Positions 1 through 64,000 of a stretch of 64,000 nt of DNA are shown in pieces (within the stretch, counting starts at the first letter, position 1; each line of letters begins with the position of its first letter). Source of the stretch: a bacterium (GTDB lineage: Bacteria > UBA8248); contig CBDATS010000004.1 in NCBI GenBank assembly GCA_965200245.1, positions 96,001 to 160,000 on the forward strand. The letters are read 5' to 3'. The notes beneath the pieces were generated by a model. It did no database searches. It saw only the letters and a list, made by a program, of their open reading frames with translations, and was not told the DNA's origin. Position numbers and translations under genes: made by a program.

Positions 1-167
1 CCGCCCAGCATCAAGAACGTGCCGTGCAGGATGTTGAGGATGTTCATCACACCCCAGACGAGCGAAAAACCGACCGCTATGCAGGCGTATATGCCCCCCA
101 GCAGAATGCTGTTAATCAGGATCTGGGCGTAAACCATGTTTCCCACCCACGGGCTTTTCGCACGACG

Positions 168-1223
168 CTAGGTGATGATCTCCCACTCGCTGGAATACCT
201 GTCAAGTTGCGCCGCGCTGTATGGATCCACGTGATGCTCACGTTCTGGAATCTCGATGTTTTTTTCTTCCCCGCACAAGGCGGTGGTGAAATAGCGCTGT
301 CCCGTGTCGTTGATGTTCGTGACGATGTTTTGCAGTTCAGGATGCCTGCGGGCCAGCTTGAGGGCGGCCATCACGTTGCAGCCCGAGGAGATGCCGCAGA
401 AAACCCCCTCCTCTCGCGTGAGGCGCCGCGCCATCTCGATCGACTCCTCCGTCGTCGTCGTCACGATGCCCGTAAGCTGGGAGAGGTCGAGCGCCCTGGG
501 CACGAAGCCGTCTCCGATGCCCTCGATGCCGTGCGGTCCCCAGCCCCTTTGGCTCAGGAGCGGGCACTCTTCGGGCTCCACAGCGTATAGTTTTACGTCG
601 GGGTTGTCCTCGCGAAGGAATTTCCCCACGCCGCTCACCCAGCCGCCCGTTCCCTGCGATGCAACGACGGCGTCGACGCGCCCATCCAGTTGCTCGTGAA
701 TCTCGGGCCCCGTCGTGAGATAGTGCGCCTCGTTGTTGTCCAGGTTGTCGAACTGGGCGGGAACCCAGTATTGCTCCGGCGAAGCCGAGCGGATTTCCTC
801 GAGTTTTTCGAGTGCGAGATCGACGTCGCTCTCCCCGCCCGGCGTAAATACCAGGTCCGCCCCGTAGGCGCGCATGAGCTTTTTGCGCTCATCGCTCATC
901 CCTTCGGGCATGACAACGACGCAAGGGTAGCCTTTCACCGCGGATACGAATGAACACGCGATGCCTGCATTGCCGGTGGAACATTCGAGCACCGTCATAC
1001 CTGATCTCAAGTCGCCGCGCTCCTCCGCTTTCAGGAGCATGTTGTAGTAGATGCGATCCTTGAGGCTGCCAGAGGGCGAATACCATTCGAGCTTTACGTA
1101 GATATCCGGCACCACATCCGCCGCCACCCTGTTCAAGCGAATCAGGGGCGTAGCCCCGATGGCGTCAAAAATGTTTTCCGAATAGCGTCTGTAGGAATCC
1201 CAATCTCTTCTTTGAATGCCCAT
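168..1223 (-). CDS. PLP-dependent cysteine synthase family protein (paralogue 2)
   Basis: IGATPLIRL, SPSGSLKDR (PLP lysine), STGNAG loop, GTGG, HGIEGIG, GISSG motifs. Confidence 0.9.
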   Translation of the reverse strand: MGIQRRDWDSYRRYSENIFDAIGATPLIRLNRVAADVVPDIYVKLEWYSPSGSLKDRIYYNMLLKAEERGDLRSGMTVLECSTGNAGIACSFVSAVKGYPCVVVMPEGMSDERKKLMRAYGADLVFTPGGESDVDLALEKLEEIRSASPEQYWVPAQFDNLDNNEAHYLTTGPEIHEQLDGRVDAVVASQGTGGWVSGVGKFLREDNPDVKLYAVEPEECPLLSQRGWGPHGIEGIGDGFVPRALDLSQLTGIVTTTTEESIEMARRLTREEGVFCGISSGCNVMAALKLARRHPELQNIVTNINDTGQRYFTTALCGEEKNIEIPEREHHVDPYSAAQLDRYSSEWEIIT

Positions 1224-1253
1224 CTCATCTGCCCTGGAAAGAAGGGGAAAACC

Positions 1254-2306
1254 TCATTCGATGATTTCCCATGAGGCCCTGAATTTCTGGAGCATCACCT
1301 CCCTGTCTCCTTCGACGACATCCTGGAGTGCCGCCTCCATCTCCGATTCATCATGGCAAAGCGGGGTGGAGAAGTAACGCTGTCCCGAGTCCCCGAAAAT
1401 GGTGACGATTCGACCGACCTCGGGGTAGGATCGTGCGAATTTTATCGCTGCCGCCAGATTGCAGCCCGAGGATATCCCGCAGAAAAGCCCCTCCTCACGC
1501 GAGGCGCGTCTCGCTATGCGGAGCGATTCTTCGGTCGAAGCTGTGATGATGCCGTCGATGATGGATAGATCCAGAATGTTGGGAATCAGACCGTCTCCGA
1601 TTCCCGCGATGCCGTGCCCGCAACATATGCCCTCGCTGATCAAGGGTGATTCCGTTGGCTCCACGCCATATATCTTGAGATTCGGGTTTTTCTCCCTCAA
1701 ATATCGCCCCACGCCCGTGAGCCAGCCGCCCGTGCCTACAGCAGCAATGAGCGCGTCCACATCGCCATCCAGTTGCTCCCAGATTTCCGGACCCGAAGTG
1801 GTGTAGTGCGTGTCCACGTTGTCCATGTTCTCGAATTCGGCGGGAACCCAGTATTTTTCGGAGTCGCTCGCGGCCATTTCCTTCATGCGAGCGAGCGCAA
1901 CGTCCACATCGCTCTCTCCACCCGGGGTGGTAATGAGTTCGGCACCAAAGGCGCGAATCATCTTCTTTCGCTCGGGGCTCATCAACTCCGGCATCACGAT
2001 AATGCACGGATAGCCCCTGACCGCAGCAGCAGCCGCGCAGGCGATGCCCGCACTGCCGGACGAGCACTCCAGGATCACCTTTCCGGGCACAAGATCCCCG
2101 CGCGCCTCTGCACGGGAGATCATCTGTTCATAAATACGATCCTTGAGGCTGCCCGTGGGGGAATACCACTCGATCTTGGCGAAAATTTCAGGCCGAAGTC
2201 CCTGCGTGATTCGTCCCAGCTTCACCAAAGGGGTGAAACCCACCGCGTCGAAAATCGTCTCCGAAGCCGAAGACAGGCTGTCCCATTTTCTCGATGTTGC
2301 CTGCAT
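1254..2306 (-). CDS. PLP-dependent cysteine synthase family protein (paralogue 1)
   Basis: VGFTPLVKL, SPTGSLKDR, SSGSAG, GTGGW, GISSG; collinear with 168..1223. Confidence 0.9.
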   Translation of the reverse strand: MQATSRKWDSLSSASETIFDAVGFTPLVKLGRITQGLRPEIFAKIEWYSPTGSLKDRIYEQMISRAEARGDLVPGKVILECSSGSAGIACAAAAAVRGYPCIIVMPELMSPERKKMIRAFGAELITTPGGESDVDVALARMKEMAASDSEKYWVPAEFENMDNVDTHYTTSGPEIWEQLDGDVDALIAAVGTGGWLTGVGRYLREKNPNLKIYGVEPTESPLISEGICCGHGIAGIGDGLIPNILDLSIIDGIITASTEESLRIARRASREEGLFCGISSGCNLAAAIKFARSYPEVGRIVTIFGDSGQRYFSTPLCHDESEMEAALQDVVEGDREVMLQKFRASWEIIE

Positions 2307-2343
2307 CGTTCTGCTCCCGTGCGCGGCGCGTGACTGAACCGAT

Positions 2344-3300
2344 CTACATCGATCGCAGACGGGGGATAATTTCCTTCGCCACGATTTCCACCTGTTCCAT
2401 CCGGTATTTGTAGGGAACGAAAATGAGCCGGTTCACCCCGGTCTCGACATGGGCCTGAAGTTGCGCCACGCATTCATCCACATTTCCCATAATGGCGCTC
2501 TTCGCCGTGGACTCGCTCCAGGAGGCGTAGTCCCACTCGGTGTGAAGCCATTTGTTCATCGGCCCTTCGACGTCCGCGCGCGAGTCGCCCACCATGATGG
2601 GCAGCTGGTTCGTGCTCTCGAGCACAGCGGGGTCGCGCCCGGCTTCCTCGGCGAAGCGACACACCTTCTCCCAGGATTTCGTGAAACTCTCGGGCGTGTA
2701 GAAATAGGTGAGCCAGCCATCACCCTTCTCTCCCGCGCGTCTGAGCACGCGATCGACGTAGCCTCCGATGAGGATGCTCGGCCTCGGGCTTTGCACGGGT
2801 TTCGGGAACATGACGGAGTTTCTGAGATTGTAGGGGCCGTATTCGGCGCGAACCATGTCTTCCGTCCAGAGCCTCGTGATGATCTCGATGTTCTGATCCA
2901 TGATGTTGCCGCGCTTTTCGAAAGGCACGCCCACCGCATCGAACTCGCGCTTGTACCAGCCCGACGCCATGCCGACGATGAGGCGGCCGTTCGATATCTG
3001 GTCGATGCTGGACAGTTGTTTCGCCGCGACGAGTGGATTCCTGAGCGGCAAGACGAGCACGCCCGTGCCGAGCTTGATCCTGCTCGTGCGCGCGGCCACG
3101 GCCGTCAGGAGTGTCAACGACTCGATGATGGGAAAGTGCGGCTCCACGCCAAGAAGAATATGATCCCACACCCACAGGGACTCGAAGTCCAACTCCTCCA
3201 GGGCAACACCGTATTCGATGAGTGCCGCCGCGCCGGGAAGTTCGGGATACGCGGTGAAATTCCGCATGGCGATTCCGTACTTGACATCTTGTCCTGACAT
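2344..3300 (-). CDS. LLM class flavin/F420-dependent oxidoreductase
   Basis: SLWVWDH, RIKLGTGVLVLPLRNP, DQISNGR, PKPVQSPRP motifs. Confidence 0.9.
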   Translation of the reverse strand: MSGQDVKYGIAMRNFTAYPELPGAAALIEYGVALEELDFESLWVWDHILLGVEPHFPIIESLTLLTAVAARTSRIKLGTGVLVLPLRNPLVAAKQLSSIDQISNGRLIVGMASGWYKREFDAVGVPFEKRGNIMDQNIEIITRLWTEDMVRAEYGPYNLRNSVMFPKPVQSPRPSILIGGYVDRVLRRAGEKGDGWLTYFYTPESFTKSWEKVCRFAEEAGRDPAVLESTNQLPIMVGDSRADVEGPMNKWLHTEWDYASWSESTAKSAIMGNVDECVAQLQAHVETGVNRLIFVPYKYRMEQVEIVAKEIIPRLRSM

Positions 3301-3316
3301 GTCGGTTCCCTCGGTA

Positions 3317-4585
3317 TTATTCCGCTCCGCACCAATCCAGAATGGCGAGAGCCAGGGTTTTCGTCGCGTCGATTACGTCCTCCACCGCCACCCACTCGTT
3401 GTTCGCGTGCATTTGTGTAGTGGGGCCCGGGCCGAAGATCACCGTCGGGATGCCGGCGAAACCGTTGAGAAAACGCGTATCCGCCGCTCCCTGGCGCCCG
3501 GAAATCTCAGGGGTGTTGCCCGAGACTTCCCGGTAGGCATTCGCCACCGTCTTCACAATGGGATGATCGGCTTCTACCGCTGCTGACTCGGCATAATAGC
3601 CCACGAAACGTACATCCGGGGGATGATCCCTCATCCAGGGATCTTTCGCCGCCGCCTGCGCCACCTGATCAACCAGGCTCTGTTTGGCCGCGTCGTGATC
3701 CTCGCCGGGTACCGTGGCGAGACTTCCCTTTAGCACGCAGGTATCCGGGAAAGCACTCGGGAAGCTGCCCGCCTCCATCGATCCGACCATGCATGGAATC
3801 GCGTCGATGATTTTGGGATACAGCGGATGGGATACGGTTTCGAGGCGTTTTTTCTCGAGATCAGCCACCGCCTGTACGATCTTGTAGCCCAGGTCGATGG
3901 CGTTCACGCCCTCATATCTCCGTTGAATGCCCGCCGCCTTTCCGCATACCAGTATCTCGAACCAGATCCTGCCGATGCAGCCGGGCTGAACGGCGTTTCC
4001 GCTCGTCTCGCAGCAAATCCCCGCATCCGCCGTGTAACCGCGCAAAATGGTGTCGAGCGTGCCGTGGCCGCTCAGTTCCTCATCCACAACGAAATCGAGA
4101 ATCACGTCTCCCCTGGGCTTGAGCCCTGCCGCCATGAAGCATTTCGCCGCCATGATGATGGCCGCCACCCCGCTTTTCATGTCCGAGGCGCCACGCCCAT
4201 AGAGGCGGCCGCCCGCGATGTCTGCGGAGAGCGGCCCATGTTCCCAGGCGTCGAGCGGGCCATTGGGTACGGTATCGGTGTGGCCGTTCATCAGGAGCGA
4301 CCTGCCTCCGCCCGAGCCCTTCAGCACGCCGACCACGTTGGGTCTTCCCTCGTAGCCTCTGGTGACAGGCACGTATTCAGGATGTTTTTTGAGTTCCTCC
4401 CAGTCCGATTCCCATACGTCGACCTCGATGTTCATCTCGCGCAAAAAATCGGCGATATAGGCCTGGATTTCTCCCTCATCACCCGTCACGCTCGGAATCT
4501 GAACGAGTCTGGTGAGCAGGGTGATTATCTCGTCCCGATGGGCGTCAACCTGTTGAAGAATCTTTTCTTTTTGCTCGGTGCTCAT
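3317..4585 (-). CDS. M20 family (ArgE/DapE-like) deacylase
   Basis: NGHTDTVP, GRGASDMKSG, VDEE, HANNE metal-binding motifs. Confidence 0.9.
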   Translation of the reverse strand: MSTEQKEKILQQVDAHRDEIITLLTRLVQIPSVTGDEGEIQAYIADFLREMNIEVDVWESDWEELKKHPEYVPVTRGYEGRPNVVGVLKGSGGGRSLLMNGHTDTVPNGPLDAWEHGPLSADIAGGRLYGRGASDMKSGVAAIIMAAKCFMAAGLKPRGDVILDFVVDEELSGHGTLDTILRGYTADAGICCETSGNAVQPGCIGRIWFEILVCGKAAGIQRRYEGVNAIDLGYKIVQAVADLEKKRLETVSHPLYPKIIDAIPCMVGSMEAGSFPSAFPDTCVLKGSLATVPGEDHDAAKQSLVDQVAQAAAKDPWMRDHPPDVRFVGYYAESAAVEADHPIVKTVANAYREVSGNTPEISGRQGAADTRFLNGFAGIPTVIFGPGPTTQMHANNEWVAVEDVIDATKTLALAILDWCGAE

Positions 4586-4600
4586 GGCGACTCCATTTGC

Positions 4601-5374
4601 TTATGCGGTGTAAACCTTGTCCGGGTCCAGCTTGCGAAGCGTGGCCAACTCCTCCGCTGTGGGCGGCTCGGTGGCCGGAATGGAGGAACCCATGATGAGT
4701 TCGAAGCCCGTGTTCTCCTGCACCTGTTCGGGCGTAACGCCCGGGTGCAGGGCCTCGACGCACATCCTGCCCGTATCCTCATCGAATCCAAGAATCGCGA
4801 GATCCGTGACAACCCGGTACATACCGCCTGCTATCAGTCCCGAATCGCGTCTCGACGTTCCGCCCCGGATGTAGCCCGGACTTGTAATGAAATCCACGTT
4901 CTCCACGAACCGGCGCTTCTCCTGCGGCATTGCTACGATCATCCTGGTGAGACTCGAAATGTCGTTCCCCCCGCCCGTGCCGGGCAACCGAACGGAGGGA
5001 TCGTCCGCGCTCCCGATGAAGGAACTGTTCAGGTTGCCGTACTGATCGATTTGAGCACCCCCCATAAAGCCCACATCCACGTAGCCGCGCTGAAGCAGGA
5101 GCAGCACCTCGGTGATGCTCACCAGCATGTTCGCCTTTCGCGTGCAGCGCTGTTCGTTCGTGGTGGGCGGAAGCTGGCCGGGCACGACGTGCGGACCGAT
5201 CGTTCCACCCTCGAAGAGAATTGTCACACCGGGCGCATGGAGGCGCTGTGCCAGCGTGGCGGCCAGAAGCGGAATCCCCACGCCCGCGAAAACCACCTGC
5301 CCGTCTTCGAGCACGCGGGCGCTCATGACGCACAGAAGCTCGGACGCCGTGAAGTCTTTCGTCTCAGTCGTCAT
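4601..5374 (-). CDS. CoA-transferase subunit B (glutaconate/3-oxoacid CoA-transferase-like)
   Basis: FAGVGIP, LFEGG, GAQIDQYGNLNS, RLPGTGGGND; ATG at 5374 overlaps the subunit A stop. Confidence 0.88.
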   Translation of the reverse strand: MTTETKDFTASELLCVMSARVLEDGQVVFAGVGIPLLAATLAQRLHAPGVTILFEGGTIGPHVVPGQLPPTTNEQRCTRKANMLVSITEVLLLLQRGYVDVGFMGGAQIDQYGNLNSSFIGSADDPSVRLPGTGGGNDISSLTRMIVAMPQEKRRFVENVDFITSPGYIRGGTSRRDSGLIAGGMYRVVTDLAILGFDEDTGRMCVEALHPGVTPEQVQENTGFELIMGSSIPATEPPTAEELATLRKLDPDKVYTA

Positions 5375-6329
5375 AAATGCTCCTCCCCCTGCGGGCCGCA
5401 TCCAACAGCTTCTCCAGGCCGATGAGATTCAGATATTCTGTCCAGTTCCGAGGTGCGTAGCAGTATTCATCCAGATACGCCTTCACGCCCTCTATCGGTT
5501 TTTTTCTCGTGAGTTCGGCGTAATAATCCATATGCGAGAACAAGGGCTCATAGACGCCGAAGCATTCATGCGGCGCGCAGCCGTAGGGAGCCTCCACCAC
5601 CGCGTCAACGGTGAAGAAAGGGATTCTCGTCTGATCCGGCCTTCTGCGAATCTGATCGTTCGAGATAATGCGCTCGGTGGTGAGGATGACGCGGTTCGCC
5701 GCCATCGCCATATCGATGTCCATGAACGTGAGACCGTCGAGTTGCGCGTTGCCGTACGGGTCGCAACGCTGCACGTGGATCAGCGCCACGTCGGGATTGA
5801 GAGCCGGAACGAGAAGAATCTTCTCGCCCGTGAACGGACACGACATCTCTTCCAGGTTATCGAGTCTGCCCGCCACGTCCGAACCCATCATCGAGCGCAT
5901 CGGCATGAACGGAACGCCCATGGCTCCCGCCCGGAAGCGCAGACCGATGGACATGTGGCTCCACTCCTCGAAGCGCGCCAGTTGGTTCTCGGTAAAATGG
6001 CGCATCACGCGTGAAACACCCCAGACGATTCCCTGACTGAACCAACTCGTGAGAATGTGATTCCCGATACCCGAGGCGAAGATGAGATCGCCTTCGGTGG
6101 AGACGATACTTCGAGAGAAGGAGAGGTTTTTCTTCCTCGCGCGTATGAGCGCCCAAATCATGGCGAAAGGGGTTCTCGAAGCCGTGGAACCACCCATGCT
6201 GACGTGATCGCCATCATTCACGAAATCGCACGCTTCCTCGAGCGTCATCACCTTCTCTCTCAGGCTTCGATCCCTTGCCTGGGTCCGGTCTCTGAGCGAA
6301 AGATATTCTTGCGTCACGTTTTTCTCCAT
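5364..6329 (-). CDS. CoA-transferase subunit A
   Basis: RFRAGAMGVPFMP, PALNPDVALIHVQRCDPYGNA; start approximate. Confidence 0.88.
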   Translation of the reverse strand: MEKNVTQEYLSLRDRTQARDRSLREKVMTLEEACDFVNDGDHVSMGGSTASRTPFAMIWALIRARKKNLSFSRSIVSTEGDLIFASGIGNHILTSWFSQGIVWGVSRVMRHFTENQLARFEEWSHMSIGLRFRAGAMGVPFMPMRSMMGSDVAGRLDNLEEMSCPFTGEKILLVPALNPDVALIHVQRCDPYGNAQLDGLTFMDIDMAMAANRVILTTERIISNDQIRRRPDQTRIPFFTVDAVVEAPYGCAPHECFGVYEPLFSHMDYYAELTRKKPIEGVKAYLDEYCYAPRNWTEYLNLIGLEKLLDAARRGRSIYDD

Positions 6330-6640
6330 CACGCCGGGAACCGGGATTCTCCCCGTGTAACGACGCGCTGAAAGCACCATCCCGAATGCCGAAAAACAAA
6401 AACTCTCCATTCGCAGATTAAACGCAAGACACCGGATTCGCAACAGGAAAAATCAGAATCGAATCTATTGAATAATTTAATGAATATTCCGTATGATATT
6501 TTTCCAGTTTCAGGGTTCCAAGCAAATTGTTGCACATATCGGGAGATACCGAGAAGGAACAAAGCCGGAATCGGCCTTCATATCATCAAAATTCGCAATA
6601 TGATGACAACTGCCGCGGCAAATGATTTCGCGAGGTTTTC

Positions 6641-7529
6641 ATGCTCAACCTGAGACAACTCGAGTATTTCTACCATGTGGCAAAACACGGCGGCTTCACC
6701 CGCGCGGCGAAACGGCTGCCCTTTCCCATCCAGCAACCCGCCCTCAGCATCCGGGTGAAGGCGCTCGAAACGGATCTCGGGGTAAAGCTTTACCGGATCG
6801 TGGTCCGCAAATTTCACCTGACGCCAAGTGGCGAATATCTCTTTGACACTGTCAAACCTTTTTTCGACTCCCTGGAGACCGTCGAACGGCATCTGCGTGG
6901 GGAAACCGCACGGGCGACTCGTCGTGGCCGAGGCAGCACCCATGCTGATCCTGAAGGGTCACAAGGCTGCGTTCCTCAAGTTTCGGGAACGCTACCCGAA
7001 CGTCCGGATATTCGTGCTGGAGAGAAACTGGACGAATCTGCTCGAATACGTCTCGGAAGGCACAGTCGATTTCGCATTCGGCTCGGCACCCGAGACGCGG
7101 GGGAATTTCTCTTTCGAGGAGTGGACAGAGACGGACTATCTCCTGTTGTGTCCCGAGGGACACGCCGTCCTGAAGGAGAAAGAAATCGCACTCGAAAGCA
7201 TCGCGGACCATCCTCTCATCCTGCTCGAACGAGGCACGGCGGACCGACAGCATGTCGAGCACACCTTCGAGAAGGAAGGTTTGTCTATCGATGTCGTCTT
7301 CGAGACTTCCTCCTACAGTCTGATCAACGAAGCCGTGCTGAACAGGGCGGGCATTGCCGTTGTCAACGCGCTCTGGCCCCGGCCCGAGTCCGCAACGAGA
7401 TGTGAAACCGCCAACACATCCCACCTGTTCGGAAAAAAGCGCATTGGCCTGTTCCGGCGAAACGACGTCTACCTCCCCCCCTACACCGGTGATTACCTCG
7501 TCATGCTCAGAGAAACCCTGATGGCGTAA
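6641..7529 (+). pseudogene. LysR family regulator with a +1 frameshift near 6900
   Basis: HTH MLNLRQLEYF..QPALSIRVKALE in one frame; substrate-binding domain GRLVVAEAAP..VDFAF in the next frame; switch at CGTGGGGAAACC. Confidence 0.8.
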
Positions 7530-7587
7530 CAATTGCACCCCGCACTGTGCTTTTGACGCTCCCTGCCCCATTTGTCATCATACGCGC

Positions 7588-8937
7588 ATGAATGTTCACG
7601 ATCTGAAAAGCTGGCTCGCCCGCCTCGACGAACGGGGTTCGCTCAAGCGCGTATCGCGCAGCGTATCCCTGCGCCATGAACTCGCCGCTCATTCCCAGAA
7701 TGCGGACGGCGATACCGCACTCCTCTTCGAGCGGACCGACGGCCCGCCGGTGCCCGTCGCCGCCAATATCGCCTGCAGAAGAGAATGGTACGCCGACGCC
7801 ATGAGAGTCGCACCCGAAGAGTTGCTCCGCGAGGTTCAGCGCAGACAGGAAATCAAGATGAAACCGCACACGGTCGCGGATGCGCCGTTTCTCCATAACG
7901 TCATCACGAAGAATATCGACGTTCAGAAAATCCTTCCTCTCCCCGTTTATCATGAACTGGACGGAGGCCCCTACATTTCCGCAGGGGTTTTTGTCGCACA
8001 GGATCCCGATTCCGGCACAGGCAACGTATCAATCCACAGGATGCACGCCCTGGAACCCGACCTCTTCGGCCTACTCGTTCTGCCACGTCATCTGAAGGGG
8101 ATGATCCGGCGTGCCGGGGAACGCGGAGAAACCCTCAAGGCGGCCGTCTGCGTGGGCCTCGACCCCTTGCTCCTGATGGCGAGTCAACTTGTACTCGCAC
8201 CCGGAGAAGACGAACTCGAAGTGGCGGGCGGGCTCAGGGGTCGTGCCGTGGATGTCGCCCCCGCTCCCTGGTCGGGGATTCCCGTGCCAGCGGGCACTGA
8301 AATCGTGATCGAAGGGGAAATTCCGCCGGATGAGCGCAGGCGCGAGGGGCCTTTCGGTGAATTCCCGCGCTATTACAGCCCGGCGGGGGAACGCGAGGTA
8401 TTCCGGGTGAAATCCATCGCCATGCGCGAGGATCCCGTCTTCTATTCCATCGTGGCGGCGGGTTACGACCATCTGCTGATGGGCGCCATTCCCAGAGAGG
8501 CGGGATTACTGCGGGACTTGCAGAAAGCCGTCCCGGCCGTGACAGACGTCGTGCTCCCCCTCTCCGGTGCGGGTCGTTTTCATTGCGTGGTCCAGATACG
8601 GAAAACCAACGAAGGGGAGGCGAAAAGCGCGCTCATGGCAGCGCTCGCCGCACACTACGACGTAAAGCACGCCATCTGCGTGGATCACGACATCAATATT
8701 CACAACCCGGCACAAGTCGACTGGGCACTGGCAACGCGCTTTCAGGCAGACAGAGATTTGTTTGTCGTTCCCGGCGCATGGGGCAGCCGTCTCGACCCCT
8801 CGGCCCGGGACGGCGTGACAGCAAAGATGGGTCTCGATGCCACTGCCCCGCTTGGAGAACTGGAAGGCCACTTCCGTTCTCTCAGAATTCCGGGCGCAGG
8901 GGACGCGGACTTCCAGACCAGACAGACCCGAACCTGA
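7588..8937 (+). CDS. UbiD family prFMN-dependent decarboxylase
   Basis: DGGPYISAG, NVSIHR, EGPFGEF, VDHDINIH, KMGLDAT. Confidence 0.92.
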   Translation: MNVHDLKSWLARLDERGSLKRVSRSVSLRHELAAHSQNADGDTALLFERTDGPPVPVAANIACRREWYADAMRVAPEELLREVQRRQEIKMKPHTVADAPFLHNVITKNIDVQKILPLPVYHELDGGPYISAGVFVAQDPDSGTGNVSIHRMHALEPDLFGLLVLPRHLKGMIRRAGERGETLKAAVCVGLDPLLLMASQLVLAPGEDELEVAGGLRGRAVDVAPAPWSGIPVPAGTEIVIEGEIPPDERRREGPFGEFPRYYSPAGEREVFRVKSIAMREDPVFYSIVAAGYDHLLMGAIPREAGLLRDLQKAVPAVTDVVLPLSGAGRFHCVVQIRKTNEGEAKSALMAALAAHYDVKHAICVDHDINIHNPAQVDWALATRFQADRDLFVVPGAWGSRLDPSARDGVTAKMGLDATAPLGELEGHFRSLRIPGAGDADFQTRQTRT

Positions 8938-8989
8938 ACAAACCTGCCGGTTTCAAAAAGATCCAAGGATGAAACGCCGGGAAACCACC

Positions 8990-9952
8990 CTACTCCAGGT
9001 TCAGATGCGGCAGTACTTCTTCCGTGAAACGATCGAGCTGGCCCATCTGATCACGGTGTGTGAAGCGCAGGGAAATGTGCTCGACTCCCGCATCGATGAA
9101 GGAGTTGATGCGCTCTATGAGGTCTCCTGCGGGACCGTAGGTGCCCCATTTTTCGATGGAATCGCCCCAGAAGGGAGTGTAGTAGTAATCGAGCAGGAAC
9201 GCCTCACCGTTTTTCATGGCCGATTCCTTGTTATCGTCGATGCAGGTCGTCATGTACCATGCGGGTGTTCCCGGATCGCGTCCGTTTTCCTCGGCGAGGC
9301 GGAAAATCTTTTTCCAGGTATTGCGGAATTCCTCGGGCGTTACACGGTTGGGGAACCACCCGTCCCCGTACTTCGCCACCCTTTGCCAAGCGGTGTCCAC
9401 CACGGCAGAAGCTATCCACATGGGTACGGTTTTCTGAATGGGCCTATGTGCAAGCGTCACATTCTCGATCTGGTAATACCGACCCTGATAAGTCACGTTC
9501 TCCTCTGTCCAGAGTCTCCGCATGAGCGTCATGTGCTCCTGCATGTAGAACATGCGCTTTCGGAAAGGCACACCCAGGGTCTCGAACTCATGGACGCATT
9601 CTTGGGGTTTCGGTGGACCGATGCCGACGCCGAGAATCACGCGGCCACCCGAGATGACGTCGAGCGTCGCCACCTGATAGGCAAGAAATACGGGATCTCT
9701 GAGACAGGGTAGGAAAACGGCGGTGCCCAGCTTTACGCGCTCGGTTCTCACGGCCACGGCGGACAGCACGCTGAGCGCTTCGAGCCTCGGCTTGGCGAGC
9801 ACCGAATCGCCTACGAACACCGAATCGTAGCCGAGTTCCTCTGCGCGCGTGGCCAAGTCGATTATGGGGCTGATGTCCGGGACGCCGGCGTTCCAGAGCA
9901 GTACGCCACGCGTGGGGAGAAGGACACCGAGTTTTACCCTTCGCTCGCTCAT
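8990..9952 (-). CDS. LLM class oxidoreductase
   Basis: GYDSVFVGDS, TERVKLGTAV, LDVISGGRVILGVG. Confidence 0.9.
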   Translation of the reverse strand: MSERRVKLGVLLPTRGVLLWNAGVPDISPIIDLATRAEELGYDSVFVGDSVLAKPRLEALSVLSAVAVRTERVKLGTAVFLPCLRDPVFLAYQVATLDVISGGRVILGVGIGPPKPQECVHEFETLGVPFRKRMFYMQEHMTLMRRLWTEENVTYQGRYYQIENVTLAHRPIQKTVPMWIASAVVDTAWQRVAKYGDGWFPNRVTPEEFRNTWKKIFRLAEENGRDPGTPAWYMTTCIDDNKESAMKNGEAFLLDYYYTPFWGDSIEKWGTYGPAGDLIERINSFIDAGVEHISLRFTHRDQMGQLDRFTEEVLPHLNLE

Positions 9953-11343
9953 CCTGACATCTGGAGGCGGATGCCCGCGCTCTCGAGAATGCCGCGTACG
10001 CGCGCGCGTTGGGCATCGGTAATGTAGAGCCGCTCCGCGAAATCGCGGCCTGCGGGCTTGGTGGCGTCGATGCCGACTTTCGTGAGGGTATGATCCACGG
10101 GATCCGAGGTCGGGTCCAATATGGCGCCCATCGCCGCGTGGATAAAGTTGATGTCCTTGTCTGCGCGCGTTCGGGTGATGACCGCCCAGGCGACGTCGGA
10201 GAGATTGAAGATATCCACGTCTTCATCCACCACGACCACACACTTGCAGTAAAACTCCGTGCCCAGTGCCGCCATGATGGCCTGCTGGGGCTGGCCCTCG
10301 GCCGTTTTTTTCATCTGAACGATGGCCAACAGCGCGCCAGCCGTGTTCGATGGGACGTGTACGGCGGATACGCCCGGCAGGTTGCGTCTGAGCGTGTTGA
10401 GAATCTCCGCTTCACGGCTCACGCAGGAGATGAGAATGTGATCCGCCGACATGCCCGAGGCCACGCTGTGCAGCATGGCGTCTGCGCGCATCTGTACGCG
10501 CTTGACGACAAACACGTTCTGCGTGCTGCGGTAGGACGCATAGCCAGTGAACTCGCTGAAGGGTCCCTCCTCCTCGCGGACATCGTTCAGAATCTCTCCT
10601 TCCAGCACGATCTCCGCCCCCTCGGGCGCTTCCAAACCCGCCGTGCCGCATCTGGCTACGCGATAGGATTCTCCGAACAAGGCGCCGATGATCTCGTATT
10701 TCCGCACTCCCGGCGGGTAGTGATAGGCCATCGAACCCATGTAGTGCACCGGATGGATGCCGATGACGACCGCCGCAGGCAGAGGTTCGCCTGCGTCCTC
10801 GGCCTTCTTGTGGAAATGGTACATGCGCCGTCTCGAGTGCAGGGAGAGACCGAGCCTGTTCCTGCCCTTGAGTTGCAGGCGGTGGAAACCGGTCGTGTCA
10901 ACACCTGTTTCCAGGTCTCGCGCCACGATCTGGCCCGCCGTGATGTATGGAGCCGCATCCACGGGGAAATGGAACGGGATGGGCAGCTTGTAAAGATCCA
11001 CCTCGTCTTCTTCGAGCACGACTTCGCGCCAGGGAGCGTCCTCCACCACCTCCACGGACTGGTAATTCTGGCAGCGATCCTTGTACGCCGTCGGCAAATC
11101 GCCCGGCTCCACGTCGAGACAAGCCGCGAGGAGCGTCCGGTTGGCCGCAACGTTGGTGACGACCGAACCCTCGAAACCCTCCACGCGTTCGAAAACGATG
11201 ACGGGGTATCTGCCCGCGCGCTCGAACTCGAACACCGTGGGCGTTATGTCCTCCCTGCCGACGGGCTCCTTGATGCGCACCAACTCTTCAGGGTGGTTTC
11301 GCTCCACCATTGCCAGGAAACCCCGCAGGCTTTGGTCCACCAT
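9949..11343 (-). CDS. UbiD family decarboxylase
   Basis: DAAPYITAG, GFHRLQ, EGPFSEFTGY, VVVDEDVDI, KVGIDATKP. Confidence 0.92.
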   Translation of the reverse strand: MVDQSLRGFLAMVERNHPEELVRIKEPVGREDITPTVFEFERAGRYPVIVFERVEGFEGSVVTNVAANRTLLAACLDVEPGDLPTAYKDRCQNYQSVEVVEDAPWREVVLEEDEVDLYKLPIPFHFPVDAAPYITAGQIVARDLETGVDTTGFHRLQLKGRNRLGLSLHSRRRMYHFHKKAEDAGEPLPAAVVIGIHPVHYMGSMAYHYPPGVRKYEIIGALFGESYRVARCGTAGLEAPEGAEIVLEGEILNDVREEEGPFSEFTGYASYRSTQNVFVVKRVQMRADAMLHSVASGMSADHILISCVSREAEILNTLRRNLPGVSAVHVPSNTAGALLAIVQMKKTAEGQPQQAIMAALGTEFYCKCVVVVDEDVDIFNLSDVAWAVITRTRADKDINFIHAAMGAILDPTSDPVDHTLTKVGIDATKPAGRDFAERLYITDAQRARVRGILESAGIRLQMSG

Positions 11344-11354
11344 CTCGGGCGCCT

Positions 11355-12146
11355 TTACCTGGCCCAGGAGCCGCGATCCGTATAGGGATTGTCAAGAGGC
11401 GGCAAGGGGGGAGCACCGTCGCGGGGCGGCTCCTCGTCCCAGAATTCGATGGCGATAACGCGTGCGGGTGCACCCTCGGTGTCCTTGAGCTTCACCGCGC
11501 CCGTGACGAGCAGGACACGTTCTTTCTGGATGGCGCCCATGTTCGTGCACCACTCGATAAGGCATATTCCACGCTCCAGGAACTTGATATGGTTGGGACT
11601 CCAGTTCGGAGCGGGCCACTTGCGTTCCTCGGGCGGATAGAGCGGGGAGTCGCACGTCATGAAATCCTGGACGAGTGCCTTGATCCCTTTGTCGATGAGC
11701 CAATCGGCCGCGTCGGTTGAGAGATAGACCATGTGCTCCCAGAAATCGCGAGAACCCCACATGCGGTCAGTCCATTCCGTGCTGACGATGGCGATATCGC
11801 CGGGGCGCACCTCCACGCCCGTGGCTTCCAGATCCTCGGCCGTAACGGATTCGGAGTTGCCCTTGCCCGGCACCTTGATCACGCAGGCGTCGCCGCATAC
11901 GTGATCGAGGGGTAACTCGTCGTTCTTCAGCCCGTCGTGGAAAAAATGGTAGGGCGCGTCATAGTGCGTGTAGCTCTGCGTGGTCGTGGTGAAGCCGAAG
12001 TTGCAAATATGGTCCACATCCAGCGTCGCGATGGGGGTGATGGTCGTGCCCGGAGCCGGCTTGTCATAAATCTCGTCTCGCGGAAACTGAACGTAGGTGT
12101 CCTCCGGATCGACGGTAAGTGTGAGATCGACGAAGCGGTACGGCAT
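11355..12146 (-). CDS. Cyclase family (kynurenine formamidase-like) metal hydrolase
   Basis: THYDAPYHF, GAPARVIA; RBS before ATG at 12146. Confidence 0.85.
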   Translation of the reverse strand: MPYRFVDLTLTVDPEDTYVQFPRDEIYDKPAPGTTITPIATLDVDHICNFGFTTTTQSYTHYDAPYHFFHDGLKNDELPLDHVCGDACVIKVPGKGNSESVTAEDLEATGVEVRPGDIAIVSTEWTDRMWGSRDFWEHMVYLSTDAADWLIDKGIKALVQDFMTCDSPLYPPEERKWPAPNWSPNHIKFLERGICLIEWCTNMGAIQKERVLLVTGAVKLKDTEGAPARVIAIEFWDEEPPRDGAPPLPPLDNPYTDRGSWAR

Positions 12147-12306
12147 GACTTTTCCCCTGTCGGAGCAAACGGAATTTGAAATGGAAGCTCCCGCCACACA
12201 TCCCCGGATGAGCGGCGGGAGTTGAACCCTGGTTCACAAAGCGATATCTGTTCTCGCAACGTGCCTTTTCAGGCAAGGGAGCACATCCCCCGCCGATTGA
12301 GGAAAA

Positions 12307-13284
12307 CTAATTCCAGCCCTTCTCCTTGCAGTAGCGGGCCGCGCCGTCATGAAACGGTACGCCCACCTGCGCTTGCTTACAACCGGTTTTCGCCGGGTCG
12401 AAGTTCCTTAGACCCTTATGCCCCGCGCGCAAGTCCTTCACGTTGTCCAGCAGGGCTTTCACAATATTGTACGCCGCCTTGTTACTCAGGGCAGTGGAGG
12501 CGATGACCGCGGTAGTGAAGCCGAACGTGTCCTTGGGTTTCGCCTGTCCCGGAAAGGTCTTGGCCGGCAAGCTGGCTTTCAGGAAGCCGATGCCCAGGAG
12601 CTTGTCCCGGAATTTATCGGCGACGCCCAGGAATTTCAGTTTTTTCTGAACCGCAATCGAGGTGAGCGCCGGATGACCCGCGTTCACGGTGTGGCTCAGC
12701 ATATCGGCCTGGCCGTCCTTCATCCGGCTCTTGATGGCCCCGAAGCCGGTGTGCGTGACCGAACCGCCCATCTTCTTGATGGCATCATAGGTAATACCGT
12801 GCGCTTCGAGCATCGCACGTGTGGCCCACTGACCCAGTCCGCCACGCGGAACTGTGACGTAGTTCACAGGCACTTTCTTCAGGTCGAGAATGTCGTTCAC
12901 CTTGGGGTTCGTGGTGACAATCCCAAGGTAGTACTGGTCAAGGCCACCGATCAGCCCGCGCAGGTTGTTGTAGGGTTTCTTGTAGGCCACCTTGCCCTGA
13001 TACGCCCAGGACGCTGCCACACTGAAGGTGAGTCCCATGTTGAATTTGCCGGTGCCGACCAGCTTGGGGTTGCCCACGCCGCCACCTTTGGAGAGGGCGT
13101 CGATCTGAACGCCCACTTTCGCGTTGTTCACGATGTTCGCCATGGTAGCCGAGTAGACGTGCCAGCCGCTGCCTTTTTTCCAGCTGCCCATGGTGAGGCG
13201 GTCCGCCGCCTCGGCCTGAACGGCCACGAATGAGCCGATGGTCATCGCAAGAACGACAACCATTTTCCAAGGTGTACGCTTCAT
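12307..13284 (-). CDS. TAXI family TRAP solute-binding protein
   Basis: Signal peptide, GGGVGNPKLV, VPFHDGAARY. Confidence 0.88.
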   Translation of the reverse strand: MKRTPWKMVVVLAMTIGSFVAVQAEAADRLTMGSWKKGSGWHVYSATMANIVNNAKVGVQIDALSKGGGVGNPKLVGTGKFNMGLTFSVAASWAYQGKVAYKKPYNNLRGLIGGLDQYYLGIVTTNPKVNDILDLKKVPVNYVTVPRGGLGQWATRAMLEAHGITYDAIKKMGGSVTHTGFGAIKSRMKDGQADMLSHTVNAGHPALTSIAVQKKLKFLGVADKFRDKLLGIGFLKASLPAKTFPGQAKPKDTFGFTTAVIASTALSNKAAYNIVKALLDNVKDLRAGHKGLRNFDPAKTGCKQAQVGVPFHDGAARYCKEKGWN

Positions 13285-13342
13285 GCTGAAATCTCCTCTG
13301 TTGGAAATACCACGAATAGTTTCGCCTGTATTGCGTTATCCA

Positions 13343-15214
13343 CTATGAAGTCGGATCCACCAGACCCATGTCTAACGCGCCTTTCTTCGCACGCACCAGA
13401 TGCCGCCAGAAAACAATGACCAGCAATACAGAGCCGATGACGTCCGTCAGTTTCTCGGGAACGATCAGCCCCAGACAACAGATGAAGAAGACCACCCGCT
13501 CCCAACCCGCCAGGGGAATCGATATATGCCCGGTAATCGCCGCCGCCAGGGCTGCTACCCCGATAATGCAGGTGATCGACACCCAGAGCGTCTCGCCGAG
13601 CGAGCCGATGAACAGCATGGATGGATTATATACGAACGCGAAGGGAATAAGAAATCCCGCCAAAGAGAGTTGAAACGCCTTCCAGCCCGTGGCGGTCAGA
13701 TCCGATTCGGCCACGCCCGAGGCGACATAGGCCGAGAGTGCCACCGGCGGCGTCAGCATCGAGAGTATGGCGAAATAGTAGATGAACATGTGCGCCGCCA
13801 GAACGGGGAGGCCCAGCTTGAAGAGTGCAGGCCCCAGAAGCGTGCCGGCCATGATATAGGCGGCGGCTGTGGGCATTCCCATGCCCATGATGACGCAGCC
13901 GATGAGCGTGAGGCCCAATGCAGGCAGAATCATGCCGCCCGAGATATTGACGATGAGGCCCGAGAATTTGAGGCCGATTCCCGTATCGTCCACCACGCCG
14001 ACCACGACACCTGCGATAGCGCAGGGAATAGCGACGGGGACCGTCATACGACCGGCCTTCTCGAGCGCTTCGATTATCTTTTCAAACCCCATACGGGTCG
14101 ACTTCCGCACCCAACTGAGCACCACTACGCCGATGGCCGCCGAGGTGGCCGACCACATGAGCGTAAAGCCCGCGACCATGTAGCCCAAGAGCAGGATGAT
14201 CGGAAAGAGCAGGAGGCCGCGCTCCAGGAGGATGCTCTTGAGTTTGGGCATCTCGTCTTTGCTCAATCCCTTCAAGTCCAGCTTCTTCGCTTCCAGATCC
14301 ACCATAAAGAACAGCGAGACGTAGTAGATGATGGCCGGAATGGCCGCCGCACCCGCTACCCTCAAGTAAGGTGTGCCCGTCATGTCCGCCAGGATGAAGG
14401 CCCCCGCCCCCATGATGGGAGGCATGAGTTGCCCGCCTGTGGAAGCTACCGCTTCCACCGCGCCCGCGTAATGAGGGGCGAAGCCCAGGCGCTTCATCAG
14501 CGGGATGGTGAAGATGCCGGTTCCCACGACGTTCGCTGTCGCGCTTCCGCTGATGGTTCCCATAAGGCTGCTGCTCACGATTGCCGCCTTGGCCGGACCT
14601 CCTCTGAACGAACCGGTGAGCCGGATGGCCAGATCGATGAACATGCGCCCGCCGCCCGAGACCTCGAGCGCCGCCGAGAAGAGCACGAAATAGAACACCA
14701 CCTCGACGCTCACGCCCAGCGGAACGCCGAGAAGGCCCTCGACACCCAGGATTTGAAACTCGATAAACTCGGTCAACAGGATGAAGCGGTGCCCCAAGGC
14801 ACCCGGTATCAGGTGACCCAGAAAATTATAGACCAGCGCCACGACGGCGACCGAGGTAACGCCCCAGCCGAGATAACGCCTCGAGGCCTCGACGGTCAGG
14901 AGGATGTAGGCGAGACCCAGATAGATATAGCGCGGGGGCACCTCGTCCACGTCTCGGATACGTTCGTTCAGGAAATCCCATTCCCACAGGTAGAGCAGCG
15001 CGATGCACATGGCGAGGACGGTCAGGACGTAATCGACCACGCCGACGCGGCCTTCCTTGCGAAACGGCTTTGTTAAAAAAACGATACCAAGCGCGAAACT
15101 CAGGTGGAGGGGTCTGGAAGTAAAGACGTGAAGCATCCCGAAAAAAGCCCAGTAAAGCTGGATAACGGACCAGACAATGGCCAACAGAGCGACCGGGCTC
15201 AGGAAACGTTTCAT
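13343..15214 (-). CDS. TRAP transporter fused 4TM/12TM permease
   Basis: RGGPAKAAIVSS, GSATANV, STGGQLMPPIMGAGAF, GMGMPT, TPPVAL. Confidence 0.92.
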   Translation of the reverse strand: MKRFLSPVALLAIVWSVIQLYWAFFGMLHVFTSRPLHLSFALGIVFLTKPFRKEGRVGVVDYVLTVLAMCIALLYLWEWDFLNERIRDVDEVPPRYIYLGLAYILLTVEASRRYLGWGVTSVAVVALVYNFLGHLIPGALGHRFILLTEFIEFQILGVEGLLGVPLGVSVEVVFYFVLFSAALEVSGGGRMFIDLAIRLTGSFRGGPAKAAIVSSSLMGTISGSATANVVGTGIFTIPLMKRLGFAPHYAGAVEAVASTGGQLMPPIMGAGAFILADMTGTPYLRVAGAAAIPAIIYYVSLFFMVDLEAKKLDLKGLSKDEMPKLKSILLERGLLLFPIILLLGYMVAGFTLMWSATSAAIGVVVLSWVRKSTRMGFEKIIEALEKAGRMTVPVAIPCAIAGVVVGVVDDTGIGLKFSGLIVNISGGMILPALGLTLIGCVIMGMGMPTAAAYIMAGTLLGPALFKLGLPVLAAHMFIYYFAILSMLTPPVALSAYVASGVAESDLTATGWKAFQLSLAGFLIPFAFVYNPSMLFIGSLGETLWVSITCIIGVAALAAAITGHISIPLAGWERVVFFICCLGLIVPEKLTDVIGSVLLVIVFWRHLVRAKKGALDMGLVDPTS

Positions 15215-15365
15215 GGAGTTCCTGCCCTCAATTAAGACCGTTTTCACGGTCATGCGTCAGACGTTCGAGGAAGCGTCTCACATGATAATGACGAGCGCAT
15301 TGCAAGCGCACAGAATCCATACTTGTTTCGCGGGCGAATTCATCCCCCTCCATGCGGCACCCGAC

Positions 15366-16550
15366 TCACTCCGCCCACGGGCGCGTGGTCGTCGTCGTGA
15401 GGAGTTCGCATCCATCGTCCGTCACGAGCACCATCTGTTCGATGTTCGTTCCCCCCAACTCGGGCAGCACGAACTGTGGCTCCACGCAAAGCACCATGTT
15501 GCGCTCGAGCACCATCTCGTTATCGGGCCGGATGATGGGCGCCTCCACGGTTTCGAGACCGATGCCGTGCCCCGCCATGGGGAAGAGAAACTGTCCCGCC
15601 CCGTTCGCGTTGGCATCCAGAAACCGGCTCGCGGCCGCGTGAATTTCGGAAGCTCTTGCGCCCGCTCGAACCGCGCCCATCGACGTTTCTGAAGTCGCGA
15701 TGGTCAACTCGAGCATCTCCTCTACGCCCCTTTCAAGCTTCCTGCCCGGAACCACGGAGGTTCGGTTGACGTCGAACCCGTAGCCCTCCACAGCACCCAC
15801 GTAATCGAAGCGAATCAAGTCGCCCGCCTCCAGTTTTCTTTGCGTCGCCTGCGGCCAGCGCGAGCCCCAACTCGACCACGGACCACTGTGAACACGGACG
15901 TAACGCACGAAATCTGCACCTGCGCGCATGCCCGCCGCGTGACCTTCAGCGCACAAGTCGCTCTCCCGTACGCCGGGGCGGACCGCGTCGAACATGGCGG
16001 CGTAGCCCGCTTCTACGATTTCCGCCGCGCGCTTCAAATAAGCGACCTCGGTCTCGCTTTTTCTCGCGCGGAGTTGTTCCACCAGGGCGTTCGCGTTCGA
16101 GAATAGTGCATCGGGGAGTGCGGAGATCAGGTCGATATACATCGTGGCCGGCATGATGTCCTCACCGGCAACGCCCACCCGGGCGCGCTCCGCTCCCAGA
16201 CGCTTGAGTTGGTTCACCATGCCAGCGGAGATATTCGCCTCAACCTGCACCTTTTGGACGTGCACCATCTCGCGGCGATAGTTGCGATGATCCACGAAGA
16301 GGAGAGGCTCTTCTTCAATCGGCAAGACGAGCACCCCATGGCCCATTCCCCGGACCGTCTTGCTGAACGCGCCCGGAGGAAACGGCGGAAAATGGTTCGT
16401 GAGATAGGTCAGGCTCCCCATGCGATCATAAAAGGAACGCCCGATGACGAGGAGCACATCAAGTCCCGCCTCGCGCATGAGGCCACGCGCGTCCGAAATC
16501 CTCTGGCCAACTTCCTCCCGGGAAGCGCCCGTTCCGTTCTCCAGGACCAT
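15366..16550 (-). CDS. M24 (Xaa-Pro peptidase-like) metallohydrolase
   Basis: RARKSETE, D..GYGFDVNRT, GHGIGL, VEP, IEQMVLVT. Confidence 0.88.
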   Translation of the reverse strand: MVLENGTGASREEVGQRISDARGLMREAGLDVLLVIGRSFYDRMGSLTYLTNHFPPFPPGAFSKTVRGMGHGVLVLPIEEEPLLFVDHRNYRREMVHVQKVQVEANISAGMVNQLKRLGAERARVGVAGEDIMPATMYIDLISALPDALFSNANALVEQLRARKSETEVAYLKRAAEIVEAGYAAMFDAVRPGVRESDLCAEGHAAGMRAGADFVRYVRVHSGPWSSWGSRWPQATQRKLEAGDLIRFDYVGAVEGYGFDVNRTSVVPGRKLERGVEEMLELTIATSETSMGAVRAGARASEIHAAASRFLDANANGAGQFLFPMAGHGIGLETVEAPIIRPDNEMVLERNMVLCVEPQFVLPELGGTNIEQMVLVTDDGCELLTTTTTRPWAE

Positions 16551-17519
16551 CTACCTGAACCTCGGCAAGAGTTCCGAGACAAAATTCTCAAGCTGCTCTT
16601 CCTGGCTGCCGCCTGCGAAGCGAACGACAAAGACACGCGCTCCTTGCGCCGCGTATTCTCTTAGTTCCTCCTCCACGCGGTCCCCATCCCCGGCGACGAC
16701 GAGGAGTTGTTTTCGCACCTCATCGAAGGTCTTGTGGTAGTATTTCGAGAGAAATTCCCCGCATTGCGCCTCGGCCTTCGCACCGTCGGGATTGATGTTC
16801 ATCGTGACGTATAGACACTGGGGAATGCTCTTCACCTGCTCGGTCCTGCCGAATTCTTCGGCATAAGTTAGAATCTTCTCCCAGCACTGGCGGTAGAGAT
16901 CCGCCGTGATGGAGTTCGTAATCCAGCCGTCTGCGAAGCGCGCCACACGCCTCAACCCTGAATCCACCAGATTGCTCGAGAGCCAGACAGGCGGGCCACC
17001 GGTGGTTTTGGGCCTCGGTTCGAGCGTCACGCCCTCGAATGAGAAATGCTTGCCTGCATAATCCGCACGGGACTCGCGCAGGAGGAGTTTGAGTATCTCC
17101 ATGGTCTCGGAAAAACGGCGGGCGCGCTCGTTCAACGGCACGCCGATGGTCTCGAACTCGAACTTCAGGTCCGTACGACCTACACCCAGACCGGGGAGGA
17201 CGCGCCCGGGGAACATGCAATCGAGAGTGCTTATCGACTGGGCGAGCATAACCGGATGCCGGAGCACAGCCAGCATGACCGCCGTGCCCACTTGTACGCG
17301 CTCGGTGGAGGCGAGAACCGCCGCCCACGTCGTGAAACTCTCCATGCGCGGCTTGGCCAGCACGCTGTCGCCGAGCCACACGGAGTCGAGGCCCAGATGC
17401 TCAGCTTTTTTCGCCAAAGTAAATATGGGGTCGGTGTCCGGTACTTCGCCCGCCGCCGCCACGACGACGCCGCGCGTGGGCAGCAAATAGCCGAAATGAA
17501 AGTTTCCCGCCTTGCTCAT
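16551..17519 (-). CDS. LLM class oxidoreductase
   Basis: LLPTRG, DSVWLGDSVLAKPR; paralogous to 8990..9952. Confidence 0.9.
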   Translation of the reverse strand: MSKAGNFHFGYLLPTRGVVVAAAGEVPDTDPIFTLAKKAEHLGLDSVWLGDSVLAKPRMESFTTWAAVLASTERVQVGTAVMLAVLRHPVMLAQSISTLDCMFPGRVLPGLGVGRTDLKFEFETIGVPLNERARRFSETMEILKLLLRESRADYAGKHFSFEGVTLEPRPKTTGGPPVWLSSNLVDSGLRRVARFADGWITNSITADLYRQCWEKILTYAEEFGRTEQVKSIPQCLYVTMNINPDGAKAEAQCGEFLSKYYHKTFDEVRKQLLVVAGDGDRVEEELREYAAQGARVFVVRFAGGSQEEQLENFVSELLPRFR

Positions 17520-18668
17520 GGATTCAAACCCTGCCTCCTGCTCAAAAGAAAGATGTCCTCATTGAGAGGCGAACAAAATGTCAATTTGAGCACATTAGTA
17601 ACACTTTTAGAGTCCCCCCGCAAAACGCAGGCATATGAGGGGCCAATCACCAAGATTCATCTCATCTGGCGAAGCCATCACTGCGCAATGCGTCGCAATT
17701 CTCGGACGCAAGGGCAAGTTCCGGCAACGCGTCCTCTATCATCATTTCGTTCTTGATTCGCTGGTGTCCTGCTTTGCCGGGATTGCAATCCTCGGCAAGA
17801 CATCACTCGTAGCCCGCGAAACAGAACCCCGGATATATAAGGCGCGGAATATCCCGCAGAAGGAAACGATGTTCCAGGCCTGTCGCAACCGATTGGTGAT
17901 CCTGCCTCCCACAGTGTGCCTGCTTCATTTGGCGAGTTGTTTCATATAAGGAATTTGATTGCCTCTCCTTTGACACAAACAAGAGTACGGATATATGTAA
18001 TCAGACTTTGCAGGAGGTGAGGATAGGGAAAAACTTGAGAAAGTGTTTGTCAACTTTCGGTTATAATTCCCTTTCGAAGGGAAGCAACCTAAAATACCGC
18101 CGATGGCCGATCCTTATACCGGAAAGGCCATGCAAGCGTCGCTGTTTCAAGAAAAAACCCGACCAATGTCCGCCCGCCAACTATAGTCTCTCAAGCACCT
18201 TTGCAAGTGCAACATTTGAATTCTTCAGACCCTCCGTATTCTCGGCCATCGTTTCCATGGTTCGGTGGAGAGCCTTTCACAACATCCACAATAAACCTGG
18301 CAAGTTGGGAAAATAATGCCATGGAAATTGCATAATCCGCAATGTTCGGTTTTGCTCTTGTATTTTCAAACTGACCCACTACCTTGTCTTTTGGTTTGTG
18401 GTTTTTTGCGGATCCACGTGATTGCTACTTGGCGAGCGCACCACTAGAAGAGCACAGGAGTCAACTCTGCGAACCCGACAACCCTGTTCAGGCAATAGAT
18501 GTGCACCTGTCTGTTCGCAATAATGAAATAAAAAACGAGAAAAACGTCAACAAATTTCTTGCCTTTTCATCGGAATATCCCATATCCTGCTCATGACAGC
18601 GATGCAAAAAAAAACGAAAGCATCGCGGGTATCAACCCATACTCATTTCCTGAGGACAGGAGACCGAC

Positions 18669-18926
18669 ATGAAATCCATTACCGAGATGCGCAATCACCT
18701 GCTCGAGAAGGCGGAGGTCAGCGAGGAGTTCCGCGCCCGCCTGATCTCTGACCCGAAGGCCGTGATATCCGAGGAGACCGGAATCACTCTTCCGGATGAC
18801 TGCAACCTCCATGTCGTGTCGGATGACGCGGAAAACGGCTATCTGGTGCTTCCGCCTTCGCCCCGGCTCACCGAGGAACAGCTGGCGTCCGTCCAGGGCG
18901 GATATTACAATAGGATATTTGACTAG
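18669..18926 (+). CDS. NHLP (nitrile hydratase-like leader) RiPP precursor, predicted core YYNRIFD
   Basis: EEFRARLISDPKAVI, YLVLPP, LTEEQLASVQGG double-glycine site; RBS CAGGAG upstream. Confidence 0.85.
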   Translation: MKSITEMRNHLLEKAEVSEEFRARLISDPKAVISEETGITLPDDCNLHVVSDDAENGYLVLPPSPRLTEEQLASVQGGYYNRIFD

Positions 18927-19018
18927 AATGATACACCCGGCAACGCAAAAACCGGGGAATCAGGATATCAGGTCTTGCGGGATTTCAGTATGTGATTCCC
19001 CAAAATTCGGCAGGGGAC

Positions 19019-19444
19019 TCAGTCGAAATCGTGTTGATGGTGTTGCTGTTCGTGCCACACTTTGCCGAGGGCGTGAATAACGTCCTCGGCAGTGATGATC
19101 CCCAGAAGTTCCGTTGGGTCCTCCCTGCTCACGACGGGCAGTCGTGATATGCTCCTGTCGCCCAGCTTCGCCATTACCGAATCAAGCGACTGATCCAGAT
19201 GGGCGTGCATGATGTATTTCTTCTTCGCAATCTCGCTCAAGGGCCTGTGCAGAATGCCTGCAGCCTGCGCCTGGCTGAAGTCGTAGTTGCTGGCCATTCC
19301 GGAAAGTCTCCCGTTCGCGTTCAGGACGGGATAGCCGGAAATGGTGCTTCCCCTCGTTCTTTCTATCGCCTCTTGTATCGTGATGTCCTCATCCGGTGCG
19401 TCGAACATCAGTTCGGACACTACATTCGTATTGAGAATCACCAC
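19019..19444 (-). pseudogene. Chimera of a VapC/FitB PIN N-terminus (~18 aa) and a CBS-domain pair
   Basis: VILNTNVVSELM..PD followed by SGYPVL..G.LSG and ISRLPVVSREDPTELLGIITAEDV. Confidence 0.65.
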
Positions 19445-19448
19445 CGAT

Positions 19449-19694
19449 TCAATCGAAGCGGGGCGGCTCACGCATTGCCTCTCGCGACGGGAACTCCAGT
19501 TCAACACCACTGAAGGGCTTGAACAGTTCGTTGATCGCCGTGCCCAGGTCCTTCACCGGCACGTCCACCCCTCCGACGGCCTCGCGCAGAATCAGACGCG
19601 CTTCCTCTTCCATGGAGCGACCGTTCTCGGCCGCTCGTATGCGCAACCGGGTCTTCACGTCATCGTCCAGATTGCGGATCGTGATGTTTGCCAT
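19449..19694 (-). CDS. FitA-like ribbon-helix-helix antitoxin
   Basis: MANITIRNLDDDVKTRLRIRAAENGRSMEEEARLIL. Confidence 0.88.
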   Translation of the reverse strand: MANITIRNLDDDVKTRLRIRAAENGRSMEEEARLILREAVGGVDVPVKDLGTAINELFKPFSGVELEFPSREAMREPPRFD

Positions 19695-20089
19695 CGATGT
19701 CCACTCCATTTTTGCTTCATGATGCAATCATATTATCGACTTTACAAAACTACACGATACTCCGATGTGGCCCCCTGGCGCGAACCACATCTTTGAGTCA
19801 CCGACGGCCGGGCAGAGTGCGAATCATTATAACGAAATAACGGGTCAGCCTGAGCGGCATCCCCTAAGCTCACCGTGCGCGGTTTGAAGAACATTCTTAT
19901 ACACAAGTCACGAATTGAAACGTTCTTCTCGACGGGCCCACTCCTGGAAATGATGCCTGTCCCCAAAATATCTCTCACGCCCTCGACCATGGGCCTGCAG
20001 CTTTTGGTGAACATCTTGCGTGAGGTCCCATGGCTGCGACAATGATGATTTCCTGCATGGGAGGACATACCGCTGGCCCGGTGCGTGGG

Positions 20090-20257
20090 AGCGGTTACTG
20101 GGCGACCCTACCGGTCGCAGAGAGCATAGTCGATCCGAGTACATCGAGTAGCGGGTGTTCGAACAGGACCCCCCGAACCGTCGCTCAGGTTCCAGTCCGC
20201 ATCCTGGAGCAGTTTATCGATACCGGTACACGCAAATGCTTCGGTCGTACTTCTCAT
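20090..20257 (-). pseudogene. N-terminal remnant of a type I restriction enzyme R subunit
   Basis: TEAF..IDKLLQDADWNLSDG..TRIDYALCDR with an RBS; frame broken. Confidence 0.5.
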
Positions 20258-20892
20258 GTGTCCTCTCATGAGCGGAGACCTCGACGCCGAGGACATTGAG
20301 CGTCGCGCACACACGAATCTTCACGTCGTCATGGTTGCAGGTCTTGATGTCTGTCATGACCACGCTTCCAATCACCGGGAAACCCAATCTACGCGGTGCT
20401 TGCGGCGCCATCAATATCCAGCAAACGAACGTGCCTGACGAAGTTGGTCACCACAACGACTTGATCACACCGACGGTCGCCAGCGGAATACGTTCGGGCG
20501 AACAGTGACCATCAATACAGAATACAGTTGATTCAATTCCGGCGAAATTTTCCGGGCCAGGCTGAAAGTCGTCCAGATACCGGGATTTCGGTCCTTATTC
20601 GCGTTCAGAATGGCGTCGCCCACCCGTAGGAGAACATCGGATACAGAAACCTCATCAGATGCGTCGGGGACGCCGTCGTCTGTCAGGAGTTTCACGAACA
20701 GGAGAATATACGCTTAACCAGCCAAGGTCCGTTTCTGCCTTGTTTTTGCAAACTTGAATCGGGCTTCTTTACAGCAGAGAAGATCGCGCGGATAACCTGC
20801 TCCGGTGATGTGTTGAATCTTCGGAAGTCGACCTCGAGAGCGAACAGGAGTTGATCTCTGCTTGTCCGGCATGATGTTTCCAGGCGACAGCT

Positions 20893-21294
20893 TTAATTGC
20901 TCAAAATATAGAAGTCATCATACATGGTTATATGAAACGCAGATATAAAGTCCATGCCGAGAAGAACATCGTGATTGCCCGGCTCATACGGGAGCAGGCC
21001 AGCCTCTGAATCCTTGCCGCGCAAAACCAAATGCCTGCCTGGCTCCCCGCCAGGCAAAGCGAGATTGCTCTCCATTGGAATATCAATCCTCACTCCATGT
21101 TTCTCCGTCTCTACGGGGCTTCCCGTTACTGGAGTGATCCGCATGTGACCAATAGCATTCAACCCCGCAGATTTTACAACCTTTTTGGAAAGAACCAGAT
21201 CGACCGACTGCGCCATGGGTATTTCTTCGATGGCGGCAGCAAGGCGGGCCTGTTCGGTCAGGATGAGATGGCTACCGAACAGTGCGATGGCCAT
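20893..21294 (-). pseudogene. Retropepsin-like aspartyl protease C-terminal remnant joined to an unrelated fragment
   Basis: Ends DVLLGMDFI; catalytic DTG motif absent. Confidence 0.45.
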
Positions 21295-21662
21295 ATCTGA
21301 AGTTCAGGTGTCGTTCTCGTGGCTTCAGAGCCGAACAACACGGTACGATCCACTCGACGTGAAAGCGATGGAAGCGATCCTTGCCGATTTCGAGAGATGC
21401 GTATTGTGGCCAATGTGAAGCATAGAAGCATAATGAATGCTTGGCCCTCGTTCTGCCCCGTGAGCATGGGTTTCGGTCCATGATGCTGCCTGCCTTGAGC
21501 GGTCGAGACCACCGGGCAGGGACACCCTTGCGGATGAAGTTCATTATACTCAAGGGAGGGTTCGTCGCGGTGCGATTGCCTTGGCGGGACAGGCAGTGTC
21601 TTCCGAGAGATTGGCTTGCTTCCGTAGCGGGGAGGTGCCTTGTCCATGCAGCCCTGCTGCCG

Positions 21663-23063
21663 TCATCCCGTCCTGCCCAGATACGTCAGACAATCGTTCG
21701 CTGCCTTGATGCTGCTCGACATCACCCCGTTTACGCTTGGGCTGTTGATCCAGCCTCCTGCAAAGAACAATCCGTGCACCTTCGGCACTTCATTGTCGAG
21801 CATGTCGTGAATTTCGGTCAGCACCTTTCCGGGAACCAGGCACCCAGTCTCCGCCCAGCGATAGACACGGGTGAAAATCGGCTCGACACCATCCATTTTC
21901 GGCCAGAACCGCCGGATTTCATCCACGATGCGCTTCGCAATCTCCTCATCGTCCAGCTTGAACAGTTCACGCGCGTAGTCGGCCATGACCAGGACATGAT
22001 ACATGAATTTGCCGTCAGGGACGCTGTCCGGCGTGATCAGTCGATTGTTCTCGACTGCGGTCAGCATCGTGTCGACCTCTTCCTTGAACACGGCCGCGTA
22101 GGCAAAGGCGGGCAGAAGCTCGACGTCAAGCCCCATGGCCATCTTGATGCACGGCTCGGAGGTGACTTTCGACAGTACGTCCGGGATGCTTGATGGCCCG
22201 TTGCGCAACATGGCCGGTATCCGGCTGGCGGGTGCGCAGCAAATGACGGCATCTGCCTCGATCGTCTCGCCGGTCGTGGTGCGGACTCCCTTGACCTGGC
22301 TGTTGTCGATCACGATCTCCTCTACCGCGGTCGAGATGCGGATGTGGTCCCGGTACCTGTCCGTCAGCGCGGTACAGAGTTCGCTGACACCACGGGATGG
22401 CAGTTGCACGTCCGACTCCGGCCCGGTATTGATGGAGAAATTCCAGAGCATCGTCATGGCCACTGCCGGACTCATTTGATCGGGGCTCCCGCCTGTGTAG
22501 CCGCGCAAATCATTTCTCAGGAAATCACGCAGACAATCAGCCATTCCGTTTGCCTTCATGTATTCCGTGAAACTGGCGTGCGCATCCAGGTGGAGCAGCA
22601 GCCTGGAGTCATTGATGGAAAGGCTGTCCTTCAGCGAATTCAAATGGTTGCGGAACCGGGCAAACTGCATCAGTGATTTCGGCGTGCCGAGGCCGAACGC
22701 AAGGGCCTTGAGTGTGTGCAGCTTATCCCATATCGAACCAAAAGGAGACATCGTATGAAACTTTCCGTTGTTGTAAACAAGTCCGGCTTTCTTGAAGGTC
22801 GGCGTATGTAACGGCAGGTTCAGGTCTGCGGCAATCGACTTGACAGAGTCATACGACGCGAGGAACAGGGAGGCGGCACGGTCGATAATGAAGCCTTCCA
22901 CTTCGTCGCGTCCTATCCGGCCACCGATGAAGTCGCGTTCTTCTAGGGCGGCGACCTCGAGATCCGGGTTTTCCTTCAACAGGCAATGCGTTGCCGCCAG
23001 TCCACCCGTGCCGGCACCGACAATGGCGACTTTCTGGTCACGACCAGAACTCAAGTCATTCAT
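21663..23063 (-). CDS. FAD-dependent oxidoreductase (amine oxidase/HemY-like)
   Basis: VAIVGAGTGGLAA, IGGRI, EADAVICCAP, LFFAGGW. Confidence 0.82.
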   Translation of the reverse strand: MNDLSSGRDQKVAIVGAGTGGLAATHCLLKENPDLEVAALEERDFIGGRIGRDEVEGFIIDRAASLFLASYDSVKSIAADLNLPLHTPTFKKAGLVYNNGKFHTMSPFGSIWDKLHTLKALAFGLGTPKSLMQFARFRNHLNSLKDSLSINDSRLLLHLDAHASFTEYMKANGMADCLRDFLRNDLRGYTGGSPDQMSPAVAMTMLWNFSINTGPESDVQLPSRGVSELCTALTDRYRDHIRISTAVEEIVIDNSQVKGVRTTTGETIEADAVICCAPASRIPAMLRNGPSSIPDVLSKVTSEPCIKMAMGLDVELLPAFAYAAVFKEEVDTMLTAVENNRLITPDSVPDGKFMYHVLVMADYARELFKLDDEEIAKRIVDEIRRFWPKMDGVEPIFTRVYRWAETGCLVPGKVLTEIHDMLDNEVPKVHGLFFAGGWINSPSVNGVMSSSIKAANDCLTYLGRTG

Positions 23064-23232
23064 GAATGGTTCCCTCCAGGTAGTTTGACCTATTCAAACC
23101 GTATTCCGGTTGCCGACATGAATATTATATACAATCTTAACGCAAAGGAGCAACAGATAGTCTGCCCGCCGTTGGATAAGAATATCTGGGAATAATTCTG
23201 CAAAGTTAACAAAATCCATTTAATATAGATAT

Positions 23233-23292
23233 CATGATCCGCCGTTGACGCCTGACAGGGTCGCGACGGCGCTCCTGAAGGCGAGGTCGTGA
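23233..23292 (+). pseudogene. Diverged copy of the last 19 codons of the molybdoenzyme gene at 33774..36074
   Basis: Reads HDPPLTPDRVATALLKARS* versus HDLPLTPDRIAMALLKARS*. Confidence 0.85.
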
Positions 23293-23319
23293 TTTCGGAA
23301 GTATCGCGGCAGAACTCCG

Positions 23320-24573
23320 CTAGAAGCTGTACGTCAGGTTCAGGGCGACGAAGCTGTCCCGCCTCGTATCGTAGGTGATGTCCTCCCTGTCGACATCCAC
23401 GAGAGCGATGGCCTCGAACTTCATGGACCACTGATCCGAGAGGCGTCGTTTCCACTCGACGCTCAGAATGCGTGTCGTATAATCCATGTCGGCGAGCACG
23501 CCCGCGATGAGTTCTGTGCTCTGGGCGTCGTTGAACCCGACCCGAACGGCGAGGAAGAGGTCGTTCTGGAACTCGGAACTCGAAAGCCCTTCGCGCCCGT
23601 CGTGGTTCCATTCGACGAGCAGGCCGAGGTCGGCGGGCGAACCCCGGATGGAATAGAAGGTGTATTCACCGCCGAGAACGAAGGCGGCAAAGTCCTCCCT
23701 TGCGCCGAGGCGGTTTCGCGCGCCTGTGCGGTGAATGGCCTCGAGCTTGAGCAGCCAGGACTCCAGGGTGAGCTGGGCGTCCACGCCGAACTGGCGAATC
23801 CCGTCGTAGTGATGCCGCAGGCTCGCCCCGCCGCGCGCATCGAAATGCGGCCGGATGGAAGGCTCCCGGCTCGTGCCGTCGAATACGCTCAGGCCCAGGT
23901 CGAGAGGTCCGAGGCTGCGGGTCAGGCGGGCGGCGAGGTCCACGTGCCACTCCCCGGCGGCGCTTTCGTATGTCACGCCCTCCTTGTCTACGGGAATCGG
24001 GAGACGCAGGCGGCCGTGGGGACCCGGGAAGGTACGCACGCGGTGCCCGGTCATGGCGAAGAGTTCCAGTATCCCCCACTCCGCCGACCACGTGAGATGG
24101 GCCATGGGCTGGCCCAGCTTGGTCTCCTTATTCGGATGTTCGACGAGGTCGGTCTGGTTGATGATGTCGACGAGGTGCTGGGATTCCGTGACGCCCCAGA
24201 ACACGCGGTCCACCCCCAGGCGGAACTCCCATTCTCCCCCTTTGGTAGCACCGTATGTTAGAAGATAGGCTTCGCGCAGGTCGGCGTGCGTGCGGCGCGG
24301 GTCCGCCGCGTCGTAGCGGGCGAACGGGGCGATGGTGACGCTCCAGTTGCCCGCGCCCTTGAGGTGGAGTCTGGGCTCCGCGACGAAACCGCTCGCGTGC
24401 GCGCGCTGTCCGGGGTGTGCGTTGGAGCGGGGATACCAGCGGCCCTCGACCCCGAGACTCCCCGAAAGCTCGTGTCCGGTGCTTTCGGCCCCGTGGCCCG
24501 CCCCCGCGAGGAAGAGCACGGCCCCTATCGAGAAGGCAGCGAGCGCGCAGCGCAGGGCGACGCGCATCGCCAT
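23320..24573 (-). CDS. Outer-membrane beta-barrel protein
   Basis: Signal peptide, DLREAY, VFWG, C-terminal LTYSF; TGATG overlap with the upstream gene. Confidence 0.8.
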   Translation of the reverse strand: MAMRVALRCALAAFSIGAVLFLAGAGHGAESTGHELSGSLGVEGRWYPRSNAHPGQRAHASGFVAEPRLHLKGAGNWSVTIAPFARYDAADPRRTHADLREAYLLTYGATKGGEWEFRLGVDRVFWGVTESQHLVDIINQTDLVEHPNKETKLGQPMAHLTWSAEWGILELFAMTGHRVRTFPGPHGRLRLPIPVDKEGVTYESAAGEWHVDLAARLTRSLGPLDLGLSVFDGTSREPSIRPHFDARGGASLRHHYDGIRQFGVDAQLTLESWLLKLEAIHRTGARNRLGAREDFAAFVLGGEYTFYSIRGSPADLGLLVEWNHDGREGLSSSEFQNDLFLAVRVGFNDAQSTELIAGVLADMDYTTRILSVEWKRRLSDQWSMKFEAIALVDVDREDITYDTRRDSFVALNLTYSF

Positions 24574-25376
24574 CAGCGTACCCGTCTCAGGCCGGTTCGC
24601 GTGAATTCGCTCTCCCTGAGACCGGTGCGGAATTTGTAGTCCTTCCAGCGCAGCACGGTGCTCTTGCCCGTCTGGTGGTTCACCATCTTCATCTCGTGCG
24701 ACTGCCAGAACCTGTCCAGAAACTTCCTGTACTTGCTGAACGTCAGCGTCTTCAGGTGCGAGTTCTTCCGGTCGTAGTACTGGATCTTCCAGGCGCGAAG
24801 CTCGTCCCTGTCCTGCCAGACGACCTGGCGCGTGTAGCCCGAACGCCTGTCCGTCGGGAAGCGTTCCACGACCGTGCACGTCAGCTTCCCGCAGGGCTCC
24901 TCCCCCCGGTAGCGGTAGGTGAACTTCTCGACCTCCTGGGTCCCCATGTCCTCGTAGGAGAACTCGCTGCCCATGAACGAGCCCGACCGGTTCGACGAAC
25001 TGATGCGCTTCACCCGCTTGAGGGCGGGCAGGTAGAGCCACTGGTCGTCGCCCCTGTCCCTGTGGGAGTGGACGAGCAGGGCCGTGCCCTTCACGTCGCG
25101 CGGGCGGTCGAAGACGAACAGGCTCTTGTTGCCGCCCCCTTCCGTCTCGAGAGTCTTCACGCGAAGCTGGCGGCGGCTCTCCTGTCCCTGCCTGTTGCGA
25201 AGCACCATGCTCTGCTCGGCCGTGAAGTTGCCGAAGCCCCTGCCTCTCTCGCGGGTCTCGCGGGCGATCCGGAGGCCCTGCTCCTCGGGCGTCGCGGCAT
25301 CCGCGCCCGGCGCAGACGGATGCACCAAGGCGTACAGGAACACCGGAAGAAGCAGGAGTGACAGTCGGGTGATCAT
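24573..25376 (-). CDS. LolA-like outer membrane lipoprotein-sorting protein
   Basis: PRDVKGTALL, DDQWLYLPALKRVKRI, SFMGSEFSYEDM; ATGA overlap with the MMPL gene. Confidence 0.9.
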   Translation of the reverse strand: MITRLSLLLLPVFLYALVHPSAPGADAATPEEQGLRIARETRERGRGFGNFTAEQSMVLRNRQGQESRRQLRVKTLETEGGGNKSLFVFDRPRDVKGTALLVHSHRDRGDDQWLYLPALKRVKRISSSNRSGSFMGSEFSYEDMGTQEVEKFTYRYRGEEPCGKLTCTVVERFPTDRRSGYTRQVVWQDRDELRAWKIQYYDRKNSHLKTLTFSKYRKFLDRFWQSHEMKMVNHQTGKSTVLRWKDYKFRTGLRESEFTRTGLRRVR

Positions 25377-27649
25377 GGTTTCCTCCGATCGAAACGCATC
25401 AGCAGCGTCGGCAGAAAAAAGAAGTCGGTGAGGAGCCCGAGGCTGAGCATGAGTGTCACCATCAGGCCGAGCATCCAGATTCCCTCGTAGCCCGAGGTAG
25501 CGAACAGGGCGAAGCCCACTGAGAGGACCACGCTCGTGGTCCAAAGCGCATGGCCCACGGCGGAGAAGGTGCTACGCACGGCATCAGGTGCAGAGAGGCC
25601 GTCGCGACGAGCTTGCAAGTATTTACTCATAAAGTGAATTGTGTCGTCCACGATGATTCCGAAAGCGATAGCGGTCGTCACTGAGGTGGTAAGGCTGATG
25701 CGGCCGACTGCAAAGCCCCAAAGCCCGAAACCCATAGCCGGGGGAATGAAGTTGGGAACCAGGCTGATGAGCCCCAAGCGCCAGCTTTTGAAAACCCAGA
25801 TCAGGATGAGCGAGATGATCAGCATTCCGATGAACGTGCCACGCAGCATGTTTTTCATGTTACGCAAAGTGAGATGTGCGTAAACCATGGTCAAGCCTGA
25901 TGCTTCGGTTGCGAAGTCGGGTATGTTGGCGCGGAGCCAGTTTTGGACGCGTGCGTCGAATTCGCGCATACTGCGCGCCGAGAGGTCGATGAGCGTGAGG
26001 GTCATGCGTGTGGTGGACTTGGCGGCGTCGATGCGGTCGTTAAGATCGCCGCCGAACGGGATCGAAAACTCGTAGAGTAGCAGGTATTGCGCGGCAAGTT
26101 TGGAGTCGTTCGGCAACCGGTAGAAAGTCGGATCGTCGCCGTTCATGTTTCTGTTCAGGCGCTTCATGATGTCGGCGAAGGAACGGACATGGTTTACTTC
26201 AGGTTGCTTCCGTGCCCATTCGGCAAAAGTGTCGACTCTCTTCAGGTATTCAGGGTCGGCAATTCCCCCTTCCCTGCCCGATTTCAGCGAGTACTCCATA
26301 GCATTCAGGCCGGTCAGGTTTTTGTTGATGAAATCAGTATCACGCCGGAACTGATAGCGTTCGTCGAACTGCGCCGTCCACTTGTCGCTCATTTCGTTTT
26401 TGGGAATGCCGGTGAGCAGAATGAGCGTCAGGATTACGGTGAACCAGAGCAGGGGCGTGCGACGCTTCACTATGAATTCGCCGAAACGTTCAAAGAAGAG
26501 AGATTGCCCTTCGAGGGTTCGACGCGCACGTAGCGGCAGGATCGAAAGCAACGCTGGCAAGAGAGTCATAGAGTAGGAGAAAATACACAGCACCCCGAAC
26601 GCCGCGAGATTGCCCGTTTCTCGAATGGGCAGCGAATCGGAAGCGTTCAGGCTCAGAAAACCGATCCCCGTCGTAATGGAAGTCAGAAACACCGGCCAGG
26701 CGTTAGCGCGGAGTGATTCGGCCACCGCCGCGCTCCTGTCGAGTCCGCGACGCATATACGATAGGGTTGTCGAAATGATGTGTATCGAATGGGCCACGGC
26801 GATTACGATGATGATGATTGGCACGGCGGCTTCGATGGGAGAGAGTGCCACGCCGAGCCAGCCTGCGACCCCCAAGGCAGTATTCATGGAGAAAACGGTT
26901 ATGACGATGATTATCAAGGTACCGAGCAACGTGCGGAGGAGAAGAGCCGTGCCGAGGATCACGACACAAAAAACAATTGGCGTCGTGATCCTCAGCCCGT
27001 CTTTCATGGCTACGGCCGCGACATGATTGTAGACGACATCGCCGGTCATGTAGTAGGCGATTCCCGGATGGCGTGTACGGGCTTTCGCTAACATGGTGTC
27101 GAGGTAGTTCGCCACCTCGGTCACCATGTTGCCTTTCGTTTGAGGCTTGATGAAAGTGATCGCCACCCCGGCTACACGGGCGTCACGCGAAACAAGGCGT
27201 CCGGCGAGGTCAGTCGAGCTAAGCGCGATTTTCCGGATGGACGCCAGGTCTGCATCGCTCAGCGAGCGCGCGTCGTCCACGAGCGGTTTGACGATGAGTT
27301 CATCTCCCTCAGCCCGGCTGTGGTTGTAGTTGGTGAGGGAGTCCACCCTGCTGGAATGAGGGGCCTTCCATGCGGTTTCGGTCAATTCCTCAATGGCGCG
27401 TAGCGTCTCGCGCGTGAACACCGAACCCTCTTTGGGGGCAATGGCGATGAGGGCCGTGTTGGACGCAGAAAATGTGTTTTCCAGCGCTTCCAAGTTGCTG
27501 AGTTGCGGGTTGTCCTTTCCCAGCATAATACGGAAGTCATCCGCCGCCGTAAGATATCCCGCACCTATCGTAGCGAGTAACATCAAAAGGGAAGTGAACG
27601 CCACGACGAGCCACCGACGTCGTAGAATAATGTCAATGTAGCGAGCCAA
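25373..27649 (-). CDS. MMPL/RND family transporter
   Basis: Two TM repeats, FLTSITTGIGFLSL, IAFGIIVDDTIHF. Confidence 0.9.
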   Translation of the reverse strand: MARYIDIILRRRWLVVAFTSLLMLLATIGAGYLTAADDFRIMLGKDNPQLSNLEALENTFSASNTALIAIAPKEGSVFTRETLRAIEELTETAWKAPHSSRVDSLTNYNHSRAEGDELIVKPLVDDARSLSDADLASIRKIALSSTDLAGRLVSRDARVAGVAITFIKPQTKGNMVTEVANYLDTMLAKARTRHPGIAYYMTGDVVYNHVAAVAMKDGLRITTPIVFCVVILGTALLLRTLLGTLIIIVITVFSMNTALGVAGWLGVALSPIEAAVPIIIIVIAVAHSIHIISTTLSYMRRGLDRSAAVAESLRANAWPVFLTSITTGIGFLSLNASDSLPIRETGNLAAFGVLCIFSYSMTLLPALLSILPLRARRTLEGQSLFFERFGEFIVKRRTPLLWFTVILTLILLTGIPKNEMSDKWTAQFDERYQFRRDTDFINKNLTGLNAMEYSLKSGREGGIADPEYLKRVDTFAEWARKQPEVNHVRSFADIMKRLNRNMNGDDPTFYRLPNDSKLAAQYLLLYEFSIPFGGDLNDRIDAAKSTTRMTLTLIDLSARSMREFDARVQNWLRANIPDFATEASGLTMVYAHLTLRNMKNMLRGTFIGMLIISLILIWVFKSWRLGLISLVPNFIPPAMGFGLWGFAVGRISLTTSVTTAIAFGIIVDDTIHFMSKYLQARRDGLSAPDAVRSTFSAVGHALWTTSVVLSVGFALFATSGYEGIWMLGLMVTLMLSLGLLTDFFFLPTLLMRFDRRKP

Positions 27650-28307
27650 TTTTCGAATAGTTCCTCTTTATCAATAACTTCCTATGGGTTTGTGTGTTTT
27701 GCGCCACCTGACTCTCTTTGATAGTGAAATGGTTTTCGTGTCCTTGCCACGTCGCCATTCGGTGGTCCTTGGTGGCGTCGGCACTCTTCCGTTGGCACGG
27801 GCAGGTAGAATGTATGTAGTCGTTGAAAGAGGAATAGGTCTCTGGCAATGGGAAAATTCTCTTGTCGCATCTCGCATGCTTCCATTTTACCATACCACCG
27901 TGAATCAGGCCCTTTACTTCATGCCATTTCAATCGTTGCCTCAGTGTACCACATACACATTCTTCGTAGAAACCACGGTTGCCTGGACACAGGCGCCTTC
28001 GTGGTACGGACCGCTTCCACTTAAGCGGCGGGATGTTCAAGTCCTTTATAGTCTTTCGGGCGATGGTGCAAGATTCTGGAAAAGCGAAACTCACTGAACT
28101 CCACGCCGACCATACACCCTCCGGGGTGGTGCGCAGTTTCCAATGCCTTGATATCGAATTTGTCCCTTTGGTTGAATAGCGCTAAGAGCATTTGCTGGTC
28201 TGGACGCACAATCTACACGACAACAGTTCCGGGCCTTTCGATTATCCTGCTTTCCTTGCAGGGTTTTTCTTCAGATTTATCGTGTCGGGTCGAGGCGCAA
28301 GGATCGC

Positions 28308-29489
28308 TTACCAATCACTCTGTTCTGACGCTTTGTGGTGATCCGGCATCCTGTAACTTATTCCTCCCGTGTCGTGCATGGTAGCGTCGAAAAGTTGGAA
28401 AAACGCGTCTTTCTGAGTTAGTTGGGAGCCTTTCAATAGTTTGACAAGGGATTCCCTGAACTTGTAGTAGGTCAGAACCAGGAACCTGCTTCTCACGGTG
28501 TTCGGATATTGAAATTTGTCGGCGAGTTCGTTGCCTATGAGCGCTCGCGAAAGGCGGTAAGCGTACCTTGCCAAGGATTCTTTGGCGGCTTCGTCCTCCA
28601 GGCCCGACATTACAGGGATGGCCTTGAATACTGAGTTCGCGACGGCAATCGCATCAGCGTCCGGTGGCGGTTCGCATTTGCAAGCGGTTTTATAAAGTTC
28701 CTTCGCCTCTTGTTCATTTGTGAAGAGAATGGTTTCGGGAACTCCCAGCAGATAGCCGGCGTAGCGCCAAATACGGACGATGCTATCTCTTTCTTCCTGG
28801 GTGATGCTCGAACCCATCGCTACCGCGTGTTCGAATTGGCGTACAGAAAACGTATATAAAGCAACTCCACCTATGTGTGCCGCGCTGAGCGGCGTTCCCC
28901 AAGCTTCGTGGTCCCATTCGTCAGACTTCGCCAGCAGATTCCTGATCCGGGCATGGATGCAGCGAATGCGCATAGATATCTTCCATCCGTCGCCTTGTCT
29001 CTTCAAACCATTAGGATAATATATTTCGAGCATGTGGCGATTATTCTGCCTAAGGCGTCTGATAGCTCCTGGCCCTAAGCCAGGCACACGCCCAGTAATG
29101 AAGAAGGCTTTAGAGACAAGTGTCCCGAAGCCTTCGACCGCGCTACCGACGGCGTATGCGATAAGCATGTTGGTCATGTTATTGTAGAAGGCACGCATGC
29201 CCGGGCTGAATGCCTCGAAATCGACCCAGGAGGGCACGTCGGAATCGACTTTCTCGAAGAAATCGCGAAGAACCTTTGGCGCCTCGCGCAGGACGCCAAG
29301 GTGTTGTTCTATGCCAGCCTCGATAAACGCATGCAGGTCATAGGTAGACAAAGAGGAGAGTTCCTCCATAACCGGATCCAATTCGGCATCACCTATGGTG
29401 GTGTGCCGGATATAGTTGTCTACCACTTCCCGGTTAAGTAAATGAATATTCTTTTCGTAGGTTTCGGTATACACTGATGGTATTTTCAT
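28308..29489 (-). CDS. MpaB/Lcp-like (DUF2236) heme oxygenase family protein
   Basis: GDAELD, PSWVDFE, TGR..RRLRQN, RIRCIHARIR, WDHEAWGTPLS, WRYAGYLLGVP. Confidence 0.8.
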   Translation of the reverse strand: MKIPSVYTETYEKNIHLLNREVVDNYIRHTTIGDAELDPVMEELSSLSTYDLHAFIEAGIEQHLGVLREAPKVLRDFFEKVDSDVPSWVDFEAFSPGMRAFYNNMTNMLIAYAVGSAVEGFGTLVSKAFFITGRVPGLGPGAIRRLRQNNRHMLEIYYPNGLKRQGDGWKISMRIRCIHARIRNLLAKSDEWDHEAWGTPLSAAHIGGVALYTFSVRQFEHAVAMGSSITQEERDSIVRIWRYAGYLLGVPETILFTNEQEAKELYKTACKCEPPPDADAIAVANSVFKAIPVMSGLEDEAAKESLARYAYRLSRALIGNELADKFQYPNTVRSRFLVLTYYKFRESLVKLLKGSQLTQKDAFFQLFDATMHDTGGISYRMPDHHKASEQSDW

Positions 29490-29595
29490 AGCTTATAATA
29501 CCCCTTGTACTCCTCTAATTCCCTGAGCATTAACGATCTTTACATATTTTCCACTAATTGTATAGTAATTTTTAAGACTTGTAGAATTTAAGTTT

Positions 29596-30355
29596 GTGGG
29601 CTTCGTGTGTCAGTTGGCGGACGAGTACCAAATCGATCAGGAGAACGAATTCGGGCTGCTTTGGGCGAAGGCATGGAATGGCAAGGGCGGGGTCGAACCG
29701 GAGACGGTTGGCTTTGGCGGTCCTCTTGCGGATGCCCTGCATCATCCGGCGGGGAGGCTGGCGGAGGCTGCATTGATCCGGTCGCAGAAATCTAGGCCCT
29801 CTAGAGGAGCAGGCATTCCCGGGGCGGTGCGGCGGTATTTTGATGCTATCGGTGTGGATCCGGGCGGGCACATGGGCCGCATGATGTTGGCGACACGGCT
29901 GCACTACCTCTTTGTGCTCGACCCTGCCTGGACTACGGAGCACTTGATTGCGCGCCTCAGACCCGGGAAGTCGCAAGAAGCAAGTAACCTATGGTCTGCT
30001 TACGGATGGTCGCCAAGACTCGGGCCCGACCTTCTGAGGGCATTCAAGGAGTCATTTCTCGAGATTCTGCGAGAGGAGAACCCAGACGACCGTAGGCCAG
30101 GCAATCTCAGGGGGCTGTTCGTGACAGCCTGTCTGGAAGCACCGGGAGAACTGACCGAGAAAGAGGTCCGCGGTGTCGTCAAGCAGTTACCGGAGGATGG
30201 TCTCAGAACGCTGCTCGAAAGTCTCAAGCAACGGCTCCAGGGAGAGGCTGTAGAGCGTGCGAAGATATGGAAGGAGAAGGTGTATCCTTGGCTTCGCGAC
30301 TTTTGGCCAAAGGAAGGAACTCGAAATACAGCGGGAACATCGGAAACAATTATCA
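29596..30355 (+). pseudogene. Internal/C-terminal fragment resembling anti-phage sirtuin Dsr1
   Basis: ALHHPAGRLAE, GRMMLATRL, WSPRLGPDLL.AFK, WPK segments; no SIR2 domain or credible start. Confidence 0.55.
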
Positions 30356-30396
30356 TTTCATGGCGAAACCGGTCGTGCAAAACTGGATACCGGAGT

Positions 30397-31140
30397 CTAT
30401 CTTGCCTTCAGCCTTTCGGAAAATCCCCGAATCCGCCTGGCGTTCGCGCCAAAGTCGCCAACACCAAAGCGGGCCTTCGATCGAATGTCGAGGCGGGTCT
30501 CGCCGTTCCCCGACGTGACCCGTATGACGATGTCGTCGGTGAAGCCGTACCAGAAAGTCGTATCGTAGGCTTCGATGCGACCCGCGGTCGGTTTCGATGA
30601 CACAATCCGCCAGCCCATGGCGCGGGCAGTGTCCAGGGCGCGGTTGAAAACCTCTTCTTTCGATGCCTGGAAGATGAGTGGTTTCAGGTCCGGATATGCC
30701 TTTTCCTGAAGCCGCGCGATGCGCGCACCCTCGTAGTTCGCCGGGTTTCCTGCTCCTTTTCGCAGGGGGAGAAGGGCCTGAAAGGCCGGCGGATTCCGGG
30801 TATCCGTCGTGATGTCGCGAATATCGGGCACACGTCTCGCGATTTGCATTTGCGCATGAAAAAAACCCGCGACGGTGAAACCCAGGCATATGCCAAGGGC
30901 GGCGCAGACTGTCCTTGCTCTGGACGCGTCGCGCAGGGCGAACAGTCCGCCCGTCATCGAAATGACCACGGAGATCAGTGCGATGACGGCCGAGACCTTG
31001 AAAATCTGGAACCCCGTGCCGAAATGCCAAAGTCCACCACGATAGCCCAGCCCGGAAGCCGCGGCAGCCAGCACGCAAACGATCGATATGAGCAGACCCG
31101 CATACGGTAATGACGAGAGGGTGGTTGACCTGTCAGCCAT
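30397..31140 (-). CDS. DUF1499 family membrane protein
   Basis: N-terminal TMs, PDIRDITTD, IEAYDTTFWYGFTDDIVIRV, DFGANARRI. Confidence 0.85.
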   Translation of the reverse strand: MADRSTTLSSLPYAGLLISIVCVLAAAASGLGYRGGLWHFGTGFQIFKVSAVIALISVVISMTGGLFALRDASRARTVCAALGICLGFTVAGFFHAQMQIARRVPDIRDITTDTRNPPAFQALLPLRKGAGNPANYEGARIARLQEKAYPDLKPLIFQASKEEVFNRALDTARAMGWRIVSSKPTAGRIEAYDTTFWYGFTDDIVIRVTSGNGETRLDIRSKARFGVGDFGANARRIRGFSERLKAR

Positions 31141-31417
31141 GAATTTTCCTTTTCAGCCTCTTAATGGCTGCCTGCAATTCCCCGGGACCTTCCGGGTATT
31201 GCTCCACATGCCCGCAGGCGTAGTTGATGGAATTGGCGAAGTTTCTGCAGGCCGTGGCTGCAATGATGTCGATGATGTTTTCCTCACTGAAACCGGCGTC
31301 CCTCAGACGCTCGATGTCCGTTTTTTCCATTTCATGGGGAGTGTGAGTGAATTTCCCTGCATAGTCGAGCATGACGCGGTCGGCGGAATCCGGGGAAATG
31401 GGTTGAATCCAGTTCAT
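31133..31417 (-). CDS. Short AhpD/carboxymuconolactone decarboxylase-like protein lacking the CxxC region
   Basis: MLDYAGKFT.TP, DIERLRDAGFSE, NFANSI; RBS AAGGAG. Confidence 0.65.
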   Translation of the reverse strand: MNWIQPISPDSADRVMLDYAGKFTHTPHEMEKTDIERLRDAGFSEENIIDIIAATACRNFANSINYACGHVEQYPEGPGELQAAIKRLKRKIHG

Positions 31418-31612
31418 GGCGGTCTCCTTCAGATATGGGAGAAGAGACTCTCAGGCATGGGAAAAATACGCAAGGGAGAAACCCGACAGGTCCGGATGTT
31501 TCTTCCTGCGGATGCACATGTTCTGCCGCATGGACTGCCGCCGTTGCCTGCCGTGGTGTGAATGTTTCATTATCTATATGGACGTTTCGCTTTCTGCATC
31601 ATGGAGGACACC

Positions 31613-32257
31613 ATGAGATTCGACCCAACGCTGATCGTCATCACCGACCGCATGATCCTGGCGCAGGCTTCCGGGTGGAAACTGCGGGATGCGGTCCGCG
31701 CGGCAGCGACGGGGGGAGCCACCATGATCCAGCTTCGGGAGAAGCACATGGGTGGCGTGGAGATGATTCGCCTGGCGGATGAACTGCGGGAGGCCCTGGA
31801 GGGAACCGGCTGCGCCCTGACGGTGAACGATCGCGTGGACGTCGCCATGGCCTGCGGCGCGGAAGGGGTGCACCTGGGGCAGGGGGACTTTCCGCTTCCG
31901 CGAGCCAGGGCGATTGCGGGAGACGCGCTGTTTTACGGCGTGACGGCCGGAAAACCCGAATGGGCGTCGCGGGCCGCCGCCGAGAATGCGGACTATATCG
32001 GCGTGGGTCCCGTCTACCGGACGGGCAGCAAGGCGGATGCGAGGGAACCAATCGGACCGGAGGGATTCCGGCGAATCGTCACGCACGCCCCCGGGGTGCC
32101 CGCCGTCGCCATCGGGGGCATCGGCGCCGGGAACGTGGAATCCGTCATGGAGGCCGGCGCGGCGGGTGTCGCCGTGATCGGGGCGGTGATGGGAGCGCCC
32201 GACCCGGAGGCCGCGGCCAGGGAGCTGCGCAGGCGCATCGGGAGGGCGGGGAAATGA
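31613..32257 (+). CDS. thiE: Thiamine-phosphate synthase
   Basis: IQLREK, VNDRVDVA, GVHLGQGD, VAIGGI. Confidence 0.93.
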   Translation: MRFDPTLIVITDRMILAQASGWKLRDAVRAAATGGATMIQLREKHMGGVEMIRLADELREALEGTGCALTVNDRVDVAMACGAEGVHLGQGDFPLPRARAIAGDALFYGVTAGKPEWASRAAAENADYIGVGPVYRTGSKADAREPIGPEGFRRIVTHAPGVPAVAIGGIGAGNVESVMEAGAAGVAVIGAVMGAPDPEAAARELRRRIGRAGK

Positions 32258-33294
32258 GAGGCGGATCGGCGAGGGGATTCGGCGAGTTCGCCCTCATAGA
32301 ACGCCTGCGGGAAAAACTCGGCCCGGTCGGGAATGACGCGGACGTCATCGTCGGGAACGGGGACGATGCGGCTGTCATCAGGGCGGCGGACGGGAAATGC
32401 TGGGTGGTGACGTGCGACGCGCAGGTGGGCGGCGTTCATTTCCCGCTCGCGGGGGACGTGTCGGGTTTCTCGGTCGGCTACAGGTCGCTGGCCGTGAACG
32501 TGAGCGATGTGGCGGCCATGGGGGCGAGGCCGCGCTTCGCCCTGATCTCGCTGGGGATTCCCGGGGAGACGTCCGTTTCGTTTCTCGACGATGTGTATGG
32601 CGGGGTTCGCGCGCTGTCGGAGCGATACGACATCCTGGTTCTGGGCGGAAACGTCACGCGAACGGGCGGACCCTTGTTTGTCGACGTGTTCCTCGTGGGC
32701 GAAATGATGGAGGGGAAGGTTCTGCGCCGAAGCGGTGCCCGTGCGGGTGACCGGGTTCTGGTGACAGGAACCCTGGGCGATGCCGCCGCGGGACTTCATG
32801 TGTCGTCACATCTGCCGTTCCATGTCCGCGAAGGGTCGGGCGCTTCGCTCGTGAGCGCACAGTTCGAACCGCAGCCCCGTGTGGCCGAGGGAACTGTCAT
32901 CGCGGAATCGGGGCTGGCGACGGCGATGATGGACATCAGTGATGGCCTGGCCGGCGACATCCGTCATCTGTGCGAAGCAAGCGGGACGGGCGTGCTCCTG
33001 TGGGAATCCAGACTGCCCGTCTCCGCCGCCCTGCGGAAGGCGGCGTCGCTCGCCGCCAGAACCCCCGCCGAATGGGCGTTGCACGGCGGAGAGGACTACG
33101 AGCTTCTCGTAACGGCGCCCGCTGAATCCGTTGACGCGCTTCAGGAGGCCGTGGAACGGACGGGAGGTGTGCCGCTCACGGCAATCGGAGAGATTCTGCC
33201 GGCTTCCGAAGGGATTTCCCTCAGGCGCGCGGACGCTGTATTCGAGCTCAAAAGCCTCGCTTGGGAGCATTTCCCTTCTTCAAGGCGTTCGTAA
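32254..33294 (+). CDS. thiL: Thiamine-monophosphate kinase
   Basis: GEFALIE, GDDAAV, NVSDVAAMG, DISDGL, GGEDYEL. Confidence 0.93.
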   Translation: MRGGSARGFGEFALIERLREKLGPVGNDADVIVGNGDDAAVIRAADGKCWVVTCDAQVGGVHFPLAGDVSGFSVGYRSLAVNVSDVAAMGARPRFALISLGIPGETSVSFLDDVYGGVRALSERYDILVLGGNVTRTGGPLFVDVFLVGEMMEGKVLRRSGARAGDRVLVTGTLGDAAAGLHVSSHLPFHVREGSGASLVSAQFEPQPRVAEGTVIAESGLATAMMDISDGLAGDIRHLCEASGTGVLLWESRLPVSAALRKAASLAARTPAEWALHGGEDYELLVTAPAESVDALQEAVERTGGVPLTAIGEILPASEGISLRRADAVFELKSLAWEHFPSSRRS

Positions 33295-33391
33295 CAAATG
33301 GGAATTATATCCAATAGTCACATTTTTTTGAACTTGACAAAAAGTGTGAATTAGAGGAGCAAAAGGAACAAAGGCAGTGTGTGTAATTCCC

Positions 33392-33833
33392 GACAAGGGC
33401 GATCTTCGCGCCTGGAAAATCCAGTATTACGACCGCAAGAACTTGCACCTGGAAACGCTTACGTTCGGTAAGTACAGGAAGTTTCCGGGCAGATTCTGGC
33501 AGTCGCACGAGATAACGGTCGTGAACCACCAGACGGGCAAGAGCACCGTGCTGCGCTGGAAGGCCTACAAGGTTCCGCACCAGTCTCAGGGAGAGCGAAT
33601 TCACGCGAACCGGCCTCAGACGGGTGCGCTGATGACCATGCGCGTCGCCTTGCGCTGCGCGCACGTTGCCTGCTCGACAGGGGCTGCGCTCTCCTTCGCG
33701 GGGGCAGGACAGCTTCGTCGCCCTGAACGTGACGTACAACTTCCAGCGATTTTCTGCCGCGATACTTCCGAAATCACGACCTCGCCTTCAGGAGCGCCAT
33801 CGCGATCCTGTCCGGCGTCAACGGCAGATCATG
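33392..33833 (+). repeat. Decayed inverted copy of 23233..24812 (LolA-like 3' end, barrel ends with ~1.14-kb deletion, molybdoenzyme tail)
   Basis: Encodes LRAWKIQYYDRKN..NHQTGKSTVLRWK, then MRVALRCA joined to DSFVALNVTYNF. Confidence 0.9.
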
Positions 33834-36074
33834 GAACCGTACACCCGTGGCATCATAAATCGCGTTGGCGATTGCCGCCGCTGTGGGCACGGTCACCTGC
33901 TCCCCGACTCCCTTCGCCCCGTAAGGACCGTTCGAATAGTGATCCTCCACGATGAGGGACGCCACCCGGTCCGGCACGTCCTCCACCGTGGGAGCAAGAT
34001 AGCCGTGCATGTCGGGGTTCAGCATCCGGCCCTCGTGTTGAACGACTTCTTCCATCATGCAAAAACCGATGCCCATATACACGCCGCCCTCGATTTGCTG
34101 CTCCACGCCCATGGGGCTGATGGCCCGACCCACATCGTGAGCAGCCCAGACGCCAGTGACTTCCACCTCGCCTGTCTCCTCGTCCACGATCACCTCGGCC
34201 ACCTGACTACCGAATCCGTAGATTTCATAAGGCTCGCCCAGACCCGTCTCCTTGTCGGTCCTGGCGGGCGGCGGGATGCTGTCTGCAGCCCCGATGAGCT
34301 TGAGTTCATCGGCAACGAAGGCTGAGGCAATCTCGGCGAGGGTAACCTTCGTTTCCTCATGCGAACGCGAGCGAACCACGCCGCCGCGCAGTTCCAGATC
34401 TTGAGGATCCGCCTCCAGCAGAATTCCTCCCAGCCGCAGTAATTCCTCCCGCGCCTTGATGGAGGCGTTGTAGACCGCCTTACCACCCTGCATGGTGATG
34501 CGCGAACTCGAACTCGTGCCGCCGAAGGGGTCGATAGCGGTATCCACACTTTCCATCAGAAAATCGGAATAGGAAATGTCGAGCGTCTCGGCGGCGATTT
34601 GGCAAAGTACCGTCTTGCTGCCCTGACCGAAATCCACGACGCCCGCGGCCACTTGCACCTTGCCCTCCGCCGTAAGGAAGACGTGCGCCTCCGCCGGGGA
34701 GTAGGCGTTGCCCGTGCCGTAGAGACAACTCGCCACACCGCGCCCGCGCAAGCGGCCGTCTGCGGCTCTCCCGTTTCCCTCACCGCCCTGTCCCCAGGAA
34801 GAGGCCCTCTCTGCTTCACTCAACGTATCGAGAAAACCGACGCTCTCCGGCAGATGCTGGTTCCAGGCCGTCCGGGAGCCGACGCGCAGCCCGTTGATAC
34901 GCCTGATCTCGAAAGGATCCATCCTCAATGCCCTGGCGAGTTCGTCTATCTGCTGCTCACCCGCGAAGTGTACCTGGGGACACCCCGGGCCGCGCATCTG
35001 TCCCCCGTAGGGATGGTTCGTGTGCACACAGTGGACATCTACCTTCACATTGGGCGCCTGATAGGGGCCCGCGGCATGGTAGGTCGCACGCTTGAAGGCG
35101 GGCGGATTGTCTCCCCCGTTGGCCACGTACGCCCCCTTGTCGAGCCATATCTCCACATCGACGGCCACCAGGCGTCCGTCCTTCGTCGCCCCGGTTTTGG
35201 ATCGGATGAACGTGGCGTGGCGCTTCGTGGAGGCGATCATGCTTTCCTCGCGCGTATACACGAGCTTCACGGGCCTGCCGGCGGCGCGGGCGAGAACTGC
35301 TACGCGCAGGCACACGTCGAGACTCGCCTCGCTCTTTCCACCAAAAGCCCCGCCGGTGGTCGACTGGACGAAACGAACAGAACTCTCGCCACGCAATCCC
35401 AGTATCCGGGCAACATTTTGCCTCACCAGGAAGGGTTGCTGGGTCGAACCCCATATCTGGATTCCGCCGCCGGGGTTCGGACTCCCGCAGGCCGCCTCCA
35501 CTTCGAGATAAAGATGATCAACGGAGGGGGTCGAGTATTCGTTTTCGATAATGACATCGGCCTTCTCGAAACCCTCCTCGATGTTCCCCTTTCGGATCTT
35601 CGCCTGGTTGAGCACGTTCCCGCCGGGGAAGATGACTTCCGCGTCTTCGCTCATCGCCTTGCGCGGACAGGAGACGACGGGCAGGGGCCGGTATTCGACC
35701 TTTATCAGTCGTGTCGCCGCCTCGGCAGCTTCCAGTGTTTCCGCCGCGACGAGGGCGACCACCTCACCCATGTAGCGCACCCTGTCGTGGGCGATGACGG
35801 GCATGGCCCTGTCATGGGCAGTGATGCAGGGATGGTTCGGCAGGTCGTCTCCCGCGAGAACAACGACGACGCCGGGGACACGCAGCGCCTCGCTCTTGTC
35901 GACCGAAAGTATCTCGGCGTGCACATGTTCACTGCGAAGCGCCTTGCCCACCAGCATCCCCGGAAGCTGGAGATCGTCGAGATAATCCGCTGCGCCCGCC
36001 GCCTTTTCGGGGTCATCCAGAAAGGGCAGAGACTCGCCAATTACGGCGCCGCCCATGTCTTTGGCTTCCGCCAT
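33774..36074 (-). CDS. Xanthine dehydrogenase family molybdopterin-binding subunit
   Basis: GGAFGGK, MRGPG.PQ, GQGSKT, QIEGG, GPYGAKGVGE. Confidence 0.92.
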   Translation of the reverse strand: MAEAKDMGGAVIGESLPFLDDPEKAAGAADYLDDLQLPGMLVGKALRSEHVHAEILSVDKSEALRVPGVVVVLAGDDLPNHPCITAHDRAMPVIAHDRVRYMGEVVALVAAETLEAAEAATRLIKVEYRPLPVVSCPRKAMSEDAEVIFPGGNVLNQAKIRKGNIEEGFEKADVIIENEYSTPSVDHLYLEVEAACGSPNPGGGIQIWGSTQQPFLVRQNVARILGLRGESSVRFVQSTTGGAFGGKSEASLDVCLRVAVLARAAGRPVKLVYTREESMIASTKRHATFIRSKTGATKDGRLVAVDVEIWLDKGAYVANGGDNPPAFKRATYHAAGPYQAPNVKVDVHCVHTNHPYGGQMRGPGCPQVHFAGEQQIDELARALRMDPFEIRRINGLRVGSRTAWNQHLPESVGFLDTLSEAERASSWGQGGEGNGRAADGRLRGRGVASCLYGTGNAYSPAEAHVFLTAEGKVQVAAGVVDFGQGSKTVLCQIAAETLDISYSDFLMESVDTAIDPFGGTSSSSRITMQGGKAVYNASIKAREELLRLGGILLEADPQDLELRGGVVRSRSHEETKVTLAEIASAFVADELKLIGAADSIPPPARTDKETGLGEPYEIYGFGSQVAEVIVDEETGEVEVTGVWAAHDVGRAISPMGVEQQIEGGVYMGIGFCMMEEVVQHEGRMLNPDMHGYLAPTVEDVPDRVASLIVEDHYSNGPYGAKGVGEQVTVPTAAAIANAIYDATGVRFHDLPLTPDRIAMALLKARS

Positions 36075-36658
36075 GGCATACTCCCAATGAAAAGAGAACC
36101 GAGAAAGTCGAGAGCCGTTGAATGCGTAGTCAATCTACATACTCGGGCGTCGTTTGTCCATGAAATCGAAAGAAAGCGCGACGGGCTTTCCCACTCTTCG
36201 CCATATCAGCGCCTGGCCTGTTCGCCTGGGCAGAAATGGTCCTCGATGATGATTATCGAGAAGAACGCACGATCCTTCTTTCCCTGGTTGCCCATTCCTC
36301 CCTCATCAGCCGGTGGACCCTCTCCCATCGGTCAGGTTCGACCACGCATTTGCCGTGCACATGAAATCCTGGAGATCGGTATGGTGAATGCCCGATGCAG
36401 CGTTCTCTTCGGTTCTGACAGCAGGCAGTTTCAGGAAGGAGTCAAGGGCGTGCTCACCATTTATCCAGCGTGAGGGGGAGTTCTCCGTTCAATGTAAAGC
36501 AGGAGAGGCGGGTTCGTTCGAAAATGATGAAGCACAATTTATTGCAATACAAATAGCTAAAATCTCAGCGCATTGTACCTGGATTTGTCGGAAACATTTT
36601 TTCGCCTGCCCTACCCTGTAATTTGCCTGAATAGATTGCATTTGCGTGACGACCTCAC

Positions 36659-37678
36659 TTATGGGAGTTCAGCCCTGAGCGGACGAGCCATGAGATCATG
36701 AACGGCGTCCCGGGGGTTGCGACCATCGAACAACACGGCGTGCACCTCGCGGCAAATGGGCATCTCCACGCCGAACCTATCCGCCAGTCCGACTGCCGCC
36801 GGCACCGTGGAAACGCCCTCGGCCACGGCCGTCATGGATTCGAGAATCTTCTGCAAGGGCTCGCCCCTGCCCAGCCGCACGCCCACCGTCTTGTTTCGGC
36901 TCAAATCCCCCGTGCATGTGAGCACCAGATCGCCCATGCCGGCCAGGCCCGCGAAAGTCTCCGCCCGGCCGCCCATCGCCACACCGAGTCGCGCAATTTC
37001 CGCGAGCCCGCGTACGATGAGTGCCGCCCGCGTGTTCAGGCCGAATTCCATGCCGTCGACGATGCCTGCCGCCAGGGCGATGACATTCTTGAGCGCCCCG
37101 CCGAGTTGGGTGCCGATGGGGTCGGCACCTGTGTAAATCCTGAAATGGGGGGCGGAGAGCGTCTCCTGAATCGCGTTCGCAGCCCCGGAATTACCCGAGG
37201 CAGCTACAATGACCGTGGGTTTTCCCTGCGCGAGTTCGCGCGCAAACGTCGGGCCAGAGAGACAGACGAGAGCGCGCTCGCCACCACCTGCTTCACTGAC
37301 ACATTCTGCAATAATGTGGCCGGGCAGGAGCAGGGTCTTTTCTTCTATGCCTTTCGTGGCGCTTGCGATGATCGTTTCCCCGTGAACCGAGGGCGCAAGC
37401 GTCTTCCACACCGCCCGGACAACGTGGCTCGGCATCACGCTCACGAGAACGTCCTGGCCTGCGGTGGCGGCTTCGGCCAGATTGGACGTGAAGCGCAGAT
37501 TTTCATGCAGCGCGATGCCCGGGAGGTATAGGTCGTTTTCATGGTGGGAAGACATGCGGGCGCAAAGGTCGGCCTCAAAAATCCAGAGCATCACCTCATG
37601 GCCGAATTGCGAGAAAGAATCCGCCAGGGCCGTCCCCCAGGCCCCGGCACCAATGACGGCGATTCGCTGAGGCGTCAT
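36659..37678 (-). CDS. gpsA: NAD(P)H-dependent glycerol-3-phosphate dehydrogenase
   Basis: IGAGAWGTAL, LSGPTFA, GALKNVIA, GDLVLTCTGDLSRN. Confidence 0.95.
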   Translation of the reverse strand: MTPQRIAVIGAGAWGTALADSFSQFGHEVMLWIFEADLCARMSSHHENDLYLPGIALHENLRFTSNLAEAATAGQDVLVSVMPSHVVRAVWKTLAPSVHGETIIASATKGIEEKTLLLPGHIIAECVSEAGGGERALVCLSGPTFARELAQGKPTVIVAASGNSGAANAIQETLSAPHFRIYTGADPIGTQLGGALKNVIALAAGIVDGMEFGLNTRAALIVRGLAEIARLGVAMGGRAETFAGLAGMGDLVLTCTGDLSRNKTVGVRLGRGEPLQKILESMTAVAEGVSTVPAAVGLADRFGVEMPICREVHAVLFDGRNPRDAVHDLMARPLRAELP

Positions 37679-37694
37679 CTTCCCAGTCCGTGCG

Positions 37695-38246
37695 TCACTT
37701 CTTTCTTTTCCCCGCAGGCCTTGCGGCCGCTCTTTTTTCACTCAACGCGTCTTTTCTGGCCATATCGCCCTTTGCGACGGCTTTTTTGCCCGCGACAGAT
37801 CTCGCTTCCCACTTCAGTTTGTGCTTGAGATGCTTTTCCTCGTCCCAAACGTGCTGCGTGCCATCTCCCATGAAGACGACGAAAACCTCGCAGCCGTCGG
37901 GGTATTCATACGGGCCATGCGGCAAATCCCATCCGAAAACGTAATCGCCCGGTCTCAAATCCTTGCCCGCCACGCACATCCGGCCCCGGGTCACCAGAAT
38001 GGAATGCCAGCTCTTGTGCGTATGTTCCGGCTCCACATAGCCTTTCGGGAATTTCACCTTCATATCGATTCGCTTCATCACCGGATCATGCGCGAAAATC
38101 TTCACCTTCACCCCTTTGGGCAGGGTCAGCAGTTCGTTGCTTACATCTTCTTGCCATTCCACATCCTTGTCATGGATGGCACGAAAACGGTGGTCAAAAT
38201 CCTGTTCGGCGGTCATTTTCCTAGTTGTCCGTTTTTTGGCGTGCAT
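37695..38246 (-). CDS. Cupin domain protein
   Basis: PEHTH..LRPGDY..PHGP cupin motifs. Confidence 0.7.
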   Translation of the reverse strand: MHAKKRTTRKMTAEQDFDHRFRAIHDKDVEWQEDVSNELLTLPKGVKVKIFAHDPVMKRIDMKVKFPKGYVEPEHTHKSWHSILVTRGRMCVAGKDLRPGDYVFGWDLPHGPYEYPDGCEVFVVFMGDGTQHVWDEEKHLKHKLKWEARSVAGKKAVAKGDMARKDALSEKRAAARPAGKRKK

Positions 38247-38287
38247 GTCTTCTCCTGGAAAGATGCTGAAACGCAACGATGACGAAT

Positions 38288-38959
38288 TTATTCGTTCCGC
38301 GCGAAAATCCGTGAGGCAATATCACGACCCAACGTATGCCTGGTTCCGTTGACAAGTAAAGTCACGGTACCGGCAAGAGGCGATTGCTCAATGACCTCGA
38401 TGGGCATTTCGGGAAAAAAACCGAGCTTCCCCAGGTAGCGCAAAATATTTGGATCATCCTGCAATACACGGGTGATTTTCGTGGCCCGTCCCGCCTCGAT
38501 CGAGAGAAGACCGACTTCCTTCGTATCGATCATGGTTCCGTCTTTGGCGGGAATCGGGTCCCCGTGAGGATCCAGCGTGGGATAGCCGAGTTCCTTGTCC
38601 AGAACGGCTTCCAGTTCCTCGCTCAGGACATGTTCCAGTTCTTCCGCCTCGACGTCCACTTTATCCCAATCGATTCCCATCTTCTGGTTGAGATACAATT
38701 CCAGCAGTCGATGGTGCCGGATAATCTCCAGGGCTATCTTCTCCCCCTTGGGACTGAGAACCACTCCCTTGTAGGGTTTATACGTGAGCAAATCCAGGTG
38801 ATCGAGTTTCTTGACCATACCCGTTACCGACGCCGCCGAGAATTCCATGCACTCCGCAATGGCACTTGTGCTGACCGGAGACGTCTCTTGCTGAAGCTTG
38901 AAGATGTTTTTCAGGTAATCTTCAATCTGCTTGCTCAAACGTGGTGCGGAATCAGGCAA
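38288..38959 (-). CDS. mntR: DtxR/MntR family metal-dependent regulator
   Basis: EDYLK.I, RHHRLLELYL, EAEELEH, DPHGDPIP, FeoA-like tail. Confidence 0.88.
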   Translation of the reverse strand: MPDSAPRLSKQIEDYLKNIFKLQQETSPVSTSAIAECMEFSAASVTGMVKKLDHLDLLTYKPYKGVVLSPKGEKIALEIIRHHRLLELYLNQKMGIDWDKVDVEAEELEHVLSEELEAVLDKELGYPTLDPHGDPIPAKDGTMIDTKEVGLLSIEAGRATKITRVLQDDPNILRYLGKLGFFPEMPIEVIEQSPLAGTVTLLVNGTRHTLGRDIASRIFARNE

Positions 38960-39080
38960 AAGATTCCCCCCGGTTCACAGAAAAAGATAACAAATTATCC
39001 TAGAATCGGTGTATTCAGGTGTCAACCGATAATTCATCAAGTCCGATCGCCAGGAAACCTGACGGGCAAACCCCGTTGCT

Positions 39081-40712
39081 TCACTCGTATACGAACGTGG
39101 CCGTGATGGGTTTGCGTTCCAGACCTGCCGGAAATGGCTCGAACGGTGCCGCCTTTGTGACGGCGGCTATCGCCAGATCATCGAGAATGCGTATGCCGGC
39201 AGACCTGATCAAGCGCACTTCCTCCAGGGTTCCGTCTTGTCTCAGCTTGAATCCCAACAACAGTTTACCCCTGTTATTCTGCGCCTCCGCAGGCCAGATC
39301 CAGGCGTTCTGGATTCTCCTCCTGATATGGGCGAAATACGAAGCATATTGAAAATCACGCGTATCAAGCGAGATTGTTTCGCCTTCTTCTTTATTCTGGT
39401 CTTTCTTCGCCAGACTTCTCTTCGCAATCCGGTCTGCCTCTTGATCCGAAAGGGCAAAATTGGGTGCATCGGACTTTCCCCTGGACCGGGGTTTCGCCCG
39501 AAACAGCGCCAAGGGGTCTTTGGGTTGAGGTTGCCCGGGAGTTGGACGCCTTGCCCGAACCGGTGGAGAAACCGGTTTCAACGCAGACAGTTCAACCTTC
39601 TCCCTTGTCTTTTTCCTCGCTTCAACTTTCCTGTTCTCGTTTCGACGCTTTTCCCTTGCGACCGGATTCATCGTTTTCTTCCTTGCTGCCTGCCTGGGCA
39701 CGGGCAACTTGTTTGAAATCGCCTTGTCTTCTATCCCTTTCATTTCCGGTATTGTGCCCGCCAGTCGCTTTTCCTTGCGCTGCACCTTTTCCTGGACAAC
39801 GGACAACGGGGTCTTGACCGAAGAACCTGGTGTCGCAGCAGGGTTCACGGTCTCTGCCGGCTTTGGCGTTTCCGCTGTCTCCGAAGTTTCAGGAGGGTCC
39901 ACATCTTTCGATTTTCTCGCCTTTTCGGGCCGAGGTTCTGGAATTACGACCGGCGGGGGCAAGGCAGCCATCTGGATCTTCTCTCTGTTTTTTTTCTTTG
40001 CCTCGATTCTTTCGTTCTCTGCCCGAGGCTTTTTCCTTGCTGTTTCCATTACTGTCTTTTCCCGAAACACGGGCCTGGTCTTGCCCTTCGGAATGGTCTT
40101 GGTCTCTGTTTTTTTCATTTCCGGCATTTTGTCTGCCGTCGGCCTTGCTTTTTTCTTTTCTTCAATCGTGGCCGACGGGGTCTTGACCGAAGGCCTCGGT
40201 TTCGTCGCAAGGTTCGCCGTCTCCTGAGGCCCGGGCGTTTCCGTTGTCCCCGAAATTTCAGGAGAGTGTACAGCCCTCGATTTCTCCGCCCTTTCAGGAT
40301 CGGGCTTTGGTTTTACGACGACTGGCGTTGCTGGCGGTCGGACCGGAGAGAGGGAAGGAACCGGAACCCTCGATTTCGGCGCAGGCGGTACAAACGCCCT
40401 CCCGGGGCTATCCCCACCCTTGCGGGATGGAATCAGGTCCCTGTCTTCTCGTTTCAGAACCGGAGTCTTGCCCGATTTGCCGGAACCACTTTCTTTTCGA
40501 TTGGCGTTCGACAAAAACCGGCTTTGCGGGTTCGGGGGAATTTTTTCCGCGGGCTTCTCGACGGATATGACCCGAAACTTGAGGGGACGACTTGTCCTGA
40601 CAGTCTTTTTCCAGATGTATTCATGACTTGATGCCGCGAACACGAACAGGTGCAGCAACAACGATATCAGAAAAAGCGTGAAAACAGGTTTTCTCGACTC
40701 ATGTCTCGCCAT
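39081..40712 (-). CDS. TonB/TolA family energy transducer with a long linker
   Basis: N-terminal TM SLLLH, P/K-rich linker, C-terminal W.WP..SAG..LD..A..AV..AAPFEPFP. Confidence 0.78.
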   Translation of the reverse strand: MARHESRKPVFTLFLISLLLHLFVFAASSHEYIWKKTVRTSRPLKFRVISVEKPAEKIPPNPQSRFLSNANRKESGSGKSGKTPVLKREDRDLIPSRKGGDSPGRAFVPPAPKSRVPVPSLSPVRPPATPVVVKPKPDPERAEKSRAVHSPEISGTTETPGPQETANLATKPRPSVKTPSATIEEKKKARPTADKMPEMKKTETKTIPKGKTRPVFREKTVMETARKKPRAENERIEAKKKNREKIQMAALPPPVVIPEPRPEKARKSKDVDPPETSETAETPKPAETVNPAATPGSSVKTPLSVVQEKVQRKEKRLAGTIPEMKGIEDKAISNKLPVPRQAARKKTMNPVAREKRRNENRKVEARKKTREKVELSALKPVSPPVRARRPTPGQPQPKDPLALFRAKPRSRGKSDAPNFALSDQEADRIAKRSLAKKDQNKEEGETISLDTRDFQYASYFAHIRRRIQNAWIWPAEAQNNRGKLLLGFKLRQDGTLEEVRLIRSAGIRILDDLAIAAVTKAAPFEPFPAGLERKPITATFVYE

Positions 40713-40859
40713 ACATCCCTCTTCGCCCAATCTTCATCATCGCTTCAATTCGTGCAGGAAGGCAAATCAATCAAAAGAAAGAGTCATTGCATATCCAATG
40801 CTTTCGCCCTGTGGAACGAGTCGTCTCGCTTCAATACTCCCGGAAGCAAATCTTCACAC

Positions 40860-40888
40860 AAAAAAAGGGGGCCCCGGAGGGCCCCCTT
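40860..40888 (-). terminator. Rho-independent terminator of groESL
   Basis: AAGGGGGCCC-TCCG-GGGCCCCCTT followed by a T-run on the minus strand. Confidence 0.85.
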
Positions 40889-40907
40889 CATGCATCAGGA
40901 AAAATAC

Positions 40908-42581
<1,674 letters not shown>

Positions 42582-42884
42582 CTAGTTGATGATCGCCAGC
42601 ACATCATCTTCGCGCATGATCAGATACTCTTCGCCCTCGGACTTCACCTCGGTGCCCGCATACTTGGCGAAAAGAACCTTGTCGCCTTCGCTCACCTCGG
42701 GCGCCTGTCTTTTCCCATCATCGGTCACCTTGCCGGGACCTACAGCGATCACTTCCCCCTCCTGGGGTTTCTCTTTCGCGGAATCAGGAATGATGATCCC
42801 GCCGATCTGCTCCTCTTCCACATCTAGGCGCTTCACCAAAATGCGGTCCTGAAGAGGCTGGACCCTGGTTTTTGTCTTTGCCAT
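42582..42884 (-). CDS. groS: Co-chaperonin GroES
   Basis: [24 protein letters not shown]. Confidence 0.99.
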
Positions 42885-43001
42885 CACTTCCTCCTGATGA
42901 ATATGAAATTGTTGCTACCTGAACTTGACACCTTGAGAAAAAGAGCCATTTTCCGGGAGAAAATCTGCCCGGATATGTGACCCCCTGATTACTGGCGCGT
43001 A

Positions 43002-43063
43002 TATATATGGAGGATGGAAATGTTTGTCAAGTGTCATTAGCACTCAACTTCATTGGATGCTAA
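43002..43063 (-). promoter_or_regulatory. Sigma70-type groESL promoter with CIRCE (HrcA) operator
   Basis: TTAGCACTC-N9-GGATGCTAA at 43037-43063; minus-strand TTGACA-17nt-TATATA. Confidence 0.8.
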
Positions 43064-43294
43064 CAACAGGAAAAACCGATCCAAACCATTGATTCCATGT
43101 CGTTTATCTGCTCCAGGAAAATCAGGAAAGGTGCCAGGCGGGAGAAATTCCTGAAATTTTCGTAAAAATTCCTCACATTGTGCCATCGGGTGACGAACAC
43201 CGCGCCATAAGCTATCTTCCCCGGAATTCATGACATCCGTGTTTCTCCTCTTCAGAAGAAGCACGAATTCGCTACACGAAAGGAGTTCGCCGAG

Positions 43295-44071
<777 letters not shown>

Positions 44072-44362
44072 GCGGAATCCCTTATTTGTATCGAATATCC
44101 TGTGACGGGACACGAGAAAAAGGGTGACGCGGGCCTCCCGGTTTCGCTGTCGATTCTGGCACGTACGATCTTGTCTGTCGGCAGGTGGCGTCCTCCAATT
44201 GCGCGGCCTCATTGCAGCCAGAATACCTTGTACCCTTGTCGAGGCTGATTCCGGGTGGTTTGAGTCTGAAACCCTCCCCTCCATTTGGCATCGGCACAGA
44301 ACCTTGGTCTAATGGGTGCGGTATTTGACTCGTGGAGCGCTTCATCCGAAGGAGTGAAACAC

Positions 44363-45766
44363 ATGGCGGCGTATGATGTGGCGGTGATCGGCGGCGGTCC
44401 TGCGGGTTACGTGGCGGGTGTGCGTGTGGTCCAGAGCGGGGGAAGCTGCGTCGTCATCGAGCGGGACGAGTTGGGCGGTACCTGCCTGAACTGGGGCTGT
44501 ATCCCCAGCAAGAGCTTGATCGCCGCCGCGGAAGTTTACCGAAACATCAAGAACGCCGACAACTACGGCATCAAGGTCACTGGCGAGGTACGCGCGGACC
44601 TGGCCGCCATGGTCGAGCGCAAGGACAGGATAGTCGCAGGCCTCGTGCGCGGAATCGGCAGGCTGCTCAGGACCCACGGGGTGGACCACATCGCAGGCGA
44701 CGCCGAGATTCTGGAGAGGCACAGGATTTCGGTGCGCGGAAAAGACGGAACGCAAGTGTCGGTAGAGGCGGATAAAATCATCGTCGCCACCGGTTCACGG
44801 CCAGCGCAGATTCCCGCCTTCCCCATCGACGGCCAGAGGATCATCTCTTCGGAACAGGCCGTCCACCTCAAGGAACTCCCGGAAAGAGTGCTCATCGTCG
44901 GTGCGGGTGTCATCGGCTGTGAGTTCGCGTGTCTGTACAGAGAGCTGGGCGCGGAGGTTACGATGGTCGAGTTGTTGGACCGCATCCTGCCGGTCGGGGA
45001 CGAGGATGTTTCCAGACTCATGGCGCGCGAGTTCAGAAAGCAGAAAATCAAGGTGCGCCTGAATGAGAAGATCACGAGCGTCTCTTCTGACGGGGAGGAG
45101 ATGATCGCAACCTTCGGGAATTCAGACGATGAAGTGCGCGCGGACCTGGTGCTGGTCTCCGTGGGCCGGGCGATGAACACCGACGGCCTGGGACTCAAGC
45201 GAATCGGCGTTGAATCAGGTCCCCGCGGCGAAATCAGGGTGAATGAATTGATGGAGACGAACGTTCCGGGCATCTACGCAGCGGGGGACGTTACCGGCGA
45301 TCCCATGCTCGCGCACGTGGCCTCGGCGGAAGGCGTCGCCGCAGCGGAAAACGCCATGGGCGCAGAGATACGGATGGATTACCGCGCGATTCCGGCGGGC
45401 ATCTTCACGTATCCCGAAATCGGCGTCGTCGGTATGGCCGAGCACGAGGCGGAAAAGGCGGGACACGCGGTGCGCGTGGGAAGATTCTCAATCCGTGCCC
45501 TTGGCAAGGCACAGGCTGAACGCGCGCTGGAAGGGGAAGTGAAGGTCATCGCCGATGCGGGTGATGACACCATTCTGGGCGTTCATATCATAGGTGCCCA
45601 CGCCGCCGATATCGTTCACGAGGCGGCCGTCGCCATGCAGCACCGCGTCACCGCCTCGGAAATGGCGCGCACCACACATTCACACCCCACGCTTTCGGAA
45701 GCCGTCATGGAAGCGGCACTGGACGTACACGGTGAGGCCATTCACGCCCCGCCGAAGAGGTCTTGA
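44363..45766 (+). CDS. lpdA: Dihydrolipoyl dehydrogenase
   Basis: GGTCLNWGCIPSK, HSHPTLSE. Confidence 0.93.
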   Translation: MAAYDVAVIGGGPAGYVAGVRVVQSGGSCVVIERDELGGTCLNWGCIPSKSLIAAAEVYRNIKNADNYGIKVTGEVRADLAAMVERKDRIVAGLVRGIGRLLRTHGVDHIAGDAEILERHRISVRGKDGTQVSVEADKIIVATGSRPAQIPAFPIDGQRIISSEQAVHLKELPERVLIVGAGVIGCEFACLYRELGAEVTMVELLDRILPVGDEDVSRLMAREFRKQKIKVRLNEKITSVSSDGEEMIATFGNSDDEVRADLVLVSVGRAMNTDGLGLKRIGVESGPRGEIRVNELMETNVPGIYAAGDVTGDPMLAHVASAEGVAAAENAMGAEIRMDYRAIPAGIFTYPEIGVVGMAEHEAEKAGHAVRVGRFSIRALGKAQAERALEGEVKVIADAGDDTILGVHIIGAHAADIVHEAAVAMQHRVTASEMARTTHSHPTLSEAVMEAALDVHGEAIHAPPKRS

Positions 45767-45806
45767 GCCAGGCCCTCTCGAAGCCGTCATCAGATTGTGG
45801 AAGCCA

Positions 45807-46787
45807 CTAGTACGGTACGTCGATGAGCATCCCCTCGCCCGAGCGCATGTCCTCCTCCAGCAGCTCGCGCATCGTCCTGGTCACGGGGCCGGGCTTCCCG
45901 TCGCCGATTACCTGATCGTCCCACTGCACGACGGGGGCGACGTATATCGAACTTCCGATGAGCATCATCTCCCCGGACGCCTTGGCCTCGGCCACGGGAA
46001 TATCCTCAACCGCGATGTCCTGGATGATACCTTGCTCCACAAGGCGGCCCGCGAGTTCGAGAAGCCGCTTCACCGTGCAGCCCGAGAGTATGCTGTCGAA
46101 TCTGGGATGCCGCAGCACGCCTTCTGCCGTCACGAAGGCGCAGTTCATATTCGATCCCTCGCCCACATTTCCCGCCTCGTCCACGAAGATGCCGTTATCG
46201 AGGCCCTGTTCTTTCGCCTCCATCTGCATGAGGGTGTTGGGAAGGTAGTTCGTGCTCTTCGTGATGGCGTAAAGCGGCGGCTTGATGGGGTATGTGGTCG
46301 TCATCACCTTCATACCCTCGGTGTAGTAGCGTTCGGGGTAGTCGAGGCCGCCGAAGATCATCACGAAAAAGGCGGGCCTGGCGTCGGCGGCGGGGATGAG
46401 TCCCAGATTGCCGGTCCCGGAAGAAGCCCAGTAGCGGATCGAACCTTCGCGGCGACCCGAGAGAGCGCTCGTGCGGATGATGATCTCGCGCATCTCCTCG
46501 CGGCCCGGCAGTTCGAGCTTCGACGCATCCGCAGATCGGATGAAGCGGTCCAGGTGGTTTTCCAGGTCGTATATCTTCCCCTCGATGATGGCCGCCGTGT
46601 CAAAGATGCCGTGGCCGCGGTGGACCATGTGGTCGTCGAAGGGAATGACCATGAGGGAGGGGTCCGTCACCACGCCACCCAGATGACTTGAGTAAAACGC
46701 CGAATAATCGACCTCCTGCGTCTCGCGTAGTTCCCTGAAGCTATCGAGCACGTCCTCTGTCGTGAGGACGTTGATGGTTTCCGCCAT
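45807..46787 (-). CDS. Class IV aminotransferase (D-amino acid transaminase/PabC-like)
   Basis: HRGHGIFDT, KSTNYL, EGSNMN, GDGKPGPVT. Confidence 0.88.
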   Translation of the reverse strand: MAETINVLTTEDVLDSFRELRETQEVDYSAFYSSHLGGVVTDPSLMVIPFDDHMVHRGHGIFDTAAIIEGKIYDLENHLDRFIRSADASKLELPGREEMREIIIRTSALSGRREGSIRYWASSGTGNLGLIPAADARPAFFVMIFGGLDYPERYYTEGMKVMTTTYPIKPPLYAITKSTNYLPNTLMQMEAKEQGLDNGIFVDEAGNVGEGSNMNCAFVTAEGVLRHPRFDSILSGCTVKRLLELAGRLVEQGIIQDIAVEDIPVAEAKASGEMMLIGSSIYVAPVVQWDDQVIGDGKPGPVTRTMRELLEEDMRSGEGMLIDVPY

Positions 46788-47020
46788 GGTCTTCTCCTTA
46801 GTGTCTATGCACAGCTTTCGGGATGCCGGGGACCGTCCCGGTGGATGAACGCCGCATTCATTCCGTTTCATGCATATGATGCCGCGTGGGTGATTTTCGG
46901 GCAAGGGCTTGCTACATTGTTGACTTGAAGCGGGTTGTTCGTGTGAATCGGGTGCGGTGGCTTGCTCCTGCCGAAGCTTTCCCTGAGAGGGGCGGGCGAT
47001 TCGCCTTGGAGGCTTGGTTG

Positions 47021-48163
47021 ATGCAGGACAGTGGTTTCCTGAGTGACGGGCAAAAGATGGTGCGCGACATGGTGCGCGATTTCTGCGTGCGCGAGGTTGC
47101 CCCCCAAGCGGCGGAGATAGACGGGGGCCGTTTCCCGGCGGAAATCGTAAAGAGCATGGGCGAACTCGGTCTCATGGGCCTCACGGTGCCGGATTCCTAC
47201 GGCGGAGGCGGCGCGGACCCCGTCTCGATGGCCCTGGCAACAGGAGAAATCGCCGCTGCGTGTCCCTCCACGAGCGCGATTTTTGCCGCGCACAACTCCC
47301 TAGTCTGCGATCCCCTGTATCTTTACGGCAGCGAGGAGCAGAAAGAGAAGTTCCTCTATGGCCTCGCGGGCGGCAGGTGTATCGGTGCGTTCGCGCTTAC
47401 GGAGCCGGGCGCGGGTTCGGACGCGGCTTCACTCACCACGAGTGCTGTGCGCGAGGGAGACGTCTACCGCATCAACGGCGTCAAGCGCTTTATCACGAGC
47501 GGTAAGCAGGCGGGTCTGTGCCTCCTCTTCGCGGTGACCGACCGTGCATTGCGTCACAGGGGTCTGAGCGCCTTTTTGGTTCCGCGCGACGCCCAGGGCT
47601 TCGAGGTCGTCCGCAGTGAGGACAAAATGGGGATGCATGGCTGTTCGATATCGGAGCTTCGATTCGATTCTGTGGAACTGTCCGAGAAGAACCGCATGGG
47701 GGAGGAGGGACAGGGCTTCGAGCTTGCAATGCGGATTCTGGATTCCGGGCGCATCATCGTTGCGTCCCAGGGATTGGGCTTCGCGCGTGCGTGTCTCGAC
47801 GCCTCGGTGGCCTATGCCCGTGAGCGCGAAACCTTCGGCGTGCCGATCAAGGATCATCAGCCCGTGGGGTGGAAACTCGCCGATATGGCCACACGCGTCT
47901 ACGGCGCGCGTTTGCTGACCATCAAGGCGGCGCGGCTCAAGGCGGCAGGCGCGCCCTACTCGGCCGAAGCCGGCATCGCCAAGGTGTTCGCCACCGACGC
48001 CGCCCAGCGAAACGCCGAGGAAGGTGTTCAACTCCATGGAGGCAACGGCTACATGCGTGAGTATCCAGTGGAACGCTTCTACAGGGCTTCGAAGGTGACG
48101 CAGATATACGAGGGCACGAACGAGATACTCCGCCAGGTCATTGCCAAACACCTGCTCAACTGA
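47021..48163 (+). CDS. Acyl-CoA dehydrogenase
   Basis: FALTEPGAGSDA, NGVKRFITS, QLHGGNGY, IYEGTNE. Confidence 0.93.
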   Translation: MQDSGFLSDGQKMVRDMVRDFCVREVAPQAAEIDGGRFPAEIVKSMGELGLMGLTVPDSYGGGGADPVSMALATGEIAAACPSTSAIFAAHNSLVCDPLYLYGSEEQKEKFLYGLAGGRCIGAFALTEPGAGSDAASLTTSAVREGDVYRINGVKRFITSGKQAGLCLLFAVTDRALRHRGLSAFLVPRDAQGFEVVRSEDKMGMHGCSISELRFDSVELSEKNRMGEEGQGFELAMRILDSGRIIVASQGLGFARACLDASVAYARERETFGVPIKDHQPVGWKLADMATRVYGARLLTIKAARLKAAGAPYSAEAGIAKVFATDAAQRNAEEGVQLHGGNGYMREYPVERFYRASKVTQIYEGTNEILRQVIAKHLLN

Positions 48164-48326
48164 AACCGAATCCGCCTGGCAATAGGCCGTGCGCCATCAT
48201 GAATGAAACTGTTTTGATGATCACGTATGAACGACAAACCTGTTTGCCGTTCACTTTTGGACGAAAAATGACTGGCAAAACCCTTTGCAGTGCATTTATA
48301 TACTATAAACGCATCTCCGCCCATTC

Positions 48327-49022
48327 ATGGAGATGAATCAGACGATGCCGTTCTCACCCGTTAACTCAAAAAAACATTGTCCGAAGCAGATTCCTCGCGC
48401 GCGCCTGCGCCATCATGTTGCCCTTGCCGTCGCCCTCGGTTTCCTCGTGAGCGGCTGCGTGACACCCACTCCGAAGCGGCAGGGAAACATCTGTTCGGTC
48501 CTTGACCAGCAGCCCGACTGGTACGACTACGCCCGTGCATCCGAGAAGCGCTGGGGCACGCCGATGCATGTGCTCATGGCGTTCGTGAAGAAAGAATCGA
48601 GTTTCCAGAGTCACGTGAGGCCGCCCATGCAGTGGTTTTTGTTCATTCCACTCGGGCGCGCCTCCACGGCTGTGGGATATGCACAGCCCCTGAACCAGAC
48701 TTGGGGGGACTACAAGGCGGAACGCGGAAACTTTTTGAGTAACCGTTCGCGCATGAAAGATGCGCTCGATTTCATCGGCTGGTACAATGCCAAGAGCCGC
48801 CGCGAACTGGGTATCTCATTGAATGACGCGCAGAGGCTCTACCTCGCCTATCACGAGGGCAGAGGAGGGTATCGGCGCGGCACGTGGAAGAAAAAACCCA
48901 AGGTGCAGCGCGCCGCCCGGCAGGTGGCCGAGACCGCCCGTCGCTACAAGGCGCAGCTCGCGCGCTGCGAATCCAGGTTTCGCTGCGATTCGTGGTATCA
49001 AGTCTGGCCATTCTGCCAGTGA
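48327..49022 (+). CDS. Transglycosylase SLT-like lipoprotein
   Basis: Lipobox VSGC, ESSF, S.AVGYAQ, YLAYHEG. Confidence 0.75.
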   Translation: MEMNQTMPFSPVNSKKHCPKQIPRARLRHHVALAVALGFLVSGCVTPTPKRQGNICSVLDQQPDWYDYARASEKRWGTPMHVLMAFVKKESSFQSHVRPPMQWFLFIPLGRASTAVGYAQPLNQTWGDYKAERGNFLSNRSRMKDALDFIGWYNAKSRRELGISLNDAQRLYLAYHEGRGGYRRGTWKKKPKVQRAARQVAETARRYKAQLARCESRFRCDSWYQVWPFCQ

Positions 49023-49032
49023 GGATTTCTGA

Positions 49033-49713
49033 ATGTTCACATACTGCTTGTTCAAACACCACGCCATCGCTTTAGGGTTTATCCTATCGCTTGTTGCGCT
49101 CGCGCCCGGTCCGCTTCATGCGCAGGAGACAGTACTCGGCCGTTTCTCGAAAGGTGACCTCACAGGCTGGCAGCCCAAAAGCTTCAAGGGCGAGTCCCAC
49201 TATCATCTGACAAAAGACGAGGGAGGCGAAACCGTGCTTGAGGCGGTGAGCAAGGCGGCTGCGTCCGGCCTCGTCCTCGAACGGAAGATCGACCTCACCA
49301 AAACGCCGATTCTCATCTGGCGCTGGCGCATCGAGCATCCTGTCAACCCGCCGGATGAACTTTCGAAAGAAGGAGACGACTTCGCCGCTCGCGTCTATTT
49401 CATAGTCCCCGGCGCAGGCTGGCTCTCGTTTCCGGATACGGTGGTCTACGTCTGGGCCAGCCGCCAGCCCGAAGGTTCAGACTGGTCGAACCCCTTTACG
49501 AAAAAGGCCCACATGGTCGCCGTCGATTCCGGGGTGCGCCACGCCGGCAAGTGGCGGACGCATCGCCGGAACATGCGCGAGGATTTTAAGCGCTACTTCG
49601 GCCGCGACATCACCGAGATCAGCCACATTGCCATCATGACCGATACCGACAACAGCAAACTCTCAGCCAGAGGTTGGTACGGCGACATCCGCGTCACTTC
49701 CGCTGAGCCTTAA
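49033..49713 (+). CDS. DUF3047 family protein
   Basis: GDDFAARVY, YVWAS, IMTDTDNS. Confidence 0.85.
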   Translation: MFTYCLFKHHAIALGFILSLVALAPGPLHAQETVLGRFSKGDLTGWQPKSFKGESHYHLTKDEGGETVLEAVSKAAASGLVLERKIDLTKTPILIWRWRIEHPVNPPDELSKEGDDFAARVYFIVPGAGWLSFPDTVVYVWASRQPEGSDWSNPFTKKAHMVAVDSGVRHAGKWRTHRRNMREDFKRYFGRDITEISHIAIMTDTDNSKLSARGWYGDIRVTSAEP

Positions 49714-50100
49714 GGCCCATTTTCTGGGGGATATTCCGTATCCTGCGGAAAGGGAAAACGCCGTTGTGAAACCCTGAGCTAGCATCGAAGTCCGTATAAC
49801 TGCGACGGCGGGACATTATTGATTGCTGGATATCTTGCGTCGGAGCGCGCTTGTTGGGTGGTGCGTGACAGCACGCTGCTTTCCAGGTTGTTTCCTGCTG
49901 CTTTGAGATGACCGCCAGCGGCCGTTCGCAATTTCTGGGCCTTCCGCGCGGGACAGCGGTACTCATTGCAGCTTCGACTTGCCCGGCTTCAGCCTGCGCC
50001 ACGGCGATATCCTGGTAAAACCTGGAGTCGGTACAATGACTTGCTGACCCTGCTTGTGGAATCAAGCACTGCGAGAAAATCTTTCACTTTCTTCTGACCC

Positions 50101-50757
50101 GTGGGGTCTTTCCTGCAAGGCAGAAGCGTAAAAAAGAGCGCTGCTGATGTTTCGCCAGCATTGTTCCTCTGGACGCTTCAAGGCACTGAAATCTCTGAAA
50201 ATGGCCGGGGAGAAGACGACGAAGGATTGGTCATCCAAGCGACGGCCAAGGAGTTCAGCTTGCCCTTCGATGTGGTTCGCCGTTTCTCCCAGCCGATGGG
50301 AATCGATCTCGACCGTTGGAACGGACGCGTCATCGACCAACAAGAAGGCACGGTACGCCTTCTGCCCGTGGCAGAGCGTGCCAAGACGATCTTCGGAGAG
50401 GAAGGGGCCGGAGGCGCAACCGGCTCGCTTGAGAAAGATCCGGGGCCCGACCCGCAACTGGCGCTGTTTCCTGACTGGAACACGGCTCCGACGGTGAAGC
50501 GCCGCCGTGACGCGAAGGCAATGCTCGACTCCGATGTCACACCGCAGGCACCCGGGGTGACCACTCTCGATCGAGTGCATGCTGCGAAGCTGCTGCAAGC
50601 CAGCGGCCACGCGAACGCCCTGCGGACGTTGCTCCCCTCAGAACAGGAACGCGGACCGGATTTCGTCCGCCTTGCCAACGCACTCTCCGCCCTTTATCCT
50701 CGCGGGAGTCGGGAGAAACGCTTGTTGGACGCCATGTTGCTGGCCGCGCCGAGATGA
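50101..50757 (+). pseudogene. C-terminal remnant of a DUF1156 adenine DNA methylase protein
   Basis: TTLDRVHAA.LLQASG..NAL..GPDF.RLANALSALYP..EKRLLDAMLLA; N-terminus missing. Confidence 0.6.
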
Positions 50758-50877
50758 CCGGGAAACAGGCAACAACACGGCGATGAACCTATCCCCGCCG
50801 GATCGGCATGTCCAGGGCAACGGCAGGTGCCATCCGACCGTATTGCGGTCAACCTGAAAGAAACAGGGGAGAAAATC

Positions 50878-51135
50878 ATGATTCATGAAACTGAACTGCT
50901 CGATCGCCTCACGGTCCGTGCCGATGTTTTTAGTGGCAAGCCGATCATCCGCGACATGCGGGTCGCCGTGGAACACGTCCTTGGAAAACTGGCGGCGGGG
51001 GATACCGCAGAGACGATACCCGGTGAGTATCCCTTCCTCGAACCAGAGGACATTCGCGCATACCTCGTCTTCGCTCATCGTTCGCTGGCCGGCGAGCATG
51101 TATATGATCGACTCGCCGTCCGGGAGGCATCGTGA
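50878..51135 (+). CDS. DUF433 antitoxin-like protein
   Basis: GKPIIRDMRVAV, EYPFLEPEDIRA. Confidence 0.85.
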   Translation: MIHETELLDRLTVRADVFSGKPIIRDMRVAVEHVLGKLAAGDTAETIPGEYPFLEPEDIRAYLVFAHRSLAGEHVYDRLAVREAS

Positions 51136-51344
51136 AGTTTCTTCTCGATGTATGCGTGGCATCGCGCATTCTGCACAAGACGTTGACCGAACTCGGACAC
51201 GATGCTCTCTCTGCCGGAGACGGATACGCGAGTGCCCCGGACGAAGCGTTGCCCGCACTCGCGTACAAGGAGGGGCGCGTTCTTGTTTCGACGACCGCAT
51301 CCCTGCATCGGGCGGATCGGTCGTCGGGGCTTCCCCCCGCTTGA
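51132..51344 (+). pseudogene. Truncated DUF5615 PIN-like toxin
   Basis: MKFLLDVC..LGHD..PDE..A.KEGRVLVS, then homology lost. Confidence 0.7.
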
Positions 51345-51587
51345 TGCGATCGATGCCGGACACACGCTTTCTTGCCTCATCGGTGAACAACGCGCCGAGG
51401 CGGATCGGCGTGACGCGTCTCGGACCCCGGACCCTCTCGACTGCACCACGCAGACTGTCCGACCCGTGGGACGGACCTGCACCCCGCAACCTGCCAGAAC
51501 CCGGTCCCGGAACACAGCGTCTTTCGCCTCGACGCGTAGCTTATCCAGGGTTCGTTTGATAGGCCTGAGTTCGCTTCTCCTGGGCAT
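51305..51587 (-). mobile_element. Integrase arm-type DNA-binding domain remnant
   Basis: KRTLDKL..VFRDRVLAG.GV.V.PTG and DEARKR..IKRGEAP across a frameshift. Confidence 0.6.
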
Positions 51588-51928
51588 ACTCCCTCCCGGT
51601 AAATCATTGAACACGCTGGAGGGCACGTGAAATTCGTAAAATTTTAACGCCCATGTCCTGCATCAAAGAGAATGCCTTAAAGCATAAACATAACAAAAAT
51701 AAGGAAAAAATCAGAAGATGCCGGAAATGTATATCCTATGAAATGCAGATAGTTGCCATGAGCTGCGCGGTCAGTCACATAAGTGGCGGAATGCCGGATT
51801 TATTCTATGTCTTTCTGTAAATTTCCGGAAATTTCTCCGCAAGCGTCGGTTACCCACAGGAAAGCACAACATTTGGGGATAACGTGTGGGTAAACGCATA
51901 TATTTTGTGCATATCCATTTTTTTAGCA

Positions 51929-51996
51929 TTGACATACAAAAGGAAACATACTACACTTAGTGTTATCATCAGATTTGGATATACCAGATATTCCAT
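51929..51996 (+). promoter_or_regulatory. nrdJ sigma70 promoter with NrdR boxes
   Basis: TTGACA-17nt-TACACT; ATACTACACTTAGTGT (51948-51963) and ATACCAGATATTCCAT (51981-51996) resemble NrdR boxes. Confidence 0.7.
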
Positions 51997-52030
51997 TGTA
52001 ACGGGACGCCCTTGGCGGAGGAAATTGGGA

Positions 52031-55000
52031 GTGGAGTTTACGAGGCGTTTCACCCGGGCCGGAGATGATGCGTACGGCGACATTCGTTTCGTGCCGCGTA
52101 CTTCGCGCATCACGAACCCCGACGGCTCGGTCGTCTTCGAAGCAAAGGACATCATGGCGCCTGAGAACTGGTCCCAAGTGGCCGTCGATATATTGGCACA
52201 GAAATATTTCCGAAAAGCCGGTGTCCCCGCCCAATTGAAAAAGGTTCCCGAAGACGGGGTGCCCGAATGGCTCCAGCGCTCGGAACCCGACGAAGGAAAG
52301 CTTGGATCCCTGCCCGAGGAGAATCGATTCGGCAGCGAGCGGGACGCCCGGGACGTATTCCACCGCCTGGCCGGATGCTGGACGTACTGGGGGTGGAATC
52401 ACGGCTATTTCAACGCCGAAGAAGACGCCAGGGCTTTTTACGAAGAGCTTTTATACATTCTCGCGAACCAGATGGCGGCTCCCAACTCGCCGCAGTGGTT
52501 CAACACGGGCCTCCACTGGGCCTACGGCATTACACGTCCCGCCCAGGGCCATTTCTACTGCGACCCAAAAACCGGGGAAATGCTCCGCTCCACCAATGCC
52601 TATGAACGTCCCCAGCCACACGCGTGCTTCATCCAAGCGGTGAAAGACGATCTCGTCAACGAGGGCGGGATCATGGATTTATGGACGCGGGAGGCGCGCA
52701 TCTTCAAGTACGGATCGGGAACCGGCACGAATTTTTCTAGCTTGAGAGCGGAAGGGGAATCGCTTTCGGGAGGCGGAAACAGTTCCGGTCTCATGAGTTT
52801 CCTCAAGATCGGGGACCGCGCCGCTGGCGCGATCAAGTCAGGCGGCACGACGCGACGTGCGGCGAAAATGGTCACGCTCGATATCGATCACCCCGACATC
52901 CAGGAATTCATCAACTGGAAGGTGCATGAGGAACAAAAAGTAGCCGCCCTAGTATCAGGCAGCAAGATGTGCAACCGGCACATGAACGCCATTCTCGGTG
53001 CCTGCCTGGAGGGCAAGAATCTGGGCTTGAACGGCAATCTGCACCTGCCGGACAAGAATCCATCGCTCGCCAAAGCGGTACGCGCCGCCAGACTTGCCGG
53101 CGTTCCGGACAATTATATTCATCGCACCCTTCAGCTGGCGCGCCAGGGCATCACCGAGATCGAATTCGAGGAATTCGACACGAATTGGGAAAGCGAAGCC
53201 TACGCCTCGGTGTCCGGACAAAATTCGAACAATTCGATACGTATATCAGATGGATTCATGAAAGCCATCGGAAAAAATACGGACTGGAAACTGATTCGGC
53301 GCACCGATGGCGAAATCGCCGACTCCGTCAATTCGAAAGAACTTTGGGATCAGGTTGGATACGCGGCCTGGTGCTGCGCAGATCCTGGCCTTCAGTTCGA
53401 TACAACCATCAATGACTGGCACACTTGCGCCGCTGACGGGCGCATCAACGGCTCCAATCCCTGCTCGGAATACATGTTCCTGGATGACACCGCATGCAAT
53501 CTTGCATCTATGAATCTCATGAAATTTTTGGACACAAAAAAGAATCATTTCCAGATTGAAGACTATAGGCACGTCATTCGCTTATTGACGGTTGTCCTCG
53601 AGATTTCGGTGCTTATGGCGCAATTCCCCAGCGTGGAAATAGCCAAACGTTCATACGAGTACCGAACCTTGGGGCTCGGATACGCCAACTTGGGCACCTT
53701 GTTGATGGTTCTCGGCATCCCTTACGATTCGCCGGAAGCGGAAGCATGGTGTGGCGCTCTCACTTCCATCATGACGGGTTGCTCATACGCCGCCAGTGCC
53801 GAGATGGCCGGCGAACTAGGCACTTTTGAAAGATACCCGGACAATCAAGAACACATGTTGCGAGTATTGAGAAACCACCGTCGCGCAGCTTATTCAGTGC
53901 CTGAAGCCGAATATGAAATGCTCTCGAAATCACCAAAAGGAGTATCTGCTGAATTCTGCCCTCAGTATCTTCTCCAGGCAGCGTGTGCTGCGTGGGACGA
54001 CGCCTTGGCTATCGGCTATCGGAACGGCTACCGGAATGCGCAAGCTACCGTCATCGCACCAACGGGCACCATAGGTTTGGTGATGGATTGCGACACAACG
54101 GGAATCGAGCCTGATTTTGCTTTGGTGAAATTCAAAAAACTGGCCGGAGGCGGCTATTTCAAAATCATCAACCAGTCCGTTCCTGTTGCCTTGAGGTGCC
54201 TGGGATATAACGACGAAGAGATCCGTGAAATCGTTGCCTATTGCCGGGGGCGGGGTACACTCACGAATGCACCTCATATCAATCCAGAATCTCTGTATGC
54301 AAAAGGGTTCACCAGCAAGGCTCTTGAAAAAGTGGAAGCTGCACTGGAAGGAGCATTTGAAATCCAGTTCGCCTTCAACAAACACTCCCTCGGTGAAGAC
54401 TTCTGCCGTGAGCAATTGGGGCTCACTGAAACGCGATTGGCAGACTGGGATTTGAACCTGCTCGAAGCCATTGGTTTCTCTCAAGAGCAGATCGCTGAAG
54501 CGAATGATTTCGTTTGCGGAAAAATGACAATCGAGGGCGCACCCCATCTAAAAGAAGAGCACCTGGCCGTCTTCGACTGCGCAAGCAAATGCGGGCGTGA
54601 AGGCAAGCGTTTCATCACCCCTATGGCGCATGTTCAGATGATGGCGGCAGCGCAGCCTTTCATATCAGGTGCTATAAGCAAAACCATCAACATGCCTGCG
54701 GAATCGACAATTCAGGACATCCTGGACATCTATCATGAATCATGGCGACGGATGACAAAGGCAATCGCGATTTACCGCGATAGTTCAAAACTAAGCCAAC
54801 CACTTTCCACGCAAAGCGAGGCGGAACTCTTCAACGATATCGGCGAAGAAAAAACAATTTCGCAAAGCACTCCGGTGCATGTAGCCCAGCGGATTGTGCG
54901 CCGGATTATTTATCAATCCGAAAGACGCAAGTTGCCTACCCGCCGCGGTGGATACACGCAAAAAGCCGTTATCGGCGGGCACAAGGTGTATCTTAGAACC

Positions 55001-55630
55001 GGCGAATACGAGGATGGTTCTATCGGCGAAATTTTCATAGATATGCACAAGGAAGGCGCCGCCTTCAGAAGCCTTATGAACTGTTTCGCTATCGCGATAT
55101 CCCTGGGGCTCCAACACGGCGTCCCTCTGGACGAATTCGTAGATGCTTTCGTCTTCACGCGCTTCGAGCCAGGGGGCATGGTCTCGGGCAACCCCCACAT
55201 CAAGATGAGCACATCCATTATCGACTATATCTTCCGCGAGTTGGCGGTTTCATATCTTGATCGACATGATCTTGCCCAAGTCGTGTCTGAGGACCTCAGA
55301 AGCGATACCATTGGACGCCCGCAACGAGAAATCCCTGAATTCGATGCTGAGGAAGAGGAAACCGAGGAAGAGATTCAAACCATAACCTTGGGGTCGGACA
55401 CGATCGCACCGCGTAGTGATCGAGTAAATTTGGATTACAAGAAAGGACCTACCCACGCTCCTGTGGTGTCAAGAACAGGAGCAGGTTCCGCTCTTGATTC
55501 GCGTATCGAAGAAGCCCGCGCCAAAGGTTATGAGGGTGAAGCATGTGGCGATTGTGGTTTATTCACCTTGGTAAGAAACGGTACGTGTCTGAAATGTATG
55601 ACATGCGGCGCGACCAGCGGATGTTCTTGA
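52031..55630 (+). CDS. nrdJ: Class II (B12-dependent) ribonucleotide reductase with TSCPD domain
   Basis: [43 protein letters not shown]-terminal CxxC pairs; GTG start. Confidence 0.95.
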
Positions 55631-55637
55631 AATAAAC

Positions 55638-55929
55638 CCGTCGTGGGGGAAACGGGCGGACTCTGCGACGGAACGAGAGTCGGGGGAGAATCCTCGGAGG
55701 ATTATTCCCCCGACTCTCACCGAAATAGTATTCAGTGAATCTTCTTGCTGCGGGGAAAACGGGCGGACTCTGCGGCAAGAACGGGAGCCGAGGATAATAT
55801 ACTTCGGGAGTTGAATCCTCGGCTCCCACTTCATATCAAAAGGTAATCCCTGCTACGGGGGAAACGGGCGGACCCTGTGGCAGGTCGAGAGCCGATGAAG
55901 TTTCCTAGGGGGAGTCTTCATCGGCTCTC
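55638..55929 (+). ncRNA. Tandem array of three two-hairpin structured elements of unknown family
   Basis: Units 55638-55718, 55742-55827, 55849-55929; loop RAAACGGGCGGA; covarying 11-14 bp and 13-bp stems. Confidence 0.7.
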
Positions 55930-55939
55930 CCTTCTTCGC

Positions 55940-55968
55940 TTGACACTTGAAGCGGCTTCGCCTACTTT
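55940..55968 (+). promoter_or_regulatory. Sigma70 promoter of tRNA-Ala(CGC)
   Basis: TTGACA-17nt-TACTTT, 14 nt upstream of the tRNA. Confidence 0.65.
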
Positions 55969-55982
55969 CAAATTCCTTTTGT

Positions 55983-56058
55983 GGGGGTGTAGCTCAGATG
56001 GGAGAGCGCGTGGATCGCACCCACGAGGTCAGGGGTTCGAATCCCCTCACCTCCACCA
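55983..56058 (+). tRNA. tRNA-Ala(CGC)
   Basis: Cloverleaf, G3:U70, anticodon arm CGTGG-ATCGCAC-CCACG, encoded CCA. Confidence 0.95.
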
Positions 56059-56757
56059 GAATTTCAGTTTTGGGTTGATATTTCAGCTACTTGCAAGTCA
56101 TGCAGACAGGTCCTGGTTCATGGGTGCGTTAAAATGGTGCGTTGCCTGTGCATTCGGGATCTTCCTGTGTGGCAGGGAATCGCTTGGGCTTCTGCATTTT
56201 CCAGTGCTGTATTCCCGGACACCTGAGGAAGGCCAACCCTTCCCTAGGCCGGTCTTTCCGGAAATCCCTGCACACCCGCAACAGGAGGAAGGCGCTGCGG
56301 CATGCCAAGGTGCTTTCAGTCATGATGGACGAACTGGCGAAACAGTATTTTCATGACGCTGCACCCTGTGCAAGGGCACTGAAACTCCTTCAGGAGTACA
56401 GGTCCGCGGAGAACCTGTATCCGACGTGGAAGCAGTTTGAAGAACATTTCCTGATGGATCTCGATGACCGTGAGATGAATTTGCTGAAGCGAATCATTGC
56501 CCACAGGGAAGCAATGGCGATGACCCGGCCATCTTCCCGTCCGGTTCCGGACATGGCAAAACTGGAAACCCGTTTGCAGGAACTCCTGCAGGAACAGACC
56601 AGGCACATGTCACTGGAAAATCAAGCGATTCCTTGTCACACAGGAAGATCCCGAATGCACAGGCAACGCACCATTTTAACGCACCCATGAACCAGGACCT
56701 GTCTGCATGACTTGCAAGTAGCTGAAATATCAACCCAAAACTGAAATTCTGGTGGAG
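56051..56757. repeat. ~150-bp inverted repeat (56051-56206 and 56611-56757)
   Basis: About 120 bp identical by eye, then 2 mismatches and a 9-bp indel. Confidence 0.92.
56142..56610 (+). mobile_element. N-terminal remnant of a DUF6538-type tyrosine integrase
   Basis: IFQCCIPGHL..FRKSLHTRNRRKAL..A; adjacent to a tRNA 3' end; no catalytic domain. Confidence 0.55.
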
Positions 56758-56825
56758 CTGAGGGGGATCGAACCCCTGACCTCATGACTGCCAGTCATGC
56801 GCTCTCCCAGCTGAGCTACAGCCCC
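56750..56825 (-). tRNA. tRNA-Ala(GGC)
   Basis: GGGGCTGTAGCTCAGCTGGGAGAGCG, anticodon arm CATGA-CTGGCAG-TCATG, CCA end. Confidence 0.95.
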
Positions 56826-56922
56826 AAGCAAGAGGAATTTCCTGAAACCCCCGCGGGGTGCGAAGAAATGTAACGGAAACCGCGCGTCCTCGTCAACGCG
56901 CAAACGAGTGGAACATACGCCC

Positions 56923-58038
56923 TCAGCTTCGGATATCCGGCTCTCCAACGAACGCGCGCACCTGCGCCGCAAGCTTCGTGAAATCGGCGCCGCCCGTTGT
57001 ATCCTCGGCCAGGATTTCCACCTCTTCAGGACCTCTTGCCCCGAGCCCGAGTTCGGCCGCGCGCCTGATCTGCCTGTGCGACCAGACGGGATAATCGCGC
57101 AGAAGTTCGGAACCCATCGCGCGCACCACCGAGGCACCCACGACATCCACAGCGATACGGTCATCCCCTGCTATCATCACGTTCGGTTCCCGCTCTTCCC
57201 CGGTATAGGGGCCGCCCGATATCCAGCATTTCGTCCCGTCGAGCATGATGAGAGAAGGCGCGTAGAGCAGGTTCGTCTCCATAATCATCTCTGCCATCTG
57301 GGAGACGAAATGTGCGCGAACGCGGTCTCTCGGATGCACGAACCCGTATACGTTCTTGAGTGAGAGGCTGAAGCGCGGTCCCCCGCCGTGGCTCTTCATG
57401 GTGGGCAGGTTGACGATGTGCTGACCGGGCCCCATGAGGCGCTTGATGCAGTGGACCCATCCACCCCAGCGAATCGCCTCGGGCACGCGGGCCTTCACCC
57501 AAGGTTCCTCATCGAAACGAAGCAGGCTCACGCCTGTTCTTTCCTGAAAGTCGTTCATTCCCCAGCGTTCGAAGTTCTCCCGTGCGGGGAGGGAGAGGAG
57601 ACCTCCCATCTCACCCACGGCCAGATCGTCACAACCCGCCTCTTTCAGAAGGGCGACGACAGTTTCCAGCGTATCGGGATGCGTCGAAGCCGGAAACGGA
57701 TCGGCCGAGTTGAAGTTGGGCTTCAAGAGCACGGGGGCGGGAGAATCGATGACGTGGCGGATTCCACCTAATTTCTCGACCGCCAAGCGTATGGCCTCAT
57801 CTCGCGTTTCCCCGCGCACCAAGGCCACGAGGCTCCTGCCCTCTTTCTTGAGCCTGGGCTGCCGAAGGAGCGGAACTTCCGCTTCAGGGTAAACTTGTTT
57901 CGTCTCCTGAAGGTCGCGGTAGGCGACCGCCTCGTCGCGGTCGAGGGTGCCCCTGAACTTCTCGGCGCGCGTCGCCACCGGAGTATCGAGCGGTACTATC
58001 ATTCTCACACCCTCCCAAAGAAGATGATTTTTCTTCAT
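56923..58038 (-). CDS. DUF362 domain protein
   Basis: VLLKPNFN, STHP, NLPTMKSH, SLSLKN, D.IAVDVV. Confidence 0.82.
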   Translation of the reverse strand: MKKNHLLWEGVRMIVPLDTPVATRAEKFRGTLDRDEAVAYRDLQETKQVYPEAEVPLLRQPRLKKEGRSLVALVRGETRDEAIRLAVEKLGGIRHVIDSPAPVLLKPNFNSADPFPASTHPDTLETVVALLKEAGCDDLAVGEMGGLLSLPARENFERWGMNDFQERTGVSLLRFDEEPWVKARVPEAIRWGGWVHCIKRLMGPGQHIVNLPTMKSHGGGPRFSLSLKNVYGFVHPRDRVRAHFVSQMAEMIMETNLLYAPSLIMLDGTKCWISGGPYTGEEREPNVMIAGDDRIAVDVVGASVVRAMGSELLRDYPVWSHRQIRRAAELGLGARGPEEVEILAEDTTGGADFTKLAAQVRAFVGEPDIRS

Positions 58039-58286
58039 TCCGGAAAATTCATTCTACCCCGACGGACAGAATTGAGAAATCGTGTCCAGGTGTTACTTTT
58101 TTCTTCCCTGTCCGGTATCGCATCGTGAAGTGGAAAGCGCGATTCAGGTTTCCTTCGATCCCAACCTGTACTAGACTCAGCCCCGATCAGCGCAAAGCAG
58201 GACAAGCGAGTCCAACAGTAGCATTGCCTCCCGAGGCCTCCAAAAGCGCATTCAAGACGTTTTTAAGACTTTAAGGAAGTTTTTAT

Positions 58287-59114
58287 ATGCTTTTTTTCGT
58301 TCAGTTCCTGGTGATGGGCTTGGGCGTTGGTCTGCTGGGCACGCTGGTGGGCGCAGGTGGCGGGTTCATACTGACACCCCTGCTCTTGCTGATCTTCACC
58401 GACCAGCCCTCAGAAACCATCGCCGCCACCTCGCTGAGCGTGGTCTGCCTGAATGCCCTTTCGGGTTCCATCGCCTATTATCGTCAAAAACGAATCGACA
58501 TGAAGACAAGCGTTTCCTTCGCCCTGGCCGGATCGGTCGGGGCGGTAATCGGCGTCTTTACCACGAGCGAGGTCGCGCGCGGGCCATTCGACTTTCTGCT
58601 GGGCCTAGCCCTGCTCGTTCTTTGCATCTCCCTCATCAACCCACCGCCCCCCTTGGAAGCAACGCGTTCGGGTTCGGGCGGTCTGGCGCACAGGCGAATC
58701 GTGGACAGTCAGGGCAAAGTCTATGAATACGCCTTCCGTTTCCGGCTCGGTGCCTTCCTGAGCTCCATCGTGGGTTTTCTGGCGACCTTCCTGGGCATCG
58801 GGGGCGGTCCCATGCACGTACCCCTGATGATACGGATTCTGCGCATCCCGCCCCATATCGCCACGGCCACCTCGCAGTGCGAGCTTCTCTTCACAACCGC
58901 CCTCGCGGTGGCAGTTCATTTCATTCTCGGAAACCTCTACGCGATGAAGAGCATTGTTCTTCCCCTCGCGATCGGGATAATCGTAGGCGCGCAGGCGGGA
59001 GCCTCCATCTCCCACAAGGTGAAATCCATCACCCTGACACGAATCCTGGTAGTGCTCATGACACTCGTTTCCCTGCAGCTTCTCTACAAGGGCGCAAGCG
59101 AGTGGTTCTGGTAG
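58287..59114 (+). CDS. TauE/SafE sulfite exporter family
   Basis: GTLVGAGGGFILTP, LGIGGG.MHVP, ATATS. Confidence 0.88.
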   Translation: MLFFVQFLVMGLGVGLLGTLVGAGGGFILTPLLLLIFTDQPSETIAATSLSVVCLNALSGSIAYYRQKRIDMKTSVSFALAGSVGAVIGVFTTSEVARGPFDFLLGLALLVLCISLINPPPPLEATRSGSGGLAHRRIVDSQGKVYEYAFRFRLGAFLSSIVGFLATFLGIGGGPMHVPLMIRILRIPPHIATATSQCELLFTTALAVAVHFILGNLYAMKSIVLPLAIGIIVGAQAGASISHKVKSITLTRILVVLMTLVSLQLLYKGASEWFW

Positions 59115-59240
59115 AAGACGTGTATCGCTGGCGAATCGGCGTGGCGTGTGTGAGAATGCGGTTTTGGGAGAAAGACTATTTGGATCACCCCATTAACACA
59201 GCGTCTGCCGGAAACGGCGGTCGGGAAGGAGAGTTTGAAC

Positions 59241-60023
59241 ATGTCGGATAGAGTGACCGTTGTAGAGGTCAAGGACAAAACCCTTTGGGTGGGGCTCAAC
59301 CGCCCCAAAACACTGAACGCCATGAATTTTCAGATGATCAACGAAGTCATCGAAGCCTTCACCCGGCTCGACGAGGATCCCGACATCGGCGTGGGCGTCC
59401 TGTACGGCCTGAACGGGAACTTCTCATCGGGTGGCGACATGGACATGATGCTGGGGCTCAACTACCAAACGGGCCATGTCTGGAATAACAAGATGCGTCG
59501 GCTGTGCATGACGCTCAGGAATTCGGGCAAACCGACCATCGCCATGGTGCGCGGCTGGTGCATCGGCGGCGGAAACGAGTGGCAGCTTTATTGCGATCTG
59601 TGCATCGCGAGCGAGAACGCGACATTCGGCCAGTCCGGCGCGCGCGTGGGTGCGCTGCCCGTGGTGGGTGCTACGCAGTACCTCCCGCTTCTGATGGGCG
59701 ACCGCAGGGCTCGCGAGATGCTGTTCATGGCAAAGCGTTACCCCGCGCAGGAAGCAAAGGAAGTCGGCCTGATCAACGAAGTCGTACCGGACGATCAACT
59801 CGAGAAAACAACCGAAGAGTGGTGTGCCACTATCAATTCCCACGCCCCGGCCACGCTGCGCTACATGAAGACGAACCTGAACTTCCTGGGCGACCTACAC
59901 TACCCCTCCTGGATGCACGGCAGCGAACTTCTGAACGCCGTGTGGAACAACGAGCAATCCGTCGAGGGAATGAACGCGTTCAAGGAAAAAAGGCCACCCG
60001 ACTTCAGCCGCTTCCCCCGCTAG
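59241..60023 (+). CDS. Crotonase-family hydrolase (BadI/Oah/MenB-like)
   Basis: FSSGGD, GWCIGGGNE, FGQSGARVG, EGMNAFKEKRPPDF. Confidence 0.75.
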   Translation: MSDRVTVVEVKDKTLWVGLNRPKTLNAMNFQMINEVIEAFTRLDEDPDIGVGVLYGLNGNFSSGGDMDMMLGLNYQTGHVWNNKMRRLCMTLRNSGKPTIAMVRGWCIGGGNEWQLYCDLCIASENATFGQSGARVGALPVVGATQYLPLLMGDRRAREMLFMAKRYPAQEAKEVGLINEVVPDDQLEKTTEEWCATINSHAPATLRYMKTNLNFLGDLHYPSWMHGSELLNAVWNNEQSVEGMNAFKEKRPPDFSRFPR

Positions 60024-60606
60024 GGGCGGCGGAAAACCGGGAATTCCCTCCGGAAGGCGAGGTGTGTCATCTTGAGTCGGCGGGTGCATTGTGCCTGAGC
60101 GACTGTGGGTTCAAGCAATATGCCATCTCATTCGTGATCGCGCTCGGAGGAAAGGGATGGATACACGAGGTGAACGCATTGTGGCGGTGTACGCGGGATG
60201 ACCCGGACGCGAATTTCGCTTCGTGGGCAAGAAGGCCTTGGACTGACTGCTGCTCCCGCGCGGATGTGTTCGGCTCATGGGCGGAAAGTTGCGCCAGTGT
60301 CGTGATTTAAGGCGACAGCATGGAACCTTAGCTTCCCAATGGCTGTTTCGTCCTCATCGACACGAGTGACAAAACGCCGCATAAAGACGCCATATTCGTC
60401 CTACGTACGTCGAAGAGGCGGTGCATGGAAATACACACATCAAGATGATCGATGCGAACCACATCGCCCTCATCCCGGTAAGCCGTACGGAGTTTTGCGT
60501 GCAAATCTGCGAGTTGGCGGCAGGCCAAAGCCCGAGATCAGAACTGTCGGGAGGGTCGTCCGGTGCGCCCCTTGCCTCCAGGATAAGGTGACAAGCGGCC
60601 TGGCGG

Positions 60607-61272
60607 CTAGCGGGCGTAACCCCTGCGCCTGTAGACCCCGGGAGAGCCGGGTTCTTGGCGATAATAGCTTCGCACGCGCGCCGTCCACTCGGAGGCGTTC
60701 ATGTGCTTCCATTCCGGTGTTTCACGTACGGACTCATCCTCCATCTCATAGAGGACGAGCATGAGACGTTTTCCCTCCACGGGGCTATAGCGACGCATGC
60801 GCTTCATCCCGGGCACCTTCTCACAAAGGGGACCACGGTCCTGTGAATACCAGCCGTTGAAATCGGCGAGCCTCTCTTGAGGCACGTTGATTCTGCCAAA
60901 CTGGACGATAGGCGCGAGACCCGCCGCGTCCACCGAGGGGAAATCGGGTGGCCGGGCTGGCAAGCCTGGATAGACCTGTGCGGATACGAGGCGAATGTGG
61001 GTTTCAGGTACCATGGGTAAGCGCATTTCATCGGATTCCATGAGCGAGGAGAACTCCTCGCCGTAGAACACATGGACGTTTTGCGCCTCCACGAGACTCA
61101 GGAAACGTGGCGTGCCGTCTATGGCCTCATAACTCGCCGCTCCACCCACCCCCGGGATTTCGAGTATCCGCGACAGACGGACCTTATCGATCCACGCGAG
61201 CGCCTGCTCACTCTCGCCTTCCGCGAAGTCGAACAATTCGGCGAGCAAACCCATGCCATGTGTGCGTACCAA
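60607..61272 (-). CDS. Hypothetical protein with duplicated EthD/DUF4286-like domains
   Basis: Two repeats of W..(I/V)PG..Y..(L)E. Confidence 0.55.
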   Translation of the reverse strand: MVRTHGMGLLAELFDFAEGESEQALAWIDKVRLSRILEIPGVGGAASYEAIDGTPRFLSLVEAQNVHVFYGEEFSSLMESDEMRLPMVPETHIRLVSAQVYPGLPARPPDFPSVDAAGLAPIVQFGRINVPQERLADFNGWYSQDRGPLCEKVPGMKRMRRYSPVEGKRLMLVLYEMEDESVRETPEWKHMNASEWTARVRSYYRQEPGSPGVYRRRGYAR

Positions 61273-61321
61273 AACCGTCTTGCCTCTTTGACGACGGGAA
61301 ACAGAACAGGGAAAACCTACA

Positions 61322-61615
61322 CTATTTCTTCTGGAGAGCCACCCGTATCGTGCCCCCGTACTGCGCGGCCACGAGATGATGAGGGCGATACCCTTCCTTG
61401 ATGATTTCGACAGTAAACGTATCCGCGTAGTGATCCTTTATCTTCTTCCAGGGGATGAGGACCGGCGACTGGCCAATCTTCTCCTTGCCGAGTTTCACGG
61501 TGGCGCCCGGAGGATCGGTGATCACTTCCACTCCACGCGGAACCATGTCGCCACACCCACTTGAAACGACAAAGGCAACGAGAAGCGCCAATCCCAGGCC
61601 GAGGATATTGCGCAT
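61322..61615 (-). CDS. PEGA domain lipoprotein
   Basis: Lipobox SSGC, TDPPGATV..IGQSP, KEGY. Confidence 0.75.
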   Translation of the reverse strand: MRNILGLGLALLVAFVVSSGCGDMVPRGVEVITDPPGATVKLGKEKIGQSPVLIPWKKIKDHYADTFTVEIIKEGYRPHHLVAAQYGGTIRVALQKK

Positions 61616-61780
61616 TCCTTGTTTCTCCTTCATTGTTTTGCCAGTCGAATACCATATATTTGAAGCGGGCGCGACCTAAAGACCCCCGCCTTGACTTTCG
61701 GGGGATTATGAACGCATACCTTGACAAAAGCCAGCCCGAAACGCACCTAGGCGAGAATATCGAAAGGAGAGGAGTTTCGT

Positions 61781-62242
61781 TTGCTCAGGCACCGCTATTA
61801 TTTCGACCTCATACTCACGGGTCTGGATAAATACAACCTCGCCGACTGCATCGTGGACGAATACCTGCCCTTAACCGCGCAGATGCCCATCTGGGAGATC
61901 ATGGAAAAAATACGAAAGGGGCACTTCCATTTCGAGCATGAAAGCACGGAGCCACTGGAGGAATTTCCGAAAAATTTCGAGGCCTTCAGCGCTTATCTCC
62001 ACCAAGTGATCAAGGGCTTTCACGCGGTAGAAAACGGTGTTCAACTCCTCGAAGCCCACAAAATCCTGGCGCTTCGGGGAGAGGTGGTCACGCTTCCCTT
62101 GAGGCTCCCGCCCACGCTTCTGCTTAACGATCTGGACCCCGACGCGGATGACCTCGACCACATCGAAGCCCGCTGGCCGGGATATCCGCGCTGGTTCCAG
62201 GACGGGATGCGAAGAAAACATCCCTACCTGAGACGTCTTTAG
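61781..62242 (+). CDS. Hypothetical protein
   Basis: Strong RBS before TTG; non-overlapping ORF between neighbours. Confidence 0.6.
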   Translation: MLRHRYYFDLILTGLDKYNLADCIVDEYLPLTAQMPIWEIMEKIRKGHFHFEHESTEPLEEFPKNFEAFSAYLHQVIKGFHAVENGVQLLEAHKILALRGEVVTLPLRLPPTLLLNDLDPDADDLDHIEARWPGYPRWFQDGMRRKHPYLRRL

Positions 62243-62261
62243 GAAGACCAGGAAAAACGAA

Positions 62262-63794
62262 TCAGGGACTGAGTTTCAGAAAATTCGCGTCGCTCTCATC
62301 GCCGTAGCGTTCGAGCACCTCGTCTGCGTCATCTGTGCGGGACGTTTCTTCGGGTGATGATTCGCTCTGATCCCCATCGCTCGCCCTATCCACCTCCTGC
62401 GCCTTCGGGATGTCACCTGCGGACAAAAGTTGCGCGCCGTTTTCTTCATCATCCGTTTCACGCGCCTGGAGCGCGCGCGGAGACCTCTCCAGAGGAGATA
62501 CCCGATCGATGTCGCCTTCCGAGTCCGTTACACCCGACACGGCACCCAGTTCCCGAAACTTCCGCGCCGTGACCAGAACACGGGATTCATAGGAACCCAC
62601 CGCCTTGTTGTAGGTATCGACCGCCTTGTCCAGTCCCTTGCCCATGGCCACGAAGTGTCCCGAGAGATTCTTGATGCGCTTATAAAGTTCCTGACCGAGC
62701 GCACTGACTGCCTGGGCACTCTCGGCCACCTTCTCCTGCCGCCAGCCGTAGGCCACTGCGCGCAATAGGGCGATAAGCGTCGTGGGCGTCGCCAGAATGA
62801 CCTGGCGGCTCACACCCTCCTCAATCAGGCCGGGTTCCTGTTCCAGAGCCGCACTGAAGAAACTTTCTCCGGGCAGGAACATGGCCACGAACTCAGGCGT
62901 GGATTCGCACTGATCCCAATACGCCTTGGAACTGAGTCGGTTCATATGGTCCCGAATCTGGCGCGCGTGCTCAGCCAGGAGGGCGCGACGCACATCCTCA
63001 TCTTCCGCTTCGATCGATTTCAAGTAGGCTTCGAGCGGTGCCTTGGCGTCGACCACAACGTTCTTTCCGCCGGGTAGCTTCACGATAAGGTCGGGGCGCA
63101 GGCGTGTCTTCTCACCCTCGATCGTCTGCTGCTCCACGAAGTCGCAGTACGCCACCATGCCAGCCATCTCCACCACACGCCTTAACTGCATCTCCCCCCA
63201 GCGACCGCGCACATTGGGCGCGCGCAAAGCCTTCACCAGGTTCCCCGTCTCCGATTGAAGCTCCTTCTGGCTGATCGCGAGGGACTTGACCTGCTCGGTA
63301 AGCGATCCGTAGGCCTCCCGTCTGGCCTTTTCGAGGTCCTCCACCTGACCACCCACCTTTTCGAGCGACTCCCGGATGGGAGCAACGAGGGTTTCCACCG
63401 CCTTCTGACGCGCATCCAAGTCGCCTTTGGCCTCACTCTGAAATTTCTCGAGCGTCGCCTTCGCCAGATCGAGAAAAGAGGTGTTGTTACTCTTCAGGGC
63501 ATCTGCGCTCAGCGCGCCGAAGCTCTCGCGCATCTCCTCCGTCGCGCCGCGAAGCAGGTCGATCTTCTCCTGCGCAGATTTGCGCTCGTGCGCCAAATCG
63601 GATTCCAAGCGCGCCACGTCGGCCAACAAGCCCATGTTCTTCTTGAGTTCCGCGGCGTGAGCCTCCTGGGCATCTGTCTTTTCCATCTCGGCGTTGCGAA
63701 GCATCTGAGAAAGCGACGAAATCTGCGTCCTCATGGCGAGCCAACAGAGAAAGACGAGAGCGACAGCTCCCACCGCGACGTGCCATATTTCCAT
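62262..63794 (-). CDS. rmuC: DNA recombination protein RmuC
   Basis: RGRWGEMQL, RPDLIVKLPG, VDAKAP, TPTTLIALL. Confidence 0.93.
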   Translation of the reverse strand: MEIWHVAVGAVALVFLCWLAMRTQISSLSQMLRNAEMEKTDAQEAHAAELKKNMGLLADVARLESDLAHERKSAQEKIDLLRGATEEMRESFGALSADALKSNNTSFLDLAKATLEKFQSEAKGDLDARQKAVETLVAPIRESLEKVGGQVEDLEKARREAYGSLTEQVKSLAISQKELQSETGNLVKALRAPNVRGRWGEMQLRRVVEMAGMVAYCDFVEQQTIEGEKTRLRPDLIVKLPGGKNVVVDAKAPLEAYLKSIEAEDEDVRRALLAEHARQIRDHMNRLSSKAYWDQCESTPEFVAMFLPGESFFSAALEQEPGLIEEGVSRQVILATPTTLIALLRAVAYGWRQEKVAESAQAVSALGQELYKRIKNLSGHFVAMGKGLDKAVDTYNKAVGSYESRVLVTARKFRELGAVSGVTDSEGDIDRVSPLERSPRALQARETDDEENGAQLLSAGDIPKAQEVDRASDGDQSESSPEETSRTDDADEVLERYGDESDANFLKLSP

Positions 63795-64000
63795 ATGGAG
63801 TTCCCCGGTGGTGATGGTTTCAAGATGCGGGCGGGCCAAGAAAATTCAACGAAAATTATACTAGGGTTCGCAGAAAAATACACATCGGGCGATCATGAAA
63901 TTCTTCTTTACACGCATGAAATGTCTCTTCCGCGAAGCACAAGGGTTCACCCAGACTTCATGGAAAGAGAGTTCTGTCCCTCTCCGTCATATAGAATTAT

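Follow-up and report, generated by a model that had tools for sequence, protein, structure and literature searches.

A conserved tandem array of two-hairpin RNA units between nrdJ and a tRNA-Ala gene

Directly behind nrdJ, the gene for a class II B12-dependent ribonucleotide reductase, the 64,000-nucleotide stretch of bacterial DNA analysed here (the window) carries three similar copies of a two-hairpin motif. The question that this locus raises is whether these copies belong to an RNA or are a repeat at the level of DNA and, in the first case, what such an RNA might do. The gene itself (51884..55630, plus strand) is assigned from the open reading frame list and from Pfam, with matches to Ribonuc_red_lgC (3.8e-123), Ribonuc_red_2_N (1.3e-43) and TSCPD (2.7e-10). 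The listed frame opens with a GTG at 51884, and the probable real start is the GTG at 52031, which stands behind a Shine-Dalgarno (SD) sequence, GGAGGA (52017-52022). An alignment of nrdJ upstream regions contains a conserved promoter-like site as well as an SD sequence. The plus-strand stop codon, TGA, occupies 55628-55630, and the first unit begins 6-7 nt beyond it.

The original prediction described an array of three units with a period near 106 nt, and a repeat search agrees, as a 32-nt core region occurs in three direct copies at spacings of 107 and 105 nt, within units of about 82-86 nt. Unit 1 (55637..55718, plus strand; 93.8 bits with covariance model R2, described below) consists of hairpin 1 (55637-55672), in which 55638-55648 pair with 55661-55671 around the loop GAAACGGGCGGA (55649-55660), and hairpin 2 (55675-55718), which is followed by ACCG and an A-rich tail. 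The 23-nt linker 1 (55719..55741, plus strand), AU-rich and unpaired, leads to unit 2 (55742..55827, plus strand; 80.3 bits), with hairpin 1 at 55742-55781, its loop at 55756-55767, and hairpin 2 at 55783-55827. After the likewise AU-rich linker 2 of 21-22 nt (55828..55848, plus strand), unit 3 (55849..55929, plus strand; 94.8 bits) is made up of hairpin 1 (55849-55884, loop 55861-55872) and hairpin 2 (55887-55929). Beyond the array lies the gene for tRNA-Ala(CGC) (55983..56058, plus strand), found by both the Rfam tRNA model (64.7 bits) and ARAGORN and situated outside the repeat.

Within each unit of the window, hairpin 1 has 11-14 pairs around a 12-nt loop, (G/A)AAACGGGCGGA, while hairpin 2 rises from a perfect 13-bp base through a small internal loop to a short apical stem. 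The perfect stem had been noted earlier, and it is seen again on inspection and in a search for inverted arms: in units 1 and 2 the arms are 13 nt long and 100% complementary (55675-55687/55706-55718 and 55783-55795/55815-55827), and in unit 3 the search returns arms of 19 nt at 89% (55887-55905/55911-55929). The loop 12-mer AAACGGGCGGAC occurs exactly three times in the 64-kb window, each time inside the array. With up to two mismatches it has 6 matches against 8.67 expected, and only the exact triple stands out. The array is missing from the 17 rows reported by Tandem Repeats Finder, none of which lies near 55.6 kb, because its copies are too diverged. An 11-mer shared by the units, AACGGGCGGAC, is also present once in a coding sequence at window position 32660, an occurrence unrelated to the array.

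How widely the array is distributed was assessed by scanning 185,579 species genomes for the exact pattern GGGGNAAACGGGCGGACYC, a scan that picks up only genomes keeping the exact 19-nt core. It returned 34 stretches, of which 16 have two or three tandem matches and 18 a single one. The tandem stretches lie on 16 different contigs, one stretch on each, and their matches are spaced about 98-122 nt apart (162 nt in two). All share one genomic address. An nrdJ orthologue with 72-90% amino acid identity (tblastn) stands directly upstream in 16 of 16 tandem loci, with 7-27 nt between its end and the first unit in every one of these multi-copy loci. The window's own genome is outside the 16, its best NrdJ identity to them being about 89-90%. 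When it is counted in, tRNA-Ala(CGC) is found downstream of the array in 17 of 17 genomes (ARAGORN). A taxon is given for four of the 16 tandem-locus records, in each case Nitrospinota or Nitrospinaceae, and the array thus appears to be lineage-restricted, to Nitrospinota as judged from the records that name a taxon. As for the 18 single matches, they have no nrdJ, a covariance model matches them only over the core (positions of about 13-44) at no more than 21 bits, and about 35 matches to the scan pattern are expected in 1.2e12 positions if base composition is taken as even; they are treated here as chance and not as relatives. The locus L012 is an unrelated 179-nt satellite.

A search of the 17 genomes with the 11-mer yields 45 units, always between nrdJ and tRNA-Ala(CGC), so that the conservation on which the original prediction depended is present in relatives. 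Three units are carried by 11 of the 17 genomes and two by four (L009, L016, L019 and L024). In the remaining two, L006 and L013, units 1 and 3 flank a remnant of unit 2 that has no hairpin 1 and whose hairpin 2 contains a mismatch; in these genomes the leftover hairpin 2 is decaying after the loss of unit 2 hairpin 1. L007, which has the most distant NrdJ (72% identity), carries three units that do not correspond one-to-one with the three unit classes, two of them being closest to unit 1, which suggests an independent expansion of its array. Mean identity is 89% for the corresponding unit across genomes versus 71% for different units within one genome, which indicates that the units are old paralogues, each kept by selection, and not homogenised repeats.

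These observations bear on whether the array is a selfish or DNA-level repeat, such as a REP or BIME, a MITE, or a recombination site beside a tRNA gene. The units are palindromic and intergenic and they adjoin a tRNA gene, all of which such a repeat would share. It would not be expected, however, to sit at one locus per contig, and nine of the 16 contigs are chromosome-sized (2.9-4.5 Mb, titled 'chromosome: 1') with the exact core at one place in each. Searches with covariance models add no copy in the 64-kb window or in sixteen loci of 8 kb, the phage and plasmid collections hold no match to the motif, and no transposase or integrase family is represented among the window ORFs with a Pfam match. 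That the units behave as positional orthologues instead of homogenised copies speaks against a mobile repeat as well. Many dispersed copies tied to a transposase, which the original prediction named as grounds for its refutation, are not seen in these results.

Further evidence on this point comes from the pattern of base changes. From a plain MAFFT alignment of the 45 units, which is not fitted to any model, RNAalifold predicts both hairpins, with changes on both sides in 14 of 24 pairs. A first covariance model (R1) included the flanks, and its unit 2 matches were lost as overlaps with their neighbours; the second (R2), built without flanks and comprising 83 positions and 30 pairs, recovered and re-aligned all 45 units. 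The resulting alignment (A5) has 36 distinct rows and 1079 pair cells, of which 98.4% are paired; both sides change in 20 of the 30 pairs. Fitting to the model favours these figures, and the unfitted RNAalifold result points in that direction too. On each of five measures, all 500 shuffles fall short of the observed value. When partners are slid by 1-3 columns as a control, 45-54% of cells are paired and 3-7 pairs change on both sides. Among positional orthologues alone, both-side changes are found in 9, 12 and 10 of the 30 pairs for units 1, 2 and 3, respectively, and here as elsewhere the sampled genomes are related, many covarying cells being inherited changes and not independent events. 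Selection on structure, as originally proposed from the three window units, is thus borne out by the larger set.

The same alignment reveals the strand. G-U occupies 168 cells and A-C only 2, and when read from the minus strand the cells are only 83.0% paired versus 98.4% on the plus strand; the array is therefore plus-strand RNA and not a DNA palindrome, a reading that the original prediction already favoured from the G-U pairs of the window. A DNA palindrome would not show such an excess of G-U over A-C, and with the distribution described above a DNA-level repeat is next to untenable. The 366-nt region folds with a minimum free energy of -173.4 kcal/mol on the plus strand (z -8.11; matched by none of 100 shuffles) and of -151.3 kcal/mol on the minus strand. 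Coding potential is ruled out, as the lengths of orthologous units vary by 1-2 nt (80-86 nt overall) and the changes are compensatory. A SECIS-like read-through element is ruled out by the nrdJ stop codon, which is TAA in 4 of the 17 genomes. That a conserved, structured plus-strand RNA occupies the address between nrdJ and tRNA-Ala is, in our judgement, almost certain.

Beyond pairing, some parts of the unit are held to the nucleotide. In hairpin 1 the top four pairs are G-U, G-C, G-U and G-C in 35-36 of the 36 distinct rows, whereas the lower stem swaps C-G, U-G and U-A freely. (In relatives, hairpin 1 of the first unit comprises 12 pairs, the outermost of which is a C-A mismatch in the window.) The 12-nt loop has an invariant core, AACGGGCGGA. 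The 11-mer core is present in 45 of 45 units, a count to be read with the fact that all of them were retrieved with the 11-mer itself; 37 of the 45 matched the exact scan pattern, and the other eight have their changed base elsewhere in the scanned 19-mer. Hairpin 2 has a conserved base, GRGRG/CYCYC, a preceding C, and an apex of the form CCU-NGG-RGG. The GGAG that the original prediction placed at the hairpin 2 tip is found in the three window units and does not extend to unit 2 of most relatives, which has CGGGGGTT; it is the apex consensus that is conserved. The near-frozen G-U pairs suggest a contact that reads shape, made for example by a protein, a metal or a tertiary interaction.

It is against these invariant features that a purely cis-acting role has to be weighed, in which a stack of hairpins at the 3' end would shield nrdJ mRNA from 3'-to-5' exonucleases and ensure termination before the tRNA promoter, with no role in trans. 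Such a module would predict an array that follows the stop codon immediately, as it does in all 17 genomes, and that has no promoter of its own; it would also predict the terminator-like last hairpin and the high stability of the hairpins. Any stable stem would serve as a barrier or terminator, however, which leaves unexplained both the 11-nt core common to all 45 retrieved units and the conserved hairpin 2 apex. Neither does it account for two G-U pairs that almost never become G-C or A-U while the lower stem changes freely, or for the decay of the leftover hairpin 2 in L006 and L013 once hairpin 1 is lost. We consider a function confined to the 3' end of the message rather unlikely.

The ends of the array are sharply drawn. 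A sigma-70-like promoter for the tRNA (TTGACA, 17 nt, TACTTT; 55940..55968, plus strand) forms its 3' border, and by regular expression TTGACA-N16-18-TAnnnT is found between the last unit and tRNA-Ala(CGC) in 17 of 17 genomes, the spacer measuring 17 or 18 nt and the end of the -10 element lying 13-15 nt before tRNA position +1 in each. A consensus promoter scan does not call this promoter in the window or in two relatives (L033 and L023) because its -10 element matches at only 3 of 6 positions. The final hairpin 2 resembles an intrinsic terminator: in all 17 genomes it is GC-rich and runs into CC and a stretch of T, with 4-8 T among the next 12 nt. Hairpin 1 and the upstream units are without terminator features: unit 1 is followed by ACCA in 14 of the 17 genomes and then by an A-rich stretch (mean 1.4 T), and the unit 2 tail is mixed across genomes. 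A terminator scan of L033 and L023 flags terminator-like sites at the last unit. It leaves the window's last unit uncalled, where the pyrimidine- and T-rich tail CCTTCTTCGC (55930..55939, plus strand) is poorer in T than in relatives. Unit 3 hairpin 2 is likely to be the intrinsic terminator of nrdJ.

Could each unit instead be a small RNA gene in its own right, driven by a separate promoter? Tandem small RNA genes are known, among them LhrC, Qrr and NsiR1, and linker 1 of the window does contain TAGTAT, which resembles a -10 element. This hexamer is not conserved, being TGGAAT or TCAGGA in relatives where the segment is not absent altogether. In the window, L033 and L023, the promoter scan makes no call within the linkers, and no promoter-like site is conserved there; units 1 and 2, moreover, have no U-rich tails. 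We therefore hold separate transcription of the units to be improbable.

The reading that we prefer, tentatively and stopping just short of calling it probable as a whole, is that the array is a co-transcribed source of repeated binding sites. It would be the 3' untranslated region (3'UTR) of nrdJ mRNA, made together with nrdJ without a promoter of its own, and transcription would end where the last hairpin 2 and its U-rich tail abut the tRNA promoter. The linkers, A/T-rich in all genomes and not conserved in sequence, would be single-stranded in the RNA, and an RNase E-type endonuclease could cut there, linker 1 of the window being one candidate site, and release stable RNAs of about 85-105 nt. 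The model for this step is CcsR1-4; a passage in PMC8625941 describes these RNAs as made by RNase E processing of the ccaF1 mRNA 3'UTR, with RNase E cutting mainly in AU-rich regions. Hairpin 2 would then protect the 3' end of each released unit, and the identical exposed loops would present two or three repeated sites to one trans-acting partner, whose availability would thereby be tied to the level of the nrdJ transcript. Alternatively, the partner may control the fate of the nrdJ mRNA.

A loop and top helix conserved to the nucleotide could equally be the pocket of a tandem riboswitch-like aptamer that senses a nucleotide or a cobalamin-related metabolite and acts on mRNA decay or read-through. 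The conserved hairpin 2 apex could dock on such a pocket, and the window's NrdJ shows no ATP-cone domain in the Pfam search. By eye, moreover, an alternative pairing is conceivable between AGAG at the base of hairpin 2 and CUCU in the 3' strand of hairpin 1. This switch, however, would give up more than 25 bp for a gain of only 4 bp, and a hairpin loop of 12 nt makes a small pocket. None of the known riboswitch models matches, and the array lies in a 3'UTR, the next gene being served by a promoter of its own. A metabolite-sensing role is in our view very improbable.

We return to the preferred reading, binding of the loops by a partner in trans, to consider what that partner could be. Apart from a protein, an RNA is conceivable: the 8-nt core is exposed in an open loop with an A on either side, an arrangement suited to base pairing with any RNA containing CCGCCCGU. 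A target scan of the window gives a best site outside the array of -22.0 kcal/mol, within the null range of -19.3 to -25.3, and no conserved complementary site is present in nrdJ mRNA or its 5' untranslated region (5'UTR). Pairing of the loop with the nrdJ 5'UTR was rejected, since it amounts to a CGCCC 5-mer and the likeness AACGGG...GCGGA seen in the window is not conserved, and so was pairing with the nrdJ coding region, where the best sites (-14 to -17 kcal/mol) share no meaningful positions. Among the 68 window ORFs of at least 70 aa, Pfam finds no RNA-binding protein family, a cut-off below which proteins of ~60 aa such as CsrA would fall.

The core ACGGGCGG is the exact complement of that 8-mer at Escherichia coli 16S rRNA positions 1399-1406, with pairing that stops at 8 bp. 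These positions lie at the base of helix 44, in the almost universally conserved decoding region. A shuffled 13-nt loop reaches an 8-nt complement in 16S rRNA in 7.2% of 20,000 trials (19.3% for all rRNA), and the 16S match is therefore not significant alone. That the invariant loop might be an antisense element against the ribosome decoding centre, pairing with immature or free 30S subunits, is accordingly a speculation to which we attach the slightest of chances. If it were true, an nrdJ 3'UTR with two or three copies of such a pairing RNA would couple dNTP supply to translation or ribosome assembly, and the unchanging loop would be explained by a target that cannot change.

Taken together, the strong covariation, the nucleotide-invariant loop and the fixed address on nrdJ mRNA make this a well-supported new structured RNA. 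The nrdJ product supplies the precursors of DNA. Should a protein or an RNA prove to bind the loops, the array would couple the reduction of ribonucleotides, by way of a 3'UTR, to some other process in the cell, a regulatory layer so far described in only a handful of model bacteria. Being short, sharply defined and multi-copy, the motif is also a practical bait for finding the partner. Nitrospinota are described as the main nitrite oxidisers of the ocean. Nitrospina nitrite oxidisers, according to PMC5029188, are found only in marine environments. A full-text literature search found no account of RNA regulators in Nitrospinota and nothing on this nrdJ array; supplements, which are outside the scope of such a search, may list motifs. 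At the level of term look-ups, PMC5737381 and bioRxiv preprints of 2026 contain no mention of Nitrospinota or nrdJ.

The original prediction did not recognise the motif, and on the array no Rfam 15 model attains its gathering score: at gathering thresholds the window yields only two tRNAs, and the 16 related loci yield 15 matches, all tRNA. In E-value mode (at most 10; 55500-56100), the highest-scoring match to a unit, RNaseP_arch, reaches 19.7 bits where its gathering score is 84, and only a bare hairpin is covered. The array, which matches no catalogued RNA family, is probably a new regulatory RNA, and several described systems can be set beside it. Like REP and BIME elements, it consists of stable hairpins clustered directly 3' of a stop codon. 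REPs are scattered in tens to hundreds of copies that often alternate in orientation, and they are associated with RAYT transposases, whereas the array occupies a single locus in direct orientation and is strand-asymmetric. The 6C RNA of actinobacteria likewise has two hairpins with conserved loops. Its loops are C-rich and it is a single-copy, stand-alone gene; its Rfam match, moreover, is absent from the array. Type III toxin-antitoxin systems (ToxI-like) have a short repeat array beside an endoribonuclease toxin gene. An antitoxin array of this type was rejected, since the flanks here are nrdJ and tRNA-Ala and the next ORFs have no toxin family in Pfam.

The sponge RNAs CsrB and RsmZ, which sequester a protein, share with the array a multivalent design in which several hairpins each present a short GGA motif. 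In the array, GGA is found in the hairpin 1 loop of 45 of 45 units, as GCGGAC within a 12-nt loop, and at the hairpin 2 apex it is absent from most unit 2 copies. The CsrA sponge consensus calls for many A(N)GGA motifs in hairpin loops of 5-7 nt, in contrast to GCGGAC in a 12-nt loop and only two or three invariant sites per transcript. The array is, furthermore, embedded in an mRNA 3'UTR, whereas CsrB and RsmZ are separate genes. Membership of the CsrB/RsmZ family is disfavoured, as loop context and size do not fit this consensus.

The closest described architecture is that of CcsR1-4, or cuckoo, of Rhodobacter and other alphaproteobacteria, a comparison that the original prediction had made and that holds for architecture and not for family membership. 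Both are made of tandem units in the 3'UTR of an upstream gene and have no promoter of their own. A CcsR unit, too, consists of two hairpins with a conserved loop motif that is identical among the copies, as it is in the array. CcsR loops, however, are C-rich and anti-SD-like and are linked to a DUF1127 gene, whereas the array loop is G-rich (AACGGGCGGA), its host gene is nrdJ in place of the DUF1127 gene ccaF1, and its phylum is a different one. Set against CcsR, the array also has a top helix with two G-U pairs that is itself invariant, and no Rfam model matches it.

Sequence comparison of the array across 17 genomes, the window and its 16 array-bearing relatives, shows that the second unit has decayed in two of the relatives. 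At loci L006 (about 3224-3302, minus strand) and L013 (about 799-877, plus strand), hairpin 1 of unit 2 is gone and only hairpin 2 is left, carrying a new mismatch. These two loci provide a naturally occurring series of deletions in the array. The genome scan for the loop core also returned a chance match, L012, whose 18-kb contig (OY843742.1) is almost entirely satellite DNA with a repeat unit of about 179 nt. The record title names an alphaproteobacterium; this DNA may be misassigned or a contaminant.

The region upstream of nrdJ (51760-52033, plus strand) holds a conserved promoter-like site, with TTGACA at 51929 and TACACT at 51952, surrounded by two conserved palindromic stretches that are candidate NrdR boxes by their resemblance to the consensus. 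Whereas the listed nrdJ ORF starts at GTG 51884, this promoter-like site and a Shine-Dalgarno sequence, GGAGGA at 52017-52022, 8 nt ahead of GTG 52031, suggest that the latter is the true start. On the other side of the array, a second alanine tRNA gene, tRNA-Ala(GGC) (56750-56825, minus strand), is convergent with tRNA-Ala(CGC) at a distance of about 700 nt; the intervening listed ORF of 182 aa (56142-56690) gave no match in Pfam.

Elsewhere in the window, genes at 171-2306 and 2347-17519 encode two adjacent paralogous PLP-dependent enzymes, three luciferase-like monooxygenases, two UbiD-family decarboxylases, a TRAP transporter and an NMT1-like binding protein, and as a set resemble a catabolic island. 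Among a series of short ORFs lacking Pfam matches (17635-21647) is an 85-aa ORF (18669-18923) with a nitrile-hydratase-alpha-like match (3.6e-9); its product may be a modified-peptide precursor of the leader-peptide type.

Within the last unit of the array, an alternative hairpin is seen in which GGGGGAG, on the 3' side of the apex, pairs with CUCUCCC, abutting a T-run (L033, 4982-5008; L023, 4371-4399; window, about 55905-55932). It is this hairpin that the terminator scan called in L033 and L023. In the first unit, the sequence after hairpin 2 reads ACCA in 14 of the 17 genomes, ACCG in two, including the window (55719-55722), and CCCA in one, and continues with an A-run. Together with hairpin 2, this tail resembles a tRNA 3' end, with helix, discriminator and CCA; the likeness may be coincidental or may reflect a signal for processing of an RNase P-type or CCA-related kind.
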